In this document: positions 1 to 64,000 of the stretch, piece after piece
How the letters are laid out: every line of letters starts with the position of its first letter
How positions within the stretch are numbered: position 1 is the first letter of the stretch
Origin: Minisyncoccota bacterium
Lineage (GTDB): Bacteria > Patescibacteriota > Minisyncoccia > Phycocordibacterales > PALSA-1337
Assembly (NCBI GenBank): GCA_035495115.1
Contig: DATJGJ010000007.1
Location: 3,136 to 67,135, forward strand
Direction of reading: 5' to 3'
DNA length: 64,000 bases
The notes under the pieces: generated by a model
Databases searched by the model: none
The model's input: only the letters and a program-made list of their open reading frames with translations
Told to the model about the DNA's origin: nothing
Program-made: the position numbers and the translations under genes

Positions 1-554
1 CTTTTGAATGAATAGACATAATCATCAATACCAGCTTGAACTGACTGAGCCGATTTTTCATCATTTGTACGTGCTATAGAAATACCAACGACAAATTGAT
101 CATTGGCTACTGCTACTTGGTTACTAAATCTCGGAACTGTCTGCTTTAGTCGCTCAATTACCTTATCTACCCCTTCATTTCTCAGTCCTTTATTTACAAT
201 AATACTCTTTGACTGAGGCAAACGAGTCAATCTTGGCTTTGGATTGCCATCGCATGGTCGTGCAGTGACAGAACCCACTTCTTCGCCACCAAAACCGATC
301 TCAGGCAAGATCTGAGTCAATCGTCCGTTATAGTCAAAGCCCGCAGACAAAAGTACTGGTGTCTTGTACGTTATACAATCGACAGTTTTTGAAATACTAC
401 CACCACCTTTTTTGGGACTATAACCATACATCAATGATGCAACGCTGCGGGTAATGCCGAACCTACCGAGAAATTCCCCGGTCGATGTGAAGAAATCGTG
501 CACCGTCTCAGGATCAAAACGGAATAAGATAGGCTTGAGGAGATGTGTATACAT
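1..554 (-). CDS. pyrD: Dihydroorotate dehydrogenase (quinone), N-terminal part; the gene continues beyond the left edge of the window
   Basis: Minus-strand translation from the ATG at 552-554 reads MYTHLLKPILFRFDPETVHDFF...VLLSAGFDYNG...EIGFGGEEVGSVTARPCDGNPKPRLTRL, matching class-2 DHODH N-terminal motifs; the ORF is open to the window edge. Confidence 0.85.
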   Translation of the reverse strand, partial: MYTHLLKPILFRFDPETVHDFFTSTGEFLGRFGITRSVASLMYGYSPKKGGGSISKTVDCITYKTPVLLSAGFDYNGRLTQILPEIGFGGEEVGSVTARPCDGNPKPRLTRLPQSKSIIVNKGLRNEGVDKVIERLKQTVPRFSNQVAVANDQFVVGISIARTNDEKSAQSVQAGIDDYVYSFK

Positions 555-618
555 GAAAATAATATAGCATAAATCAGCATATAACCGTGATACAATGTAT
601 TGCACATAATACAAAACA

Positions 619-1230
619 ATGGATCAACTTCCGCATATTGCAACCACTATTGTTCAGTTTGGTGTCGCTCATGACTATCTGGTTTATATTTTGATTGCTA
701 TTGTTGCCTGCGCTGAAGGTCCCTGGATATCACTCATCCTCGGCGTCCTTCTCCGTCTCGGTTTTTTCTTCTTTTGGCCCATATACATCGCTCTTATGAT
801 CGGAGATCTCGTTGGGGATGTTCTCTGGTACTACATCGGTCGACGCTATGGCCACTCATTCATCGGTAAGCATGGGCATCGTTTCAATATCACCGAAGCC
901 GGCGTCGAACGTATGACTCACTTATTTCATAAATATAAACACACCGTCCTTTTCCTTTCAAAGATTTCGAATGGTCTCGGCTTTGCCATAGTTACACTCA
1001 TGACTGCGGGTATGATCAAGATCCCATTCGGACGATATATCATAGTGAATGCAGTTGGACAGCTGATCTGGACGGGGTTTTTGCTTGGTGTAGGATATTT
1101 CTTTAGTAATCTCTATATCACAGTCGATAATGTGCTCGGCAAGATCACTATTACGGTCGGTATTGTCATACTCGCCTTTTTGGGATATCGCTATTTCCAG
1201 TATTTAAAGAAAAAAGCCGACAATCTATAG
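619..1230 (+). CDS. DedA/VTT-domain family membrane protein
   Basis: 203 aa, several TM helices, DedA-like AEGP...GDLVGD...GRRYG pattern. Confidence 0.65.
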   Translation: MDQLPHIATTIVQFGVAHDYLVYILIAIVACAEGPWISLILGVLLRLGFFFFWPIYIALMIGDLVGDVLWYYIGRRYGHSFIGKHGHRFNITEAGVERMTHLFHKYKHTVLFLSKISNGLGFAIVTLMTAGMIKIPFGRYIIVNAVGQLIWTGFLLGVGYFFSNLYITVDNVLGKITITVGIVILAFLGYRYFQYLKKKADNL

Positions 1231-1240
1231 TTTTTATTTT

Positions 1241-1993
1241 ATGATTTCAATTATTATTCCCACATACAATGAAGAGCACTATATAGGTAATACTCTCGAT
1301 AATTTAAAATCACTGACTTTGCCACATGAGCTCATAGTTACTGATGACAAAAGCACTGACCGCACTGTTTCTATAGCTCAGCAATATACTGACCAGGTAC
1401 TTGTCCCTGATTTGAAACACGCGACTATCGCTGCGAATAGAAATGCTGGCGCACAAGCTGCTCACGGCGAATTCCTTGTATTCATAGACAGCAGCTGTCT
1501 CATCAATGATCCTGATTCTTTTTTTACACACGCAGTAAAGGATTTTGAATCAAAACCTGATCTCGTCGCCCTTACTGGCAACCTGAACATATACCCTGAA
1601 ACCAGAACATGGGGAGATCGATTAATGTACTTTATATTTAATACGACGCATTTTATCAAAAACAACATTCTGCATACAGGCGAAGCGCCTGGGAAATTCC
1701 AGATGATTCGTCGTGCAGCCTTCGAAAAAGTCGGCGGATTCAATGTAAATCTCGTTACCCGCGAGGACGCTGACCTTTTTTACCGTTTATCAAGGATCGG
1801 CAGGACATTTTATGATGGTCGTCTACAAGTGCTTCATAGTGGGCGCAGAGCTCACGCTATCGGCTGGATCAAACTTATGTCTATCTGGATGATAAACACT
1901 GTCTGGTTTGCTGTATTTGGCACAACTAAAACAAAAAACTGGGAACGTTGGTGGGAAAAGAAGCCTTTATCAAACAATACATCTTCTGAATAA
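1241..1993 (+). CDS. Family 2 glycosyltransferase
   Basis: N-terminus MISIIIPTYNEE...TDD...DSS is the GT2 / GT-A signature. Confidence 0.8.
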   Translation: MISIIIPTYNEEHYIGNTLDNLKSLTLPHELIVTDDKSTDRTVSIAQQYTDQVLVPDLKHATIAANRNAGAQAAHGEFLVFIDSSCLINDPDSFFTHAVKDFESKPDLVALTGNLNIYPETRTWGDRLMYFIFNTTHFIKNNILHTGEAPGKFQMIRRAAFEKVGGFNVNLVTREDADLFYRLSRIGRTFYDGRLQVLHSGRRAHAIGWIKLMSIWMINTVWFAVFGTTKTKNWERWWEKKPLSNNTSSE

Positions 1994-1994
1994 T

Positions 1995-2756
1995 ATGAAA
2001 GTTTCAGTTGTCATACCTGCTCATAATGAGGAGAGTAACATCGCTCAGACGATCGAGAAGCTTCTCGCACAAGATCATACAAACCTAGAAATTATTATTG
2101 TTGATAATGCGAGCACTGATAGAACGTCTGAAGTTGCTCGAAAATTTGAGCGTAGTGGAACGTCTTCCGGACATTCTCCCACCATCTCTGTCAAAGTAGT
2201 ACATGAGTCAAAGAAAGGACTGTTGTATGCGCGCGAACGAGGCAGACGCGAAGCTACTGGTGAAATCATAGTCAATATGGATGCTGATTGTCTCCCTGAA
2301 AGAGACCATATCTCTCGAGGCATTGCTCATTTTAAAGAAAATGCACACAAAGAACATATCGTGGCGGTAACAGGTCCATACGATTACCATGATGGTCACC
2401 CACTCTTCCGTAGCGTGTCATTGTCACTACAAAAATATATCTATCGTTTCACTAGTAATCTCCTGCAGCTTCCATTGATAAAAAAAGGTGCTGTTTTGAT
2501 CGGCGGTAACAACTTTATCCGTGCAGATATCCTTGAGAAAGCAGGCGGGTACAATGTCGCCATCACTTTCTATGGAGAAGATACCGATACTGCCAAAAGA
2601 GTCGCCCCGTATGGAAAAGTTCATTTTGACCCTCATCTTTCGATAAAAACTTCTGCGCGTCGATTCAAAGAAGAAGGTAATTTCAACATAACATTCAAGT
2701 ATCTCTATCATTTTTGGAAAACGATATTTTCTTCAGTAAAGAACAAAGTAAAATAA
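1995..2756 (+). CDS. Family 2 glycosyltransferase (second, tandem)
   Basis: MKVSVVIPAHNEESNI...VDNASTDRT...MDADC; the internal ATG at 1995 is preferred over the ORF-track start at 1908, which overlaps the upstream gene. Confidence 0.8.
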   Translation: MKVSVVIPAHNEESNIAQTIEKLLAQDHTNLEIIIVDNASTDRTSEVARKFERSGTSSGHSPTISVKVVHESKKGLLYARERGRREATGEIIVNMDADCLPERDHISRGIAHFKENAHKEHIVAVTGPYDYHDGHPLFRSVSLSLQKYIYRFTSNLLQLPLIKKGAVLIGGNNFIRADILEKAGGYNVAITFYGEDTDTAKRVAPYGKVHFDPHLSIKTSARRFKEEGNFNITFKYLYHFWKTIFSSVKNKVK

Positions 2757-2856
2757 AGTATTTGATAGTGGTCAATGCTGCAAGCCATCTTCAGCTTGCG
2801 TCTTTTTTGTTTGGTGGTATAATACTTCATGTACTTAACTATTAACTACTATAACC

Positions 2857-3294
2857 ATGTCTTTAGCCACAAAACCAAAGTCAACATCGCGTACCGCTGA
2901 TATCGCCTCATTGCTGGTATCACTCACCCGCTCTATGTACAAAACGATGCGCACCGTTGCGCCTGCATGCTCATTCCTCGAAATGAAGACGCTTACGATT
3001 GCTTATGAGCACAAAAATCCAGCCATGAAATACATTGCTGACGAGCTCGGCATATCTTCCCCTGCTGTCACTGCCATTATCGATCGCCTCGTCGAAAATA
3101 AAGACGTGGAGCGTTATGAGGATGAAGCAGACCGACGCGTGACCCGTATATCGCTCACGTCTCAAGGAAAGAAAAATTTTGAGAAAAATAGAGCGGCAAT
3201 ATACGAAGCTTTCAACGAGCGCGCATCAGCCCTCACGGAGAGTGAACAGATCGAGCTATCACGCATACTGACCAAATTACAACATAACCAATAA
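2857..3294 (+). CDS. MarR-family transcriptional regulator
   Basis: 145 aa winged-helix pattern (IADELGISSPAVTAIIDRLVENKDVERYEDEADRRVTRISLTSQGKK); first gene of an efflux operon. Confidence 0.8.
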   Translation: MSLATKPKSTSRTADIASLLVSLTRSMYKTMRTVAPACSFLEMKTLTIAYEHKNPAMKYIADELGISSPAVTAIIDRLVENKDVERYEDEADRRVTRISLTSQGKKNFEKNRAAIYEAFNERASALTESEQIELSRILTKLQHNQ

Positions 3295-3304
3295 TAATAT
3301 TTAT

Positions 3305-4846
3305 ATGAAAACCTCAGATCAAAAACTTAAATTGTGGCTCGGCATAGGTATCGGCGTTACGGCAGTTGGGGTAGCAGTCGTTACTTACGCACTTTCTCGA
3401 CATGCGCCCTCATACAGCACAGAGACAGTGACTCGTCGTAACATTACGCAGATAGTCCGCGCGAGCGGTACAGTAGTCGCAGAACAAGAATCGACGTTGT
3501 CATTCAGCACCCAAGGAAAAATCCAAGAGGTCCTCGTCCATGCGGGCGATGTGGTGCACAAAGGAGATATCCTCGCTCGCTTGGATAATGGCACCATCCA
3601 GGCTCAGCTTAGTGGCGCCATGGCCGATCTTACTGCCAGTGAGTCGCAGCTGAGCAAGCTCGAAAGCGGCGCACGACCAGAGGAGCTCGCTTTATACGAC
3701 CAAAAATACACCGATACATCTTCATCGCTCATAGTGGCCATGAACAATGCATACCTACAAGCAACGGACGCTATCATCAATAAAACTGATGCTTTGTTCA
3801 CCAATGGCAACAGCGTGAACCCAGTGATCACTGTGCGCACAGATAGCCAGATCCAAGCAACGAATATCAATATGGAGCGCATCAAGCTCCGAGATCAGTT
3901 CAATGCCCTCAAAGATACTCTCGCCCGCGCGCAGACATCCACAAGTACGATCGCTCTCGCTCGTCAAAGCACTCGAGATGTTCTCTTGGCGACTCAGCAA
4001 TTCCTTTCTGACTTGAGTGCAATAACGAACGCTCTTTCTGTCGGCAATTCTGGTCTTTCACAGGCAACGATCAACACCTATCTTTCGACTGTCAGTGCTT
4101 CTCAGCTTGAAGTTACGGGCGCGCTCAATAGTTTTACAACAGCTGATGCCGCATGGAGCAATGCAGGTGGTAGCCTCACTCTCGAAAATGCAGGTACACG
4201 CAATGAGGATGTGGCATCACAATCAGCGCTTACAGCGAAAGCTTCAGCGCAAGTCGACGCATACCGCAGCGCTTTATCGCAGACATATATACGTGCGCCG
4301 TTCGATGGAACGATCACTGACGTCAACATGAAAGTCGGCGAGGTGGTCGTACCGGGCATATCCGCAGACGAGAATATAGGCATCATCAATACCGCTTTGT
4401 TCAATGTAGAAGCATATGTGCCACAAAATACTATCGGCTCTATGAATGTCGGTAATCCTGCAACCGTAAGCTTTGACGCGTATGGTTCAAGTACACTCTT
4501 TCCTGCGCATATATATCTCGTCAGTCCTGCTGAAACGATCAAAAACGGCATAAGCTCATATAAAGTCACGTTGCGCTTTGATCAAGCAGATGAACGTATC
4601 CGTTCAGGCTTGAACGCCAACGTGCTCATCACTACAGCGACATCTACCGACGCTCTCGCTGTGCCTACGAGAGCCATCATCACTCAAGGTGACAAGAAAT
4701 ACGTTCTTGTCCAAGACAGTACAAAAAAGACCTTTACGCAGCGCGATGTTACCGTCGGCATCAGCGGATCTGACGGATACACAGAGATCATAAACGGCGT
4801 AGCTGAAGGCGATGTCGTCGCTCACTTCGGTACAGATTCGTATTAA
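3305..4846 (+). CDS. HlyD/EmrA-family periplasmic adaptor (membrane fusion protein) with an extended coiled-coil hairpin
   Basis: N-terminal TM, biotinyl/lipoyl-like GTVVAEQESTLSF...VHAGDVVHKGDILARLD, long coiled coil, beta-barrel C-terminus. Confidence 0.75.
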   Translation: MKTSDQKLKLWLGIGIGVTAVGVAVVTYALSRHAPSYSTETVTRRNITQIVRASGTVVAEQESTLSFSTQGKIQEVLVHAGDVVHKGDILARLDNGTIQAQLSGAMADLTASESQLSKLESGARPEELALYDQKYTDTSSSLIVAMNNAYLQATDAIINKTDALFTNGNSVNPVITVRTDSQIQATNINMERIKLRDQFNALKDTLARAQTSTSTIALARQSTRDVLLATQQFLSDLSAITNALSVGNSGLSQATINTYLSTVSASQLEVTGALNSFTTADAAWSNAGGSLTLENAGTRNEDVASQSALTAKASAQVDAYRSALSQTYIRAPFDGTITDVNMKVGEVVVPGISADENIGIINTALFNVEAYVPQNTIGSMNVGNPATVSFDAYGSSTLFPAHIYLVSPAETIKNGISSYKVTLRFDQADERIRSGLNANVLITTATSTDALAVPTRAIITQGDKKYVLVQDSTKKTFTQRDVTVGISGSDGYTEIINGVAEGDVVAHFGTDSY

Positions 4847-4866
4847 TTTCATCACCCTATACTATT

Positions 4867-5487
4867 ATGAAAAAACTTACTTCAAACATCTGGGTCACTA
4901 CTGGACTGCTCGCAGTCATCATTATCGGCGGCACAGCAGGAGTTGCTTTTTGGCTCACATCTATGGGACGCGTGTACACCGACAAAGCCATCGTTTCTGC
5001 TTCGATAACAAATATATCCCCTTCTGCAGCAGGCATTCTCCAGGAGGTTTACGTGAATGTAGGTGATGTCATCGGTCCTGATACTGTCGTTGCGCGCGTC
5101 GGCAATGAACTATTGAAAACAACTGCAACCAGTGTGGTGACTGATACAAACACTGCCATAGGCACCACAATCAATCCTGGTGTTCCTGTCGTCAAAGTCG
5201 TCAATCCTGATGATCTGCGCGTAGTTGCCCACATTGACGAGGATAAAGGCCTTAGTTCTATCAAGATCGGCGATCAGGCTATCTTTAGGCTTGATGCATT
5301 CGGATCAAGAACATTCCAAGGTGTAGTCGATGAGATCAGCGCAAGCGCACGCCAAGAAGACATCGTCTTCAATATTTCTGACAAACGCCAGATCAACCAG
5401 TTTGATGTGAAGATCAGATTTGATGTGACCGCATATCCTCAGATCAAAAATGGCATGTCAGCGAAGGTCTGGATATACAATAATTAA
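4867..5487 (+). CDS. Short HlyD-like adaptor protein (biotinyl-lipoyl domain, no long hairpin)
   Basis: N-terminal TM, ILQEVYVNVGDVIGPDTVVARV; lies between the adaptor and the MFS pump. Confidence 0.5.
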   Translation: MKKLTSNIWVTTGLLAVIIIGGTAGVAFWLTSMGRVYTDKAIVSASITNISPSAAGILQEVYVNVGDVIGPDTVVARVGNELLKTTATSVVTDTNTAIGTTINPGVPVVKVVNPDDLRVVAHIDEDKGLSSIKIGDQAIFRLDAFGSRTFQGVVDEISASARQEDIVFNISDKRQINQFDVKIRFDVTAYPQIKNGMSAKVWIYNN

Positions 5488-5504
5488 CACACACCCGTAC
5501 ATAT

Positions 5505-7004
5505 ATGAAAGGTAATTCCAATTTTGAGTGGCTCGTCCTCGCGACGGTCATCATAGGGACATTCCTCGGCCGTCTCGACCAGACGATCGTCAATTTGGCA
5601 TTGCCAAAAATGATCAGTGATTTTGGGGTGAGCGTCTCTACTGGTGCATGGATTGCAACAGCATACATCATCGCCAATGCGGTTTTCGTGCCTGTATGGG
5701 GCAAGCTCGGCGATAGTATCGGCAGAAAAAAAGTGTACATACTCGGCTTTTTGATATTTATCATCAGCTCAGTATTCGCGGGTCTCGCATGGAATTTTTC
5801 ATCCATGATCGTATTCCGCGTGATACAGGCGATCGCAAGCTCAGCTGACTACCCCACTGCTATGGCCATCCTTGCGGTAACATTCACTGATCCCAAGAAG
5901 CGCGCCCAAGCTCTCGGTATCTGGTCATCAGCATTCGCAGCTTCAGCAGTTCTCGGACCACTTATCGGTGGCCCATTGATCGACCTTTTCAACTGGCGTG
6001 CGGTATTCCTTCTCAATCTTCCTGTCGGACTTATCGGCCTCGCCATGGCCCTTGCATTCGTGCACGAGTCTGTATCAGAGAGAAAAGCTCGTCGTTTTGA
6101 CTGGTGGGGAGCCATCACGCTCGGCGGCGCACTGGCGACACTCGTCTTACTGCTTGATAAGGGTACAGACTGGGGATGGACATCAGGAAATAGCCTCCTT
6201 TCGTATGTACTCATAGCTATATTCTCAGCTGCATTTTATTTCATCGAACGAGGGCACGAGGACGCTATCGTTGATTTCAAGTTTTTCAAAAGCTCCACAT
6301 TCAATACTGTTATCGCTAACAACTTTATTGTATTCATGGGCATGATGGGCAGCGTTTTCCTTATCCCAATCTTTGCTCAAACATTCCTAGGCATGACTGC
6401 AACTGAAGCAGGCTATCTCTTTATACCTATGGCTGCTGGATTTATGGTCTCAGCGCCTATTGGTGGTCGTCTGATAGGTCGAGTGAAGCCGAGCTATATC
6501 ATAGCGATCAGTACTTTTGGTGCAGGAGTGGGCATATTTCTATTCTCTCTCCTGCTCGACCCGCGCTCTGGTACGCTCGATATCATCATTCCGCTTTCTA
6601 TCATGGCGTTCAGTCTCGGTTTTGGTATGGCACAGCGCACAAGCATGGTAACCAATAGTGTACCTACGCATGAAGTAGGCGTCGCATCATCTGTTCTCGC
6701 GCTGGCCCGCAATATTGCCGGCGCATTCGGTATCGCCTTGTCAGGTACTCTTATCAAAAATATCTCGACGAGCAAAGTGATCGCTATTTCACAAAATAGC
6801 ACTATCAATGCATCATCGCCCGCAGATATCAGTCAGGCTATCGGATTGATCGAACTTAAGGCGCAAGTCGCTGCGTACGCCACTGTTTTTGAAGTATCTG
6901 CTGTGATCGTGCTGATCGGAGCAGTAGCAGCACTATGGATCAAAGGAAATGCATCGGCATTTGCGCACAAAAAAACTGATGAAGCTCTCGTAATAGTCGA
7001 GTAA
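5505..7004 (+). CDS. MFS transporter, DHA2 (EmrB/QacA-like, 14-TMS) drug efflux pump
   Basis: 499 aa; N-terminal LGRLDQTIVNLALP motif and about 14 predicted TM segments. Confidence 0.85.
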   Translation: MKGNSNFEWLVLATVIIGTFLGRLDQTIVNLALPKMISDFGVSVSTGAWIATAYIIANAVFVPVWGKLGDSIGRKKVYILGFLIFIISSVFAGLAWNFSSMIVFRVIQAIASSADYPTAMAILAVTFTDPKKRAQALGIWSSAFAASAVLGPLIGGPLIDLFNWRAVFLLNLPVGLIGLAMALAFVHESVSERKARRFDWWGAITLGGALATLVLLLDKGTDWGWTSGNSLLSYVLIAIFSAAFYFIERGHEDAIVDFKFFKSSTFNTVIANNFIVFMGMMGSVFLIPIFAQTFLGMTATEAGYLFIPMAAGFMVSAPIGGRLIGRVKPSYIIAISTFGAGVGIFLFSLLLDPRSGTLDIIIPLSIMAFSLGFGMAQRTSMVTNSVPTHEVGVASSVLALARNIAGAFGIALSGTLIKNISTSKVIAISQNSTINASSPADISQAIGLIELKAQVAAYATVFEVSAVIVLIGAVAALWIKGNASAFAHKKTDEALVIVE

Positions 7005-7022
7005 GCACGCCACAGATAAACA

Positions 7023-7047
7023 TAAAGCGAACAAAAAACCGCGTAGT
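7023..7047. terminator. Bidirectional intrinsic terminator (perfect palindrome AAAAAACCGC-GTAGT-GCGGTTTTTT)
   Basis: Stem-loop flanked by an A-run and a T-run, between converging genes. Confidence 0.6.
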
Positions 7048-7078
7048 GCGGTTTTTTGTTCTAGAGTTTACTTACGAT

Positions 7079-7411
7079 TTAATTTGCTCTGAGAGCATTT
7101 GCGACAGCCTGCTTTTCAGCATCGCTCACACTTACTTTTGTACTGCTCAACTGAGCTGCAACATGATCGATCTCTTGCTGGGAAACATGGACTGGAGCCG
7201 TACGCAATATTGCGGCAACTTGTGCCCTGAGATCAGTCTCGGTAGGCGCTGCTTGCTCAAGACTATTGTTCATAGTTGACCACCAATAGAGAATGCCGAC
7301 GATAATCGCGATTGCAACAGCGATGATGGACATATTGATGAAACGATGGTGCTCCTCAGCGGTCATTGGTACTTGTGGGATTGGGTTTTGATTGAGAGAG
7401 TAAGTATTCAT
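7079..7411 (-). CDS. Hypothetical small membrane protein
   Basis: 110 aa ORF with one TM helix; no recognisable family. Confidence 0.35.
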   Translation of the reverse strand: MNTYSLNQNPIPQVPMTAEEHHRFINMSIIAVAIAIIVGILYWWSTMNNSLEQAAPTETDLRAQVAAILRTAPVHVSQQEIDHVAAQLSSTKVSVSDAEKQAVANALRAN

Positions 7412-7467
7412 GTTTTAATTATACCACAACAAACTATTGCTGAGGTTCTATTGGGGATAACCGAGAC

Positions 7468-8400
7468 TTACGGAGTGGTTGTAGAGGTAGTTGTTGCGAC
7501 TGGAGCAGGATTTGTACTTGTTGCAACAGGAGCTCTCAATCCATTCAAACTCTTTTTATTATGAGATATGACGCCTACAGCAAAACGGAGATCTTTTTCT
7601 GAAGCATTGAGTGCTTTTTGAGCAGTGACAACGTTCTGACGTGCAGCCTGAAGAGTTGCGCGTGATGAAGACGCTATGCTTGCATCACCATTATCAGGCT
7701 TCAGATTTGAAACGAGGCTTATAGCTAGTTTTGCTTGAGTTGAAGCGGTATTGATCTGAGTCAAGAAATCGCTCAGATACGATGAAGTTGATGTTGCGCT
7801 TGATGTACTCGAAGCAAGACGCGCTTGTATCTTTGCGTAAATGATATTCATTGAATCAACGATACTGAGGATACGATCTGCAGCAGCAGTAATCTGCGCC
7901 TGTGGTTCAACGAGCGCATATACACGATATGACTTGGTGATCGAACTGATATCAGAGCGAACATCTACTGTCGATGTGCCAGTTGCGATTTGGGCCTTGA
8001 GGTTCAAAAGTGCAGCGATCTCAGCCTTGAGCGAAGCCTCTAGTGACGACTGATCTGTACTGCCAATATGCTTCATCGCTTCGATACGAGCTATGAGCCT
8101 GTTCAGGCTTTCGATGCGTTGATCTATCATAAATGAGCCACGATCTTGCTGGTTGTTCAAGCGAACCTGCGTGCTGCTTGCACGGCGCTCTTCACGCTCT
8201 TCCATTCTAAACTGAGCAGAAGTTGTACCCATCATCGTTGTAGATGCAAAGCGCTGATTTGGGCGCTCTTGTTGCATCATGGCACGTGGTGGTTTGCCAG
8301 AATTATTGCCGTTCACTTGTGCCATTGCTGGGATAGCCACAAAGAGCGTAGCTATAGCAGTTACAATTGCCGTTCCTTTTACTAAATTAGTATTCTTCAT
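7468..8400 (-). CDS. Hypothetical secreted coiled-coil protein with a Thr/Ser-rich tail
   Basis: Signal-peptide-like N-terminus (AIPAMAQV), coiled-coil composition, low-complexity C-terminus. Confidence 0.45.
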   Translation of the reverse strand: MKNTNLVKGTAIVTAIATLFVAIPAMAQVNGNNSGKPPRAMMQQERPNQRFASTTMMGTTSAQFRMEEREERRASSTQVRLNNQQDRGSFMIDQRIESLNRLIARIEAMKHIGSTDQSSLEASLKAEIAALLNLKAQIATGTSTVDVRSDISSITKSYRVYALVEPQAQITAAADRILSIVDSMNIIYAKIQARLASSTSSATSTSSYLSDFLTQINTASTQAKLAISLVSNLKPDNGDASIASSSRATLQAARQNVVTAQKALNASEKDLRFAVGVISHNKKSLNGLRAPVATSTNPAPVATTTSTTTP

Positions 8401-8418
8401 AGTGTATAAATCTTATGA

Positions 8419-8700
8419 TTAATTCTTTAATGACTGGTCGATATTAGCAGTATCAGCGTTCGAGCTATTCATCTGAGTACCGACAGAATTGAGATCACTT
8501 TGCAATGCTGCATCTGACGAATCTGATGCTGATGTAGTGAGCCCTGCGTCTGTGGCTGCATAGTTGTCAGCTGAAGGGCTATTTTGCGAAGCTGGCGCTT
8601 GTACTGGCGTGCCATTGGACATGGCATACCACAACCATCCGATAATGACGACCGCGATCAAGATAACGAGCAAAACTATTGTTTTTAAATGGCTAGACAT
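8419..8700 (-). CDS. Hypothetical small membrane protein with a low-complexity tail
   Basis: 93 aa, one TM helix, S/N/D/A-rich tail. Confidence 0.35.
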   Translation of the reverse strand: MSSHLKTIVLLVILIAVVIIGWLWYAMSNGTPVQAPASQNSPSADNYAATDAGLTTSASDSSDAALQSDLNSVGTQMNSSNADTANIDQSLKN

Positions 8701-8781
8701 ATGTTTGTATGATTAATAAACTAAAACATTCAGAACTATATTCTACCACGTTACTACGAACACGGAAGGCGCTTTGGTGCC

Positions 8782-10590
8782 CTACGCGTGCAAACCAATC
8801 TGTAGCTCGTACAATCGGCGATATTCACCGCCATCAATCTTGAGCAATTCATCGTGTTTTCCTGACTCGATAATCTTACCCTCCTTGAAAACGAGGATCT
8901 TATGGGCTTTTCGGACAGTACTGAGTCTATGAGCGATGATAAAGGTCGTCTTACCTGTCATAAGTTTGTCGAGCGATTCCGTGATGATCTTTTCTGTGCC
9001 TGCATCGAGAGCTGAAGTCGGTTCATCGAGGACAAGTATCTTTGGGTTACGCAAAATAGCACGAGCGATAGCAATGCGTTGTTTTTGTCCAACGGAAAGC
9101 TTGATGCCGCGCTCGCCGACGAGCTGCTTCCACTGTTCAGGGAATTTTTGGATAAAGTCGAGAGCATGGGCTTTGCGTGAAGCTTCCTTGATCTCTTCGT
9201 GAGTTGCCTCAAAGTTACCGTATTTGATATTCGTCTCAATCGTATCGTTAAAGAGAACGACTTCTTGCGGCACCACAGCGATTGCCTTGCGTAGCTTTCT
9301 CAAATTGAGCGTCTTTACATCATGACCATCGATAAATACATCACCGTTATTTGCAAAGTGATACGCTGAGATGAGGTCAATAAGTGTACTCTTGCCTACG
9401 CCTGATTCGCCCACAAGAGCGATAATCTCTCCTGCTTTGATGGAGAATGAAATGTCTTGAAGGACAGGTTTACCTTCATCATACTGAAATGAGACGTTCT
9501 TGAAGTCGATATCGCCACGGATGTCGATGGCTGGAGCATTTATTGGTTCATAGATCTCTATAGGTAGAGAAAGTACCTTCTCGCTTTCTTGAATTTGAAT
9601 TATTCCATTTTGGATAGTCTGCCAGTTACGAGCGATCACGATAAATGGTCCGAAAACCATTGCAGCATAGCCGTTGAATGCCAGGAGCTCACCGAGAGTC
9701 ATGGTGCCCGCATGAATGTAACCGATAGAAATTATAAAAATAACGATTTGTGTTATCAGAATAGTGATTCTTTGGTACAGGCTTAAATTACCCCAAACTA
9801 TCGTTTGCTTCATCCACATTGGAACTGCCTCCATAAAATCTTTTGCCATCTTCTTTCCTTCATACTCCTCAGATGTTGCCTGCTTAATTGCAATTGAATT
9901 TACCATTGCATCATATGAATCTCCCCATACTCTCGAAAGGTGTTTGTTGTACACCTTTTGCAATCCAGCAAGAGGTTTAACATTTATGAGAAGGATTACG
10001 ATATATATTAATAGACCAATGACTAGAATAGCCGCCAGCACTTTATTGACTATAAAAACAATCACAAACGCAATCACAATACTGAGAATCTGTGGTGCAA
10101 GATCAATTATCACATTGCTTATAATGCTTTCCAACGAATTCGCGGCACGATTAATGTCATTTCCAACTTGTCCTATCTTATTTTTTTTATGAAAAGAAAC
10201 CGGGAGATTTAATAAGTATGCAAATCCTTGTGCTATGTAATCTAGCCAGATTGTATTTGAAACATACTGACTGAGAATACTTATTCGCCAGTCAATAACG
10301 TACGTGATCGATTGGACTATGCACCACAGAATAAGCAAACCGACGTATAGAGGTACACTGTACCCAAATATATCCACAGAACCAGTGTTTATGATTGAAT
10401 CAAAAAAACGTCCTGAGATATAAGGCATAAGCCCATTACCGATAGCTGAAAGGATACCGATCACGCTCAAGATAATGATAGTTATGCGATGTTGTCGTGT
10501 ATATCTTAAAAGAACGTTAAAACCCACACGCAGGCCTTCCCTCGTTACTTTTTTCTCCTTTTCTTTTTTATCGTCTTGTTCTGTATCCAT
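8782..10590 (-). CDS. ABC transporter, fused permease and ATP-binding protein (exporter type, MsbA-like)
   Basis: N-terminal six-TM domain; Walker A GESGVGKST, ABC signature LSVGQKQR, Walker B ILVLDEPTSALD. Confidence 0.85.
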   Translation of the reverse strand: MDTEQDDKKEKEKKVTREGLRVGFNVLLRYTRQHRITIIILSVIGILSAIGNGLMPYISGRFFDSIINTGSVDIFGYSVPLYVGLLILWCIVQSITYVIDWRISILSQYVSNTIWLDYIAQGFAYLLNLPVSFHKKNKIGQVGNDINRAANSLESIISNVIIDLAPQILSIVIAFVIVFIVNKVLAAILVIGLLIYIVILLINVKPLAGLQKVYNKHLSRVWGDSYDAMVNSIAIKQATSEEYEGKKMAKDFMEAVPMWMKQTIVWGNLSLYQRITILITQIVIFIISIGYIHAGTMTLGELLAFNGYAAMVFGPFIVIARNWQTIQNGIIQIQESEKVLSLPIEIYEPINAPAIDIRGDIDFKNVSFQYDEGKPVLQDISFSIKAGEIIALVGESGVGKSTLIDLISAYHFANNGDVFIDGHDVKTLNLRKLRKAIAVVPQEVVLFNDTIETNIKYGNFEATHEEIKEASRKAHALDFIQKFPEQWKQLVGERGIKLSVGQKQRIAIARAILRNPKILVLDEPTSALDAGTEKIITESLDKLMTGKTTFIIAHRLSTVRKAHKILVFKEGKIIESGKHDELLKIDGGEYRRLYELQIGLHA

Positions 10591-10612
10591 AAGTACTACA
10601 TCTTATCACTAA

Positions 10613-10640
10613 AAATGGCGCTCATCTATTGAGCGCCATT
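10613..10640 (-). terminator. Intrinsic terminator downstream of aspS
   Basis: AATGGCGCTCA...TGAGCGCCATT hairpin followed by a T-run on the minus strand. Confidence 0.5.
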
Positions 10641-10643
10641 TTC

Positions 10644-12035
10644 TTATTTACCAAACTTAATCCCCAACTCCCTCAACTGTTTCTGTTCAACTTCAGCAGG
10701 AGCATCCATCATCGGATCACGTCCTTCGCCAGTCTTTGCAAAAGCGATGATTTCGCGAATATTCGGTTCATTTTGGAGGAGCATCATGAGGCGATCAAAG
10801 CCGAAAGCGAGTCCACCATGAGGAGGCGTGCCAGAAGCGAGCGCCTTGAGCATATGACCGAAGTTATTTTCGATGCGTTCAGGTGCATATCCCATCGTCT
10901 CAAAAACTTTGATGAGCGCCTTTGGATCATGGTTACGGATGCCTCCACCGCCAATCTCATATCCATTGAGGACCATGTCATACTGAGCAGCGACGATGCC
11001 GCCGATATCTTTTCCTGCCATGAGATCGGGGATGAACTCAGGTTTTGGCGCTGAGAAAGGATTGTGTGTAAATGTCCAACCTCCCTCCTCTGTCTTTTCA
11101 AAGAAAGGAAAATCGATAACCCAGCAGAAAGCGAGGAGATTTTGATTTTCTTTATCCTTACGGAGATCAGGCTTATCATTGCCATACTTTTCCATAGCTT
11201 CTTTGTACGAAAGGCGTGGGAATGGCACCTGCTGTATTTCTTTTTCTGGGTAAAGCTTCTTGACCAGCTCGATGATCATCTTTTCATTGATAGCCATGAC
11301 GTCCTCTTGGACAACAAAACTCATCTCCAAGTCGATTTGCGTAAACTCAGGCTGACGATCGCCACGAGTGTCTTCATCACGGAAACAGCGTGCGATCTGG
11401 AAATAGCGCTCGAATCCAGCAGACATGAGGAGCTGTTTGTACTGCTGTGGTGACTGAGGGAGCGCGTAGAACTTCCCTTGGTAGAGGCGTGAAGGGATAA
11501 TGTAGTCGCGAGAACCTTCTGGCGTAGACTTCGTCATATACGGAGTTTCAATCTCCGTAAAATTCTCTCCAGTATAAAATTCGCGAATGAACTGGATGGC
11601 TTTCGAACGGTTGCGTATGTTTTTTTGCATGCGCTCACGACGAAGATCTACATAGCGATATTTGAGACGGACTTCTTCATTGATTTCTTTGCCTTCACTT
11701 GAAATATCAAAAGGAGGCGTCTCAGCTTCATTCAATATAACGATCTCAAGTATCTCGAGCTCTATCGTGCCATTCTGCTTGTCTTTTTGGGCATTTCTCT
11801 CAGGACGCTGATTGATCTTGCCTTTCACCTCGACAACCCACTCTGGACGGAGCTTCGAGCCGACTTCGTGTGCTGCTTTTGCATTTGGAAGGATAACGCC
11901 TTGTACTTTGCCCGTAACATCGCGAAAATCAAAGAAAATCAGCTTGCCCTGGTCTCGGCGGATATCCACCCATCCCTTGATGATAACTTCTTGGCCGATA
12001 TGGTTTGCAAGGTCTTTGATGTATGTTCGAGGCAT
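10644..12035 (-). CDS. aspS: Aspartate--tRNA ligase, short archaeal/eukaryal-type without the GAD insertion (probably non-discriminating)
   Basis: N-terminal OB fold; class-II motif 2 FRDEDTRGDRQPEFTQIDLEMSF; motif 3 GGLAFGFDRLMMLL; 463 aa. Confidence 0.8.
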   Translation of the reverse strand: MPRTYIKDLANHIGQEVIIKGWVDIRRDQGKLIFFDFRDVTGKVQGVILPNAKAAHEVGSKLRPEWVVEVKGKINQRPERNAQKDKQNGTIELEILEIVILNEAETPPFDISSEGKEINEEVRLKYRYVDLRRERMQKNIRNRSKAIQFIREFYTGENFTEIETPYMTKSTPEGSRDYIIPSRLYQGKFYALPQSPQQYKQLLMSAGFERYFQIARCFRDEDTRGDRQPEFTQIDLEMSFVVQEDVMAINEKMIIELVKKLYPEKEIQQVPFPRLSYKEAMEKYGNDKPDLRKDKENQNLLAFCWVIDFPFFEKTEEGGWTFTHNPFSAPKPEFIPDLMAGKDIGGIVAAQYDMVLNGYEIGGGGIRNHDPKALIKVFETMGYAPERIENNFGHMLKALASGTPPHGGLAFGFDRLMMLLQNEPNIREIIAFAKTGEGRDPMMDAPAEVEQKQLRELGIKFGK

Positions 12036-12146
12036 ATAGTATGTAATAATTGAGTCAATTAAACGTCTCTAGAGTATAGATTGAATAATCTGAACAATCA
12101 AGCTACACTTATTGTAGCGAGTTATTAATTAACCAATTTCTATTTT

Positions 12147-12896
12147 ATGAAAAATAAACATTTAGCTCTATTACTTACCGCACTCATCATCACTGGGGGC
12201 TCATCGATTGTATCTGCAAAAGGCGCTTCCGCTGCTCTTGATACGAGTGTCGCTGTTGGCGATGGTATCAAAGTCACAGGTATCAATGTAAATGCTGACG
12301 CAAACGTAAAAGTTAATGCTGATGCTCAGATGGAGACAGACGACAGATACGGAGCACGCGCATCGGCCTCAAACTCAACAAGCGCAAATGCAACCGGTAC
12401 ATGGATGAGAAATAACAACGATGATTCAGCTTCAACTTCTGATAATGACAATAACAGTGACAACGACAACAATCGTTCATCTGGAGATGAACACCGCAGT
12501 GTTGTTGCGACTTTTGTCCACTCACTTCTAGATGTCGCTGACCGTGAAGGCGGTATCGGCGCTCAAGTACGCGCGATAGCTATGACTCAAAATAACGCTG
12601 CCACAACGACAGCTTCTGCGATGGCACAGGTAGACAGCCGCAGTAGTCTCAAGACCTTCTTGTTCGGTACAGATTACAAGAATATCGGCAAGATCCGTGC
12701 TGAAATCGCTACAACTACAAAGACTCTCGAACAATTGAAGGCGCTTCTCGCAAGCACTACAAATGTTTCAGACCGGGCAGAACTCAGTGCTCAGATCAAT
12801 GCTCTCCAAGCAGAACAAGTACGTGTACAAGCGTATGTAAAAGCACATGAAGATACATTCAGTCTCTTCGGTTGGCTCAACAAGTTGTTCCAATAA
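12147..12896 (+). CDS. Hypothetical secreted low-complexity (N/D/S-rich) protein with a C-terminal coiled coil
   Basis: Signal peptide, DNDNNSDNDNN repeats, coiled-coil C-terminus. Confidence 0.45.
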   Translation: MKNKHLALLLTALIITGGSSIVSAKGASAALDTSVAVGDGIKVTGINVNADANVKVNADAQMETDDRYGARASASNSTSANATGTWMRNNNDDSASTSDNDNNSDNDNNRSSGDEHRSVVATFVHSLLDVADREGGIGAQVRAIAMTQNNAATTTASAMAQVDSRSSLKTFLFGTDYKNIGKIRAEIATTTKTLEQLKALLASTTNVSDRAELSAQINALQAEQVRVQAYVKAHEDTFSLFGWLNKLFQ

Positions 12897-12931
12897 GCTT
12901 TAACAGCTTTCATTCGCGAACGTAGATAAAC

Positions 12932-12960
12932 AAAAAACGCCTCATAAAGAGGTGTTTTTT
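12932..12960. terminator. Bidirectional intrinsic terminator
   Basis: AAAAAACGCCTC-ATAAA-GAGGTGTTTTTT between converging genes. Confidence 0.6.
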
Positions 12961-12974
12961 GTTTAATTGATGTT

Positions 12975-15278
12975 CTATTTAAGTTTTTTGGTTTTAAGTC
13001 GAAGAGAGTTTGTAACTACTGAGACGCTGCTGCCTGCCATAGCAAGTCCAGCGAATATTGGATTGAGTACAATCCCCCAGATCGGATACAGAAGCCCGGC
13101 TGCTATCGGTATACCAATAACATTATAGATAAATGCCCAAAATAGGTTCTGCTTCACCGTCTTCATGGTCGCGCGCGATAGCTCAAACGCTTGAGAGAGC
13201 TTGCTAATATCCCCATGGAGCAAAGTTATGCCCGCCGACTCAATCGCAATGTCTGTTCCAGTGGCCATTGCGATACCTACATCTGCTTGCACGAGCGCTG
13301 GCGCATCGTTAATACCATCGCCAGCCATAGCAACTTTTCTGCCTTCGTCTTGAAGTGCTTTGATCTTCCCAGCTTTTTCTGCTGGCAAAACTTCCGCGAT
13401 GACCGTATCAATACCTGCTTGTTTGGCAATATATTGAGCGGCGAGATGGTTGTCACCTGTGAGCATGACGACTTTGATTCCTCTTTTGTTGAGCTTTGCT
13501 ATTGCCTCTACCGCTTCAGTCTTCAACGTATCGCTCAAAGCAATGAGTCCGACAATCTCTTTATCGACTTCAACCACAACAACGGTCTTGCCCTGCTCTT
13601 GAAGCGCTTTTAGTTTATCAATGTGTGAGGACTCGCTTCTACCTGGCTTATGGATATATATTTCTTGATTTCCAAAAGTTGCCTTCACACCAACCCCATC
13701 CAAAGCGACGAAATTTACCGCCTTCTCGATTGTGATTTTTCTTTCAAGCGCCTTGGCGACGATCGATTCTGCTAATGGGTGCTCTGAGAGCTTTTCTATG
13801 CTGGCAGTGACTTGGAGCAGACGAGATTCATCCCACGCTACATTAAGAATAATAATATCCGTCACCTCAGGTTTTCCTTTTGTGATTGTTCCTGTTTTAT
13901 CGAGAACGATAGTATCTACTTTGCTCAGCTTCTCGAGGGCCTCAGCGTTCTTTATCAAAATGCCATACTCAGCCCCTTTGCCGACCCCAACGATAATAGC
14001 AGTCGGTGTAGCGAGACCGAGCGCACACGGGCAAGCGATAACGAGTATGCCGACAAATGAGAGGATGCCGTATGATAATGCCACAGAAAAACCGAGAACG
14101 GCCGTACCAACGGTTAGCCAGACGAGTAGCGTAAGCAGCGCTATGCCGAGAACAACCGGCACAAATATGCTCGAGATCTTGTCAGCAAGCGCTTGAATGG
14201 GCGCTTTTGAGCCTTGAGCCTCCTCAACCATGCGTATGATCTGAGACAAGACCGTGTCAGACCCGATCTTAATTGCGCTCAATCGGATATTTCCTTGTTT
14301 ATTGATTGTTGCACCAACAACAAGATCGCCAGCTTTCTTATCGACAGGTATCGGTTCGCCAGTGATCATAGATTCATCGATTGATGACAATCCTTCTATG
14401 ATCTTTCCATCTACAGGAATCTTTGCCCCAGGTCTAACGATGATGATATCGCCAATCTTAACTTCGCTTACAGGTATCTCTTGCTCGACACCGTCTCTAA
14501 AAACAAGAGCTGTTTTTGCCTGCAATCCAATGAGCTTTTCTATCGCTTCGCCTGTATGTAATTTTGAACGTGCTTCGAGATATTTGCCGAATATGACAAA
14601 GCCTATAACAACGATAGTCACATCAAAATAGGTGTATTCAGGTAAATTCAGTGCCAGACGAACTTGTGGCAACAAAGTGATAATGACACTATAGCTATAT
14701 GCTGTGAGCGTGCCTATACCAATCAGTGTATCCATATTGGCTACGCGGTACTTTATGAAGCGAACCACACCCTGTAAGAACGGCTGACCGATCCAGAACA
14801 TGACAACGGTGGCGAGCACGAGGCCGAAGGCATTAAATATTTCCATTGAAATCGGAAGCTTCGGTATGAATGAGAGCGTCTTTGAACCTATATCCCAAAG
14901 CATAAAGATAAATACAATAAGTGCAACTGGCAGCACGAATCTGATCTTATTTTTCATGCGGGTAAGTTCCTGTATCTTTTCATCTTTTGTTTGATTCAAG
15001 CCAAGGTGCTTGGCATGGTCTTCCGGAGACATATTCATCGACTCAGCGGTCGACCCATGTGGCGCTGAGCTATCAGCGAACTCATACCCAAGCTTTTTAA
15101 TCTCAACGTTCATTTTTTGGACATCGACTTTGTCTTGGTCGAACTCTAGTTGCACCTTTTCTGTTGCAACATTCACGTTTACTGATTTAATACCATCAAG
15201 CTTTGATATCTTTTGGGTTATGATCGCGGCACAGCTTGCACAATGCATTCCTATAACTTGTAGTGTTTTTTTAATCAT
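12975..15278 (-). CDS. copA: Copper-translocating P1B-type ATPase
   Basis: N-terminal HMA (GMHCASCAA), CPC motif ([11 protein letters not shown]), DKTGTIT phosphorylation site, [10 protein letters not shown]. Confidence 0.9.
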
Positions 15279-15296
15279 ATTTTTATAGTCAGATAA

Positions 15297-16667
15297 TTAA
15301 TCGATAACATTGAAAACACCTCTATACATGCCCATCGAGCAGGTAAAGCGCATTTGTCCGGTCTGCGTCGGTGTAAACTCGATGGTGTTCTCTCCAAGCT
15401 TGAGGGGCTGAGCAATATTTGCAGACGGCATAGAGATATACGCAGCGCAAGTGAACTGGCTTTCACTAGTGATTTTCCATACGACTGGTATGCCCTTTTT
15501 TATCGTGAACTGATTTGGGCTGTAGCCGGCTATTTGTTGAGTCATGTAGACCATCTGCTTACCATTTACGATTTCAACAGGTTTTTTTGAAGAACCGCCG
15601 ACGCTCTCCGCGATCGACCCGAATGAAGGCAGCGAAGGCAATGACCAGCCAGTCAGATTGAAGCCAGTAGTCATATTGAAGAATGCGAGCACAATAACGA
15701 CGATGCCTGCGAACTTGAAGAAATGACGCGCGAAGCTGCCACGGATAGCCGAGGTGAGCCCGCCAATGCCTATGATGCCCGGTAGCGTCCCGAGAGCGAA
15801 TAATCCCATTATCAGCGCCCCTTGGGCGAAGCTGCCTGTGCTGATAGCATAGAGCTGCATCGCCTGCGTAAAGCCGCACGGGACGAAAAATGTCAAAGCT
15901 CCCGTGATGAATGATCCGCGATGGCTATATTCTTTCGTACCTGTATTCAAGCCGAAAAATGCTGCGATGCTTTTCGGCAGAACTAGTCCCTTATTTTGAA
16001 GCCGAGGAAATATCTCGATCAATTTGAGCCCGAGGATGAGCATAACGAATCCCAATATCATCGTTAGGGTGCCGAGCACTGGCGAGGAAAGCTTGAATGC
16101 GGACCCCAATATGCCGATAAGGCCGCCGAGCAGCGCATACGAAACCAACCTTCCTAGATTAAAGAATATATGAGGTCGAAACTTTTCTCCTGTTGTAGCG
16201 TCTGGGTGCAGCTCAGCGTGTCGTGATGATATGCCGAGCACAAGTCCGCCAATGAGTGCCATACATGTCGAGATGCCTGCCGTAAGCCCGATAAGAAGCA
16301 CGCCGACAAGCCCTGGCGTTCCGTCCAAATTTAGATTTAGATCAAACACGCCGAACGTTCGCAAGATTATATATGAAAGGAATACAAGGCATCCTGCGAC
16401 TGCCAGCTCAGCGTAGTCTTTTGCATTCCTTGAGAAAAAATGTTTTTTATCTTCGATTCCGAGCGTATATCCGGCATTATTGATGGCCTTTTCTATATCA
16501 CGCATATGTGGCTCATCGCCAAAATACTCGATCTCAGTAGTACCTTTCTTGTAATGTGTTGCAACTTTTTTTATTCCATGAACTTCACCTATACTCTGGT
16601 CGAGAATAATCTCACATGAACGACAATGCATCCCTTTGATTTGTAATACGATTTTTTTGTGCGCCAT
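15297..16667 (-). CDS. HMA-domain membrane protein (DsbD_2/TauE-like permease core) with a C-terminal cupredoxin-like domain
   Basis: N-terminal GMHCRSCE metal-binding motif, central polytopic TM region, C-terminal beta-rich domain with a C..M.M motif; lies between csoR and copA. Confidence 0.55.
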   Translation of the reverse strand: MAHKKIVLQIKGMHCRSCEIILDQSIGEVHGIKKVATHYKKGTTEIEYFGDEPHMRDIEKAINNAGYTLGIEDKKHFFSRNAKDYAELAVAGCLVFLSYIILRTFGVFDLNLNLDGTPGLVGVLLIGLTAGISTCMALIGGLVLGISSRHAELHPDATTGEKFRPHIFFNLGRLVSYALLGGLIGILGSAFKLSSPVLGTLTMILGFVMLILGLKLIEIFPRLQNKGLVLPKSIAAFFGLNTGTKEYSHRGSFITGALTFFVPCGFTQAMQLYAISTGSFAQGALIMGLFALGTLPGIIGIGGLTSAIRGSFARHFFKFAGIVVIVLAFFNMTTGFNLTGWSLPSLPSFGSIAESVGGSSKKPVEIVNGKQMVYMTQQIAGYSPNQFTIKKGIPVVWKITSESQFTCAAYISMPSANIAQPLKLGENTIEFTPTQTGQMRFTCSMGMYRGVFNVID

Positions 16668-16678
16668 GGGTATATGAT

Positions 16679-16945
16679 TTACTTTTGAGCTAACTTATAA
16701 ATCTTAAGTATCTCTGCAACAGCCTTTTTTTCTTCACCACTATTGATCTGCTCAGTTACGTGGGTTTCAAGGTGATTTTGTAAGATCAAATTTCCGACGC
16801 CTGAAAGCGCCTCGCGGACCGCTTCGACCTGTGTGATAATGTCAACGCAATATTTTTCCTGTTCGACCATGTCTTGGATACCCCGAACTTGCCCAGCAAC
16901 TATGGAAAGCCGGCGTTTTGCTGAATTTTTAATATCAATTTTCAT
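16679..16945 (-). CDS. csoR: CsoR/RcnR-family copper-sensing transcriptional repressor
   Basis: 88 aa with the conserved C..H..C pattern (KYCVDIITQV...LQNHLETHV); first gene of a Cu operon. Confidence 0.8.
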   Translation of the reverse strand: MKIDIKNSAKRRLSIVAGQVRGIQDMVEQEKYCVDIITQVEAVREALSGVGNLILQNHLETHVTEQINSGEEKKAVAEILKIYKLAQK

Positions 16946-16948
16946 AAG

Positions 16949-16982
16949 GGTAGTATACCCCTAGGGGGTATACTACGTCAAG
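16949..16982 (-). promoter_or_regulatory. Putative CsoR operator overlapping a sigma70-like promoter (TTGACG-18-TATACT) of the csoR-copA operon
   Basis: Near-perfect GC-core palindrome TAGTATACCCC-TAG-GGGGTATACTA at 16951-16975, 6 nt upstream of the csoR start; resembles known CsoR operators (ATACCC...GGGTAT). Confidence 0.6.
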
Positions 16983-17027
16983 TGCAAAAAACAGGTATAG
17001 AAAAACACCAAAACGACCTGTTACGTT

Positions 17028-18035
17028 TTATTTGTCGCTATTGTCATTCCCCCTATTTATATTTTTTAGCTTCCCCAGCTCGAGCCCGCGATCGATTGAG
17101 ATAGATGCCTCTTGAGCCTTTTTCTCTGACACATTGATTAGCACATCAGCTGCTGCATCATTATGTTTTGAATAGCTATCTTCTGCTTGATTGAGATTGC
17201 TTTGAGCATTTTGGATCGATGTTGAAGCCGTATTCAAGATATCGCGCTCAAAGGAGTCATTTGAAGCGTGGATCTGTATATTAGCTTGTATCTTTTGATC
17301 TGTTTCTTGTATCACCTTCTGAACCTTATTTTTCCTTTCAGGAAATTCGTTTTTACCAGTATTCAACGGAATAATGACTTTTACAGATGTGGTAGAAGAG
17401 TCAGCATTATCTTCGTTGTTACCAAGCTTATCTTTGCTCTGATTGATTGCATGCTCAATGTCTGCAATATGGGACTTCTGGTCGTTTGAAGAATGGTCTT
17501 TTATAGACTGCAAGACAGTAGCATGAGCCGCGAGTGTTATGTCCAATTGATCTTTGTTTCTATGAGAAAGGCTTGTATTCAACGCACGAACTTGCACATC
17601 CACCGCCTCGCCCAAATCGCTCGCAGTTGTGCTTGCAAGTCGTCCCTGCACCGCCAAGGTCTCCGCCTCTTTAAGTCTCTCTTCTACTTGAGCGACTTGA
17701 ATTTTTTGTCTTTCTTCAGCATTGAGAGCTAAAGCAACTTTGATGGGCTCTGAAACATGTATTTTTACGGGATACAGCACATCACCCGGCAATGCTGATT
17801 CGCTTGCGAACACAGTTGTGCCTCCAGCGAGGAGCATAATCAAAAAGCTCGCTAGAACGTATGACAATGGTCTATTGAAATGGCGCGTCCAAATAGAGAT
17901 AGAGTATGGACTTTTGACTGATGGATTTGAATCAGCGTACCAGTTGAGCACATCGAAAAGCGTCGCCTTTTCTTTTGGAGTAAGGGAAATTTTTTTAATA
18001 TCTTCTATTGTATTTTTAATAGTATTGTCTTTCAT
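17028..18035 (-). CDS. Putative anti-sigma factor / membrane-anchored coiled-coil protein cotranscribed with the ECF sigma
   Basis: Starts 6 nt after the sigma stop; cytoplasmic N-terminus, one TM (LSYVLASFLIMLLAGG), extracytoplasmic coiled-coil region. Confidence 0.4.
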   Translation of the reverse strand: MKDNTIKNTIEDIKKISLTPKEKATLFDVLNWYADSNPSVKSPYSISIWTRHFNRPLSYVLASFLIMLLAGGTTVFASESALPGDVLYPVKIHVSEPIKVALALNAEERQKIQVAQVEERLKEAETLAVQGRLASTTASDLGEAVDVQVRALNTSLSHRNKDQLDITLAAHATVLQSIKDHSSNDQKSHIADIEHAINQSKDKLGNNEDNADSSTTSVKVIIPLNTGKNEFPERKNKVQKVIQETDQKIQANIQIHASNDSFERDILNTASTSIQNAQSNLNQAEDSYSKHNDAAADVLINVSEKKAQEASISIDRGLELGKLKNINRGNDNSDK

Positions 18036-18040
18036 GTGAT

Positions 18041-18571
18041 TTATTCTCGTGGTATATCGTACCCGGTCATCTTCCGTAATTCCTCAAGTGCTCTAAATAT
18101 ACGAACGGACACAGCATTTTCTTGGATATTAAGGATTTGTGCTATCTCTTTTGGTTTCAAATCTTCAATATATTTAAAATAAAGAACTTGCTGCGAGGTG
18201 TGCGGGAGAGATTTGATCTTATCGAGCAAGAACCGACTTTCTGTGTTCATCTCGAGCGCCCCCTTAGCATTATCTTCTACAAGAGCAAACTCTTCAGGGT
18301 CTTCGTTGTCTTCCTGAAGCTCTTCGAGCGAAATGGCTTTTTTCTTTCTATACCAATCAATGATGCTGTTGCGAGCTATAGTGAAAAGGAATGCCTTATC
18401 ATTCAAGACACTTGTCCCTTTGATCAAACTATCCCAATAGCGCATAAATACATCTTGCGTGATATCTATAGCCACATTTCGGTCAGACACTCGTAAAAAA
18501 CAGAATCGAAATATCGAATCCGAATGCTCGTTATATACTTTTACAAATCGGTCTTTCACTCGAGTGTTCAT
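18041..18571 (-). CDS. RNA polymerase ECF-type sigma-70 factor
   Basis: Region 2 (DITQDVFMRYW) and region 4 HTH (PKEIAQILNIQENAVSVRIFRA). Confidence 0.85.
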   Translation of the reverse strand: MNTRVKDRFVKVYNEHSDSIFRFCFLRVSDRNVAIDITQDVFMRYWDSLIKGTSVLNDKAFLFTIARNSIIDWYRKKKAISLEELQEDNEDPEEFALVEDNAKGALEMNTESRFLLDKIKSLPHTSQQVLYFKYIEDLKPKEIAQILNIQENAVSVRIFRALEELRKMTGYDIPRE

Positions 18572-18781
18572 TGATTAAGACGTACCAATAAGCGAAATCT
18601 TACCTCTGATTCGGTCATAAAAACCCTTACAAATCATCAGTGATAACCCAATGATACAACGCATAAAGATGTATGTCTAGGTAATATACGGCTATACTCA
18701 ACGTCACCCTTGGTGTGAGAAAAGGTCGCATGGTACATAATGATGTACCTTTTATTAACCCTAATATCAATAATCAAAAAT

Positions 18782-20086
18782 ATGAAATTTTATTCAAAAG
18801 TAATCACCTTCACGAGCAGCGTTGCTCTGGTCGCATCTCTCGCTTTGTCGCCAATCTTTGCATATGCAAAAGATAATGGTAAAGGCAATAACGACAATGA
18901 GAACAGAGGTCCAAAATCTACGTTGAGCGTACAGCAGAATGTACAAAGCTCTACATCAGCAAAAGTAGAAAAGGACGAGCAGGATAACGATAACGACAAT
19001 CAGAAATCAAACGATACTGGTTGTTTGCGCGCGTTCGGACACCTTATCGCCCCTGGTTGGATCAAGCATAACGGACAGCTCTCTATCGGAAGCGAATGTA
19101 ATCTTCCTTTCGGTATTGGCCAGAAGTTCGGTGGAGACCACCCTACCACCACTCCGCCAGTAGTCGATACTACGGCTCCTATTATCAGCTCATTCACCAT
19201 CAACCCACTTGTGAATAGTGCAATCGTTCATTGGACAACTAATGAGCGCTCAAACAGCACCGTGTTCTACAGCACCACGAACCCAGTTGACGTGAATGCG
19301 AGCGGCACTATGTCAGTATCGCTCAGTCCTCTTGTCATGAATCACTGGATAACCCTCAAATCGCTCGCTTCAAGCACGACATACTATGTTGTCGTTCGTT
19401 CAAGTGACGCTTCGGGCAATACAGCGACATCATCGCAGGCATCATTCACAACTCTCGCTTCAGCAGGAACAACTGACACCAAAGCGCCTGTTATCAGTAA
19501 TATCGTATCGGTTACTGGAACTACGAGTGCACAGATCGGTTGGGTGACAGATGAGTACGCAACATCAAAAGTGTACTACTCAAGCTCATCAACAATTGAT
19601 GTAACGTCAGCAAGCACAACGTTTGTTGAGAAGACATCTCTTGATAAAAACCACCTGGTAAGCATCACCGGACTAAACGCAAGCAGTACATACTACTTCA
19701 TCGTTGAATCAGCAGATGCTTCAGGAAATACATCACGATCAGCCGTATTTTCTGCAACGACTGGCGCGATAGTGCCTGTGGTTGATACAACAGCCCCAGT
19801 CATTTCAAGCGCCCTCGCAGTAGTTGGCAGCACATCAGTGCAGCTCTCATGGAATACAAATGAGAATGCTACAACGAAAGCCTACTACGCTACATCAACT
19901 CCCGTTAATGTAAATGCAAGTACGACAGCATTCGTTGAAAGCACTGCACTTACGACAGTTCACGCACTTCCTGTCACTGGCCTCGCTACAAGTACACAAT
20001 ATTACATGGTACTTGAGTCAAAGGACGCATCAGGAAACACGAGTCGTTCAGCTGAATTCACCTTTACAACATCTTCGGGTTTGTAA
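18782..20086 (+). CDS. Secreted protein with three tandem Fn3-like domains
   Basis: Signal peptide MKFYSKVITFTSSVALVASLALSPIFAYA; three ~102-aa repeats each ending ...SSTYYxVVxSxDASGNTxxSxxxxFTT. Confidence 0.6.
   Translation: MKFYSKVITFTSSVALVASLALSPIFAYAKDNGKGNNDNENRGPKSTLSVQQNVQSSTSAKVEKDEQDNDNDNQKSNDTGCLRAFGHLIAPGWIKHNGQLSIGSECNLPFGIGQKFGGDHPTTTPPVVDTTAPIISSFTINPLVNSAIVHWTTNERSNSTVFYSTTNPVDVNASGTMSVSLSPLVMNHWITLKSLASSTTYYVVVRSSDASGNTATSSQASFTTLASAGTTDTKAPVISNIVSVTGTTSAQIGWVTDEYATSKVYYSSSSTIDVTSASTTFVEKTSLDKNHLVSITGLNASSTYYFIVESADASGNTSRSAVFSATTGAIVPVVDTTAPVISSALAVVGSTSVQLSWNTNENATTKAYYATSTPVNVNASTTAFVESTALTTVHALPVTGLATSTQYYMVLESKDASGNTSRSAEFTFTTSSGL
19160..20083 (+). repeat. Three tandem ~306-bp intragenic repeats encoding the Fn3-like modules
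   Basis: Repeated peptide modules APxISS...GW.T.E.ATSKVYY...SSTYY...DASGNTS seen in the translation. Confidence 0.6.
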
Positions 20087-20127
20087 TAGTGATTCGCGGT
20101 ACGCGGTACACAACTAAATAATGAGAC

Positions 20128-20154
20128 TAAAAGCCCTTTACTAAAGGGCTTTTA
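20128..20154. terminator. Intrinsic terminator (perfect palindrome AAAAGCCCTTTA-C-TAAAGGGCTTTT)
   Basis: Stem-loop with flanking A/T runs after the Fn3 gene. Confidence 0.6.
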
Positions 20155-20229
20155 GTGTTGTTGACTATATATATAAAATATGTTACTTTGCAAAAGAACG
20201 CTCACAAACTTTAACCAAAGGAATGATCT

Positions 20230-20790
20230 ATGATAACTATTGCGAATGGACATGAACTCGTAAGCGCCAGGCTTACACCGCTGACTAACCTGAAACCCCT
20301 CACTCACCCATACTCGATCGAGCATCTTGAGCGAGTCCAACAACCCATACACGAGTTTACCTACCCTGATAAACATCCCATTGATCTCCACGTAGTCAAC
20401 GCACCGCACTATACAATCACATTCACTGCCGGCGGTCATCGCAAGACATCTGGCACAGTGTGTATCAACTTCCTGTCTAGCTTGCACTCGTTTATCGGAC
20501 CAGAACCGCACCGCCAATTGACCAAGCTCAGAATCATCTCAGCTTCATACCGCAACTTAGATGATGTTCTGTTACCGTTAGTTTTCTTTGAATTCGAACG
20601 GCCAGGCGGTTGCGTCATCTCAGGCGAGACTGTGAGTTCTGTTAATGGTGGGCAAGGCGAAATGGAACTACTGAAAGGCATCTTCGACAGGCTCTCGCGC
20701 ATGTTCGGCGTCCGCATTCAGGAGGTCACCGCCGGAACTCCCATTAACCTCGATGAACTTTACATGAAGAGGCCGTTGATGGCAGTCTAA
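20230..20790 (+). CDS. Hypothetical protein in a GC-elevated segment
   Basis: 186-aa ORF with a good RBS (AAGGAA-N8-ATG); local GC about 50% versus about 41% in flanks; the antisense ORF 20152-20517 is judged spurious. Confidence 0.4.
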   Translation: MITIANGHELVSARLTPLTNLKPLTHPYSIEHLERVQQPIHEFTYPDKHPIDLHVVNAPHYTITFTAGGHRKTSGTVCINFLSSLHSFIGPEPHRQLTKLRIISASYRNLDDVLLPLVFFEFERPGGCVISGETVSSVNGGQGEMELLKGIFDRLSRMFGVRIQEVTAGTPINLDELYMKRPLMAV

Positions 20791-20904
20791 CTGCCCCCCC
20801 CTATCCCCACCTTTACCGGCGGGGATTTTTATATTTCAATCCCGAATATATAAAAATGCAGGCAAAGAAAAAACGCCCTGTTACGGACGTTCTTTCTTTT
20901 CCTA

Positions 20905-21279
20905 TTAACGATGAACGCTAGCCAAGAGAGCCATCCAGCCATTTGTCGTAAATACCTGAGCCATCTTCATGCGCGTAATCGGGCCATAGTATCCTGTAGG
21001 CATTACTCCTATCGATGCCTGATAGCTTGAGAGAGCGGCCTTGGTTAATGGGCCAAAGTATCCGAATGGCACACCAACTGGCATGACGAGATATCCCTGT
21101 TCGCCCAACAATCCTTGTAGATCAGCAACATCGTCTCCACGTGAACCAACAGTCAAATCACGGCCAGTGAGAGTCGAGATCGCTGAAGCAAAAGCGCTGT
21201 GCGGCATTGAATACAATGCGATTCCTGATGTGAGCACAAGGGTCAAGACACTGCCAAATACGATTTTTTTAAAGGTCAT
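20905..21279 (-). CDS. Secreted peptidoglycan-binding (PG_binding_1-like) domain protein
   Basis: Signal peptide from the internal Met (MTFKKIVFGSVL...), LTVGSRGDDVADLQGLL...FGPLTKAALSSYQAS. Confidence 0.5.
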   Translation of the reverse strand: MTFKKIVFGSVLTLVLTSGIALYSMPHSAFASAISTLTGRDLTVGSRGDDVADLQGLLGEQGYLVMPVGVPFGYFGPLTKAALSSYQASIGVMPTGYYGPITRMKMAQVFTTNGWMALLASVHR

Positions 21280-21376
21280 GGTAGTTATTATTAGTACTAA
21301 TAATATAATAGGATTCGACCAAGTTCCTATCATCTACTAGTGACGTATTAAAACACGATTTTATTACGCTTTTTTA

Positions 21377-22435
21377 TTATTTAACACCCATAATTTGATG
21401 TGTCAAAAATGTATATATTTCAATGAAAGCAAAGAGTAGATTGAGCACGAGCGGTCCAAGGAAAATGCCGGCAGGACCGAAGAAAGCGATGCCGCCGAGC
21501 ACTGAGAGCAAAATGTAGAGCGGATGAAGCTCCATACCCTTCCCCATCAGTTTTGGACCGAGCAAGTTATCGATCAGGCCTACGGCGAATGTGCCCCATA
21601 TGATGAGACCGATAGCAGCTATCGTGTGATCAGACAAGAAGAGATATAGCACGGCCGGACCAAGGACAAGTATAGTGCCCATGCCTGGCACAAGAGACGC
21701 TATCGATGCGACAGTACCCCACAAAAAGGCATTTGGTACACCAAAAATAGTGAAGCCAATAGCAGTGAGACAACCTTGAATAAGAGCAATGATCAGATTT
21801 CCTCTAATGACAGAGTTAACGGCGATTTGGAGTTTACTAAACACTCGTTCGTCAGCCGTGTCTTCGAGTGGACTGAGTACTACGATTGCTTTTTTGAGCT
21901 TATAACCGTCTTTGAGGAGATAATAGAGAGCGATGATAAACACTGAAAGATCAATCACGAGTGCAGATGCACTCGAAAGAGCAGTGCCAAGGTTGTTGAC
22001 GAGCCAACTCAACCCCTGCTTTACATATTCATCGACGTTGCTTGAGAATGTGACCGATGCTGCCTCAGCTCCTGGAAAATACGAATCAAGGCTATACCCT
22101 GTATGCTGGATGATAGCTACGAGCGCATTTGTACCGCCACCGTTCTCTGCCAATGATCCATATAAGTTACGAGCTTCATGGAACACTTGCGTACCGAGAA
22201 ATGCAGCAGGAATAAATATACAAAGAATGCTCAACGCTACAGTGACAAACGAAGCAATCGACGGTTTATTGCCGAGTCGTCGAGAGATAAATCTGTATAA
22301 TGGCTGAAGTACCACTGAAAAGACAGTTGCCAGAGCCAGTGGAGCGAGAAATGGCTTGAAGATAAAGAATGACAATATAAGGGTACCAACGAGAAGAACC
22401 AACAGAAATTGAAGTTGTAATTTACGGTTGATCAT
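21377..22435 (-). CDS. AI-2E family transporter (PerM/YdiK/TqsA-like)
   Basis: 352 aa, 8 TM, typical N-terminal FxxPFLxP and overall topology. Confidence 0.75.
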   Translation of the reverse strand: MINRKLQLQFLLVLLVGTLILSFFIFKPFLAPLALATVFSVVLQPLYRFISRRLGNKPSIASFVTVALSILCIFIPAAFLGTQVFHEARNLYGSLAENGGGTNALVAIIQHTGYSLDSYFPGAEAASVTFSSNVDEYVKQGLSWLVNNLGTALSSASALVIDLSVFIIALYYLLKDGYKLKKAIVVLSPLEDTADERVFSKLQIAVNSVIRGNLIIALIQGCLTAIGFTIFGVPNAFLWGTVASIASLVPGMGTILVLGPAVLYLFLSDHTIAAIGLIIWGTFAVGLIDNLLGPKLMGKGMELHPLYILLSVLGGIAFFGPAGIFLGPLVLNLLFAFIEIYTFLTHQIMGVK

Positions 22436-23009
22436 AGAATTTCATTGTCTTAGTATCGAGCATGAGGTGTACCGTCTTGCCGATCGAAGGCGGGGTCGTG
22501 AAGCTGTCAGTGGGCTTTCTGTCAGCATAGTTCACTACAATAACATTACCATCGAGCTCAGTTGTTTGAGGTGCGATGCGATCGCCAAGAAAATATCCTT
22601 CTGAACCGACATTCCCTTTTGGACTACTGACGATAGCAACTACATAATAAAACTCGCCAGTTCCCCCTGTGGACTGAGCAACGAGAAATACGCGGTCAGG
22701 CACACCGTCGCCATTGAAATCGTGCACGACTTCATTGCCGAAATAATCAGTAGAGATTTCAACGGCAGAACCAGGCGCTGCCGGTATATCAGACTTTCCA
22801 TTTACGAGCGTTATAGGTTGATCTCCGATGATAAACGTAGCGTCATGGATCTGCGCAGGATCGGTCTGCTTTACCGGAACCTCCTTTGCAGGGGTGGCAT
22901 CTTTCTTTACATCAGGCTTGATTCCGATCATACCGAAACCAATCATGACCGCAAAAAGTAAGATGATAAGGCCACATAAAACAAGGATAAGAATGAGTAT
23001 TTTTTTCAT
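22422..23009 (-). CDS. Hypothetical secreted protein
   Basis: Signal peptide/TM, beta-rich; no recognisable family. Confidence 0.4.
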   Translation of the reverse strand: MKKILILILVLCGLIILLFAVMIGFGMIGIKPDVKKDATPAKEVPVKQTDPAQIHDATFIIGDQPITLVNGKSDIPAAPGSAVEISTDYFGNEVVHDFNGDGVPDRVFLVAQSTGGTGEFYYVVAIVSSPKGNVGSEGYFLGDRIAPQTTELDGNVIVVNYADRKPTDSFTTPPSIGKTVHLMLDTKTMKFYDQP

Positions 23010-23053
23010 ATCTCAATAGTACCATATACCCTGTGATGTTTTCACTTATATGT

Positions 23054-23947
23054 TCAGTTCAAAAACAACTCTGCGCCGAAACCATCTGACTGAATGAATG
23101 TTCTGTCTTTATACATGATGCAATATTCGAAATGATACAGAGAAAAAAGTGTTTCTGGTGGTACAAAGAACAGGCATGTAGTGAGGGCATCTGCAATAAG
23201 TGCTGTAGGCGCAGCTACCCAGACGGCTGCAATTTTTGTTGCAGACTCAAGCGTTTTTGGATTCATAATATGTGTAAAAGTCCCCCAAGCGCGTCGATTG
23301 CCCGACGAACCGCATATGCTTCCATTTTTGAGCGTGTATATGCCGATTGCTTTCGTGGTATCCATAGGATCTTCCAATCCAATACGCGCAACATCGTCTC
23401 CTGTGCGGAGGATATCACCGCCAGCATTTATGAGGTATGAACGTATGCCATGCCCATCGAGCACCTTTCCTACAAGATCAATGATATAGCCTTTTCCTGC
23501 AGCACCAAAATCAAGCTGCACTGGTTTTTTGACGATGAGCGCCGGCTTGCCATTCGAACTATCTTTGCTGTTTCGAAACTCTATGGCTTCATCCCATGTC
23601 GGCGGTCTTTGCAACTCTTTTTTTTGTTCAAGCGAATAGGCCGGATCGTATCCTGCATCTACGAGCATCTGCCCTATGAGGGGAGTAAAATATCCGTCAG
23701 TTTTTGTGTACAGATCATGATATGTCGTAAAGAGAAGATCAGCATCAAGCGGCAGTTCATATACACCGGACGCTCGTGCGATCTGCGCTACTGTCGAATC
23801 AGAGCGAAATCGAGAGTACACCAGATCAAATGCAGTAATGCGCTCTAGAATAGCCTTTGAGACAGCCCTCTCTTGTTCAGGTTCAATAAGATCGTATACA
23901 TCTATACGCCACACAGTTCCTATGGCTTTGAAATTGAATTGTGCCAT
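23054..23947 (-). CDS. apbE: FAD:protein FMN transferase (ApbE family)
   Basis: ApbE motifs QLDFGAAGKGYIID and INAGGDI. Confidence 0.8.
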   Translation of the reverse strand: MAQFNFKAIGTVWRIDVYDLIEPEQERAVSKAILERITAFDLVYSRFRSDSTVAQIARASGVYELPLDADLLFTTYHDLYTKTDGYFTPLIGQMLVDAGYDPAYSLEQKKELQRPPTWDEAIEFRNSKDSSNGKPALIVKKPVQLDFGAAGKGYIIDLVGKVLDGHGIRSYLINAGGDILRTGDDVARIGLEDPMDTTKAIGIYTLKNGSICGSSGNRRAWGTFTHIMNPKTLESATKIAAVWVAAPTALIADALTTCLFFVPPETLFSLYHFEYCIMYKDRTFIQSDGFGAELFLN

Positions 23948-23961
23948 AGTTATAAGCGCTA

Positions 23962-24525
23962 TTATGCTTTTGCTTGTGTTTTTATCTTTGCCAAAGCATT
24001 GTTGAAGCCAGTTGATGTGAGAGACGAACCTGATACTACCGTGACGTTAAGGCTTGAGATATTTTGACCTACGACATACTGCTTGTAGCCAGAAATGAAT
24101 TTGTCTTGATAACGCTGTGAAGTGTGATCAGCAATAACAGTTACAACAGTCGCATCAGTCACAATATCGCTCTTTAGAGTAAGAGTGACCTTGATCTCAT
24201 CTTGACCCCCAGGAGACATATACGTACCATTCGCCGTGTATGTACCATCCTTATAGAGTGCGGCGTAATTTTTTGGCGTTGTCGCAGGTGGAGGAACTGC
24301 AACCGGTGTCGATGGAGTGCGATCTTCATCATCATCTTCATCATCTGAAAACCAACGACTGATGGTTCCTCCTATCGATGTTGGCGTCTGGCCTGAACTA
24401 GCAGGGACAGACGAATCGCCGCTTGCTATAGCTGGTTGGACTATGGGCTTTTTTTGAGTTGCAATAGAAACAACTGCAATCGATCCAATGACAAAGGCGC
24501 TAACGAGTAAACCTATTTTTTTCAT
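23962..24525 (-). CDS. Secreted FMN-binding domain protein (likely flavinylation substrate)
   Basis: Signal peptide, Thr/Pro linker, C-terminal NqrC/RnfG-like FMN_bind domain (...VSGSSLTSTGF...), adjacent to apbE. Confidence 0.6.
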   Translation of the reverse strand: MKKIGLLVSAFVIGSIAVVSIATQKKPIVQPAIASGDSSVPASSGQTPTSIGGTISRWFSDDEDDDEDRTPSTPVAVPPPATTPKNYAALYKDGTYTANGTYMSPGGQDEIKVTLTLKSDIVTDATVVTVIADHTSQRYQDKFISGYKQYVVGQNISSLNVTVVSGSSLTSTGFNNALAKIKTQAKA

Positions 24526-24528
24526 GTG

Positions 24529-24948
24529 TTAAATGTGATTAGTTAAAGTAATATCTGATTTTTTCTTGTATTGAAGACAAAGTATATCAGAACCATTCAT
24601 AAAGACGACAAAAACTGCAATGGCAAGACCAAAATCTCGAACTGCAATCTGCCCATATCCGACTGTAAACATGATATCGAGCAGATGCAAAGCAATAAGC
24701 AGTGCAACAATACGAACTTGGTAGCCAAACAACAAGGCTGCGCCGAAGATCAACTCGAATAATCCGTTGAGCACAACAAGCGTGGATGCATCGAGATGAG
24801 TTAACGATACTATCGAATCAGGAATATATGCAATCCACGTTGTCGGATCTAGTAACTGTTGGAATCCAAACCATAAAATCACAGCTGATATACCATAACG
24901 CAGAACACTCGGTGCATACGTTTCAAGATTTATAAGTATTTTTTTCAT
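24529..24948 (-). CDS. DoxX-family membrane protein
   Basis: 139 aa, four TM, N-terminal LRYGISAVILWFGFQQL. Confidence 0.6.
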   Translation of the reverse strand: MKKILINLETYAPSVLRYGISAVILWFGFQQLLDPTTWIAYIPDSIVSLTHLDASTLVVLNGLFELIFGAALLFGYQVRIVALLIALHLLDIMFTVGYGQIAVRDFGLAIAVFVVFMNGSDILCLQYKKKSDITLTNHI

Positions 24949-25113
24949 GTATGTATTTTAACGTACTTTTATACGCAGTAGTGATTGTACGAGACTGATG
25001 CTCGTATCGGTGCAGAACATAAAGTATATTGCCATATTAGTAAAAATGATGTATTATAGTAGGCAGAGATCGTTACCAACAGGAACGATTAACATCCCAC
25101 CAAAAGGATACCC

Positions 25114-25953
25114 ATGAAGAAGTTCTTTGTCATTACGGCATTGATTGGCATCACACTCGGTGTTTCGTCCAACTCGTTTGGGCAGACACTGCAAACATAC
25201 AACCAGACCTGCGCACGCATCAACGTGTTCGAGTCATTCAAATACTACTTCCCTGAAACAGCCACACCAATGATCAGCGACATTCTGGCCGGCGTAGTGA
25301 ATGACAACTGCGTCTATCCCTACCCTAGTCTCAAATATCGGCTTGTCGGTCGCATCAGCAAAGGCAAGATTATCAAACAAGCCAATGCGACCTACGACCC
25401 GATTGAAGGTCGTCTGTTCTACTTACTCTACATTTCAAAGCAAGTGACTGGACCGCGAGCGAATTTGTCTGACAAAGCACTCGTCAACCTGACGAAGGAT
25501 GGCGGCGTGCGACTTGTAGGATCAGTTAGACGGCAGTGGGCGAAGAAACTGGAGCTGAACAACGGCTTCTACACTGACACATTGCAGGATTACAACACGA
25601 ATACTGCTGCAGTTTTAGTGGATGTCATCGCCCAGCCCTACTGGGTCCATCCGGCGAAGATCCCTGAACTGACAGTATCGACACCGGCAGGACAAGCGCT
25701 TTGGCAAGTCTACTACGACATACGTCTGGTTGAATTGGCCAAACGCTCAGTCGCAGTGAAGTTGCTCAATGACTGCGGTGTCATCTGCATTCCGACAGTG
25801 ACCTACGCCGGCACAAGGCCGATATATCTCGACCCTGTCGGCTGGAGTCAATATGACATCCCTGGCTTACAGCGTATCATCGCTGATAACTGGTCAGACC
25901 CTTGGTTTTGCAATGCGGCACGCGCAAAGCTCCAATCATTGAGTAACCCGTAA
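25114..25953 (+). CDS. Hypothetical secreted protein (paralog A)
   Basis: Signal peptide MKKFFVITALIGITLG; paralogous to 26076-26908. Confidence 0.5.
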   Translation: MKKFFVITALIGITLGVSSNSFGQTLQTYNQTCARINVFESFKYYFPETATPMISDILAGVVNDNCVYPYPSLKYRLVGRISKGKIIKQANATYDPIEGRLFYLLYISKQVTGPRANLSDKALVNLTKDGGVRLVGSVRRQWAKKLELNNGFYTDTLQDYNTNTAAVLVDVIAQPYWVHPAKIPELTVSTPAGQALWQVYYDIRLVELAKRSVAVKLLNDCGVICIPTVTYAGTRPIYLDPVGWSQYDIPGLQRIIADNWSDPWFCNAARAKLQSLSNP

Positions 25954-25960
25954 TCACCAC

Positions 25961-25990
25961 CACCCCTGAATTCTTTCGGGGGTGTTTTTT
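25961..25990 (+). terminator. Intrinsic terminator
   Basis: CACCCC...GGGGTG hairpin followed by TTTTTT. Confidence 0.6.
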
Positions 25991-26075
25991 ATTATTGTAA
26001 TGAAAGTGCTGCCGCTACGGCTTACCTTCGGATACAAAACCACCCAGTCAACCCCGTAATAGAAAGAGAACATAT

Positions 26076-26908
26076 ATGAAACTCAAGCTCACTGTCATAG
26101 CTGCACTCATAATCATAGGCATGTCAGTCCATCATGTTTTTGGTCAAAGCATCAGTTTCGACCAAACAACCGCAAATATTCGGACATTCGAAAATCAGCG
26201 ATATTATACATCAACAACGACAGGCCCATTGCTCAGTATTATTATCATTGGACTCGTGCAGAATAACACTACAATCCTCGGGAACAAGCATGATCTTGTC
26301 ACCACTGTCCCGAAAAAAAGCTAAACCTGCAGGTCGCCAATGCAAGCAATCCGGTTGATGCCGCGACGCTCAGTCTCTTGTATTACACACGACAACCTGG
26401 CCTATCTCCTACATTGAATGAAAAAGCGTTGAAAAGAATCGTAGGGGCAGATGGTAGCGCTATCAAATCATCAGTAGCTCGCGCATGGCAAAAAAACGAA
26501 GTTGGTAATAGCTTCATCGATGTGCTGGAAGAATTCAGTCCTGAGATCAATATTGAGATGATTGATCTCATCTCACAGCCATATTTCAACTCGAAGGCAC
26601 CAATTTATAAAAACACATTGGTTACCTACGCATCCCAAAGCCTTTTCGAAGTTTATTACAATGTTCGACTCATCGAGCTGACCAAGCGCTCTGTCGTAGT
26701 GAAGCTACTTGCGACGTATGGATACATCAACATCCCTCGCACAACATCAGCTGAATTCAGGATCAGTGGCGACCCAAAGATTGTCATCTTCCTCGACGAC
26801 GTATCCTGGGACGAATATGATGTGCCGGGACTCCAAAGCCTCGTTGAAAGCAACAACCCGTATTATGGTAATGCCGCAGCTGCGCAATTGCACAGCATGG
26901 GTTATTAA
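26076..26908 (+). pseudogene. Paralog B of the 25114-25953 secreted protein, disrupted by a frameshift in an A7 homopolymer (26313-26319)
   Basis: The N-terminal 82-aa ORF (frame 0) and the C-terminal 176-aa ORF (frame 2) both align to paralog A. The two frames meet at GAAAAAAAG, consistent with a 1-nt deletion from an original A8 run. Confidence 0.55.
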
Positions 26909-26925
26909 CAAATGTCATTCTCACA

Positions 26926-26956
26926 AACACTCCGAAGCAATTTGGAGTGTTTTTTA
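26926..26956 (+). terminator. Intrinsic terminator
   Basis: AACACTCC-GAAGCAATTT-GGAGTGTT followed by TTTTT. Confidence 0.6.
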
Positions 26957-26980
26957 TTTAAATAGATATATAATAAGCAC

Positions 26981-27904
26981 ATGAAATCATTTACCCATGA
27001 ACACAAACACCTCATCATCGGTTTTAGTATAGTCGGCAGCGTCATAGTCACCTTGGCAGCATATTCGCTCATACGTATGAATATGCTCTCTACACGAATA
27101 AACGACCTCTCAATGAGTATTGTAGCGCTCAATTCGAACCTAGCTTCGACGACGGCCGCACTGCAGTCCACTATTGAACAAACTCATACATCACTCTCGA
27201 GCGCTCTTTCAGCCGAACAGCAGCACGTCGGCACGATCCAGCAGCAGCTTGGTGGATTCCAAAACCAAGTAGGAACACTATCAGGTACACTGACTACCCT
27301 TCAGAAGCTTGCTCAAACCGATCCAGAACTATTGAAAAAATACTCGAAAGTCTATTTCTTGAATGAAAATTATGTACCTGATCACTTATCAGAGATTCCG
27401 AAGTCATATCAGTATAGCGACAACAAACAACTCCTGATTCAAACAAATGTTTTGCCACACCTTGAGGCCATGATCAATGATGCTTCATCAACCGGTGTGA
27501 TGCTGTACACTTTTTCTGCATATCGTTCATTTGCTGAGCAGCGCGCTCTCAAGGGTGAATATACGATGACCTATGGTGCTGGCACCGCAAACTCTTTTTC
27601 AGCTGATCAAGGTTATTCTGAACACCAGCTCGGCACAGCAGTGGACATGATCACGCCTGGCTTGGGTGGTGTACTTGAAGATACGTTCGACGGCACAAAG
27701 GCATATCAATGGATGCTCAACAACGCCTACAAGTATGGTTTCGAACTTTCTTACCCAAAAAATAACGGTTACTATGTTTACGAACCATGGCATTGGCGCT
27801 TTGTCGGTATAAAGCTTGCCTCATACCTACACGACAATAAACTCAACTTCTACGACCTTGATCAACGAACGATCGACACCTACCTCGTCAATATCTGGGA
27901 CTAA
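26981..27904 (+). CDS. D-alanyl-D-alanine carboxypeptidase, peptidase M15B (VanY-like), membrane-anchored with a coiled-coil stalk
   Basis: SEHQLGTAVD ... EPWHWRFVG zinc-ligand motifs of VanY/LAS peptidases. Confidence 0.75.
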   Translation: MKSFTHEHKHLIIGFSIVGSVIVTLAAYSLIRMNMLSTRINDLSMSIVALNSNLASTTAALQSTIEQTHTSLSSALSAEQQHVGTIQQQLGGFQNQVGTLSGTLTTLQKLAQTDPELLKKYSKVYFLNENYVPDHLSEIPKSYQYSDNKQLLIQTNVLPHLEAMINDASSTGVMLYTFSAYRSFAEQRALKGEYTMTYGAGTANSFSADQGYSEHQLGTAVDMITPGLGGVLEDTFDGTKAYQWMLNNAYKYGFELSYPKNNGYYVYEPWHWRFVGIKLASYLHDNKLNFYDLDQRTIDTYLVNIWD

Positions 27905-27909
27905 TTATT

Positions 27910-27982
27910 TGCTACGGGACTTGGAATCGAACCAAGATTCACGGCTTCAAAGGCCGCTGTCCTACCGTTAGACGATCCCGTA
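27910..27982 (-). tRNA. tRNA-Gln (anticodon UUG)
   Basis: Manual fold: U1-A72 acceptor UACGGGA/UCCCGUA, anticodon stem GCGGC/GCCGU with loop CUUUGAA, T-arm CUUGG-UUCGAUU-CCAAG, discriminator G; CCA not encoded. Confidence 0.8.
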
Positions 27983-28000
27983 ATAGCGAACCCTCACATC

Positions 28001-29017
28001 TTACTGACAAATCTTCACTACGGCAAGTTCGAGTGGTAACGCTTCGATACGAGCCCTGCTGACCCCTTCTGCTGCTTCAAGAAGTGTTTTGAGAGTCTCT
28101 GGACCAAGCGCCTTCTTGCCCGCTTCGCTCGATATAAAAGTCCAATCATCTGGCGATACGCGTGCTTTCAATATCGCATGCGAATCAGCTGAGTGTTGAG
28201 CGAGAAGGATGAATCTCATCTTTTCAAGTACAAGAGTGACGAAAATCTGCATCGATATGCCCAACTGCTCTGTCTCGCTGAGCACCTTGAGCGCGCTATT
28301 TGCATTTTTACTGATCAAACCTGAAACGAATGTATTTACCAACTCAGATTTCGGTGCACCGGTGATCGCTTCAGCCGCCTCACGATTTATTTTTTTGCCT
28401 GTAGAAGCTGCTATGACCTTTTCGAGCATGCCGAGAGAATCACGGAATGAGCCATCACCAAGAAGTGCGATGAGGTCAGCTGCACCCGGATCGAGCTCGT
28501 AGCCTTCTTTCTTTGCGACCGCGCTGATCTGCTTGCCCAGTATGTCTCGAGTCGGCGTTCTGAAGGTAAAAGTCTGGCAACGAGAGATGATCGTATCGGG
28601 AACCTTGTTGAGCTCAGTAGTCGCAAGGATAAAGATAACATGAGCTGGCGGTTCCTCGAGCGTCTTCAAGAGCGCATTCCATGCATCCTTTGAGAGCATG
28701 TGTACCTCGTCGATGATATAGACCTTGTAGGGGCTCGAGAACGGCAATACTGACACATGCTCGCGAAGGGCGCGTATATCGTCGATGCCGCGGTTTGAAG
28801 CCGCATCTATCTCACTTATGTCTTCTTCGGCTGTTTTGAGCTCACGTGCGAGTATACGAGCAACCGTGGTCTTTCCAGTGCCACGTGTACCGTTGAATAA
28901 GTATGCATGGGCCACGCGCTTTGAGGAAATAGACTCTTTAAGAGCATCGACGACGTGATCTTGGCCGATGACTTCAGACCAGCGAGATGGGCGATGAGTG
29001 CGGTAGAGGACTGGCAT
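28001..29017 (-). CDS. dnaX: DNA polymerase III subunit gamma/tau, short form
   Basis: HAYLFNGTRGTGKTT Walker A, IIDEVHMLS, SRC motif (ISRCQTF), GSFRDSLGMLEK sensor; only 338 aa. Confidence 0.75.
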   Translation of the reverse strand: MPVLYRTHRPSRWSEVIGQDHVVDALKESISSKRVAHAYLFNGTRGTGKTTVARILARELKTAEEDISEIDAASNRGIDDIRALREHVSVLPFSSPYKVYIIDEVHMLSKDAWNALLKTLEEPPAHVIFILATTELNKVPDTIISRCQTFTFRTPTRDILGKQISAVAKKEGYELDPGAADLIALLGDGSFRDSLGMLEKVIAASTGKKINREAAEAITGAPKSELVNTFVSGLISKNANSALKVLSETEQLGISMQIFVTLVLEKMRFILLAQHSADSHAILKARVSPDDWTFISSEAGKKALGPETLKTLLEAAEGVSRARIEALPLELAVVKICQ

Positions 29018-29047
29018 GAAGGTAAGTATAAAGGAAAATGGAGAAAG

Positions 29048-30046
29048 TTAAAAGTTGGCGGCAAGATACTCTTTCACAATCTTCTCCACCTGCTTCACAT
29101 TCTCGACTTCCATGAGCTGGACACGTAGCTCCTTTGCACCATCCCAGCCTGAGACATATGCTTTGAAATGTTTTTTCATGACTGCAAAATTTTTGTGGCT
29201 TCCCTTCTTTTTTCCATTGAAAGTCTTTGCGAAAAGCTTGGCATGCTCAAGCATGATCTTAAGTCGTTCCTCGGGAGTTTTATCTTTGACCATTCGATTG
29301 AAGAACCATGGCTTGCCGAATATGCCACGACCAATCATCACGCCATCACAGCCAAATTCTCGAATTTTCTTGTCCCCATCAACCAAACTGTGCACATCAC
29401 CATTACCGATGATGAGCGTTCTATTTTCAGGAGCCACCTCTTTTTGAACTTCATCGCGCAACTTCACGATCTCGGACATGAGCTCCCAATGCGCCGGCAC
29501 ATCTGACATTTCTTTGCGCGTACGCAAGTGAACTGTGAGCACAGGCAGATTTTGTTCAAGTAAAAGGCGTAGCCATTTCCAATCCACAGCATTATAGCCG
29601 ATGCGAGTCTTGATCGTGACTGGAATGCCGCCTTGTCGAGCAGCCTCCAATACTGCGAGAGCACTCTTTGGATCCTTGATCATCGCCGCTCCGCCGCCTT
29701 GTTTTTCGACTGATCGATCAGGACAACCCATATTGATATCGATACCATCAAAACCTAGCTTTGCCACCATTTTTGCAGCTTTTTTCATTGCTTCCGGATG
29801 GCCAGTAAAAAGCTGTGCCACGATAGGGCGTTCTTTCGGAGTAAAGGCGAGATCGCGCATGAGCATTTGCTTTCCCTTTGGCGAACAGAGGCCATCAGCT
29901 GAGACGAACTCAGTCCATGTCACATCAGGCTTGCCATATTTAGCGAACATAGCACGAAAAGCGCTATCGGTAACATTTGCCATCGGCGCCAAGACGAATA
30001 GCGGCTTCTTCATTTTTTGCCAAAAATTCTGCATAGGTTTGACCAA
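29048..30046 (-). CDS. dus: tRNA-dihydrouridine synthase (DusB family)
   Basis: LAPMANVTDSAFR, catalytic-Cys region IDINMGCP, TIM-barrel pattern. Confidence 0.8.
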   Translation of the reverse strand: MVKPMQNFWQKMKKPLFVLAPMANVTDSAFRAMFAKYGKPDVTWTEFVSADGLCSPKGKQMLMRDLAFTPKERPIVAQLFTGHPEAMKKAAKMVAKLGFDGIDINMGCPDRSVEKQGGGAAMIKDPKSALAVLEAARQGGIPVTIKTRIGYNAVDWKWLRLLLEQNLPVLTVHLRTRKEMSDVPAHWELMSEIVKLRDEVQKEVAPENRTLIIGNGDVHSLVDGDKKIREFGCDGVMIGRGIFGKPWFFNRMVKDKTPEERLKIMLEHAKLFAKTFNGKKKGSHKNFAVMKKHFKAYVSGWDGAKELRVQLMEVENVKQVEKIVKEYLAANF

Positions 30047-30062
30047 TCTAGCACATTATCCG

Positions 30063-31034
30063 CTAGGGTTGCACCTTCTTGAGCAGCGCAAGTGTATCGG
30101 CATCTCTTTGGCCGCTACCGAGCACAACGATTGTGTATACATCGCTCTTTTCTCCCCATTTGAAAAGCGAGACATTGGTGCGATTCGCTTCAGGCAAATA
30201 GCCATTCTTGCCACCAACATAATACGACCAACTGAGAAAATGCGTTGGGTTTATCCACGTATGCGAACGTATTGTTTTTGCTTTTAATTCAGTGATGCCA
30301 ACTATGGTTGGATCATTCTTATATATCCACTTCATAATCAATGCGAGATCATTAGCCGTAGAGATATTTTTGGGATCCAAGCCAGACGGATCAGAAAATG
30401 AGGTGCGGTAGGCGCCGATAGACTGGGTGAATTCGTTCATGGCTTGAATGAACTTGGCGCGTCCATAATACTGGGCAAAAGCTTCAGCTGCATCATTTGA
30501 TGAGACCATAAGGAGCGGATAGAGCAAATCGTTTGCAGTGAATGTTTCTCCAGCGACAAAGTCGGCAGTGTTGCCGTATGTAGACGTCACTGACTTGGTG
30601 ATGCTGATGCGAGAAATATCTGGAATGAGCTTACGAGCGACTACTGCAGTCACGAGTTTGGTGAGTGATGCTATAGGCAGAAGCTGATTGGAGTTTTGAT
30701 CAACGATGACCTGACCAGTTGTCATGTCTTTTACGATATATGCTTTGGCAGTGACATGGCTGATCTGCCCTTGCGGAAGCGCATTTGCAGCAGCATTGAT
30801 CAGATCTTCCTCATCTGCTGCTGAATATCGTTGTGCATATGCCTCAGCTTTATTGAGGATATATGCTGATGCCGAAGAAACGGCTGCGGTTTCCCCGACA
30901 CGAGCGAGATCAGCATGTTCTGATGAATGCCATACATACATACCTATACTAAATATGCCCACGCACAGAAAAAGCGTAATAAGTCCGCCAAATACGATTG
31001 AAAAAAAGGTTTTTAAGGGATTGGGCTGATTCAT
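30063..31034 (-). CDS. Serine-type D-Ala-D-Ala carboxypeptidase (peptidase S11, DacA/PBP5-like)
   Basis: SxxK (ASLTK), SxN (SSND) and KTG-like motifs. Confidence 0.75.
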   Translation of the reverse strand: MNQPNPLKTFFSIVFGGLITLFLCVGIFSIGMYVWHSSEHADLARVGETAAVSSASAYILNKAEAYAQRYSAADEEDLINAAANALPQGQISHVTAKAYIVKDMTTGQVIVDQNSNQLLPIASLTKLVTAVVARKLIPDISRISITKSVTSTYGNTADFVAGETFTANDLLYPLLMVSSNDAAEAFAQYYGRAKFIQAMNEFTQSIGAYRTSFSDPSGLDPKNISTANDLALIMKWIYKNDPTIVGITELKAKTIRSHTWINPTHFLSWSYYVGGKNGYLPEANRTNVSLFKWGEKSDVYTIVVLGSGQRDADTLALLKKVQP

Positions 31035-31894
31035 TTAATGGTTTTATAAAATACATTTGAGCCGAAACGCAGGTCTATGTAATCAAACATCAGCGCCTTT
31101 CGTTGACTTCGTGCTTCAGTTGTCATATGCCTCCAGAAAGCTATGAGATTGTCGCGTTCTTTATCGATATGTTGAATATCATTAAAATAAATGATAGTGG
31201 TGCTCGCGTACAATTCATATTCTCCAGCATCTTTTATCAAGATACCGTCTGGAGACATGCCTGCACTCTCAACTGTATCATATAATGCCTGCAGATCTAA
31301 AAATTCTGCAGTAGACGTAGCGTATGAGCCGATATAATCGGTTGTTGAGGCGGCTGAATATATATCTGGCGCATAATAGACATTATATGGGTGACCAGAA
31401 AATCCAGGGCTACGCTCAAAAAGATACCCTTGTTCGTCAGCTAAGTAGCACATGTCCGTATCATCAAGTAGCAACACATCATGTTCGAAATTTGGCAATG
31501 TCGCACAGACAATCGCTCGAGGTATTTTTTGGCTCACTGCAATGCGAAGATGCGTCAATCCATCTCTGCTTATAGCCACATCAAGCACTCGAGGAAACGT
31601 TGACTGTATCTCTTTGATTAGAACTTGTTTTGGATACAAAAAAATATTCTGTCGTGAAAACATGCCAAGATAATTTCCTTGAAGCTCTTTCATAACCGCA
31701 TCATGGATCAAGGGAGAAATCTCCTGATCAGCTCCGAATACAGTCACTTCACTAATTGACATGAAGTGTGCACGCGTAATCCACGACATACCATATATAA
31801 TGACTGCGCAAACAAAAACAATAAGGACTATGGTCGCCCATTTTTTTATGCGTTGCCTTTTAACAAATGATTGAGATTGGAGGTTTCTTGCCAT
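31031..31894 (-). CDS. FtsQ/DivIB-like cell-division protein (POTRA domain)
   Basis: Short cytoplasmic N-terminus, single TM, POTRA-like ISEVTVFGADQ...; overlaps the dacA-like gene by 4 nt. Confidence 0.45.
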   Translation of the reverse strand: MARNLQSQSFVKRQRIKKWATIVLIVFVCAVIIYGMSWITRAHFMSISEVTVFGADQEISPLIHDAVMKELQGNYLGMFSRQNIFLYPKQVLIKEIQSTFPRVLDVAISRDGLTHLRIAVSQKIPRAIVCATLPNFEHDVLLLDDTDMCYLADEQGYLFERSPGFSGHPYNVYYAPDIYSAASTTDYIGSYATSTAEFLDLQALYDTVESAGMSPDGILIKDAGEYELYASTTIIYFNDIQHIDKERDNLIAFWRHMTTEARSQRKALMFDYIDLRFGSNVFYKTIK

Positions 31895-31910
31895 GACAAT
31901 AATAGGAGTA

Positions 31911-33176
31911 CTACTTACCTATCATATCTTTGCCCATATATTTTGCGAGAACTGGAGGCACCTTGATCGTACCATCAGCTTGCTGAAAATTTTCAATGAG
32001 AGAAACGAGGATGCGCGGCGTAGGGATAGCAGTTGAATTGAGCGAATGAGCATAACGAAGTTTTCCTTCAGCGTCCTTGTAACGGATATTGAGTCGGCGA
32101 CACTGAAAATCATGGAAATATGATGCGGATGAGATCTCTCGATACTTGCCTTCTTTTGGCACCCAGAGCTCGATGTCGTATTTTTTTACCTGACCCAAGC
32201 CGAGATCGCCGCCGCAGTTGATGACGGTGTGATATGGGATGCCGAGCGACTCGATGAACTCTTCTGTGTTACGATTGAGCTCTTCGTGATACTTCACTGA
32301 CGTCTCATGGTTCGCCTCACAGAGCACGAGCTGTTCGAACTTGTAGAACTCATGAACACGGATGAGACCACGGACATCTTTGCCGTGAGAGCCAGCCTCT
32401 CGACGATAACAAGGCGAGAAGCCAAGGAAACGCTTTGGGAGCTGCTCGGCACCGAGCACTTCTTCAGCATACATGCCCATGAGAGGCACTTCGGCAGTGC
32501 CCGCGAGAGCGTCGCCATCTTGAGTCATATAAAAATCTTCGACATCACCAGGGAGATGCGCTGTGCCATAGAGATTTATCTTACGTACGATCGTTGGTGG
32601 CATAACAGGGATAAAATCTTTTCCTGAAAAGAATTCGAGCGCATATTGCCAGATCGCAAAACAGAGTCGTACACCGTCGCCAGTCAAATAATATCCACGG
32701 AAACCATGCACCTTTCCTCCGCGTTCGAAATCAACCATGCCGAGATTGGTCATAAGCTCAACATGATCTTTTGGTTCAAACGGAAATGCAGTCTTGTCGC
32801 CCCAAACTTTGATCTCTTGATTGTCTGCATCGGTATCGCCATCTGGAACAGACATATCAGGTACATTCGGCGCGCGCAACATGAGGTCTTGCCAGTCCTT
32901 CATGACTTCTTTGAGTTTTTCATCACCAGCCTCCATATCTGCCTTGACTACTTTCATATCAGCAATGAGCTTCGTACGCTCTTCTGGAGTCGCAGCCTTA
33001 GCGATGCCTTCGCTCGCAGCATTTTGGGTTGATCGTTTTTTTTCGAGATCTGCCATAAGCGCGCGACGCGTATCATCGAGGGTTATAAGCGCCTCCACGT
33101 CAAAGTTTACGTGTTTTTTCTTTGCAGCGAGAGCAACGATATCTTTATTTTCGCGAATGAATTTTATGTCCAACAT
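31911..33176 (-). CDS. serS: Serine--tRNA ligase
   Basis: N-terminal coiled-coil arm and class-II motifs (FRREAGSHGKDVRGLIRVHEF). Confidence 0.9.
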   Translation of the reverse strand: MLDIKFIRENKDIVALAAKKKHVNFDVEALITLDDTRRALMADLEKKRSTQNAASEGIAKAATPEERTKLIADMKVVKADMEAGDEKLKEVMKDWQDLMLRAPNVPDMSVPDGDTDADNQEIKVWGDKTAFPFEPKDHVELMTNLGMVDFERGGKVHGFRGYYLTGDGVRLCFAIWQYALEFFSGKDFIPVMPPTIVRKINLYGTAHLPGDVEDFYMTQDGDALAGTAEVPLMGMYAEEVLGAEQLPKRFLGFSPCYRREAGSHGKDVRGLIRVHEFYKFEQLVLCEANHETSVKYHEELNRNTEEFIESLGIPYHTVINCGGDLGLGQVKKYDIELWVPKEGKYREISSASYFHDFQCRRLNIRYKDAEGKLRYAHSLNSTAIPTPRILVSLIENFQQADGTIKVPPVLAKYMGKDMIGK

Positions 33177-33279
33177 ATGGGTTGTTTAAGTGCTCATTAG
33201 TGTATCATAAACATATATCTTTATCATTTCTTGAAAACTTTTTGAGTGTTTATTTATATAAGCATGAGAAAATGCGTGC

Positions 33280-34167
33280 ATGGATCCATTACATGCCATC
33301 ACGCAACTGAGTAAAGACAACTATCATTTTTTATTGAAGCAATTAGACAAAATTCCAGATTCAATGGAAATGATCGGCGCCATGCCACCAGAAACTTATC
33401 GATATCTCTGCGTTGTCGGATCACGCCACAATAGCTCATACGGAAAAGAAGCGTGCGAGAAACTCATTTCTGGGCTTGCAGGCTATCCCATCGTCATTGT
33501 TTCAGGCTTAGCTATAGGCATCGACTCAATCGCCCATGAAGCAGCATTAAAAGCTGGCCTGCGAACTATTGCGTTTCCTGGCTCCGGCCTCGATATCTCT
33601 GTTTTGTATCCCGCACAAAATATCGGTCTTGCACGTAGGATAGTAGAGGCTGGCGGGGCTCTCCTCTCGCCTTTTCCTCGACATCAAGAAGGAGTTTATT
33701 GGGCATTTCCTGTTCGTAACAAGCTTATGGCGGGCATATCCAATGCCGTACTGCTCATTGAAGGAGCTGAAGGATCTGGTTCGCTTCTCACTGCTGTTGA
33801 TGCAGGCGAGTTTGGTCGTGATCTTCTGACAGTGCCAGGATCTATATTTTCTCCATTATCTTATGGACCACATATGCACTTACGAGAGGCAGCGATAGCG
33901 GTTACTTGTTCAGAGCATATTTTGGAAGCATTGGGATTGGTAAAAGAGGATTCGACACGGACACAGTATATGACAAATCAAAATCTATTCGGCCAATCTT
34001 TCTCGCCGGACGAAAAACTCATCCTCGAGAAGATCAAAACGCCCATTGAAAGAGATGAGCTTATCCGGTCGCTCGACATGCCCGCAGGATTCGTGAATGC
34101 ACTTCTGATCGAGCTCGAATTAAAAGGCATCATTTCAGAGAGGCAAGGGCTGTTAATGGTCAACTGA
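33280..34167 (+). CDS. dprA: DNA-processing protein A (Smf/DprA)
   Basis: Rossmann-like GSRHNSSYG...IVSGLAIGIDSIAHEAAL; conserved dprA-topA neighbourhood. Confidence 0.85.
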   Translation: MDPLHAITQLSKDNYHFLLKQLDKIPDSMEMIGAMPPETYRYLCVVGSRHNSSYGKEACEKLISGLAGYPIVIVSGLAIGIDSIAHEAALKAGLRTIAFPGSGLDISVLYPAQNIGLARRIVEAGGALLSPFPRHQEGVYWAFPVRNKLMAGISNAVLLIEGAEGSGSLLTAVDAGEFGRDLLTVPGSIFSPLSYGPHMHLREAAIAVTCSEHILEALGLVKEDSTRTQYMTNQNLFGQSFSPDEKLILEKIKTPIERDELIRSLDMPAGFVNALLIELELKGIISERQGLLMVN

Positions 34168-34179
34168 AATTGATTACTA

Positions 34180-34624
34180 ACACGAATATACAAATATGCA
34201 CACAAATACCACTAATAACAAAACCATAATTTATCGTGAACTATCATATAAAATATATGGCTTATGCTATAAAACCCATAATATACTTGGACGTTTTAGA
34301 AATGAAAAATCATATGCAGATTATATTGAAAGCCTTATAAAAGATAATGGATTATTGTATCAAAGAGAAAGGCCCCTACCGAAAACATTCTCAGAAGAAA
34401 AAGCACGGAGAAATATTCCTGACTTCATAATTGAAAATAAGATTATTCTTGATTTAAAAGCAAAACAATTTATTACAAAGGAAGACTACTATCAGATGAA
34501 AAGATACTTAGTCGCTTCGAATATGAAACTTGGTATCATTGCAAATTTTAGGCAAATAAGAATTTATCCTAAACGAATTGTTAATTAATTCGTGGTATTT
34601 GTGTGCATATTTGTATATTCGTGT
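34180..34624. repeat. Perfect 33-bp inverted repeats (34180-34212 and 34592-34624) bracketing the GxxExxY ORF; possible MITE-like cassette or long RNA stem
   Basis: The left arm ACACGAATATACAAATATGCACACAAATACCAC is exactly the reverse complement of the right arm; the ORF's ATG lies inside the left arm and its stop is 3 nt before the right arm. Confidence 0.8.
34196..34588 (+). CDS. GxxExxY family protein (small PD-(D/E)xK-like)
   Basis: 130 aa with ...ESLIK..G..YQRERPLP...IPDFIIENKIILDLKA... matching the GxxExxY family pattern. Confidence 0.7.
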   Translation: MHTNTTNNKTIIYRELSYKIYGLCYKTHNILGRFRNEKSYADYIESLIKDNGLLYQRERPLPKTFSEEKARRNIPDFIIENKIILDLKAKQFITKEDYYQMKRYLVASNMKLGIIANFRQIRIYPKRIVN

Positions 34625-34642
34625 CGCATTGTGTAATACTAC

Positions 34643-37039
34643 ATGTCAATGAAACTCGTAATCGTAGAGTCCCCCTCAAAAGCAAAGACTATTTCCAAAT
34701 ATTTGGGAAGTGATTTTCGCGTGCTCGCTTCAGTTGGTCACGTGCGCGATCTGCCAAAGTCAAACAAAAAAGCCATCGACATAGATGGCGGCTTCGTACC
34801 TCATTATGAAGTTGTACCAAAAAAAGAGATCATCATCGAAGAGATCCGTCATGCAGCAAAAAAAGCTGACGAAGTATTGATCGCAACTGACCCCGACCGC
34901 GAAGGCGAAGCTATCGCTTGGCACTTGAAGGAGCTCCTCACTGACAAAAAGATCGGGGGCGTCATTTCATCGAGTAAAATCGTGCGCATCACATATCATG
35001 AAGTGACAAAAGAAGCCGTCGAAGAAGCACTCAAGCATCCTCGTGCCATCGATGAGCACCTCCGCGAAGCTCAGGAAGCTCGTCGCGTGCTCGACCGCCT
35101 CGTAGGCTACGATCTTTCCGGCCTCATCTGGAAAAAAGTCCGTTATGGACTCTCAGCTGGTCGTGTTCAATCGCCTGCGCTCCGCATCATCATGGAACGT
35201 GAGCGCGAGATACGTGCATTCAATCCTGAGACATACTGGAGTATCGCTGGTACATGGAAGACGACTTCAGCGGCCGCAAAAAATGCCGTTTTGGGACTTA
35301 CCTGTGTCGAAGAGCCCCGCGAAAGAAAAGAAGTTGATCGTATCCTTGATATCGCACGCTCGAAGCCATGGCATGTCGTCGATATAGAAGAGACGGAACA
35401 AAAAAGATCACCTAAAGCACCATTCATCACATCTACACTCCAACAGACCGCGAGCTCGCGCCTCGGCTTTTCACCTTCGCGCACCATGGGTATCGCACAA
35501 AAACTTTATGAAGCCGGTCATATCACCTATATGCGTACTGACTCGACCCATCTCGGTCAGCAAGCTCTCGAACAGATTGCGGTCACTGTGGGCAAAGAAT
35601 ACGGAAAAGAATATCTCCAGTTCCGTACCTATAGCGCAAAGAGCAAAAATGCACAGGAGGCTCACGAAGGTATCCGTCCTTCAAAGATGGCAGTGCTCAA
35701 TGCTGGCATGAATGAAGAGCAAAAGAAACTGTACAGACTTATCTGGCAAAGAACAATTGCTTCGCAGATGGTTGATGCGCGCGTCGCCCGTACAAAGATA
35801 GTAGCAAATATAAAAGATGCGGATTCGACTTCTCAGATCCCTGATTTCACAGCCAATGGTTCACGTATCATCTACGAAGGCTGGCTCAAAGCTGATCCGG
35901 AGTCTCGCGGCGAAGAAGTCGAGTTGCCAAAATGCGAGAAGGGCGAAAAACTCGATCTCATAAACGTCGACGCTCTTGAAAAGCAGACGCAGCCGCCTGC
36001 ACGCTATACCGAGGCGGGCCTCATCAAAGAGCTCGAGAAGCGTGGCATTGGTCGTCCATCTACCTATGCGTCTATTTGTCGTACTATAGAAGAACGTGGC
36101 TATGTCGAAAAAGAAGGCCGTGCACTCAAGCCGACTGATACCGGTGACGTCGTCTCATCTTTCCTCGAAGAATACTTCCCTACCTATATTAGCGATACCT
36201 TCACTGCTGACATGGAGAACCAGTTGGATGAGATCGCCAACGGTGAACGCACGTATGTCAAAACGCTCTCTACATTCTATGGCCCATTTTTGAAAGAAGT
36301 GAAGTCAAAAGAAAAGCTCGCCAAAGCGACCAACCTCGGTGTTGCGGATGCAAAGTACAAATGTCCAAAATGCGGCAGTCCGATGGATATCAAGCTCGGT
36401 CGTATGGGCAAGTTTATCTCATGTTCACGCTACCCAGATTGCGATGGTGCACTCATGATCGATGGCACTGAGATCAAAAAAGACGAGCCGATTGGCACTG
36501 ACCCGACGACGGGACTCCCTATCTTTGTATTGAATGGCCGCTTTGGTCCGTATGTTCAGCTTGGTGTAAAGATGCCGAAAGTAAAGAAAGTAAAAAAGCC
36601 AAAGGTACCAAAGGTCAAAAAGAAGGTTGGTGGAAAAAAAGTAACGGAGGAGGCAAATTCTCTGAAGGACCGAAGCTTGTCTGAGCGTAGTGATAACGGA
36701 GCGAGTTCTGTAGGTCTTGAAGAGAAGACTGTCTCCGAAGTTGCTGTTCCCATCAAACCTCGCATGGCCTCAATTCCAAAGGGCGTCGACCTTTCATCTA
36801 TCACTGTTGCTGATGCCATGAAATTCCTCAGTGTGCCCCGCGTGCTCGGCGTACACCCGACGACAGGTAAAAATGTCACTGCTTCGATTGGCCGTTTTGG
36901 TCCGTATGTTGTGCATGATACTAACTTCCGCTCTATTAAGGCTCCTTTGAATGTATACGACATCACTCTCGATCAGGCGCTCGCATTGCTTGCTCAAGAA
37001 AAGAAGCCTCGAGGATTCGCCAAGAAAAAGAAGGAATAA
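34643..37039 (+). CDS. topA: DNA topoisomerase I with a C-terminal zinc ribbon and a Lys-rich tail
   Basis: Toprim N-terminus (LVIVESPSKAKTISKYLG), active-site Tyr region, C4 zinc ribbon CPKCGS...CSRYPDC, KKxK repeats. Confidence 0.9.
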   Translation: MSMKLVIVESPSKAKTISKYLGSDFRVLASVGHVRDLPKSNKKAIDIDGGFVPHYEVVPKKEIIIEEIRHAAKKADEVLIATDPDREGEAIAWHLKELLTDKKIGGVISSSKIVRITYHEVTKEAVEEALKHPRAIDEHLREAQEARRVLDRLVGYDLSGLIWKKVRYGLSAGRVQSPALRIIMEREREIRAFNPETYWSIAGTWKTTSAAAKNAVLGLTCVEEPRERKEVDRILDIARSKPWHVVDIEETEQKRSPKAPFITSTLQQTASSRLGFSPSRTMGIAQKLYEAGHITYMRTDSTHLGQQALEQIAVTVGKEYGKEYLQFRTYSAKSKNAQEAHEGIRPSKMAVLNAGMNEEQKKLYRLIWQRTIASQMVDARVARTKIVANIKDADSTSQIPDFTANGSRIIYEGWLKADPESRGEEVELPKCEKGEKLDLINVDALEKQTQPPARYTEAGLIKELEKRGIGRPSTYASICRTIEERGYVEKEGRALKPTDTGDVVSSFLEEYFPTYISDTFTADMENQLDEIANGERTYVKTLSTFYGPFLKEVKSKEKLAKATNLGVADAKYKCPKCGSPMDIKLGRMGKFISCSRYPDCDGALMIDGTEIKKDEPIGTDPTTGLPIFVLNGRFGPYVQLGVKMPKVKKVKKPKVPKVKKKVGGKKVTEEANSLKDRSLSERSDNGASSVGLEEKTVSEVAVPIKPRMASIPKGVDLSSITVADAMKFLSVPRVLGVHPTTGKNVTASIGRFGPYVVHDTNFRSIKAPLNVYDITLDQALALLAQEKKPRGFAKKKKE

Positions 37040-37062
37040 AAAACACCCGATGGGTGTTTGTG
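37038..37062. terminator. Bidirectional intrinsic terminator (AAACACCC-GAT-GGGTGTTT)
   Basis: Stem-loop flanked by A/T runs between converging genes. Confidence 0.6.
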
Positions 37063-37090
37063 CTTTTAGTCAGATATCAGTGGTGCCCAG

Positions 37091-37720
37091 CTAAAAGATT
37101 TCAATGTATTTTTGCCAAGTGTCTCTTTCCGCCAATTCAATGATCATTGCAATTTGCGCTTCATCGAATCGTTTTGTCCCTTCGGGGCTTTCAGCAATGA
37201 GCGTCGAGACATAGTGGGCAATAGTCGTGACATGATATTGTCGCCGAAGCGTATCGATTGACCAATTTGCATCGATAAATTTTTTATTGATCGATTCAAA
37301 TATAGGCTGTCCATCGCTGAACATATAGAGAGCAGACGGCGGGATTAACCTGTCATTTGGCAACCGCTTGATCTCAAGCATCCAATGACATAGACATGTC
37401 ACGAAAGTATGCCATAGCAAATGTGTTGCGGTTGCAGCATCGCTCGTTTTGATCTCTGACACAAGCTCTTCACTTAGTCCGATATGAAGCATTTTTCGGC
37501 TCGGAATCAGGAACTGGGGATCAGCTTCAGTTGGAAAACCAATAAGCTTGCGCTTTGCATTTATAACAAAGCCTGATCCACTATTTGGTGGCAATATTGT
37601 AAAACTCACATCGGCAGGCAAAAGACCATAGAATCGCCCGAAACCGAGCAAGTTATCCCTGAAGAAACTGCTTACTGTCACACCTTCGTGGACGCCTTGG
37701 GCAAATCCAAATATTGTCAT
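37091..37720 (-). CDS. Hypothetical protein
   Basis: 209-aa ORF; no recognisable family. Confidence 0.4.
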   Translation of the reverse strand: MTIFGFAQGVHEGVTVSSFFRDNLLGFGRFYGLLPADVSFTILPPNSGSGFVINAKRKLIGFPTEADPQFLIPSRKMLHIGLSEELVSEIKTSDAATATHLLWHTFVTCLCHWMLEIKRLPNDRLIPPSALYMFSDGQPIFESINKKFIDANWSIDTLRRQYHVTTIAHYVSTLIAESPEGTKRFDEAQIAMIIELAERDTWQKYIEIF

Positions 37721-37834
37721 AACTCCTCCTGGTTAATTGTTTAGGTTCAAAACGAAATGTTCAAAAACAATATAACCACACTTATTGTACATTTGCAATA
37801 AGCTTTGCTGCGCTGATTTTAGCCACAAATTTAG

Positions 37835-38836
37835 CTACAAACTAAAATTCTTCAACGAATATATCTCTTCATTTTCCTCTTGTTGCTTCTCCTGCGTAGA
37901 ACGATCATCAACTGCTGGCGTACCGAGACTTACACTGTCGATAACAGGCGTCTGCGATGCATTCGCTTCATTCATGGCAATTTGCTGATTTACATCGCTT
38001 TTGACTTGCTGACTATTCAACTTCTCCAACAACGCTCTCAAGTCATCTGGATTGAAAAAATCGATAGTGACTGTACCTCCCTCCTTATTTTTTTCAATGC
38101 GCACACGAGTACCGAGCGATTCGGTGAATGACTTTTCCATCTCTATGATCTGAGGATCAAGATACTTCTCTTTGTTACGGATCTTGTCTGTAGCTACACG
38201 ACGCGAAAGAGACTCTGCTTCACGCACGGTGAGCTTCTTTGCCATGATCTCCTTGAAAAGGACGAGCTGTTCTTCTTTGCGATCGCTCAACATGAGCAAT
38301 GGGCGTGTATGACCTTCTGAGATCTTACCCTCGCTGAGCGCAGTCAAAATCTCATCTGAGAGAGCGAGGATGCGCAGCGTGTTCGCGACATATTCACGGC
38401 TCTTGCCTACCTTGTCAGCGATCTGAGCCTGCTTGAGACCAAACTCTTTTGCAAGACGCTCGAAAGCGCGGGCTCGCTCGACTGGATTGATATCTTCACG
38501 CTGGAGATTTTCAATGATGGCCATCTCGAGCTTTTCTCTGCCGCTATCTTCGCTATTGCGGATGAGCACTGGCACTTGCTGGAGGCCAGCGAGCTTTGAA
38601 GCACGCAAACGACGCTCACCAGAGATAAGCTCATACTCAACAGACATTCCTGACCCTTCATGAAAGACTTCTTTGCGAGTCACCACGAGTGGCTGGAGCA
38701 CGCCGTACATACGAATTGAGTCAGAAAGACTCTTCAGGGCTATAGGATCGAATTCACGGCGCGGCTGATATGGGTTCGGACTGATCTTTTCGAGTTCGAT
38801 CCAGAAGATGGAGTTATTTACATATTGATTGGACAT
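37835..38836 (-). CDS. parB: ParB/Spo0J family chromosome partitioning protein with a low-complexity C-terminal extension
   Basis: ParB box (ELISGERRLRASKLAGL), HTH, C-terminal Q/E-rich tail. Confidence 0.8.
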   Translation of the reverse strand: MSNQYVNNSIFWIELEKISPNPYQPRREFDPIALKSLSDSIRMYGVLQPLVVTRKEVFHEGSGMSVEYELISGERRLRASKLAGLQQVPVLIRNSEDSGREKLEMAIIENLQREDINPVERARAFERLAKEFGLKQAQIADKVGKSREYVANTLRILALSDEILTALSEGKISEGHTRPLLMLSDRKEEQLVLFKEIMAKKLTVREAESLSRRVATDKIRNKEKYLDPQIIEMEKSFTESLGTRVRIEKNKEGGTVTIDFFNPDDLRALLEKLNSQQVKSDVNQQIAMNEANASQTPVIDSVSLGTPAVDDRSTQEKQQEENEEIYSLKNFSL

Positions 38837-38864
38837 GGCTGCATTTTAACATAATAATAAAGAC

Positions 38865-39860
38865 ATGAAAAAAGTGTACATCTCCTTGGTGCTCATTTTC
38901 CTCGGACTCGTCATTGTGTATCTCTTTTTGACAGTCACATCCGATACAGCTCGTTCGCATGCAAACCAAGAATCATCAGCAGTGACAATCCCCTCTACTG
39001 CCACATCGACGATCACTATACTGATCAGCGGTGATATCATGCTTGATCGTTATGTGCGTGCCAGTGGCGAAAAAAATGGATACGATTCGTTATTTGATGG
39101 CGTACGCGGTCTTTTTCATTCTGCTGACATTGCGGTAGCAAATCTTGAAGGTCCTATCACTTCATATCCTTCGAAAACATTTCTGAAAAATGGATCATTT
39201 ACCAAATCATTCACATTCACTTTTGCACCAAGTAGCACGCCAGCATTGCTTGGGGCCGGCATTACACTAGTAAGTTTAGCAAATAATCATACTGATAATT
39301 TTGGTCGAGATGGTGTAATGCAGACTCACTCGTATTTGAATGATAACGGCATCGATTGGTTCGGCGATCCTGCCAACATATCAGGAACTGAAAAGATCAT
39401 ATGTAAAAATACAATCTGTATTGCTTTTGTTGGCTATCATGAGTTCGAGCTCGGTTTTGAAAATATAGTGAACGATGTCAGTAGACTCGCCCATGAAGGT
39501 TATCCGGTTATCGTCATGCCACACTGGGGCGACGAATATGCTTCAACATCGCCTGAGCGAGTAAAGGAAATGGCTCACAAACTCATAGCTGCAGGCGCAT
39601 TTGTCATCGTCGGTTCGCACCCTCATGTTATCGAAGACAGAGAATGGATCGACGGCGTACCGGTGATCTATTCGCTTGGTAACCTCCTTTTTGACCAATA
39701 TTTTTCCAAAGAAGTTCTTCTCGGTAATGTCGCTGAACTTACGATTTCAGAAAATGGAACCTATGCCCACATCGATCGTGTGCGACTCTATACTGTTTCT
39801 AATGCATTGAAAAAGGGTCCACGACTCACGGGTGTGCCTATTGAGTTTCAGAGACCTTAA
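38865..39860 (+). CDS. CapA/PgsA-family metallophosphoesterase-like protein, membrane-anchored
   Basis: ILISGDIMLDRYV...ADIAVANLEGPIT...HWGDEY...GSHPHV motifs. Confidence 0.7.
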   Translation: MKKVYISLVLIFLGLVIVYLFLTVTSDTARSHANQESSAVTIPSTATSTITILISGDIMLDRYVRASGEKNGYDSLFDGVRGLFHSADIAVANLEGPITSYPSKTFLKNGSFTKSFTFTFAPSSTPALLGAGITLVSLANNHTDNFGRDGVMQTHSYLNDNGIDWFGDPANISGTEKIICKNTICIAFVGYHEFELGFENIVNDVSRLAHEGYPVIVMPHWGDEYASTSPERVKEMAHKLIAAGAFVIVGSHPHVIEDREWIDGVPVIYSLGNLLFDQYFSKEVLLGNVAELTISENGTYAHIDRVRLYTVSNALKKGPRLTGVPIEFQRP

Positions 39861-39905
39861 AATTATTTGATTTTAAGCTGAATTCGGGTAAACTAGTGTG
39901 GTATT

Positions 39906-39987
39906 GCCGGGATGGCGGAATTGGTAGACGCATACGACTCAAAATCGTACGGAGAAATCCATGGGAGTTCGATTCTCCCTCCCGGCA
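39906..39987 (+). tRNA. tRNA-Leu (anticodon CAA), class II long variable arm
   Basis: Acceptor GCCGGGA/UCCCGGC, anticodon stem UACGA/UCGUA with loop CUCAAAA, long variable arm, T-arm GGGAG-UUCGAUU-CUCCC, discriminator A; CCA not encoded. Confidence 0.85.
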
Positions 39988-40023
39988 CAGCGAAATTTAG
40001 AATATTCACCGAAAGCAAGACGG

Positions 40024-40148
40024 AAACGAGTCGCACCTGTGACTCGTTTGGGAGAATCGAAAAGGCTGAGTATATGGAACGGAGCGAAGCGAGTACCATA
40101 CGAAGCCTGTACTGAAGCTGTAAGCTTCGATTCTCCCTCCCGGCACCA
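40024..40148 (+). ncRNA. tRNA-linked structured element, copy A, co-oriented and downstream of tRNA-Leu(CAA)
   Basis: Four parts in order. Hairpin at 40025-40048. 12-nt GGGAGAATCGAA at 40050-40061, the exact reverse complement of the tRNA-Leu T-loop plus 3' T-stem. Conserved core CTGAGTATATGG...CGAAG...CTGTAC at 40066-40125. Copy TTCGATTCTCCCTCCCGGCA+CCA of the tRNA 3' end at 40126-40148, which has CCA encoded, unlike the tRNA gene itself. Confidence 0.5.
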
Positions 40149-40160
40149 GAATTTATATAA

Positions 40161-40187
40161 TAAAAAAACCTGCGGTGAAGCAGGTTG
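40161..40187 (-). terminator. Intrinsic terminator for the minus-strand gene 40206-40670
   Basis: ACCTGC-GGTGAA-GCAGGT hairpin with a T-run on the minus strand. Confidence 0.5.
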
Positions 40188-40205
40188 TGATGGAGACACT
40201 TCAAA

Positions 40206-50186: not shown

Positions 50187-52466
50187 TTATTTTGCCACTT
50201 TAACCGCCTCTTCGAACTGTATAGAGAGGAGCTTCGATGCACCATCAGCACCCATAGTGACACCGTAGAGTACACCAGCACGCGACATGGTCTCGCGATT
50301 ATGGGTGATGAGGATGAGCTGCGAATGTTTGGATAGATTTTCGATCATATCGCCATATTTTTTACTATTTGCTTCATCGAGAGCAGCATCAGTCTCATCG
50401 AGAATGATGAATGGAGGCGGATTGACCTGAGAGATAGCGAAAAGAAGCGCGATCGAGGTCAGCGCGCGCTCGCCGCCCGAGAGCATCATGAGGCCTTTCA
50501 CCTTCTTACGAGGCAAGCTGACGTTGACCTCGAGACCTTCTGGCCCTTCTTGCGACTCATTTGCATCATTCGCATCCATTTGTAGATTGGCATCGATGCC
50601 GCCCTCAAGCATGTCACCCAACTCCTCAGCGTCTCCTTTTTTGCGTCGCTTAACTTCTTTGACGACTGTAAGCTCAGCATGACCGCCACCGAACATCAGT
50701 GAGAAATAATTCGTGAACTCCTTGTTTATCTTCAATATGCCCTGCTTGAATTCAACATCGATGCGTACATCCAATTCGGCAATCAGCTTATTTAATTCAT
50801 CCTTTGCCTTATCAAGGTCGACGAGCTCTCGCGCCAAGAAAGCATCGCGCTCCTCCGTCTCCTTATACTCTTTCATCACTTCAGCGCCACCTCCAGCACC
50901 CATATCTTCAAGGCGAATTTTGAGCTTGTCGATCTGGTGCTTTCGTTCTTGCTGCTCTTGTCTTTGTGCTTCCTTGGTTATTGTTTCTTGGTCCTTGGTT
51001 ATTTTGACGTAGTCGACCGCTTCTCTTCCCACGATCATTCCCGCTTCGCCGAGCTCGCGCTTGAACTCTGCCTCAGCAAAATCTATCTTCTGAATCTCAG
51101 CAGTCAAACTACTGACAATGTGACGTACTTCATTTTGACGCGCAATGATCCTGAACACTTCCTTTTCAGCATCACGATTCGTATCTTTTTCATGCTCGAT
51201 CTTCTGTTTGAGAGCGTTATATTCACCGACAATCTTCTTTTCAAAATCAGCCAGCTCTGCCCTCTTATGCTCAAAGCTTTTCTTCTCATCAGACAAACGA
51301 GTGATTTCTTTTTCCATCTCGGCAATGAACTGTGAATCATTGGTTGAGCGATGCCCTTTAATGAAATTGCGAAGTGCAAGAATGATCTCTTTGATCGTCA
51401 ATCGCGATTCATCTTCTTCGATCTTTTTAACGACATCTTCGACATCCTTCAAATAGACCGTCTTGAACTCTTCCTGCTTCATTCTGCTCTCTTCTTTTTC
51501 TTTCGCGCGCTTATTGGCACCGATCTCACCCTCAATACGACCGAGCTCGCGCACAACCGTATCAGTTTCTGTGCGCGTCTCTGCCAATTTCTTTTCAAGA
51601 GAAATAAGCTCATCGCTAGTCACATCTTTATTTTTTGACGCAGTCAGGATATTTTTTGCTTTATTGAGCGCATGCTCGAGGTCAGATAATTCTTTTTTAG
51701 GTCCAGCAATCTCTGCATGCAAACGTGTCTTTTCGGCGGTGATGTGATGCTCTTCGTGAGCGAAATATACTTTATATATTGAAATGAGTTCGCGACGCAT
51801 TTCTTCTGCCTTTTCCACTTTCTCAACCTGTTTCTTCAAAAAGCGCAGATGTGGAGCGATCTCGCGACGGAGCGACTCGACTTGCTTCATATTCTCCTCG
51901 GTTCGCTCGAGCTTGCGGATGCTTTCGAGTTTTTTCCACTGATATATCTTGAGACCGAGGGCATCTTCGATCATCTCGCGTCGTTCGCGGATAGACGCAG
52001 AAAGAATACGATCAGCTTCTCCTTGGGAGATGATATGGTGACCAGTTGCGCCAACATGAGCAGTAGCGAGCAGCTCGATGATATCCTTGAGACGCACTGC
52101 GGTGCCATTGAGCAGATATTCATTGCTATTGTCGCGATGGACGATGCGCTCGATAGTGACTTCATCGAAATCAATCGATGCGAACATGCGCTGTGAATTA
52201 TCGAAAGAAAGCTTGACCGATGCCCGGTTCGCTCTGCCAGCTGCTGATGGGCCGTCACCGCCGCCATTCCAGATCATATCTTCGCCGCGCTTGCCGCGGA
52301 GCGACTTGATCGACTGCTCGCCGAGCACAAAACGAAATGCTTCAGCGGTATTGGACTTACCTGAACCGTTAGGCCCTACGATGCCTGTGATCGATGAGGT
52401 GAAATTGAGTGTCGCCTTTTTGGCAAATGATTTGAAGCCGGATACTTCGAGGGATTTCAGATACAT
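50187..52466 (-). CDS. smc: SMC-family chromosome segregation ATPase (short, 759 aa)
   Basis: N-terminal Walker A GPNGSGKSN, long coiled coil, C-terminal signature LSGGERALTSIALLFA and Walker B ILDETDAALD. Confidence 0.7.
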   Translation of the reverse strand: MYLKSLEVSGFKSFAKKATLNFTSSITGIVGPNGSGKSNTAEAFRFVLGEQSIKSLRGKRGEDMIWNGGGDGPSAAGRANRASVKLSFDNSQRMFASIDFDEVTIERIVHRDNSNEYLLNGTAVRLKDIIELLATAHVGATGHHIISQGEADRILSASIRERREMIEDALGLKIYQWKKLESIRKLERTEENMKQVESLRREIAPHLRFLKKQVEKVEKAEEMRRELISIYKVYFAHEEHHITAEKTRLHAEIAGPKKELSDLEHALNKAKNILTASKNKDVTSDELISLEKKLAETRTETDTVVRELGRIEGEIGANKRAKEKEESRMKQEEFKTVYLKDVEDVVKKIEEDESRLTIKEIILALRNFIKGHRSTNDSQFIAEMEKEITRLSDEKKSFEHKRAELADFEKKIVGEYNALKQKIEHEKDTNRDAEKEVFRIIARQNEVRHIVSSLTAEIQKIDFAEAEFKRELGEAGMIVGREAVDYVKITKDQETITKEAQRQEQQERKHQIDKLKIRLEDMGAGGGAEVMKEYKETEERDAFLARELVDLDKAKDELNKLIAELDVRIDVEFKQGILKINKEFTNYFSLMFGGGHAELTVVKEVKRRKKGDAEELGDMLEGGIDANLQMDANDANESQEGPEGLEVNVSLPRKKVKGLMMLSGGERALTSIALLFAISQVNPPPFIILDETDAALDEANSKKYGDMIENLSKHSQLILITHNRETMSRAGVLYGVTMGADGASKLLSIQFEEAVKVAK

Positions 52467-52515
52467 GATAGTCAGGTGTGGCCTATGGCCATGAGTAGAT
52501 ATATTTTAGCATAAA

Positions 52516-52550
52516 AAAGCCCCTCCAGACCAAAGGGTGTGGAGGGATGA
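52516..52550 (-). terminator. Intrinsic terminator upstream of smc
   Basis: CCCTCCA...TGGAGGG hairpin followed by TTTTTT on the minus strand. Confidence 0.45.
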
Positions 52551-52854
52551 AAGAATCACTTTGGAGACAGAACTCGAGGCTGAGCGAGCAATGCCAAACG
52601 CTCTTTGAGTTGTGGGCAATGTTCACAGTCAGGCCTTACGTGCGGACATGAACGCTGAATGTGCTGACACTCAATTTGGGTTGGATCAGACTTGCTCGCA
52701 GGTGAGAGAAATCCCACGCCATGTATAACCCTTAGTTGAGTTGAATTGCGATGAACAGGTCGCTCATATGCAAGAGGACCAAAAAACTCTCGTTGTATGT
52801 AAAGCATAAAAAGTTCGGGTTCGTAGCTATTGTAACCTTTTATATCTTTAAAAA

Positions 52855-54843
52855 CTATTGTACAGCCTCAGAACTGATAATATATGATCTCGTTTTTGGC
52901 CCAAAATACCCTATTGACGGAAGAATGTTATGCACTGCTTGGAATTTAGCCAAAGCTTTTTGTGTTAGCAGACCAAAATATATAGTTTCATGGTTCAGTG
53001 AACCTAGACCAGTAACAGCAACCAGGAATCCGTGCGTATTTAAATACTTTTGAAGGTTTTTGACATCAGAGCCACTGCTACCCATTTGCAATGAACGATT
53101 GAAGGTACCAGTAATTGTGGGAGATGTTTTAAGGCTATTTAGATAAACTGTAGTTGAGGCGCTTGGAGCAAGAAGCGTCGCAAGATAGGAAGGCGAAACA
53201 AACCCCCCGCTATGGGAAACAGTAGTAATTGACGAGCTAGGTATCGTAACTGTAGGACACGGATTTGTAGTAAACGTCTGGTCGGAAGTGCTTGTTGATC
53301 CGATAATATTACTTGCAAAAGCTTGATAATGATACACAGCACCACAATCCAAATTTGTTAGGTCTTGAGAGAAAGCGCCGAAAATATACTCTCCTGTCGA
53401 AGATGCTGATTGCCCATAACTTGAAGTTTTACCAAAATTAAATCCTCGCACTGTAGTTGTTGCCCCACCATCAGTTAGCAACATCGCATTCAAAGTGGCT
53501 GATGCGGCGCCGATCAAAGTGCTCGTGGCGTCAGTGATCATAGGAGCAACTGCACTGATAGTATTTATCGTGCCTGTAGTTTTTTGGTGATCATAGGATG
53601 TCTCTACAGTAACATTAACCCCACCTGTACCAATAAAAATATCCTTGGCGCCTGTTCCAGAAGATGAGAGCGATCCACCAAATAGATTTACTAAGGAATT
53701 GTTATTAGTTGATACTGCGTAATTGGCTGCATCTGAGCCGCTTACATTAATTATCGTATTATAAGAATTGATGACGTTTGCAGCTACACCTTGAATTCCT
53801 CGCGAATACGCGCCAACAAATAGTAACGGATTAACGGTGGCTGTTATATCACTCTGATAGATATTGACTCTATTTCTACTTGACCAATTGAATGTGTCAT
53901 ATTTTGTATCGATTGACACATTGACCAATGTAGAGGATATATCTGTTACAGGAGGAACACCAGACTGATTGAGATTAACGTAAAAACCATCAGTTATGCC
54001 ATGAACATAAATATTTTTAAATGATGCATGGATAAAACCGTTATCGCCATAATCACCAGAAAGATTATTTGAAATAATATACTTATAGCCCGATGTGTTC
54101 AAATCAACTAGTGATAAATCAGAAACCTCTGAACCATCAGCAAAAGAGAGGACAGGAATACCGTCCTCAACATTTGTGCTTTTGATTATAGTGTCATATT
54201 TGCCTGACCCATGCAGATTTATGTGACCAGTTGGCATTTGGTACTGATATGAGTCAAAAACAGTACCGTCACCATCATTAAACGTGAGTGACGTCGTTGC
54301 ATATGAAGCAAACCATGAGCCAGCATCATCAGTAAAAAAATCTATCTGATACATTGAAGCGTTGGGCACCGCAGGCCACGTCACTTGTATGTAAAAATTA
54401 TTGCCAGAATTATTATCTGGAAGCATATTCGTATCGTATGCAGAGACCCATGTCCCGTTTACTAATGCCGAAATATGATATTTGTAACTAATCCCTCCAG
54501 TCACTTTGTCACCTGAACCATAATGAAAAATTGGCGTTATCAATGTTGACGGCTTATATAAACTAATCATGCTTCCAGTTATGTCAAAAGTACCTGAAGA
54601 AAGATACACTGAATCACCGTCTACTGCAGCCGCTATTGCTGTCAAAAGAGCTTGTCCTTGAGCAGAATCGGAACTTGAGGTTGCATTATAGACAGATACA
54701 CTTTGATCACTGTGGACAACACGAATTAAATCAGTTGATGCAGAAACATTATTAACTAATATAAGATAAAAAAATAAAAAACTTCCTAAAAAATATTTAA
54801 TCCGCATATATTTTATATTGTACCCTTTTACATACCTAGGCAA
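52855..54843 (-). CDS. Large secreted protein with a C-terminal peptidoglycan-binding domain
   Basis: Signal/TM N-terminus (true start may be the internal Met giving MRIKYFLGSFLFF); Ser/Thr/Asn-rich beta-rich body; C-terminal PG_binding_1-like (GSSGSDVKNLQKYLNTHGF...GYFGPKT). Confidence 0.5.
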   Translation of the reverse strand: MPRYVKGYNIKYMRIKYFLGSFLFFYLILVNNVSASTDLIRVVHSDQSVSVYNATSSSDSAQGQALLTAIAAAVDGDSVYLSSGTFDITGSMISLYKPSTLITPIFHYGSGDKVTGGISYKYHISALVNGTWVSAYDTNMLPDNNSGNNFYIQVTWPAVPNASMYQIDFFTDDAGSWFASYATTSLTFNDGDGTVFDSYQYQMPTGHINLHGSGKYDTIIKSTNVEDGIPVLSFADGSEVSDLSLVDLNTSGYKYIISNNLSGDYGDNGFIHASFKNIYVHGITDGFYVNLNQSGVPPVTDISSTLVNVSIDTKYDTFNWSSRNRVNIYQSDITATVNPLLFVGAYSRGIQGVAANVINSYNTIINVSGSDAANYAVSTNNNSLVNLFGGSLSSSGTGAKDIFIGTGGVNVTVETSYDHQKTTGTINTISAVAPMITDATSTLIGAASATLNAMLLTDGGATTTVRGFNFGKTSSYGQSASSTGEYIFGAFSQDLTNLDCGAVYHYQAFASNIIGSTSTSDQTFTTNPCPTVTIPSSSITTVSHSGGFVSPSYLATLLAPSASTTVYLNSLKTSPTITGTFNRSLQMGSSGSDVKNLQKYLNTHGFLVAVTGLGSLNHETIYFGLLTQKALAKFQAVHNILPSIGYFGPKTRSYIISSEAVQ

Positions 54844-54867
54844 TAAGTGGACAACTTAAATGGCAAT

Positions 54868-55566
54868 TCACCACCCCTTAGCTTTGAGCGCACCCTCTGC
54901 CGCCTTCTGCTCAGCCTCTTGCTTTGACTTACCTTCTCCAGTTGCTACCTGCACATCACCGAGAAATACTGCAAGAGTAAATTTCTTATCATGATCTGGA
55001 CCTGTCTCCTTGAGAGTTTTATACGAAGGCGTCACACCTGCCTTTTCCTGAGCCTTCTCTTGGAACATGCTCTTTGCGTCGATCCAGGTCTTGTTCTTTA
55101 CGATCTCATCAATATCAATAATATTTAAAATATGTTCAGAGATAAAGTTTGCCGATGCATCATATCCGCTATCCATATAGATAGCACCGATGACAGCTTC
55201 AACTGCGTTTGCAAGGATGATGGCGCGGGCACGGCCAGTATCCTTTGCTTCACCCTTTGAGAGGAGCATATAGTCATTAAGGCCAATCTTATCACCAACT
55301 TTGGCGAGACTGACTGTGTTTACGATTGCAGAACGAAATGCCGTGAGCTCTCCTTCTGCCTTTTTGGGAAATTTACGGAAAAGAAAACTCGTTACCACAA
55401 GTTCAAGTACGGCGTCGCCGAGAAATTCGAGACGCTCATTGTGCTCAAGTCCTGATTCGCGATTTTCATTGATATATGAGCGATGTGTGCACGCAGTACG
55501 CAAAAGAGCTATGTCATTAAAGGTGACATTGATATGTTCAGCTAAGTTTTCGAAATTAATTTTCAT
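54868..55566 (-). CDS. rnc: Ribonuclease III
   Basis: RNase III signature ERLEFLGDAVLELVV, C-terminal dsRBD; start taken at MKINFENL. Confidence 0.85.
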   Translation of the reverse strand: MKINFENLAEHINVTFNDIALLRTACTHRSYINENRESGLEHNERLEFLGDAVLELVVTSFLFRKFPKKAEGELTAFRSAIVNTVSLAKVGDKIGLNDYMLLSKGEAKDTGRARAIILANAVEAVIGAIYMDSGYDASANFISEHILNIIDIDEIVKNKTWIDAKSMFQEKAQEKAGVTPSYKTLKETGPDHDKKFTLAVFLGDVQVATGEGKSKQEAEQKAAEGALKAKGW

Positions 55567-55609
55567 GCGATTTATTCGTAGTATTCGTGCGCATATTCGT
55601 GGATTCGTG

Positions 55610-56512
55610 TTACGCCTTCTCTTCACTCACAATAGTCACAGCCTTTGCAACGATCGGTAGAATATCGTTATAAAAGTTAAGTTCCAATATTGCATCAAGC
55701 TTGAACCATTTTGCATCAGCAAGACCTGGCTTCTTGGCAAGTGTAAGTGTCTTGAAATCTGACTCTGCCAGATAGTAGTGTACTTGCTTGCGAATCTTGC
55801 CAATCTCAGGGTCGTTTGCGATATATTCATTTTCACCAAGATCAGCGACTATCTTTACTTCGAGACCAATCTCTTCCATCACCTTGTTGATAGTTCCCTG
55901 CTTTGGATCAACTTCTGGAGGAATCTTACCTTTTGAGAGTGTCCAGTGACCGAAAACGTCATAAACGAATGCCATATAGACATCTACGCCATCACGAGCA
56001 TATACCACTGCACCACCCAAGTGTTGAATTGGCATTTGCTCATAAGGGACTTCGACCTTCTTTTTCTTTATCGGCTGGGCGTCTTTACCTGGTTCTCCGA
56101 GCTCCTTGTAAACTGCACCGAGCACACCATTGACGAAACGACCACTTGTCTCACCACCGAAAGTCTTTGCAAGCTCAATCGCTTCATTGATAGCCACCTT
56201 TGCTGGTACTTCGACACGATCCGCAAAGAGAAGCTCATAGAGACCGAGACGGAGTACGTTACGATCTATCGGAGAGATCTTGTCGATTGGCCATTCGGGA
56301 GCAGCCTTCGATATGATGTCATCGAGTTCGCCATGCTTTGCGAGAATGCCCTTCATAAGCTCGTCCATAAAAGAAACATCAGCTACTCCTGGTGCGAATT
56401 CTTTTGCATCGCGCAGGATGATAGCTGAAGCTGTAGTGTCTTTTCGGCCACAAAAATCCCACTCAAAAAGTGCCTGGAGGACAACTGAGCGTGATAAATG
56501 TCTATTTGCCAT
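55610..56512 (-). CDS. nusB: Transcription antitermination factor NusB fused to a C-terminal Nudix-like domain (degenerate Nudix box)
   Basis: The N-terminal ~145 aa are NusB-like (RSVVLQALFEWDF...ETSGRFVNGVLGAVYKE). The C-terminal ~150 aa show a Nudix fold pattern (GGAVVYARDG...WTLSKGKIPPE...NKVMEEIGLEV), but RE of the Nudix box is replaced by NK. Confidence 0.65.
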   Translation of the reverse strand: MANRHLSRSVVLQALFEWDFCGRKDTTASAIILRDAKEFAPGVADVSFMDELMKGILAKHGELDDIISKAAPEWPIDKISPIDRNVLRLGLYELLFADRVEVPAKVAINEAIELAKTFGGETSGRFVNGVLGAVYKELGEPGKDAQPIKKKKVEVPYEQMPIQHLGGAVVYARDGVDVYMAFVYDVFGHWTLSKGKIPPEVDPKQGTINKVMEEIGLEVKIVADLGENEYIANDPEIGKIRKQVHYYLAESDFKTLTLAKKPGLADAKWFKLDAILELNFYNDILPIVAKAVTIVSEEKA

Positions 56513-56629
56513 GAGTTTATTTGAAGAACATTGTTAGGTGACTGAACCTACATTTCTAATTGATCTAATTTCGAATTGACCTAAAATCCTTGTTTATCAG
56601 GAATTAGGTTAATTAGGAATGAGACTAAT

Positions 56630-56839
56630 TTACTTTGCTGCCTTTGCCGCTTTCTTTGTAGCAGCGACTGTAAGATCAAGGACCTTACGGCCATTGTACC
56701 ATCCACAGTTCATACAGACTGCATGAGTCTTGTGAGCAGCTTTACAGTTCTGGCAAACAGAAGTACGCGCTGCATCGAGAGCATGATGAGAACGTCTATT
56801 GTCGCGATGAGCTCGCGTTGCACGCATTCGGTTTACCAT
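56630..56839 (-). CDS. rpmF: 50S ribosomal protein L32
   Basis: MVNRMRATRAHRDNRRSHHAL...CQNC...CMNCGWYNGRKV is L32-like with a zinc ribbon; start taken at the internal Met. Confidence 0.7.
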   Translation of the reverse strand: MVNRMRATRAHRDNRRSHHALDAARTSVCQNCKAAHKTHAVCMNCGWYNGRKVLDLTVAATKKAAKAAK

Positions 56840-56938
56840 GTGGAACAGTATTACATACCATGAAAAAAAACTCAAGTGATTTGTCTAATTAATAAAAACC
56901 TGTTACATTGTTTGAGTTCGTTTAGAAATAAATGAGAT

Positions 56939-57011
56939 GCGCCCATAGCTCAGCTGGTAGAGCAGATCCCTCTTAAGGATAAGGTCGTAGGTTCGATCCC
57001 TACTGGGCGCA
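56939..57011 (+). tRNA. tRNA-Lys (anticodon CUU)
   Basis: Acceptor GCGCCCA/UGGGCGC, D-arm GCUC-AGCUGGUA-GAGC, anticodon loop CUCUUAA (one mismatch at 27-43), T-arm GUAGG-UUCGAUC-CCUAC, discriminator A. Confidence 0.75.
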
Positions 57012-57139
57012 CAAACCGAGGGCACGTAGGTTTGTGCGAGCCGCAGGCCTGACGAGGCCGAGGCGGGGTCGCGAGATTTTCTAGCAAGAAAATACTCGTG
57101 ACCACAAACATGGTAATATAATAAACAATCAAATAATTT

Positions 57140-57221
57140 GCTGGGATGGCGGAATTGGTATACGCACATGCCTTAGGAGCATGCGGAGTAATCCTTGGGA
57201 GTTCGAGTCTCCCTCCCAGCA
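57140..57221 (+). tRNA. tRNA-Leu (anticodon UAG), class II
   Basis: Acceptor GCUGGGA/UCCCAGC, anticodon stem CAUGC/GCAUG with loop CUUAGGA, long variable arm, T-arm GGGAG-UUCGAGU-CUCCC, discriminator A. Confidence 0.85.
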
Positions 57222-57290
57222 CAAAATTGACCTTCAGCATTTTTTGTGTTATTTTGTTTTTGAACCCTGAACAATCAACAATACAAAGTT

Positions 57291-57737
57291 ATGTCTCATG
57301 AAATAAATGAAATGGTGAACATCCTGCTCTATGCAGGCGCCCCTGAAGCAGACAAGAAACTGACACTCAAACTTTTGGCCATGCTCGATCAGCTGCATGT
57401 CAAGAACATCAGCATTACCGCTGGTTTCGTTGATGATGACGCAGCGATCGGTGCCCTGGAATCACTCAAGAAAAGCACTGGGCACATCGATTTGGTCGCC
57501 ATCAAATCGGGAAGCAAAAAAACTCGTTTTCGCGTGGCCTTTCACGCTGAGAAACTCGGTATCAAGACAGTAGTCTGGTCAGCTCACACGCATTTTGTGC
57601 ATTCGTGCCATAATCTTAAAGCATCGTTTGTCCGTGTCAGATACAAAGACATGGAAAAAGATCTGGACTTGGTAGCTGAGGCTATCAAGCACGAAATCAA
57701 TAAGCTACGCAAACCCAAGCCAGTTCTTCCCAAATAG
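57291..57737 (+). CDS. Hypothetical protein
   Basis: 148-aa ORF; no recognisable family. Confidence 0.35.
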   Translation: MSHEINEMVNILLYAGAPEADKKLTLKLLAMLDQLHVKNISITAGFVDDDAAIGALESLKKSTGHIDLVAIKSGSKKTRFRVAFHAEKLGIKTVVWSAHTHFVHSCHNLKASFVRVRYKDMEKDLDLVAEAIKHEINKLRKPKPVLPK

Positions 57738-57935
57738 CGATCGAATCTACCAATCCCTGTATAGTCACTTTGTGATCTATATGGGGATTTTGTATCTATT
57801 GACTTTTACCCATATTTGTAGTAGTATAGTACTAAAGTGCATTCGGAGGTGAAAACCTCAAGAGCACGTTGAAAAACCAATAACAAAAGGGTTTAAATTC
57901 CTGAGCGAAATGCTCAAAAACGAAAGGACCGAAGA

Positions 57936-59399
57936 ATGAAAAAGATTCCTATGAATCCGGTAACTGGCCTCGAGGTCAGCCCGAATGGTGACACACTTGT
58001 GTTCAATCCTCCGGCAGGCGGTGCTCCGCACGGCATGGAGGTCATTGTCGTTGACTCTGCAGTGCTTATCGAAGGTAAAAAGCATGAGCCTACGCTCGGC
58101 GTTAAGCTCGACAAAGTTGATGCAAGTCAGTCATGTAGTATTGGATTGGCTGGGATGGAATGGAGAGGTGAAAACTATCCCCTCAAGCCCGGCGGCAAAT
58201 ACCATGTCTATGTGACTGTCCTCGGTGGGAAGGTCGGCAACGAAATGCGCGCGGATAGCGAGCTCGCCACGATCAGCTTCTTCATGAGTTCCACTCTCGC
58301 CAGCATCATCCAAGTTCAGTATGAAATGGATCGCTTCGAGAAGGAGTTGAAGAAAAAATATGGCGAAGACGACGTCCGACGCCTGATTAGCGAAAACGAC
58401 CTTGCCATCAGCGAAGGCTTTGATGAGCAGGTGAAAAAACTCGCAAATGGCGAGATTGCCGGCTCTGAAACGATCAAGAAGTTGCAGGAACAGGTCAAGT
58501 CATTGAAGGACACCATCGAAGCAATCAAGAAAGCTCCGGCGGCTCGTTCATCTACGAACTCGACATGCTTCACGCCTGCTGAAGTGCTCGGTGCTCAACA
58601 AAATTGGCGCTGGGCACTGGCTGTTGCGTGCATCCTCGGCTTGGCGATAATCGCTGGACTGCTGATGAGCAACTACTGGTCGCACTATTCTAGCGCTCCT
58701 GCGCCTCAACCCACGTGGGCTGGCGTCTGGGGTGGCACGATGGGCACCAATGATATCCCGATCGGTTCGACGTTCGCCACAAGCGGCTGTTCGACAAATG
58801 GTGTCGGTGCCGTTCAGGCATTCAACAACACCGGGACCATCAGCAGCAACAACAACTGCAACTTCGGCATCAAGGTATATGTCCTCCCCCCGCCAGTGGT
58901 CAAAGTGCCCTGTCCTGTCCAGTTCCAAAAGAATGAGACACAGTGCGCTCCTGAACCTACGCCACCACCTGCCCCAAAGCAAGCAGTGCTCCAGGGAACA
59001 GATAGCGGCGACCAAAGCGAGGAGTGTCAGGAAATCATCAGTGAGGACCTGTCGCAGGCTCCGCTGCCGAGCACGCAGGTTATCTGCAGCTCTGAGACAC
59101 GACCGATCGTTGGTGTTGGCATAGAGCTTCAAAGCTATGCCGACTACAACCATTCGATTGGGTGGAACGGGGGCTGGGACGATGACCATCACAGAAGAAA
59201 CTGTTACCCACCTGTAAGACGGTGGCCTGCATATAACCCCATCCCCTTGCCTCCTGTTCAACCCGTAGGCGTAGTATGTTTGGATGGTAATTATCAAGGC
59301 AATTACGGTAACGTTGGCATTGTGAAAGCAAGAAACAATCCCCGAATGGTTGTGGCGTCAAATGTGAGCCGCAGACAAGTGGGCGGAAAACACCGCTAA
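57936..59399 (+). CDS. Hypothetical membrane protein with a Cys/Pro-rich C-terminal region, in a GC-rich (about 54%) island
   Basis: 487 aa; central TM (WALAVACILGLAIIAGLLM); C-terminal CxxC, CPxQ and PPP motifs; GC clearly above the genome background. The Arg-rich antisense ORF 58548-59297 is judged a GC artefact. Confidence 0.4.
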   Translation: MKKIPMNPVTGLEVSPNGDTLVFNPPAGGAPHGMEVIVVDSAVLIEGKKHEPTLGVKLDKVDASQSCSIGLAGMEWRGENYPLKPGGKYHVYVTVLGGKVGNEMRADSELATISFFMSSTLASIIQVQYEMDRFEKELKKKYGEDDVRRLISENDLAISEGFDEQVKKLANGEIAGSETIKKLQEQVKSLKDTIEAIKKAPAARSSTNSTCFTPAEVLGAQQNWRWALAVACILGLAIIAGLLMSNYWSHYSSAPAPQPTWAGVWGGTMGTNDIPIGSTFATSGCSTNGVGAVQAFNNTGTISSNNNCNFGIKVYVLPPPVVKVPCPVQFQKNETQCAPEPTPPPAPKQAVLQGTDSGDQSEECQEIISEDLSQAPLPSTQVICSSETRPIVGVGIELQSYADYNHSIGWNGGWDDDHHRRNCYPPVRRWPAYNPIPLPPVQPVGVVCLDGNYQGNYGNVGIVKARNNPRMVVASNVSRRQVGGKHR

Positions 59400-59575
59400 T
59401 AACAACACATTACACAGCCCGTAGATGCAAATCTACGGGCTTTTTTTAACGAAATACTAACTTGACTTTTCAAGTAAAACATGATAATATAGTATAGTAG
59501 TGTGAGATGTGCCCCATTGGGACACAATGACCTTTAAAATAACGTCAGTAAACAACAACCAGTAAGTGCACAAAA

Positions 59576-60220
59576 ATGCGCTTACACAACCGGAGAATTG
59601 TAATGGAAACTATTCTGAGAAAGATACATGTCTATTGGTTATCGTTCACCATGTTTTTTGTGAACCGCAATCCTGAGACAGGCTATGTCCAGTGGACATG
59701 GCGGCCGTGGGTCAATTTTGCCGGCCGTTTTGTGTGCTGTGCGCTTCTGTTCCTTGTGGCAGCATTCATCGTCGCAAGATACCAGATTCGAGACCTGACA
59801 CCGTTCTTCACATCGACGACACAGACTGAAACAGTCCTGACAGAGGCTAGTCCGTTGATCGCTGGTTATGTGGTGAATGGAGAATCGCAAGATCCGCCCG
59901 TGACGAACATTCTTGTTGTGGTCAAATCAGGCGAACTCAAACTGCTGAAAGGTGAAAAAGTTATGCTTGATTTCCACGATGGCAATGGGCGTTACGGGAT
60001 CTCGGCGAGCCTCGGCAGACTTGGCGCAAAATGCGTCGTATGGGATCCTGATCATGATATCAAACCCATTATTCTCAGCGACAATGTCCCATTGGATCTT
60101 GATCACGGAGAAGGAACAAAAACGACACACATTTGTGTAATGGCAGCTGATGATTCAGAAGTTCTGATGTATCAGTTGACAAAGTGGTATCATCGAAGAT
60201 TGGTTGTCGCTCAAAAGTAA
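59576..60220 (+). CDS. Hypothetical membrane protein
   Basis: 214-aa ORF with two N-terminal TM helices; the start could be the internal Met at 59603. Confidence 0.35.
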   Translation: MRLHNRRIVMETILRKIHVYWLSFTMFFVNRNPETGYVQWTWRPWVNFAGRFVCCALLFLVAAFIVARYQIRDLTPFFTSTTQTETVLTEASPLIAGYVVNGESQDPPVTNILVVVKSGELKLLKGEKVMLDFHDGNGRYGISASLGRLGAKCVVWDPDHDIKPIILSDNVPLDLDHGEGTKTTHICVMAADDSEVLMYQLTKWYHRRLVVAQK

Positions 60221-60229
60221 AACAAACGC

Positions 60230-60266
60230 AACAGGCGAGGAATTTTATTCCCCGCCTGTTTTTTTG
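60230..60266. terminator. Intrinsic terminator (AACAGGCGAGG...CCCCGCCTGTT followed by TTTTTTT)
   Basis: Stem-loop plus T-run between converging genes. Confidence 0.55.
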
Positions 60267-60280
60267 AATCTTATTTTCTC

Positions 60281-60529
60281 TTACTGGCCTGAAATCGTAT
60301 TTGATATGAAATATACGATACCCCACGCAGATGTCATAATGACCAAACCGATGATACCTGCGAGCATGTGCCATCGTCCCTTTTCACGTGCAGACGAGTC
60401 ATCGCCGTTCATCATCATTTCTACGATGCCCCAGACGAACACGATGATCGCCACGGCGAACATGAGCATAATGATCGGATCGACGATATTGGTGATGATC
60501 GGGTCGATAACTTTAGCGAAGGTATCCAT
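60281..60529 (-). CDS. Small T4SS-pilin-like (TrbC/VirB2-like) membrane protein, paralog 1
   Basis: 82 aa: two hydrophobic helices separated by a charged loop (NGDDSSAREKG), the architecture of VirB2/T4SS pilins. Confidence 0.5.
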   Translation of the reverse strand: MDTFAKVIDPIITNIVDPIIMLMFAVAIIVFVWGIVEMMMNGDDSSAREKGRWHMLAGIIGLVIMTSAWGIVYFISNTISGQ

Positions 60530-60538
60530 ACGTTACTT

Positions 60539-60898
60539 TTAAGGAACCTGTGGAGGATAGTTCAGCTGCGGGAAATTCTGAGTAGGAGCGTTCGTATTTG
60601 TCCTGAATGTATTTGAGAGAATGTTGACGAGACCCCAGATAGAGAGGATGACGAAGAGACCAACGATACCCCAGAGAACTGCACCACCAATCGACTTGCG
60701 CTTTTCTGGATCTTCAGCAGCCATGATGTAACGTACGACGTTGAAGATGATATACAAAACTGCAAAAGCGATAAGGATCTCGATAATGGTATTACCGATA
60801 TTGGTCAACTTGTATGTGAGGGTATTCACATCAGTGATCGCCTGAGCACTGACGAGTGCAGGAGCGAAAGCGGCAACGAGTGCGATGATTTTTTTCAT
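60539..60898 (-). CDS. T4SS-pilin-like (TrbC/VirB2-like) secreted membrane protein, paralog 2
   Basis: Signal peptide MKKIIALVAAFAPALVSAQA, helix, AAEDPEKRK loop, helix. Confidence 0.55.
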   Translation of the reverse strand: MKKIIALVAAFAPALVSAQAITDVNTLTYKLTNIGNTIIEILIAFAVLYIIFNVVRYIMAAEDPEKRKSIGGAVLWGIVGLFVILSIWGLVNILSNTFRTNTNAPTQNFPQLNYPPQVP

Positions 60899-60998
60899 TT
60901 TCTTATAAGCTAATGGATAATAAATATAATACTATGTATCAAGTATACCTCGACTCATTCAAGAGGGGCAACCTGATATGTGGATTAGTTAGGCGCTT

Positions 60999-61463
60999 TT
61001 AATGAGGAAAGACGTTTGTAATATCGTTCCATGAACTATGCGAGAAGCTCGAGTTCCCTATACCGAACGTATTTTGAAGGATATTGACCAATCCCCACAT
61101 CGATAAGATGACGAAGAAGCCAATAACACTGTACATCACATATGTGCCAGCTTGCTTTCGATCTTCATTCGGCATGATGAAATATTTGAAGACATAGTAT
61201 ACGAACACAACCACTGACAATGCGATGAGAAGGAAGAGGATTTGATTCAAGTAGCCGATGACTCGCTCGATGAGCGAACAAAGAGTCAGATTGCCTGTAC
61301 TACACTGCGTACCAGAACCTGCACTGTTGTAATTGCTACCGTATGTATTACCGTATGACGCTCCCCCAGTGAGATTTATGTTGATTCCTCCGATCGCTGC
61401 GAACGACAAGACCGGGCTGACAAGGATAATAAAAGCGAATAGTGGAATAAGTATTTTTTTCAT
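60999..61463 (-). CDS. T4SS-pilin-like secreted membrane protein, paralog 3
   Basis: Signal peptide MKKILIPLFAFIILVSPVLSFAA, variable Gly/Asn/Ser region, helix, PNEDRKQ loop, helix. Confidence 0.55.
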   Translation of the reverse strand: MKKILIPLFAFIILVSPVLSFAAIGGININLTGGASYGNTYGSNYNSAGSGTQCSTGNLTLCSLIERVIGYLNQILFLLIALSVVVFVYYVFKYFIMPNEDRKQAGTYVMYSVIGFFVILSMWGLVNILQNTFGIGNSSFSHSSWNDITNVFPH

Positions 61464-61473
61464 ATGAATAATA

Positions 61474-62058
61474 TTATTGGTTATTAATCGCATTTTGCGC
61501 ACTCTGGATCACCGCCGGATTGACAGTCCCTGTTGACTGGAGCGTATTGATGATCACCGTAATCAGTATACGCGCGCCCAAGATGACGCCGATACCCACA
61601 ACCACCCACAGGAGCTGGTTGCTGCGCTTCTTGATCTCCTCAGGGTTACCGCGAGCAAGGACGAACTGGAGACCGACCCACATGAGCATGATCACACCAA
61701 AGATGACCGCAAGATAACTGACGATCTTCATAAAGGTAAAGATAAGATCGCTGATCGAATTGACTCCTTTGAGCGGATTAGAAAGTGTGGTGACAGTATT
61801 GCTGTTGTTGCTACCAGCACTTGTATTTTGCTTTGCGGCGCTTGTATTTGTAGGATCGATCGGTGATCCAGTCATGGTTGCAGGCTGAGATGGTGAACCA
61901 GTCATCGTGCCAGGTACATCAGTGGCTGGTGTAGGATTTGAACCATAGTAGTTAGGTAAAGTTGTATCAGGGTTTGTGCTTACATCATTAGCCGCAAAAC
62001 TTGCCACTGGAAGCATGAGGATGGCCAATACTACGACCGATACAATTTTTGTTTTCAT
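61474..62058 (-). CDS. T4SS-pilin-like secreted membrane protein, paralog 4
   Basis: Signal peptide MKTKIVSVVVLAILMLPVASFAA, Thr/Pro/Ser-rich variable region, helix, GNPEEIKKRS loop, helix. Confidence 0.55.
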   Translation of the reverse strand: MKTKIVSVVVLAILMLPVASFAANDVSTNPDTTLPNYYGSNPTPATDVPGTMTGSPSQPATMTGSPIDPTNTSAAKQNTSAGSNNSNTVTTLSNPLKGVNSISDLIFTFMKIVSYLAVIFGVIMLMWVGLQFVLARGNPEEIKKRSNQLLWVVVGIGVILGARILITVIINTLQSTGTVNPAVIQSAQNAINNQ

Positions 62059-62085
62059 GTGTGAAAAATTCATATGAATAAATAA

Positions 62086-62580
62086 TTATGGGTTGCCAAG
62101 CAACTTGGTGAAGGCCGAGTTCCCTGTAAGCCAGCTCAAAATCTGATACACGATGAACCAAGCCGACAGCATGATGACAAATCCCCACAAAATCTTTGGA
62201 AAAATATCTTTTGCCTTATTTCTGTCGCTATCTGTGCCTTTCAACATGAGATAACCTGCATATGTGAAGAGTACGATAGCCGCAAAAACACCGAGCACCA
62301 TAGCAATATTTATAAGATGTTGAACAGTGAGCATTGCTCCGTTAAAATTACATACGACATAGGGTCGAGTCTGGCCAGTTGGCTTGCCATTATTGTCATA
62401 TAGAGGAACAGGTTTGTTGATGGCCGGATTATCAGGCCCATCGCACACCACAATTCTGAACGATGATTGTGTAGGATCTTCACTCGCCGCTGGTGAAGTG
62501 AGCGTCTGCACACCTTGAGCAAAAACGACTGGTGTAAGCAGTAAACTGAGGGTAAAGAGTGAGAAAAGAGTTTTTTTCAT
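62086..62580 (-). CDS. T4SS-pilin-like secreted membrane protein, paralog 5
   Basis: Signal peptide MKKTLFSLFTLSLLLTPVVFAQG, variable region with two Cys, helix, KGTDSDRNKAKD loop, helix. Confidence 0.55.
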   Translation of the reverse strand: MKKTLFSLFTLSLLLTPVVFAQGVQTLTSPAASEDPTQSSFRIVVCDGPDNPAINKPVPLYDNNGKPTGQTRPYVVCNFNGAMLTVQHLINIAMVLGVFAAIVLFTYAGYLMLKGTDSDRNKAKDIFPKILWGFVIMLSAWFIVYQILSWLTGNSAFTKLLGNP

Positions 62581-62589
62581 ATGTGCGGA

Positions 62590-63888
62590 TTACTGTGATG
62601 TTGCCTGTCTGATCAAGGCGTCGAACTGCTGCCCCGTATCTTCGATAGCTTGGTACGAAGATTTCTTTCCGGTCGTGATAGATTCTACCATATTACCAAA
62701 GAGCTGAGCTGTCTGAACAGGATCTGGATCGAGCCATGACTTACTGACCAGTGCAGCTTCTCCGAATACTGAGAGATAAGGGTCACTCGAACCTTGAGCG
62801 ATCAAATCTGTGCGAACAGGTGGCAGATACATATTCTTTGCGAGCGTTGCGAGATATGTCGGATTTGTCAGCGCTGACAAGACCTGATAAGTGCCATTGG
62901 CATTTGCCGAAGTGCGCACGATTGAAAAGCCGAACATTTTTCCATACGTAGCTTTTATCCCTCCTTTACGAATCTGTGGCAATGGCGCCGCGTCAAAATT
63001 CAAATTTTCATTCTTGCTTCTGATACCCTTGATCTCAGAAGCAAAGCCGAAATACGTAGCGAGGTTGCCTGCGAGAAATGCGGTGCGAGAATCAGGCATA
63101 CCGCGGTTCCAAGAATAGTTGCTATTGGTCGGATCGATAAATTGCGAAAAGAAATCAAGGGCAAGCTTAGGATTTACGCTTGCTGATATGCGTAATGTCG
63201 TCTGGAGCGCGCCTTGCGCATTGTATGTCGTGACTGGATTGCCCATTTGCATAAAAAGCGAACCGAGTATCTCGCGAGAGCTCAAGACATTGGTAAAATC
63301 ACCGAGCGCAATCGCAGACTTTCTGATATTTCCATTCGAATCTTTCACGGTCAGCTTTGGAATGATGGTATTGAATTCGTCCCAATAACGAGGATATGTC
63401 GCTATGCCTGCCGTATTGTACATGTCGCGATTCCAATACATGATGAGAGGATCGATCGTGAATGGCAGAGCGAGTATGCCTGTATCAGTCGTATATAGCT
63501 GAGCTTCTTGAATATATGTATCCATGAATGTGCGCGCGGGAAAAGCCGAATATGGGATAACTGCAATCTTATCTTCATGTGGAAGTAGCATATCCGAAGA
63601 TATGAGGATAGCGTCTGGACCAGTACCACGAGCGAGCGCAGCTATGAACTGCTGTGAAAAAGCTGATGGGTCAATCTGCTTGTATGTGATAGCGAGCGGA
63701 GTCGTAGCTGTGTTATTTATATTTGAAACATAGTCATTGAAAATGCTCGATGAAAATGTGCCCCATACGGTGATAGCGGGCAAAGTGGTGCTCGTCGAGG
63801 TGTTGCCTTTGTACATCGCGAAAGAAACAACGCCCGCAACGATGAACAGTACGAATATGCCGAGAAGAATGATTTGAAATTTGGTCAT
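62590..63888 (-). CDS. Membrane-anchored extracellular solute-binding protein (ABC-transporter substrate-binding-like)
   Basis: N-terminal TM, ~400-aa periplasmic-binding-protein-like composition; the family assignment is tentative. Confidence 0.45.
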   Translation of the reverse strand: MTKFQIILLGIFVLFIVAGVVSFAMYKGNTSTSTTLPAITVWGTFSSSIFNDYVSNINNTATTPLAITYKQIDPSAFSQQFIAALARGTGPDAILISSDMLLPHEDKIAVIPYSAFPARTFMDTYIQEAQLYTTDTGILALPFTIDPLIMYWNRDMYNTAGIATYPRYWDEFNTIIPKLTVKDSNGNIRKSAIALGDFTNVLSSREILGSLFMQMGNPVTTYNAQGALQTTLRISASVNPKLALDFFSQFIDPTNSNYSWNRGMPDSRTAFLAGNLATYFGFASEIKGIRSKNENLNFDAAPLPQIRKGGIKATYGKMFGFSIVRTSANANGTYQVLSALTNPTYLATLAKNMYLPPVRTDLIAQGSSDPYLSVFGEAALVSKSWLDPDPVQTAQLFGNMVESITTGKKSSYQAIEDTGQQFDALIRQATSQ

Positions 63889-63902
63889 AAAATAAAATAC
63901 CT

Positions 63903-64000
63903 ATGATCTCGTTAATATAAGGCCATAATGATGGTCGCCTGCTCCGAATGACTGGTCGAGCTTGAAACCTATCTTCTCAAATAACATTTGCGCCCTGCTC
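63903..64000 (-). CDS. C-terminal fragment of a minus-strand gene that continues beyond the right edge of the window
   Basis: Open minus-strand frame ending ...GAGDHHYGLILTRS at 63903; product unknown. Confidence 0.2.

Follow-up and report, generated by a model that had tools for sequence, protein, structure and literature searches.

A GxxExxY nuclease-fold gene between inverted repeat arrays at a dprA–topA junction: probable member of a widespread family of selfish cassettes

Introduction

Homing endonuclease genes can be free-standing, as are the seg and mob genes of phage T4, and the homing enzyme I-Ssp6803I is a PD-(D/E)xK nuclease. The intervening sequence of Coxiella is a 428-nt selfish element in which tandem heptamer repeats precede an open reading frame (ORF) encoding the protein S23p, and RNase III cuts out its RNA (PMC4990558). 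In REPIN/RAYT systems (REPtrons), one small gene is enclosed by a short repeat in inverted orientation; the repeat is also found without the gene, as inverted doublets and as intergenic singlets, and these derivatives tend to match the flanks of the resident gene (PMC3116915, PMC3337134). Correia elements and MITEs are small, bounded by inverted repeats, intergenic, and co-transcribed with their neighbors (PMC2649163, PMC2229807). Promoters are created at the ends of Correia elements, and the elements are bound or cut by RNase III (PMC2649163).

A 445-bp unit with features of all these systems lies between dprA and topA in the DNA of an uncultured soil bacterium. The whole stretch of DNA that was analyzed, 64 kb in length, is referred to here as the window. 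The unit was probably acquired recently and probably belongs to a widespread family of selfish cassettes that carry a GxxExxY gene. The literature on GxxExxY, PF13366, TIGR04256, and MITEs of Patescibacteria yielded no description of this architecture; within the searchable literature, the family is apparently undescribed.

Results

The left arm of the unit at 34180–34212, ACACGAATATACAAATATGCACACAAATACCAC, is the reverse complement of 34592–34624 in 33 of 33 positions, without a mismatch, as the preliminary description of this DNA had claimed. A repeat of this kind occurs in none of 100 dinucleotide-preserving shuffles. The pairing extends inwards to 36 of 37 positions (34180–34216 against 34588–34624), and the complementarity of the arms over 48 nt is 88%. 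In a scan of the 64-kb window for inverted repeats within 3 kb, the 33-bp pair greatly exceeds the remaining two, which are 25–28 nt long and match at 75–76%. Each arm is an array of four short units, and those of the right arm are the units of the left arm in reverse orientation (Table 1). The stop codon of dprA is positioned 12 nt upstream of the left arm. The ATG of the enclosed gene (34196) falls within the left-arm array, inside the perfect repeat. Its stop codon TAA (34586–34588) is separated by 3 nt from the perfect right arm and lies partly within the extended arm; the placements of both codons relative to the perfect arms agree with the preliminary description.

Table 1 Features of the dprA–topA region and of the solo arm near rnc, numbered from the first nucleotide of the window.
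Feature	Position	Strand	Sequence or domains
dprA, upstream host gene	33280..34167	+	PF02481 (E = 8.7e-51) and DprA winged-helix domain
Left arm, forward array of four units	34180..34216	+	ACACGAAT / ATACAAAT / ATGCACACAAAT / ACCACTAAT
GxxExxY protein gene, 130 aa	34196..34588	+	Minimal PD-(D/E)xK nuclease fold
Right arm, reverse array of four units	34588..34624	+	ATTCGTGGT / ATTTGTGTGCAT / ATTTGTAT / ATTCGTGT
Putative hybrid topA promoter	34611..34639	+	TTGTAT-17 nt-TAATAC
topA, downstream host gene	34643..37039	+	Toprim, Topoisom_bac, and zinc-ribbon domains
Solo third arm copy	55574..55610	-	ACACGAATCCACGAATATGCGCACGAATACTACGAAT

The local GC content is 27–29% inside the unit and 43–50% outside, and that of the ORF is 28%, compared with 46.7% in the flanks. 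The genes on both sides have close relatives in contigs L095 and L097, with 82–86% identity and conserved synteny for the dprA orthologs and 94–95% identity for the first 500 residues of TopA. An independent soil-metagenome contig (L001 = L108) is 100% identical to the window over 1377 nt that span both junctions of the unit, and a further JGI sample contains an identical GxxExxY protein. An origin of the inverted repeat by chance or through misassembly has a negligible probability and was rejected because of the shuffling result, the identical sequence in a contig assembled independently from another metagenome, and the shared architecture in dozens of other genomes.

The 130-residue-long protein encoded by the unit matches PF13366 (PDDEXK_3) with 75.5 bits (cut-off 22) and TIGR04256 (GxxExxY) with 72.6 bits (cut-off 35) over model positions 1–116 of 116, which confirms its proposed identity as a PD-(D/E)xK-like GxxExxY protein; it has no other Pfam or NCBIfam match. 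The eponymous motif is present as G32-RFRN-E37-KS-Y40, as are the putative catalytic residues D76, D86, and K88. Among 36 relatives, D76, D/E86, and K88 vary little or not at all. Translation of the repeat array gives residues 1–7, for which disorder is predicted. The structure model has a pLDDT of 91.7, and its best structural neighbors are all PD-(D/E)xK nucleases; no solved structure was found among the sequence relatives of the protein. The closest relative is only 68% identical. The dN/dS ratios of cassette proteins are 0.06–0.14, and the protein is under purifying selection. It has no match among PADLOC defense-system profiles, a single weak match in PHROGs to a family of unknown function, and no relative in 2.9 million viral contigs. 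At 50% identity, 5,919 clusters match the family profile. The sole published functional statement found for PF13366/TIGR04256 lists the family as of unknown function (PMC3424549).

The GxxExxY gene is absent from nine related contigs. In L095 and L101–L104, dprA is followed directly by topA, with about 47 nt between them. With L097 included, the 3′ end of dprA lies 45–50 nt upstream of topA with no gene between, and the adjacency of the two genes that had been assumed earlier thus holds for this lineage. According to its gene table, topA also directly follows dprA in P0126, which contains a more distant relative of dprA. Because the relatives run dprA straight into topA across about 47 nt, the 445-bp unit is an insertion relative to the sister genomes. 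The preliminary description had proposed such an insertion and a search for empty junctions, which these relatives provide. The unit displaced about 21 nt of the spacer, so that the native sequence was replaced and not duplicated.

At this junction, contig L097 lacks the gene but has a 19-nt outer part of the right arm, with 17 of 19 positions identical. Since the relationship of the window, L095, and L097 is close to a trichotomy, this partial arm points to two events, to a loss with retention of the arm, or to an insertion beside a pre-existing array. The near-perfect arms, where those of typical elements are about 80% identical, together with the foreign GC content suggest that the dprA–topA copy was acquired recently, which is consistent with a recent origin, one of the two causes previously proposed for the perfect arms.

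A promoter-like motif is conserved upstream of topA; the displaced spacer sequence carried its −35 box, for which the outermost unit of the right arm is now substituted. Among the relatives, eight that have no arm sequence share TTGCAC-17 nt-TAATAC at this position. In the window and in L097, TTGTAT or TTGTAC is provided by arm sequence at an identical 17-nt spacing to the −10 box; in the window, TTGTAT (34611–34616) is located inside the right arm and TAATAC (34634–34639) is host DNA. The hybrid motif is a putative promoter of topA. This assignment is based on the conservation across species and not on a scan of the region for the sigma-70 consensus, which gave nothing above the shuffle expectation. 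The motif is positioned just before ATG 34643 and ATG 34649, so the topA mRNA would be leaderless or near-leaderless.

The architecture of the window locus is repeated in about 60 other species, where it occupies many unrelated junctions. At least two forward units upstream and at least two reverse units downstream accompany 59 of 71 related genes of Patescibacteria, compared with 3 of 291 control ORFs; the association of arms and GxxExxY gene, the lack of which in other copies would have counted against the preliminary description, is very tight. The arrays are weak or one-sided at 12 of the 71 genes, and the GxxExxY gene of Persicobacter (L113) has none. The repeat unit in Patescibacteria has the consensus [A/C]T[A/G]C[G/A]AAT with a spacing of 8–9 nt (302 left-arm and 278 right-arm units), and each array contains three to five copies. 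The 6-mers of the repeat are enriched 15–36-fold upstream of the genes in forward orientation only, and 21–56-fold downstream in reverse orientation only. The mean inverted-repeat score is 45, compared with 18 for shuffled flanks, and 65 of 74 elements have terminal inverted repeats of 35–60 nt with about 80% identity. The arms diverge by 4–20% where synonymous sites diverge by 39–66%; they are conserved well beyond synonymous sites. Units of the type CG[G/A]AT adjoin GxxExxY genes in Treponema and Gemmatirosa, and the genes of Bacteroidota have inverted CACAGAG arrays instead.

Cassettes fill the entire gap between the stop and start codons of their neighbors, with median distances of 0.5 nt from the arms to the upstream stop and 3 nt to the downstream start. 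The gene neighborhoods are mutually unrelated and include hydrogenase, glycosyltransferase, ribosomal protein, and fab genes. The GC content of the ORF is below that of the flanks in 55 of 55 loci. Both neighbors are co-directional with the cassette in 52 cases and both are opposite in two. This 52:2 orientation bias could stem from selection on host expression and not from the mechanism of insertion.

Several comparisons suggest that the cassettes are mobile, as had been proposed for the window unit when it was likened to a MITE or a cassette with a nuclease-fold gene. The junction of nusG and rplK is a clean empty site with a spacer of 7–9 nt in L115 and L121, and it is occupied in relatives with a NusG identity of 90–93%. 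The occupied sites have the spacer replaced, not duplicated, and the junction is held by at least three protein clades. L022 has a hairpin between secE and nusG that L031, L115, and L118 lack. The elements of L018 and L021 are 87% identical, with unrelated flanks. Pseudogenised copies and second paralogous cassettes occur, some loci other than that of the window contain two cassettes together with hairpins, and the cassettes of L031 and L118 include an extra NUDIX gene. The arrays also form 14 ORF-less hairpins of one forward and one reverse array, 90–120 nt long, and 70 arrays are located away from the focal gene in 520 kb. For 6 of the 14 hairpins, the best of 78 matches is the element at the same locus. 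Every other inspected forward-to-reverse pair of 400–450 nt encloses a GxxExxY paralog or pseudogene.

No near-identical copies at different sites of one genome were seen among the sampled genomes, which represent one per species, and inspection of the loci covered here revealed no transposase gene. Target-site duplications, which had been suggested as a check of mobility, were not found: no direct repeat flanks the 35 well-defined elements, and none appears in three comparisons of occupied and empty sites. Therefore, classical transposition is unsupported. The earlier view of the arms as ends of a mobile element stands with respect to the insertion and requires refinement in that the ends are arrays of a family-wide unit of 8–9 nt and lack target-site duplications.

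The arms are not unique in the window, for which the preliminary description had recommended a search. A third copy, without a partner arm and without a nuclease gene, directly follows the stop codon of a gene encoding a NusB–NUDIX fusion and is positioned 7 nt before the ATG (55566) of rnc, the presence of which in the window had been stated correctly. The solo arm has a forward orientation relative to the local genes, and, when compared with the arms of 78 elements, it matches those of the element in the window best. In total, the 64-kb window contains one full copy and one diverged solo arm. The predicted pairing energy of the right-arm RNA is −54.5 kcal/mol with the solo array in the rnc leader and −54.4 kcal/mol with its own left arm. 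Because the two predicted pairings are equally strong, a coupling between the element and the expression of RNase III is conceivable. A link through NUDIX proteins was rejected, since the NusB-fused NUDIX domain is unrelated to the NUDIX cargo of L031 beyond the Nudix box.

Discussion

The window unit resembles the intervening sequences of 23S rRNA in that both are inserts of about 430–445 nt, selfish in the case of the intervening sequences and probably so here, with a GC content below that of the host. Both have one ORF of 120–130 aa inside inverted sequences that form a long stem, which is predicted for the window, and short tandem repeats just upstream of the start codon, and both are sporadic, horizontally acquired, and tolerated in a highly expressed transcription unit. 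By contrast, intervening sequences are located in helix 25 or 45 of 23S rRNA and encode the four-helix-bundle protein S23p, whereas the window unit is positioned between protein-coding genes and encodes a PD-(D/E)xK nuclease. RNase III excision is established for Coxiella, while the window unit has a predicted stem only. A survey of rRNA insertions in CPR bacteria has no PDDEXK_3 ORFs in its list.

The layout of REPIN/RAYT systems, including the gene-less doublets, the singlets, and the match of derivatives to the resident flanks, is shared by the cassettes. However, the gene product has a PD-(D/E)xK fold instead of that of an HUH/Y1 transposase of the IS200/IS605 type, and the repeats are arrays of 8–9-mers instead of one palindromic REP. 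Cassettes occupy many junctions and seem to be horizontally mobile, whereas RAYT genes are single-copy and vertically inherited. The cassettes also have the size, boundaries, intergenic position, and co-transcription of Correia elements and MITEs; the ends of Correia elements can make promoters for the adjacent gene, as is proposed here for topA, and the ORF-less hairpins resemble Correia elements. Unlike Correia elements, which duplicate a TA target and are non-coding, cassettes generate no duplication and encode a nuclease in their full-length form. Of the hallmarks of insertion sequences and MITEs, terminal inverted repeats are present, and a target-site duplication and a recognized transposase (DDE, HUH, or serine/tyrosine recombinase) are missing.

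With homing endonuclease genes, the cassettes share a lone nuclease gene between conserved genes that is present or absent among close relatives, as well as the lack of target duplication, the replaced native spacer, and the reuse of a conserved junction. Homing endonucleases cleave the unoccupied allele, whereas cleavage by the cassette nuclease is putative. To our knowledge, homing endonuclease genes have neither bracketing inverted repeat arrays nor gene-less hairpin derivatives, which distinguishes them from the cassettes. An integron gene cassette was considered and rejected, because the window unit has repeats on both sides in inverted orientation, housekeeping genes as neighbors, and no integrase, instead of a single 3′ attC with IntI and attI nearby.

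These properties are best explained if the 445-bp unit is, as is probable, a recently acquired member of a selfish cassette family. The arrays may serve as cis-acting sites that are recognized sequence-specifically, most likely by the encoded nuclease. A break made by the nuclease would initiate the spread, and host repair or recombination would complete it. The spread would resemble homing, with copying from one homologous junction to another and an ectopic insertion from time to time, and would thereby account for the missing target-site duplications, the replacement of spacers, and the repeated use of junctions. In a read-through transcript of the operon, the arms could pair into a 33-bp stem around the ORF in which the start codon is buried. 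Such a stem would limit the synthesis of the nuclease and, by analogy with the 23S rRNA intervening sequences, would be a plausible substrate of RNase III.

It is a real possibility, although not the favored one, that the arms act mainly in RNA, as in an rRNA intervening sequence and as in the second reading of the preliminary description, where RNase III would cut the duplex of the dprA–GxxExxY–topA transcript, and that the repeat in DNA is a mere consequence. The cleavage would free the mRNAs on either side and shut down or restrict the ORF between the arms, and in this respect the explanation partly overlaps with that of a selfish cassette. Both the minimum free energy and the centroid folds are predicted to close the perfect 33-bp stem around the ORF and its ATG (−106.7 kcal/mol, z = −5.4), and the window includes rnc. 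In most cassettes the stem would be transcribed, because 52 of the 54 that have neighbors of the same orientation are in sense with them. Since the arms abut the stop and start codons of the neighbors, cleavage would leave nearly exact cistrons. A precedent is the Coxiella intervening sequence, which RNase III excises and which matches the unit in size and in the order of tandem short repeats and ORF (PMC4990558). However, the arms of typical elements are only about 80% complementary, and 346 of their 586 mismatches are transversions. Family-wide, wobble-compatible transitions in the arms are not significantly more frequent than incompatible ones (132 versus 108, p = 0.14), so the mismatches have no significant preference for G–U pairs. 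The sequence of the repeat unit is retained across distant lineages, which a generic double-stranded stem does not need, and solo arrays persist without a partner. No Rfam family matches positions 34100–34700 at E-values up to 1, and in the 64-kb window as a whole, tRNAs were detected and no rRNA or other known RNA.

Two other explanations differ in the role that they assign to the GxxExxY protein. It is unlikely that the arrays are MITE-like terminal inverted repeats moved in trans by an unrelated transposase, with GxxExxY as a passenger, or general intergenic repeats of the REP/BIME type beside which the gene lies by chance. The frequent ORF-less hairpins and solo arrays and the variable cargo, such as the NUDIX gene, agree with this explanation, and we know of no transposase fold of about 130 aa. 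It is contradicted by the tight association of the arrays with GxxExxY genes, which extends to the inspected array pairs of 400–450 nt and persists in other phyla with a different repeat motif, and by the lack of target-site duplications and, in the inspected loci, of transposase genes. Similarly low is the probability that the unit is a domesticated host module in which GxxExxY functions in repair, RNA processing, or defense and the arrays are regulatory or promoter elements, retained because they drive the downstream gene. The low dN/dS, the conserved arms, the long-held junctions such as nusG–rplK in several lineages, and the −35-like hexamer that the right arm gives to topA would be expected of such a module. 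Nevertheless, the distribution is patchy among close relatives, the GC content is foreign in all 55 loci, and pseudogenes occur; related elements are found at unrelated sites in mutually unrelated neighborhoods, and no known defense system matches the protein.

A further-reaching form of the selfish-cassette explanation, which is tentative and on balance rather doubtful, is that GxxExxY is the catalytic part of a new class of minimal mobile elements across phyla, in which the nuclease recognizes the arrays and mobilizes both cassette and hairpins. The PD-(D/E)xK nuclease of about 125 aa would then be the counterpart of the transposase of RAYT/REPIN systems in many bacterial phyla. Inside operons the element would do no harm: excision at the arm stem would remove its RNA, and the adjoining genes would obtain promoter and start-site sequences from its ends.

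For PF13366/TIGR04256, the shell of arrays, the stop-to-start placement, and the gene-less derivatives provide the first testable hypothesis of function. Cassettes split conserved gene pairs, and gene callers can fuse them to their neighbors, which affects the annotation of metagenome-assembled genomes. The family connects two long-standing oddities, the ORF-bearing intervening sequences of rRNA and the orphan genes embedded in operons. If the nuclease truly moves the cassettes, it would represent a new enzymatic solution to DNA mobility. The ultra-small genomes of Patescibacteria are usually described as streamlined; the cassettes would show that mobile DNA resides inside their operons.

An inserted cassette between dprA and topA

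The GxxExxY nuclease gene flanked by dprA and topA is enclosed by two arms that are exact reverse complements at 33 of 33 positions, as the preliminary description had claimed, together with the placement of the start and stop codons relative to them. The complementarity continues inward to 36 of 37 positions and amounts to 88% over 48 nt. The 33-nt arm has no further match with up to three mismatches in the window, nor in 100 dinucleotide-preserving shuffles, and the only other inverted repeats in the window with arms up to 3 kb apart are 25–28 nt long (75–76%). The encoded protein had been described as PD-(D/E)xK-like, and it matches both PF13366 PDDEXK_3 and TIGR04256 GxxExxY well over the cut-offs. 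NCBI labels the identical protein as coming from a Candidatus Paceibacterota MAG. The GC content is 27–29% inside the unit and 43–50% around it. An independently assembled soil-metagenome contig is identical to the window across both junctions, which rules out an assembly artefact.

The unit is an insertion relative to the dprA–topA junctions of relatives, and the earlier proposal that it interrupts a usually adjacent gene pair is borne out in this lineage; nine related contigs lack the nuclease gene. Two of these, L095 and L097 (DprA 86% and 82% identical), share the serS-dprA-topA-parB synteny and have dprA-to-topA spacers of only 47–51 nt. Six more gene-less relatives, and the source contig once more, emerged when metagenomes were scanned for the invariant 25-mer at the topA start. 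In topA, the window, L095, and L097 are about equally far apart (DNA identities of 85.3%, 82.5%, and 84.0%).

In eight of the nine gene-less contigs examined (L095, L097, and L101–L107), the motif TTGCAC-17 nt-TAATAC lies directly 5' of topA and ends 3 nt upstream of its first ATG; a second ATG, 6 nt beyond the first, begins the canonical MKLVIVESP N-terminus. Together, these positions (34611-34651 in the window) suggest a leaderless topA mRNA. The motif is sigma-70-like and would be placed for a leaderless or near-leaderless transcript in this lineage, while a generic promoter scan of the region was uninformative. The window lacks the approximately 21 nt that hold TTGCAC in relatives. The outer unit of the right arm supplies TTGTAT exactly 17 nt from the unchanged TAATAC; therefore, the element seems to have rebuilt the promoter-like motif that it displaced. 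The ends of some insertion sequences and Correia elements likewise make promoters (PMC2649163). Contig L097 lacks the gene and the left arm, and AATATTTGTACATTCGTGT stands where the 21 nt would be. This segment is identical to the outer right arm at 17 of 19 positions, but to the L095 spacer at only about half (manual alignment). It represents a solo arm remnant at this site or, possibly, a landing pad.

Features of the window and of related loci
Feature	Location	Strand	Details
Perfect arms	34180-34212; 34592-34624		33 nt each
Extended arms	34180-34216; 34588-34624		four left-arm units: ACACGAAT, ATACAAAT, ATGCACACAAAT, ACCACTAAT
Nuclease ORF	34196-34588		130 aa; start within left arm, stop ends 3 nt 5' of perfect right arm
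TTGTAT of right arm	34611-34616
TAATAC	34634-34639
rnc (RNase III gene)	54868-55566	-
Third arm copy	55574-55610	-	solo, four units; between nusB-NUDIX and rnc
nusB-NUDIX fusion	55610-56512	-	single ORF; N-terminal NusB, C-terminal NUDIX domain
Cassette with 150-aa NUDIX hydrolase gene	L031 2936-3878; L118 2047-2989		nusG–rplK, some Giovannonibacteria
ORF-less secE–nusG hairpin	L022 2334-2429 (= L007 3310-3405)		forward array directly followed by reverse array
Other ORF-less hairpins	L020, L025, L035, L037, L041, L042, L045, L063, L075, L082, L084, L089, L092
Split pairs			NiFe-hydrogenase small/large subunit; nusG/rplK (at least seven species); tatD/def
Split sites			glycosyltransferase clusters
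Sphingomonas	L112		fabD / GxxExxY gene / fabG
Bacteroides finegoldii	L109		radA / GxxExxY gene; three inverted CACAGAGGA units
Bernardetia	L110		ade / GxxExxY gene; CACAGAGA array
Gemmatirosa	L114		CGCGGAT forward-plus-reverse hairpin adjoining the gene
Treponema	L099		11-nt ACACGGATTCG inverted repeat

Arrays and placement of the cassette family

Homologues with 47–70% identity were compared in their genomic context in 80 species-representative genomes, nearly all from Patescibacteria, and several metagenome contigs. Almost all have forward copies of a repeat unit upstream and reverse copies downstream. The forward arrays often run into the first codons, which results in N-termini such as MQQI, MRI, and M.TN.TN. 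The unit has the consensus [A/C]T[A/G]C[G/A]AAT and is spaced mostly 8–9 nt, sometimes 11 nt; the outer array ends often read (T)ATAAT...ATTAT(G). Hexamers such as CGAATG, ACGAAT, and ATCTAC are enriched 30–36-fold upstream, in the forward orientation only, and GTAGAT and ATTCGT 34–56-fold downstream, in the reverse orientation only. At least two forward units upstream together with at least two reverse units downstream flank 59 of the 71 complete genes; the corresponding count for control ORFs of these loci is 3 of 291. Arms are typically 35–60 nt long and about 80% complementary. The 36/37 of the window is among the best, which fits a young copy and agrees with the recent origin proposed from the arm identity.

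The median gap between an arm and the upstream stop codon is 0.5 nt, and that to the downstream start codon is 3 nt. The nuclease gene reads the same way as both of its neighbours in 52 cases and opposes both in two. Protein and arms are both under selection: in four related pairs, the dN/dS of the ORF is 0.06–0.14, and homologous arm segments differ by 4–20% where synonymous sites differ by 39–66%. Little or no variation is seen in the GxxExxY motif or at D76, D/E86, and K88, the putative catalytic residues.

Derivatives and probable mobility

The nusG–rplK junction was compared among Giovannonibacteria with 90–93% identical NusG. It is empty in L115 and L121 (7–9-nt spacers) and holds a cassette in L022. 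In L031 and L118, the cassette also holds a NUDIX gene, which lies 3' of the nuclease gene and 5' of the right arm; arms can thus enclose additional cargo. At occupied sites the cassette stands in place of the native spacer without any duplication, and no target-site duplication was found at cassette ends. The ORF-less hairpin at secE–nusG, about 80 nt long, is present in L022 and absent from L031, L115, and L118. Fourteen such hairpins, 90–120 nt long and located in short spacers, occur in 520 kb of loci, and close relatives lack them; these loci also contain second paralogous cassettes, pseudogenised copies, and some 40 solo arrays more. When the arms of 78 elements were compared, 6 of the 14 hairpins matched the element at their own locus best. 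The elements of L018 and L021 are 87% identical within unrelated flanks, and the proteins encoded at nusG–rplK are spread over three or more clades of a neighbour-joining tree, which also include elements from other sites. At each of the 55 testable loci, the GC content of the ORF is below that of the flanks (31.6% versus 42.5%). No relatives were found in viral contigs. The MITE-like or cassette-type mobility proposed previously is supported by the insertion, the derivatives, and the presence/absence pattern, but not by a target duplication or a known transposase.

Some host proteins have an N-terminus extended by a translated solo forward array (L088 4643-5126; L058 4549-5120); one such protein is type IV pilin-like, with MQMHTNYTNKK ahead of its GFTLVEML leader. 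Many database proteins of 270–900 residues (P0246–P0290 and others) contain a complete terminal or central GxxExxY domain. Since the arms are often free of in-frame stop codons, these proteins probably represent gene-calling fusions with neighbours or tandem copies.

Role of the arms

An RNA-level role of the arms would be in keeping with the strong bias towards the sense orientation. In the predicted fold of a read-through transcript, the 33-bp stem closes around the ORF and its ATG, and rnc is present in the window. In architecture, the Coxiella 23S intervening sequence comes closest: it is a 428-nt selfish element that has tandem heptamer repeats directly 5' of its ORF and an RNA that RNase III excises (PMC4990558). 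Three observations speak against pairing as the sole function: the pattern of arm mismatches, the conserved unit sequence, and the retention of solo arrays without partners. Family-wide, 346 of 586 mismatches are transversions, and wobble-compatible transitions (132) do not significantly outnumber incompatible ones (108; p = 0.14).

Outside Patescibacteria, GxxExxY genes likewise sit between neighbours that read in the same direction, and repeat arrays flank them too, although the array motif may differ. The Fusobacteria locus L100 has a 22-nt direct repeat in place of the inverted array, and no array was found beside the gene of Persicobacter (L113). These arrays would be better explained by sequence-specific recognition, with the encoded protein as the most economical candidate, than by a generic requirement for double-stranded RNA. 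In Prevotella nigrescens, a "hypothetical" ORF 3' of the GxxExxY gene (L111 1592-2023) consists of a tandem DNA repeat, about 126 nt in length, with ACAAATC-type units in it.

The third arm copy in the window starts right after the nusB-NUDIX stop codon, ends 7 nt 5' of the rnc ATG, and has neither a partner arm nor a nuclease gene. The NUDIX part of the fusion is unrelated to the cargo of L031 and L118. Over 37 positions, the copy has seven differences from the left arm; one of them agrees with the right arm, and four of the five transitions would keep G-U pairing with the right-arm RNA. The predicted duplex of the solo-array and right-arm RNAs has −54.5 kcal/mol, compared with −54.4 for the left and right arms and −18.8 ± 3.6 for shuffled leaders. 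A coupling of the element to RNase III expression through this pairing would be pure speculation.

A proposed selfish cassette family

The cassette combines traits of ORF-bearing intervening sequences, REPIN/RAYT systems, and free-standing homing endonuclease genes. However, it lies outside rRNA, encodes no HUH transposase, and has a repeat shell, which homing endonuclease genes are not known to have; insertion sequences and MITEs differ from it in target duplication and transposase. It is therefore assigned to the small selfish cassettes bounded by inverted repeats. The function of PF13366 is listed as unknown (PMC3424549), and literature searches for GxxExxY or TIGR04256 yielded just three papers, in which the name appears in passing, or no paper.

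The best explanation is that the unit in the window was acquired recently and belongs to a family of selfish cassettes that the searchable literature does not describe. The arrays would serve as cis sites for the encoded nuclease, a break would start the spread, and host recombination would complete it. In the RNA, the stem would restrict synthesis of the nuclease and may be a target of RNase III processing. The cassette would spread between homologous junctions in a homing-like manner and rarely insert ectopically, which would account for the absent duplications, the replaced spacers, and the recurrent junctions.

Follow-up and report, generated by a model that had tools for sequence, protein, structure and literature searches.

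Introduction

In qmcA-ybbJ-type pairs an SPFH gene is followed by the gene for a small transmembrane (TM) protein with a beta-rich C-terminal part. In the archaeal Thermococcales, the VARTIG module represents a hypervariable surface-gene locus (Makarova et al. 2021, PMC8416519). Arrays of 2-11 divergent VirB2-like pilin paralogues have been reported from 383 Patescibacteria assemblies, with a presumed role in host interaction, and the study that described them detected no adhesin (Microb Genom 2025, PMC12102498).

Here we analyse a locus located between two tRNA genes and a pilin array of this kind in a 64 kb stretch of DNA, referred to throughout, at its full length, as the window. A preliminary description had interpreted the locus as a GC-rich island of foreign origin. 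Our results indicate that positions 57227-60260 are probably a resident, vertically inherited cassette of one clade of Paceibacteria, which are ultra-small and uncultured bacteria, and not an imported island, with coding sequences that diverge at approximately the neutral rate.

Results

Three genes between a tRNA pair and a pilin array

The left side of the locus is formed by two forward-strand tRNA genes, tRNA-Lys(CUU) at 56939-57012 (ARAGORN; Rfam RF00005, 68.5 bits) and tRNA-Leu(UAG) at 57140-57222 (ARAGORN and Rfam), both correctly placed beside the locus in the preliminary description. The former, 99-100% conserved in relatives, is the left anchor of a variable slot, and the 3' end of the latter faces the cassette. 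The same pair adjoins the slot in the relatives L001, L002 (inverted), L003, L007 and L015. On the right side five VirB2-like pilin genes (PF18895, T4SS_pilin; Pfam E=4e-12 to 7e-6) occupy 60281-62580 on the reverse strand, and these are the only neighbouring genes matching PF18895 or PF04956; VirB4, VirB6 and VirD4 were not found among the larger window ORFs scanned with Pfam. The core genes around the cassette encode ClpB, topoisomerase I, alanine racemase, an aminoacyl-tRNA synthetase, NusB and RNase III, and the order SBP, five pilins, slot, tRNA, L32, NusB is conserved in relatives. Since the cassette and the pilin genes are convergent and not co-transcribed, a functional link between them is suggested by their conserved proximity only.

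Gene A (VL335_01100, HTK33126.1; 57291-57737, forward strand), which the preliminary description overlooked, is an ORF of 148 aa preceded by a promoter-like site at 57227-57255 on the same strand (TTGACC-17-TATTTT with TG, a match to consensus only). Its product has no TM helix and would be cytosolic, with predicted alternating strands and helices that read as flavodoxin/Rossmann-like; a single-sequence AF2 model (pLDDT 57.6) retrieved only generic Rossmann or receiver-like folds with Foldseek.

Gene B (VL335_01105, HTK33127.1; 57936-59399, forward strand) encodes a bitopic membrane protein of 487 aa. A beta-rich region (aa 1-118) and a helical, coiled-coil region (119-199) precede a TM helix at about aa 224-246 (nt 58605-58673), with NWRW just before it, and are followed by an Asn-rich stretch (aa 285-320, nt 58788-58895) that ends in KVYVLPPP. 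The C-terminal half is rich in Pro, Gly, Asn and Cys and contains VPCPVQF and PPPAP. The central TM helix, the Cys/Pro-rich C-terminal region and the CP..QF and PPPAP motifs reported earlier are thus all present, but the positions of the 11 Cys residues (67, 211, 232, 285, 308, 326, 337, 364, 384, 423 and 448) leave no CxxC. Eight of them follow the TM helix. This placement, together with the lack of a signal peptide, the roughly 220 aa before the TM helix and the flanking charges, suggests an N-in/C-out topology: K+R counts flanking the helix are 1 versus 0, 4 versus 1 and 2 versus 0 in the window protein and its two closest counterparts, the positive-inside signal across all B-like proteins being weak (54 versus 40). 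From its composition and the adjacent VirB2-like pilin array, the product is probably surface-exposed. Since structure prediction failed (the single-sequence AF2 model, with a pLDDT of 34, was unusable), a beta-sandwich, a stalk and a tip are no more than interpretations of patterns in the sequence.

The uninterrupted run of 487 codons was reached in none of 1000 composition-matched shuffles (maximum 319). A 249-codon ORF on the opposite strand (58548-59297), previously dismissed as a GC artefact, is indeed a shadow frame that is codon-aligned with gene B, and its GC1/2/3 values (0.596/0.516/0.556) show an atypical GC1>GC3; the counterparts of gene B in L001 and L002 also contain antisense ORFs.

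The third gene, at what we call the D position (VL335_01110, HTK33128.1; 59576-60220, forward strand), is the ORF of 214 aa already reported as a membrane protein, and does encode one TM helix (about aa 44-66), followed by a region of about 140 aa that looks beta-rich by eye. A start at 59603 is likelier, with GGAG 8 nt upstream, and gives the 205 aa that NCBI also calls. A stop-free run of 214 codons was likewise never reached in 1000 composition-matched shuffles.

The proteins match no known family

The earlier statement that the encoded proteins are unknown was borne out by database searches. Word searches of 5.8 billion proteins with each of the three sequences recovered nothing beyond the query itself, and neither did an exhaustive phmmer search of 1.84 billion representatives with the gene B product. 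Contigs with exact protein matches all came from this one organism, present in two samples. The gene B product matched nothing in Pfam, NCBIfam, PHROG, PADLOC or PDB, and the third protein no family or PDB entry. The PADLOC defence models matched none of the three, and phage, plasmid and defence families were absent among the cassette proteins. A weak FapA match (E=0.0065) was rejected, its 16.6 bits falling short of the cutoff of 31.

Extending the Pfam, NCBIfam and PADLOC searches to 19 counterparts in relatives gave nothing significant; weak PADLOC matches fell in the coiled coil of a 571-aa protein of L002 (PDC-S06, E=0.0019, 14.8 bits; CorA-like, E=0.036). The N-terminal domains give an FN3/Ig-like impression that Pfam did not support, the sole match being Ig_J in L100 (E=0.057).

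A conserved promoter and leader precede gene B

The promoter and 5' leader of gene B (57792-57886, forward strand) are conserved with L001 and L002. The promoter comprises TTGACT (57799-57804) and TAGTAT (57822-57827), and the leader contains a hairpin at 57837-57867 (GUGC-AUUC-GGAGGU-loop-ACCUC-AAGA-GCAC) with a predicted folding energy of -23.6 kcal/mol (z=-2.7). In blastn comparisons this segment is 78% identical to positions 9161-9068 of L001 and 82% identical to 8113-8024 of L002, where the matching leaders stand directly 5' of ORFs of 466 aa and 571 aa, respectively. With nhmmer (E=1e-26 to 5e-28) it was found in the window, L001 and L002 loci only; it corresponds to no Rfam family, and its pattern did not occur in the metagenome and viral collections searched. 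Set against the 36-60% identity of four-fold sites in the same species, an identity of 78-82% implies that the leader is under purifying selection.

Gene B is followed by a hairpin resembling an intrinsic terminator (59416-59441, forward strand; 11 pairs, 6 of them GC, then TTTTTTT), and the third gene by a bidirectional terminator of 14 pairs (60230-60260) that separates the cassette from the convergent pilin array. The segment containing the latter (60229-60271) is 98% identical to positions 4577-4536 of L002, whereas the coding DNA between the conserved leader and the terminator gives no alignment with the sister species. A consensus scan placed a promoter-like site of the third gene at 59462-59490 on the forward strand (TTGACT-17-TAATAT with TG). 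The idea that the gene B and third-gene promoters are a duplicated element was discarded, the two sharing only TTGACTTTT and a TATAGTA-like -10.

The GC rise is confined to gene B

The preliminary description had reported a GC-rich island at 57800-60270, rising from a background of about 41% GC immediately after tRNA-Leu. The background over the whole 64 kb is 45.1%, and what follows the tRNA (57223-57935) instead holds gene A, whose GC content of 46.3% is that of the background. The rise itself is real, but it is limited to gene B (57936-59399): of all 500-nt windows in the 64 kb, only those starting at 58301-58901, with a peak of 57.8% at 58601, and one at 40801 exceed the mean plus 2 SD, and a 1464-nt window over gene B ranks first among those of its length (53.3% against the mean of 45.1%, SD 2.4). 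Because the 214-aa gene also sits at the background level (46.8%; gene-level z 0.44), the 'island' shrinks from 2.5 kb to a single gene.

Compared with other genes, gene B shows a moderate excess (GC z=2.15; GC2 z=1.25), and its GC3 of 0.59 (z=1.8) is the third highest among 57 genes. The checks that had been proposed gave a divided answer: GC content deviates, as does the GC-normalised tetranucleotide usage of the 3' half of gene B (z=-2.7), but synonymous codon usage is native in all three cassette genes (z of -0.88, -0.72 and -0.32). Tetranucleotide deviations equally strong are found elsewhere in the 64 kb, for example at 52.5-54.8 kb and 43.5 kb. A GC3>GC1>GC2 periodicity characterises the coding DNA of the cassette in the sense frame only. 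The GC excess arises from a Pro/Gly/Ala-rich composition and the higher GC3, and it recurs in the counterparts of gene B described below; it is best read as intrinsic to the gene and not as the signature of a donor.

Signs of integration

Neither an integrase nor a duplication of the tRNA-Leu(UAG) 3' end had been seen before, and both absences are borne out. Pfam, NCBIfam and PHROG identified no integrase or recombinase among the three cassette ORFs, and no copy of the tRNA 3' end was found, including a decayed one near 60250. The best repeat (57219-57234 versus 59568-59583, 16 nt, 81%) is at chance level, so that the idea of an att site was rejected. When the whole 64 kb was compared, no repeat of at least 35 nt lay inside 57225-60270, and the only one touching 57.0-60.3 kb pairs tRNA-Leu(UAG) with tRNA-Leu(CAA) at 39904-39989 (83%). 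A diversity-generating retroelement target was also rejected, given that across the 64 kb the segment 57.9-60.3 kb takes part in no repeat of 35 nt or longer, direct or inverted; the part of the window's ORFs scanned with Pfam included no reverse transcriptase.

Mobile DNA does use this site elsewhere in the clade. In L003 (NusB 91% identical), a large serine recombinase (Resolvase, Recombinase and Zn_ribbon_recom domains) and a rolling-circle Rep lie directly at the tRNA-Leu(UAG) 3' end, and the slot of L014 holds a RhuM-family gene. In L003, then, the tRNA-Leu site is a genuine hot spot of integration, and the locus is a plasticity zone.

Syntenic counterparts in related species

The closest species, L001 and L002 (NusB 97% identical), carry the ORFs of 466 aa and 571 aa at the gene B site, on the same strand and with the same order of features. 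The three proteins (hereafter, with the window, the trio) share a layout in which a beta-rich N-terminus leads into a coiled coil and a Trp-flanked TM helix, with an Asn-rich stretch and a Pro-rich C-terminus after it, and their pairwise similarity is weak and collinear (window-L002, E=6e-5; L001-L002, E=5e-9), these orthologues being only about 21-27% identical. In L002 the position of gene A is taken by an ORF of 148 aa that is 23% identical to it (E=8e-7). Among the trio, the four-fold sites of NusB, SBP and one pilin gene are themselves only 36-60% identical, from which we calculate that an unconstrained protein would be expected to be about 20% identical. Coding sequence changing at approximately the neutral rate would account for both the low identity of the orthologues and the empty database searches. 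The N-terminal and C-terminal halves of the trio B proteins are equally diverged.

For the wider comparison, genes were assigned to the cassette by their position between the pilin array and tRNA-Lys/Leu-L32 and by their common strand, and B genes by a single non-terminal TM helix with Trp just before it and an Asn-rich stretch no more than about 140 aa after it. The window cassette has this position, strand and B architecture (TM helix at 227, NWRW before it and 7 Asn in 25 residues at +39). Of the 19 species whose NusB is at least 75% identical, 14 have a gene of B architecture upstream of L32, against none of 33 more distant species (NusB below 75%). The GC content of 15 out of 16 B-like genes is above that of their own locus; the excess averages 5.9 points and is 7.6 in L001 and 8.0 in L002. 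Syntenic conservation, named in the preliminary description as what would speak against an island, was therefore largely observed, as a collinear protein in L001 and L002 and as a shared architecture in 14 of 19 clade species, as opposed to 0 of 33 outside it. Together with the native codon usage, the shared GC excess and the lack of a donor-like homologue in the searches above, it contradicts the proposed horizontal acquisition by this genome.

The slot between the pilin array and tRNA-Lys/L32 in relatives contains an ordered cassette D, C, B, A. Gene C, present between B and D in most of them, encodes an SPFH/Band-7 membrane protein with two TM helices and about 330 aa (2 of 8 match PF01145, Band_7, with a best E of 3.8e-9). 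The gap between gene B and the third gene of the window is 176 nt and has no SPFH gene, so gene C was either lost by this genome or never in it. The gene at the D position shares only position and architecture with its counterparts: its product has no detectable similarity to the 147-aa protein of L002 (E=21), and neither matches the wider-clade D profile (E about 5 for the window protein). Because it resembles no counterpart, this gene could be a non-homologous replacement.

Statistically supported homology is confined to the trio (E of 6e-5, 5e-9 and 8e-7, plus the leader), and the wider-clade profiles miss the window proteins; that of the B TM/Asn-rich core, for example, fails to pick out the 487-aa protein. 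Conversely, an iterative HMM seeded with the trio found no further members among 5,772 locus ORFs or an earlier set of 3,927 ORFs. The wider-clade B proteins share single modules only, and do so independently of genes C and D. L011 and L100 are 43% identical in the B C-terminal domain and 27-31% in C and D; L015 and L018 have the B C-terminal domain in common with no match in C; L013 and L086, although 73% identical in C and 67% in D, have no more than 47 aa of B in common.

Discussion

The conserved promoter, leader and terminator, the syntenic counterparts and the native codon usage favour a resident cassette, which may have been acquired or invented long ago in the ancestor of the clade. 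Since L003 carries an integrated element at the same tRNA and wider-clade B proteins share single modules, exchange of alleles or modules by recombination may contribute alongside divergence in situ.

Two of the other explanations take this mobility further. Higher-GC DNA could have entered at tRNA-Leu(UAG), with its integrase and att site decaying later. Gene B being the highest-GC gene of the window, with its deviating 3' half, the adjoining tRNAs and the recombinase, Rep and RhuM-family genes of L003 and L014 would all fit, and absence of the cassette type from the 33 more distant relatives permits acquisition by the clade ancestor. Even so we consider this origin improbable: the locus has no integrase, att repeat, phage or plasmid gene, only one of its three genes is GC-rich and none departs from native codon usage, the GC excess recurs in the counterparts (15 of 16 relatives), promoter/leader and terminator are conserved with the sister species at flank-like identity, no donor homologue appeared among 1.84-5.8 billion proteins, and the leader was not found in viral or metagenome collections. 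Its recent form is already largely refuted by the syntenic counterparts. The cassette might otherwise be a polymorphic effector/partner module akin to polymorphic toxin systems or VARTIG, in which the C-terminal domain of B is a swappable effector or recognition tip, the downstream protein its cognate immunity or partner protein, and leader and terminator the crossover points at which recombination exchanges alleles. The sharp borders between conserved non-coding blocks and unalignable coding DNA, the single modules shared by L011/L100, L015/L018 and L013/L086 and the small hypervariable membrane protein downstream of B are all consistent with it; GC-biased gene conversion at a recombination hot spot could explain the elevated GC3, and VARTIG offers a conceptual precedent (PMC8416519). 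We nevertheless regard such a module as quite unlikely, since no member contains a toxin, immunity, LXG, Rhs, CDI, PT-type or secretion-associated domain, B is TM-anchored with no export or release signal, and the halves of the trio proteins are equally diverged, unlike the conserved N-terminus and variable C-terminus typical of polymorphic toxins. Moreover, as the identity observed is that expected from neutral drift, allele exchange need not be invoked.

That the ORFs are spurious or decaying, arising in GC-rich non-coding or pseudogenised DNA where AT-rich stop codons are scarce, is in our judgement highly improbable. The missing homologues and domains, the low-complexity composition, a rate of change near neutral and the long antisense ORF, an example of local GC-rich DNA making ORFs, could all be read in this way. 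Against it stand the 487-codon and 214-codon runs beyond chance (the longest shuffled run for gene B being 319 codons in 1000 shuffles), the sense-frame periodicity, the persistence in 14 of 19 species of long ORFs alike in strand and architecture although neutral divergence is saturated, the promoter-like site, Shine-Dalgarno sequence and terminator of every gene, and the selection apparent on the leader.

If the cassette is resident, it would consist of three separately promoted genes on one strand, A encoding a small cytosolic alpha/beta protein and B and the D-position gene single-pass membrane proteins. Despite drift, the ORFs would stay intact and keep the order of their domains, the TM helix with its flanking Trp, the Asn-rich stretch after it and the high GC content, and the promoter with its leader hairpin would be maintained most strongly. 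With B oriented N-in/C-out, its cytosolic beta-rich domain and coiled coil may oligomerise it, and a stalk formed by the Asn-rich beta stretch and the Pro-rich segment may reach through the wall and present a variable tip that contains Cys at the cell surface. There the tip could touch host cells or serve as a phage target, which would explain its rapid turnover. The strong promoter and the 5'-terminal hairpin might yield a stable and abundant gene B mRNA, and A and D would be likely cytosolic and membrane partners of B. On these grounds we advance, as a speculative proposal to which we give a rather low probability, that episymbiotic Paceibacteria have in this cassette a recognition module not described before, directed at hosts or phages, with B as the missing adhesin or specificity determinant beside the VirB2-like pilus, its tip diversified by an arms race and possibly by module exchange, and the leader hairpin as a new cis-regulatory RNA controlling expression.

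Beyond this proposal, the locus illustrates that a compositional 'island' beside a tRNA gene can be a resident gene that has drifted past database recognition. Orthology became apparent from about 95 nt of promoter and leader together with architecture, where a search of 5.8 billion proteins could not reveal it. Loci of this kind inflate the counts of 'orphan genes' and 'HGT islands' in candidate phyla radiation (CPR) genomes, and this one, a clade-restricted and fast-evolving envelope cassette, is a tangible candidate for what uncultured Paceibacteria use at their surface when they meet hosts or phages.

In its comparison with known systems, the cassette resembles SPFH (Band 7)/NfeD operons in that the C gene of relatives (Band_7) is followed by a gene for a small TM protein with an apparently beta-rich C-terminal part; however, the window has no SPFH gene, no D protein matches NfeD (PF01957), and the large bitopic B has no counterpart in known SPFH operons. 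Like tRNA-targeted islands it stands at a tRNA 3' end with a local compositional anomaly, and the L003 element occupies the same tRNA, but it has no integrase, att duplication, mobility or cargo genes, its codons are native and its counterparts syntenic. With the T4SS/pilin arrays of Patescibacteria it shares a conserved proximity, lying directly beside five PF18895 genes, although no cassette gene matches a T4SS profile and the two are convergent, on opposite strands and separated by a terminator. From the VARTIG module, which belongs to another phylum and has no sequence relationship to it, the cassette differs in containing no Ig or other Pfam domain, in the anchoring of B by a TM helix in mid-protein in place of secretion, and in the divergence of both B halves, compatible with neutral drift. 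Nevertheless the two have much in common: a fixed slot with conserved flanks, in which a large, domain-modular and hypervariable protein is followed by variable small genes, and members that share single modules only.

The GC-rich stretch lies in core chromosome

The window derives from a MAG of Candidatus Paceibacterota, which falls within the candidate phyla radiation (CPR, also called Patescibacteria). Beside tRNA-Lys(CUU) (56939-57012) and tRNA-Leu(UAG) (57140-57222), both of which are genuine as the preliminary description had it, lie three forward-strand ORFs of 148 aa (57291-57737; gene A), 487 aa (57936-59399; gene B) and 214 aa (59576-60220, though probably 205 aa from 59603), annotated VL335_01100, VL335_01105 and VL335_01110 (HTK33126-8), all three as 'hypothetical protein'. 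ClpB, an SMC-like ATPase, a trypsin-like protease, RNase III, a NusB-NUDIX fusion and L32 occupy one flank, and the other holds five tandem VirB2-like pilin genes on the reverse strand (PF18895; 60281-62580), an ABC-type solute-binding protein (SBP), a methyltransferase and GyrA; these surroundings are core chromosome. The order of the pilin genes is kept throughout the clade, the N-terminal extensions of the five window pilins differ greatly in length, and two of the genes have a 59-nt stretch in common at 75% identity (60605-60663 and 61065-61123).

Searched by word index against 5.8 billion proteins, each of the three matched itself alone, an exhaustive phmmer search with the 487-aa protein against 1.84 billion representatives found the query alone, and Pfam, NCBIfam, PHROGs, PADLOC and the PDB sequences offered nothing credible for any of them. 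Judged by these searches, the three proteins belong to no described family. AF2 without an alignment gave an unusable model of the 487-aa protein (pLDDT 34), and that of the 148-aa protein was a low-confidence alternation of strands and helices (pLDDT 57.6) with generic Rossmann/receiver-like matches only.

The compositional excess is confined to one gene

The GC content of the window is 45.1%, not the ~41% previously taken as background, and the only 500-nt windows exceeding the mean by more than two standard deviations are one at 40801 and those starting at 58301-58901, among which GC peaks at 57.8%. Gene B, at 53.3%, has the highest GC of the 57 ORFs (z of 2.15 for GC, 1.25 for GC2 and 1.8 for GC3), while the 214-aa (46.8%) and 148-aa (46.3%) ORFs are at background level. 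The proposed GC-rich island of two genes therefore holds for the first gene but not for the second. Moreover, since the excess is confined to gene B, the rise begins about 700 nt beyond tRNA-Leu and not immediately after it, the intervening 148-aa ORF having been missed. GC-normalised tetranucleotide usage is deviant in the 3' half of gene B (z=-2.7), as it is in several other regions of the window, and the synonymous codon usage of the three genes is normal for the genome (z of -0.88, -0.72 and -0.32).

Spurious ORFs can be rejected as an explanation, since stop-free runs of 487 and 214 codons were reached in 0 of 1000 shuffles; by their length, both ORFs are real. The long antisense ORF, already and rightly regarded as an artefact, is a codon-aligned shadow frame of 249 codons, and similar ones occur inside the counterparts in relatives. 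Of the features first ascribed to the 487-aa protein, the lone TM helix in mid-protein is present, as is a C-terminal half rich in Pro, Gly, Asn and Cys that contains CPVQF and PPPAP, but CxxC is absent.

Several other features were seen elsewhere in the window. The AT-rich 662-aa ORF at 52855-54843 (reverse strand; 38.8% GC) has a C-terminal PG_binding_1 as its sole domain and a tetranucleotide usage as deviant as that of gene B; its DNA is unalignable with the related loci L001, L002, L003 and L007, while both flanks are alignable, and it counts as a second envelope gene that evolves fast or varies. At 28%, the window's lowest GC belongs to a 130-aa ORF (34196-34588) flanked by 48-nt inverted repeats (34178-34227 and 34577-34624, 88% complementary), a third arm of which lies at the RNase III/NusB junction (55572-55612). 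A repeated element of about 85 nt, found at 40040-40135 and 46494-46585 on the forward strand and 43148-43251 on the reverse strand, with partial copies at 43102-43164 and 43257-43319, adjoins tRNA-Leu(CAA), tRNA-Tyr and tRNA-Trp. Its three copies are predicted to fold into an outer stem and two hairpins, with double (compensatory) changes preserving 13 of 30 predicted pairs. Rfam gave no match to the element at the gathering threshold; a structured RNA or a REP-like element is the candidate reading.

Sister species keep the slot and its leader

Scanning a genome collection for NusB-NUDIX yielded 80 species-level loci (NusB identity 97% to 59%), and a pilin scan of metagenomes added 22; tblastn detected none of the three window proteins in these loci. 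The two closest species, L001 and L002, nonetheless carry positional counterparts of gene B on the same strand (466 and 571 aa, respectively). In both, the layout of gene B recurs: the N-terminus is beta-rich and carries a 'YYL..VT'-type strand, a coiled coil comes next, 'RWALA' leads into the one TM helix, and an Asn-rich stretch ('NC.N') precedes the Pro-rich C-terminus with its basic tail. BLASTP matches were weak but collinear, both between the window and L002 (E=6e-5, 21% identity) and between L001 and L002 (E=5e-9), and a 148-aa ORF of L002 matches gene A (E=8e-7, 23% identity).

The DNA comparison is the most informative one: the flanks are 72-87% identical to the sister species, whereas the interval from 57225 to ~60229-60293 is unalignable save for two blocks. 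One is the promoter and 5' leader of gene B (57792-57884), found directly upstream of the counterpart ORFs at 78% (L001) and 82% (L002) identity; the other is the terminator (60229-60271), 98% identical to L002. Within the leader lie TTGACT-17-TAGTAT and a 5'-proximal hairpin (57837-57867) whose stems are invariant and whose loops vary; the leader matches no Rfam family.

Among these genomes, identity at four-fold degenerate sites is just 36-60% in NusB, SBP and a pilin gene, so neutral sites are near saturation. By our own estimate, a protein without residue-specific constraint would be about 20% identical, and since the observed identity agrees with this, the coding sequences of the cassette evolve at an approximately neutral rate. 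The non-coding leader is clearly under purifying selection. The block holding both tRNA genes (56939-57225), including their GC-rich spacer (57013-57139), is also about 86% conserved relative to both sister species, more than such four-fold identities would lead one to expect of a spacer. In L002 the tRNA pair is inverted relative to L32 and an extra NUDIX-like ORF of 143 aa lies between tRNA-Leu and L32 (8859-9600), a local rearrangement at the slot border.

A clade-restricted cassette

Across relatives, the slot from the last pilin gene to tRNA-Lys/L32 holds an ordered, one-strand cassette: gene A encodes a small cytosolic protein; B a large one (226-912 aa) whose one TM helix is non-terminal; C a protein of ~330 aa with two TM helices, for which two of eight members match SPFH/Band_7 (best E 3.8e-9); and D a small one whose TM helix is N-terminal. 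Gene C is missing from the window, L001 and L088. Most relatives have it, as a divergent SPFH/Band-7 membrane protein between B and D (for example L002 5050-6066, L082 9256-10230 and L086 6110-7171).

In B-like genes the TM helix is closely preceded by a Trp and followed, 40-140 residues on, by an Asn-rich stretch. Sought by these Trp/TM/Asn-rich criteria within 7.5 kb upstream of L32, they occur in 14 of the 19 species whose NusB reaches 75% identity versus 0 of the 33 below 75%, so the cassette is clade-specific and the criteria do not select genes trivially. Their GC exceeds that of their own locus in 15 of 16 loci, by 5.9 points on average (7.6 in L001, 8.0 in L002); the excess is a trait of the B gene, not a donor signature. 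Sequence profiles of the wider clade picked up neither B nor the third protein of the window, and no counterpart resembles the 214-aa protein. Outside the trio of window, L001 and L002, the connection consists of position, architecture and composition only. Single modules are common to B proteins of the wider clade independently of C and D, which hints at some exchange of B modules.

Resident genes at a plastic site

The tRNA-Leu site is a genuine hot spot in the lineage, and the idea of plasticity there is right: in L003, whose NusB is 91% identical, tRNA-Leu(UAG) is adjoined at its 3' end by a rolling-circle Rep and a large serine recombinase, and the L014 slot holds a RhuM-family gene. The L003 pair, which looks like an integrated small mobile element, lies at 1042-3300 of contig CAIRAF010000013.1 (Rep, REP_ORF2-G2P, E=8e-21; recombinase, Resolvase+Recombinase+Zn_ribbon_recom), and the contig stops 3.3 kb beyond. 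The window's three genes are not such cargo. An integrase, an att repeat and a DGR-type repeat were all sought in the window and none was found, in line with the earlier failure to see an integrase or att duplication. The preliminary observation is thus partly confirmed, but its claim of horizontal acquisition fails on the syntenic conservation across the lineage that it had itself named as refuting evidence; an ancient island is possible, for the clade ancestor only. The stretch is shown instead to be a resident, clade-restricted cassette evolving at a near-neutral rate behind a constrained promoter and leader.

The B protein may be oriented N-in/C-out, as it has no signal peptide, some 220 aa ahead of the TM helix, a charge bias in the trio pointing that way and 8 of its 11 Cys after the helix. 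The coiled coil would oligomerise it, an Asn-rich, Pro-rich stalk and variable tip would project to the surface, and contact with host or phage there could drive its turnover. From the strong promoter and the 5' hairpin one would expect an mRNA that is both stable and abundant. A conceivable alternative is a polymorphic effector/partner module like VARTIG (PMC8416519), but no toxin or immunity domains were found and both halves of B diverge. The closeness of the resident cassette to the VirB2-like pilin array would fit a putative surface-interaction role, although its genes are convergent with the array; arrays of this sort are known from Patescibacteria, with a supposed role in host interaction, and no adhesin has been identified for them (PMC12102498). 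The phenomenon itself is of a kind already known, in which a hypervariable envelope gene occupies a fixed position.

Follow-up and report, generated by a model that had tools for sequence, protein, structure and literature searches.

Arrays of divergent VirB2-like genes, with 2-11 members each, were described in Patescibacteria in 2023 (Wang et al., PMC10633639) and 2025 (Quinonero-Coronel et al., PMC12102498), and the array phenomenon is therefore already known, with 441 VirB2-like pilin arrays from 383 assemblies on record in these papers. Six PF18895 genes of Ca. Southlakia epibionticum (SEML1_0014-0019) are essential (PMC10633639). In the published survey an array lies near virB4 in 1135 of 1948 assemblies, and VirB4 is present in 80% overall (PMC12102498). 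Published work leaves open what the essential type IV secretion system (T4SS) of Patescibacteria and its VirB2-like pilin array are for (PMC11665869, PMC12857230), and the literature searched holds no report of filaments of PF18895 proteins for any organism. Here we describe an array of five such genes that follows a gene for a solute-binding protein (SBP).

Five small genes for VirB2-like proteins

The window, by which we mean the whole stretch of 64,000 nucleotides analyzed, contains five consecutive minus-strand genes of 82-199 aa, here called g1 to g5. The original prediction had named these genes, and we confirmed their open reading frames at the same coordinates (Table 1); an independent gene call gives g3 154 aa. 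The five proteins are mutually homologous, as the HMM of each orthologue group matches the other four paralogues with E-values from 2e-32 to 6.5e-4 (the g3 family HMM, for example, matches g2 with E 2.3e-32). The same HMMs found no further member among the remaining ORFs of at least 40 aa in the window. They form an array in the sense of PMC12102498 (at least two tandem PF18895/PF04956 genes of low identity in Patescibacteria), here of five genes with pairwise identities of 17-33%.

Table 1. Positions in the window of the SBP-array operon and its signals
Feature	Position	Strand	Description
SBP	62590-63888	minus	432 aa; membrane-anchored family-1 extracellular solute-binding protein; PF01547 and PF13416; first conserved-module gene in the window
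g5	62086-62580	minus	164 aa; PF18895 paralogue (31.3 bits); SBP-proximal; fusion partner of SBP
g4	61474-62073	minus	199 aa; PF18895/TrbC-like paralogue (PF18895 37.5 bits)
Tandem duplication in g4 linker	61862-61914	minus	30 nt; two copies of MTGSPxxPxx; direct repeat D8
g3	60999-61502	minus	Longest ORF, 167 aa; 154 aa (60999-61463) from the MKK start at 61463; PF18895 26.5 bits
Spacer upstream of g2	60899-60998	minus	~100 nt; promoter-like pair and TCCACA motif (promoter scan)
TCCACA motif	60984-60979		Upstream of the promoter-like pair
-35 element	60971-60966		TTGCCC; 18 nt to the -10 element
-10 element	60947-60942		TATACT
g2	60539-60898	minus	119 aa; minimal PF18895 paralogue (44.2 bits)
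g1	60281-60529	minus	82 aa; leaderless PF18895 paralogue (46.4 bits); hairpin alone; final operon gene
Terminator-like hairpin	60220-60260	minus	Intrinsic type; 14-bp stem with 7 GC pairs, then T-rich tail; operon end

Hydropathy revealed two hydrophobic helices in each protein, and all five predicted loop peptides (AEDPEKRK, PNEDRKQ, GNPEEIKKR, GTDSDRNKAKD and NGDDSSAREKG) were found. The five genes had also been credited with a single architecture. This holds for the helical hairpin, present in all of them, and breaks down at the N-terminus. Sec-type signal peptides with A-x-A-like end sites are carried by g2-g5; g1 has neither a signal peptide nor a variable region, in the window copy as in its orthologues (0 of 78), and g2 lacks the variable region. 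The g2 protein consists of a signal peptide (ending in SAQA), the hairpin and a conserved Pro-rich C-tail. An N-terminal extension precedes the hairpin only in g3, g4 and g5, as a Gly/Asn/Ser-rich linker in g3, a long Thr/Pro/Ser/Asn-rich linker in g4 and a small beta domain with a Cys pair in g5. Residues C46, G48, P49, C77 and F79 of g5 are invariant in 41 homologues, and its AF2 model places strands inside residues 43-76 and helices at 79-114 and 117-153. The AF2 model of g2 (pLDDT 78) has helices at 24-59 and 64-97.

We scored the whole proteins against the HMM of PF18895 (T4SS_pilin; gathering cut-off 26.6 bits). All five matched, four above the curated cut-off and g3 0.1 bit under it, and the architecture of the family, two hydrophobic helices with a short charged loop in ~70 residues, fits the hydropathy profiles and the AF2 models of g2 and g5. 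PF04956 (TrbC/VirB2; cut-off 27.9 bits) matched g4 alone, below the cut-off (23.6 bits, E 6.2e-5), and gave no match for g1, g2, g3 or g5. The cores of the g4 orthologues matched both families in 23 of 23 cases, with a best PF04956 E-value of 2.7e-8. NCBI lists g2 as 'pilin [Candidatus Paceibacterota bacterium]', and the source of the window belongs to Candidatus Paceibacterota, related to Taylorbacteria. Judged from their sequences, the five neighboring genes encode VirB2-like T4SS pilin proteins. The VirB2/TrbC identity first proposed is partly supported, at the level of the family, by PF18895 and by the matches of g4 and its orthologues to PF04956. No solved VirB2, TraA or TrbC pilin was reached by profile or fold search: profiles made from the orthologue alignments of g2 and of g4 retrieved no pilin among PDB sequences, and the fold searches were non-discriminating.

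The equivalog model NF045849 (Mbov_0395 pilin-like conjugal transfer protein; cut-off 40 bits) scored 40.3 bits with g4, 38.0 with g2, 26.2 with g1, 21.9 with g3 and 19.5 with g5, which at the sequence level signifies relatedness, not equivalog membership. There were also weak NCBIfam matches to TcpD and pLS20_p028. Together with the general lack of pili in monoderm T4SSs (PMC12857230), these matches favor the idea that the proteins are non-filamentous parts of a T4SS channel, lining or gating a translocon in the monoderm envelope like the small two-TM conjugation proteins of Gram-positive bacteria. We regard this as improbable, as the signal peptides, the long extracellular linkers of g3-g5 and the extracellular SBP point to an exposed structure, and the array is unlinked to channel genes, although by sequence it is indistinguishable from the explanation favored below. 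A type IV or competence pilin, the latter among the functions originally suggested, was rejected on topology, since the proteins combine a Sec-type signal peptide with two helices and not a class III signal peptide with a single helix. No PilB/PilT-type ATPase was found in the window, where a match to ComGF was insignificant (E 0.096).

A conserved operon away from T4SS genes

The order SBP-g5-g4-g3-g2-g1 is collinear in ~70 species representatives, the most distant with 37% identity in g2. Identity is 44-64% between orthologous cores and 17-33% between paralogues, and each paralogue has its own signature and architecture (signal peptide or none, Cys pair, C-tail). The dN/dS ratio does not exceed 0.35 anywhere, linkers included; dS is saturated even against the closest relatives (at least 0.8, several values undefined), so as a test for diversifying selection these ratios are indicative only. 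By these comparisons g1-g5 are ancient paralogues, each an orthologue of its own under purifying selection and in a fixed order.

This pattern bears on the proposal, made in PMC12102498 as a hypothesis and also in the original prediction, that the paralogues are interchangeable pilin variants, one of them building the structure at a time for antigenic variation or host-range switching. Tandem divergent paralogues do recall the VirB2 arrays of Bartonella and Anaplasma (PMC12102498), and the N-terminal regions of g3 and g4 vary strongly between species, with indels: retention across species is 64% in the g3 core and 6% in its N-region, and 13% of the g4 N-region positions are retained. The g4 linker ranges from 121 to 412 aa among orthologous ORFs, a variation with which its internal tandem duplication is consistent. 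Against interchangeable variants stand the fixed copy number and order in ~70 species, the conserved paralogue-specific signatures, the low dN/dS even in linkers and the fusion of the SBP to one specific paralogue (see below). Recombination or gene conversion between paralogues was rejected, the DNA repeats being short, of 75-85% identity and not of recombination grade. As order is fixed and each paralogue has an orthologue of its own, we read the array as a fixed five-subunit set and not as an antigenic-variation cassette, and we give switching variants little probability.

The g2 gene differs from its neighbors in spacing and constraint. The median spacer ahead of the terminal g2 is 87-100 nt, compared with 3-18 nt at the other junctions; a -35/-10 pair is present in 49 of 70 such spacers by loose criteria without background control, and TCCACA in 58 of 70. 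A comparison of 32 g2 orthologues shows variation in the loop alone, the C-tail, helix 2 and the N-terminus of the mature protein being near invariant, and dN against the closest relative is 0.02 for g2 and 0.10 for the SBP. Its sequence makes g2 the most constrained gene and likely the major subunit. The hairpin that ends the operon was recognized by a terminator scan and as inverted repeat I6, and the genes past it are convergent and unconserved in relatives.

In all relatives gyrA and a methyltransferase gene are followed by the SBP gene and the array and then by NusB, RNase III and SMC genes. On this evidence the operon is chromosomal and conserved across a Paceibacteria (Taylorbacteria-related) lineage. 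No T4SS component was found in the 64-kb window, in the 5.4 kb past its right edge, where a search for VirB4, VirB6 or VirD4 had been suggested, or within 10 kb in ~80 relatives. The array is thus not near virB4, the nearest T4SS gene being at least 60 kb away on one side and at least 5 kb on the other. In one relative a serine recombinase gene lies ~9 kb from the array.

The original prediction had also offered a conjugative pilus and placed the array next to a GC-rich island and tRNA genes. The positions were right (tRNA genes at 56939-57222, a stretch of 54% GC at 58-59 kb). For the three genes between array and tRNAs, relatives offer virtually no counterparts. The GC-rich stretch and the tRNAs belong to an unconserved variable region unrelated to the array, and a link between them was rejected. 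That variable region and its tRNA genes, the recombinase of the one relative and the name of the family could suggest that the array belongs to an integrated mobile element and encodes its conjugative pilus. The conserved chromosomal synteny with housekeeping genes effectively refutes this; the window contains no relaxase, VirD4 or VirB4, the GC content of the array is typical of the window, and relaxases are rare in Patescibacteria (PMC12102498).

A solute-binding protein joined to the array

The SBP has one N-terminal hydrophobic segment (residues 1-29), and its closest solved relative is 4r9f 'MBP1', a weak but significant match (E 1.7e-11). Its gene adjoins g5 on the upstream side in ~70 species loci, with a median gap of 3 nt. 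In at least three divergent lineages SBP and g5 are fused in frame (L016/P0292, P0288, P0366 and L052). One of these fusions scores above the PF18895 cut-off, and their topology is consistent, with the SBP outside, followed by the g5 ectodomain. A further protein of 586 aa (P0361) aligns with an SBP-g5 fusion end to end yet gives no Pfam family, and we did not count it. From gene order and these fusions, the SBP is an obligate neighbor of the array that is sometimes covalently fused to g5. The conserved neighbors in ~80 loci include no permease or ABC ATPase gene, so the locus lacks the makeup of an SBP-dependent ABC importer.

With the SBP as sole conserved partner, fused to g5 in some species, and T4SS genes absent nearby, the proteins might form a self-contained device for uptake, sensing or adhesion that works without VirB4, in which case 'pilin' would be an evolutionary label. 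Twelve of the 23 g4 orthologues weakly match DctQ (best E 8.5e-6), which is the small membrane subunit in TRAP transporters, themselves dependent on an SBP. This would agree with such a device, as would the survey data on VirB4: among five cross-referenced operon-bearing assemblies (Table S1 of PMC12102498) it is listed for L011 and L067 and undetected in L084, L075 and L012. However, the DctQ matches may reflect hydrophobic composition, and the SBP family of TRAP transporters is a different one. VirB4 absence is unreliable in MAGs, whose incompleteness may account for it (L012 is a poorly annotated assembly), and two of five does not differ significantly from the 80% base rate of the survey (n=5). 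Moreover, no transporter is known to consist solely of two-TM subunits, there is no large permease or ATPase adjacent to the array, and the homologous Southlakia array lies within a T4SS cluster (PMC10633639). We therefore consider a T4SS-independent complex unlikely.

A proposed heteromeric structure and its relation to known systems

The explanation we favor, to which we would give an even chance, is that the SBP and five non-redundant VirB2-like subunits form a single heteromeric structure of the envelope in which g5 holds the SBP, and that a T4SS from another locus probably builds it. Cleavage of the signal peptides would leave g2-g5 embedded in the membrane, their termini facing outward and the charged loop facing inward, like VirB2-type pilins. 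As the minimal and most constrained subunit, preceded by a promoter-like spacer, g2 would supply the bulk of the structure; g3, g4 and g5 would be low-copy subunits bearing flexible or folded extracellular extensions, and g5 would tie the structure to the SBP, which may bind a host-derived or host-surface glycan. These major and minor roles and the ligand binding of the SBP we infer from sequence features. Most Patescibacteria encode a VirB4-type T4SS at another locus, in Paceibacteria close to dnaA, and this system would most likely polymerize or use the structure, whose purpose would be host attachment or uptake and not conjugation. A bolder and doubtful reading is that of a distinct organelle of Paceibacteria, a heteromeric VirB2-type fiber or conduit whose g5 bears a glycan-binding SBP and which, apart from or without a VirB4 T4SS, captures host-surface or host-derived carbohydrates. 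If true, this would be a first case in which a structure of the conjugative-pilin type incorporates a solute-binding protein.

The fixed composition of five subunits suggests a major-plus-minor architecture and not antigenic variation. The partnership with a carbohydrate-type SBP, sealed by fusions, points toward the binding of glycans or the capture of nutrients, and the ligand can be screened for in vitro. Should the SBP belong to the structure, a module for nutrient binding would be coupled physically to the apparatus that these host-dependent bacteria presumably direct at their hosts. The natural uncoupling of the array from the virB4 locus allows a phylogenomic test of whether the pilins need a T4SS.

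In type II secretion systems and type IV pili, one abundant simple pilin is co-encoded with about four distinct conserved low-copy subunits, and these minor subunits carry extra domains or adhesins. The likeness to our array is one of analogy, not homology, as fold and biogenesis are unrelated (class III signal peptide, one helix). A 2026 preprint on a 'Pam pilus' was rejected as a precedent because it concerns unrelated Ig-fold pilins.

The described Patescibacteria arrays (PMC10633639, PMC12102498) are closest: they share PF18895 and in some cases PF04956, 5-6 tandem genes, ~25% identity between paralogues and a chromosomal location without relaxase. The Southlakia array lies within its T4SS cluster, where no SBP was noticed among the genes inspected, whereas the present array is remote from T4SS genes, preceded by an SBP and sometimes fused to it. 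Three features go unmentioned in these two papers and are new here: the link to an SBP (PMC12102498 never uses the term 'solute-binding'), the fixed set of five orthologous genes and the promoter-like spacer ahead of g2. In Bartonella and Anaplasma, too, divergent VirB2-type genes, several of them in tandem, lie side by side, and antigenic-variation or host-range models exist for them; here, in contrast, number, order and paralogue features are fixed over ~70 species, under purifying selection and with no signs of recombination. The Mbov_0395 family of Mycoplasma ICEs (NF045849) resembles our proteins as a small two-helix protein of a monoderm MPF-FATA-type system, but is ICE-borne and single-copy, whereas the present operon is chromosomal, five-fold and SBP-linked. 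With classical VirB2, TrbC and TraA pilins the array shares the cleavable leader, two hydrophobic helices, the short charged loop and small size; it differs in its monoderm host, five subunits instead of one, N-terminal extensions of up to ~100 aa and the lack of adjoining virB genes. Finally, the SBP has the SBP_bac_1/SBP_bac_8 fold in common with the family-1 carbohydrate SBPs of ABC importers such as 4r9f 'MBP1', and is set apart from them by its N-terminal transmembrane anchor, by neighbors without permease or ATPase, and by a VirB2-like protein as operon and fusion partner.

Architecture of the five pilin-like genes and their partner

Five minus-strand open reading frames (ORFs), g1 to g5, were found where the original prediction had placed them, with every loop peptide quoted there, and their assignment to the T4SS pilin family (PF18895) is supported. 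For each gene, a hidden Markov model of its orthologues matched the other four (E 2e-32 to 6.5e-4) and no further ORF in the 64-kb window; the array therefore comprises exactly five homologous genes, at pairwise identities of 17-33%. The single architecture proposed for them held in part: two hydrophobic helices are seen in each protein, but N-terminal extensions are confined to g3, g4, and g5. The g2 product has a signal peptide and no variable region, and g1 has neither, in the window copy and in 78/78 orthologues. Read from an MKK start at 61463, which an independent gene call on the public contig also uses, g3 encodes 154 aa. Orthologues of g1 in the relatives' loci L007, L009, L013, L018, L020, and others (at about position 10370 of each locus) have 10-14 extra residues ahead of the conserved 'D..AFG..v.PI' start, a leader not of the Sec type that terminates in …AHAA or …AYAK and may be a propeptide; g1 of the window and of L006 lacks it.

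Coordinates of the array and of other features in the window
Feature	Position	Strand	Description
g1	60281-60529	-	82 aa
g2	60539-60898	-	119 aa
g3	60999-61502	-	167 aa as ORF
g4	61474-62073	-	199 aa
g5	62086-62580	-	164 aa
Solute-binding protein (SBP) gene	62590-63888	-	432 aa, family 1
TCCACA motif	60979-60987	-	about 9 nt upstream of the -35 element
TTCATATGAATAA, two copies	61459-61471; 62069-62081		13 nt, identical; g3 and g4 start junctions
Terminator-like hairpin	60260-60230		strong; operon end
Variable region	57291-60220		ORFs of 148, 487, and 214 aa
Copper-handling cluster	12975-16945	-
ECF-type sigma factor, then DUF5667 protein	17028-18571	-
PG_binding_1 proteins	20905-21333; 52855-54843	-	C-terminal domain; the larger is 662 aa
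NusB-NUDIX hydrolase fusion	55610-56512	-	300 aa

Upstream of g5 lies the gene of an extracellular solute-binding protein with a single N-terminal membrane anchor. The gap between the two genes is 9 nt in the window and has a median of 3 nt across 68 loci. In-frame SBP-g5 fusions occur in L016 (protein representative P0292), in P0288, which represents five JGI sequences, in L052, where the intervening signal peptide is absent, and in the divergent P0366, which is 38% identical to P0292 and matches both SBP_bac_1 and PF18895 (30.0 bits). Such a fusion makes topological sense, placing the SBP outside, then the g5 ectodomain, then the hairpin. No permease or ATPase gene accompanies the SBP in any locus. 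A full-length alignment with the SBP-g5 fusion (54% identity) was obtained for a further protein, P0361 (586 aa), which matches no Pfam family. Weak matches to PF04290 (DctQ), the small membrane subunit of SBP-dependent TRAP transporters, were seen in 12/23 g4 orthologue cores (alignment A3; best E 8.5e-6); they are intriguing beside an SBP partner and may reflect hydrophobic composition alone.

Conservation of the five-gene set among relatives

The comparison covered 80 loci from a scan with one genome per species. About 70 loci extend far enough to show the gene order, and virtually all have SBP-g5-g4-g3-g2-g1, including those in which g2 identity to the window copy falls to 37-45%; one additional g2-like copy occurs in a single sub-lineage. 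In the cores, 44-64% of positions are retained between orthologues, well above what paralogues share, so the duplications are older than the clade. Every paralogue is marked by a signature conserved across species, such as an invariant Cys pair in g5 (CDGP…C(D/N)F) and a conserved mature N-terminus with a Pro-rich tail in g2. The N-regions are hypervariable between species (6% of positions retained in g3, 13% in g4), the g3 and g4 ORFs range from 110 to 412 aa, and g4 contains a 30-nt duplication. With dS saturated, dN/dS values are only indicative: 0.03-0.10 for cores and 0.11-0.34 for N-regions. No recombination-grade repeats were found between the paralogues. Judged from sequence, the fixed order, paralogue-specific signatures, core retention, low dN/dS, and lack of such repeats point to five specialised subunits rather than to the antigenic-variation cassette first suggested.

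At 87-100 nt, the median length of the g3-g2 junction stands out from the 3-18 nt of every other junction. In the window it contains a -35/-10 pair (TTGCCC-18-TATACT); pairs were found in 49/70 spacers under loose criteria and with no background control, several of them 0-9 nt from the ATG. Of 70 g3-g2 spacers (L006-L085), 58 contain a TCCACA motif, in many cases as TAATCCACA, which may serve as an UP-type element or bind a regulator; the window has a single TAATCCACA, and a similar TAATCCGCACAT stands ahead of the start of g5. No other gene of the operon has as low a dN as g2, and this extreme constraint together with the promoter-like spacer suggests that g2 is produced in excess, as the major subunit. 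A TAAT…CATATG pattern and an identical 13-nt stretch recur at the junctions where g3 and g4 begin, suggesting duplicated translational-coupling junctions.

Genomic setting

The window is ordinary chromosome, encoding ClpB, SMC, RNase III, NusB-NUDIX, L32, TopA, ParB, DprA, aminoacyl-tRNA synthetases, cell-wall enzymes, and transporters. A Pfam scan of every ORF of at least about 70 aa found no VirB3, VirB4, VirB6, VirB8, VirD4, or PrgI-like protein. Beyond the right edge, where a search for VirB4, VirB6, VirD4, or a pilus ATPase had been advised, a public contig carries a methyltransferase gene, gyrA, and more housekeeping genes. Neither a conjugative nor a competence pilus is supported. The methyltransferase (172 aa, class I SAM-dependent; Logan contig) is the next gene upstream of the SBP, a same-strand arrangement shared by 69 loci (at about -3.5 kb relative to g2 in L002-L085), with gyrA ahead of it in 56; it may be an operon member, for example modifying the subunits, or merely syntenic.

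Past the terminator lie three convergent genes, none conserved in relatives; among them is a 54% GC ORF, the GC-rich island of the original prediction. The variable region between the terminator and the tRNA-Lys/tRNA-Leu genes holds three ORFs essentially without counterparts in relatives, which encode unrelated large proteins there, unannotated or fn3. The 487-aa ORF (54% GC) encodes a protein with a single transmembrane segment near its middle and a C-terminal half rich in Pro, Gly, and Cys. In L002, a serine recombinase lies about 9 kb away.

Elsewhere, the copper-handling cluster comprises a CsoR-type metal-sensitive repressor, an HMA-DsbD_2-cupredoxin fusion protein, and an HMA-bearing P-type ATPase. 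The NusB-NUDIX fusion recurs in relatives. The larger PG_binding_1 protein, in which about 590 N-terminal residues have no annotation, may be an enzyme acting on the cell wall. DUF5667 is common in Patescibacteria, and the DUF5667 protein that follows the ECF-type sigma factor may be an anti-sigma factor.

Relation to published arrays

The exact g2 protein is named 'pilin [Candidatus Paceibacterota bacterium]' in NCBI and the SBP 'extracellular solute-binding protein'; relatives appear under the names Taylorbacteria, Parcubacteria, or Patescibacteria. VirB2-like arrays in Patescibacteria are already published, and the present array belongs to this known kind. Quinonero-Coronel et al. (2025; PMC12102498) used PF18895 and PF04956 to search 3,035 Patescibacteria genomes; VirB2-like genes were present in 1,948 VirB4-positive assemblies, near virB4 in 1,135 of these, and the survey reports 441 arrays of 2-11 genes (mean identity 25%), for which a role in antigenic variation or host range was suggested. 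We cross-referenced five operon-bearing assemblies against Table S1 of that survey: VirB4 is listed as present in two (L011 and L067) and absent in three (L084, L075, and the poorly annotated L012), against an overall prevalence of 80%; the sample is too small, and metagenome-assembled genomes are often incomplete. The role of the operon may be T4SS-independent.

In the Southlakia T4SS cluster, predicted pilin subunits were reported as essential (Wang et al., 2023; PMC10633639); the tables of that paper list SEML1_0014-0019 as PF18895 and score SEML1_0017-0019 as essential by Tn-seq. A 2025 review calls a pilus in monoderm Patescibacteria an 'intriguing possibility', wording which implies that no filament has been demonstrated so far. 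The pilins described in a 2026 preprint on a CPR pilus have an Ig fold and are unrelated. The term 'solute-binding' has 0 occurrences in PMC12102498, and we found no mention of an SBP-pilin-array association in the literature and no paper joining the terms. Three features are new relative to the published arrays: an obligate SBP partner, fused in some lineages; five orthologous genes kept as a fixed set; and a position apart from virB4. Together they make the array worth targeted follow-up.
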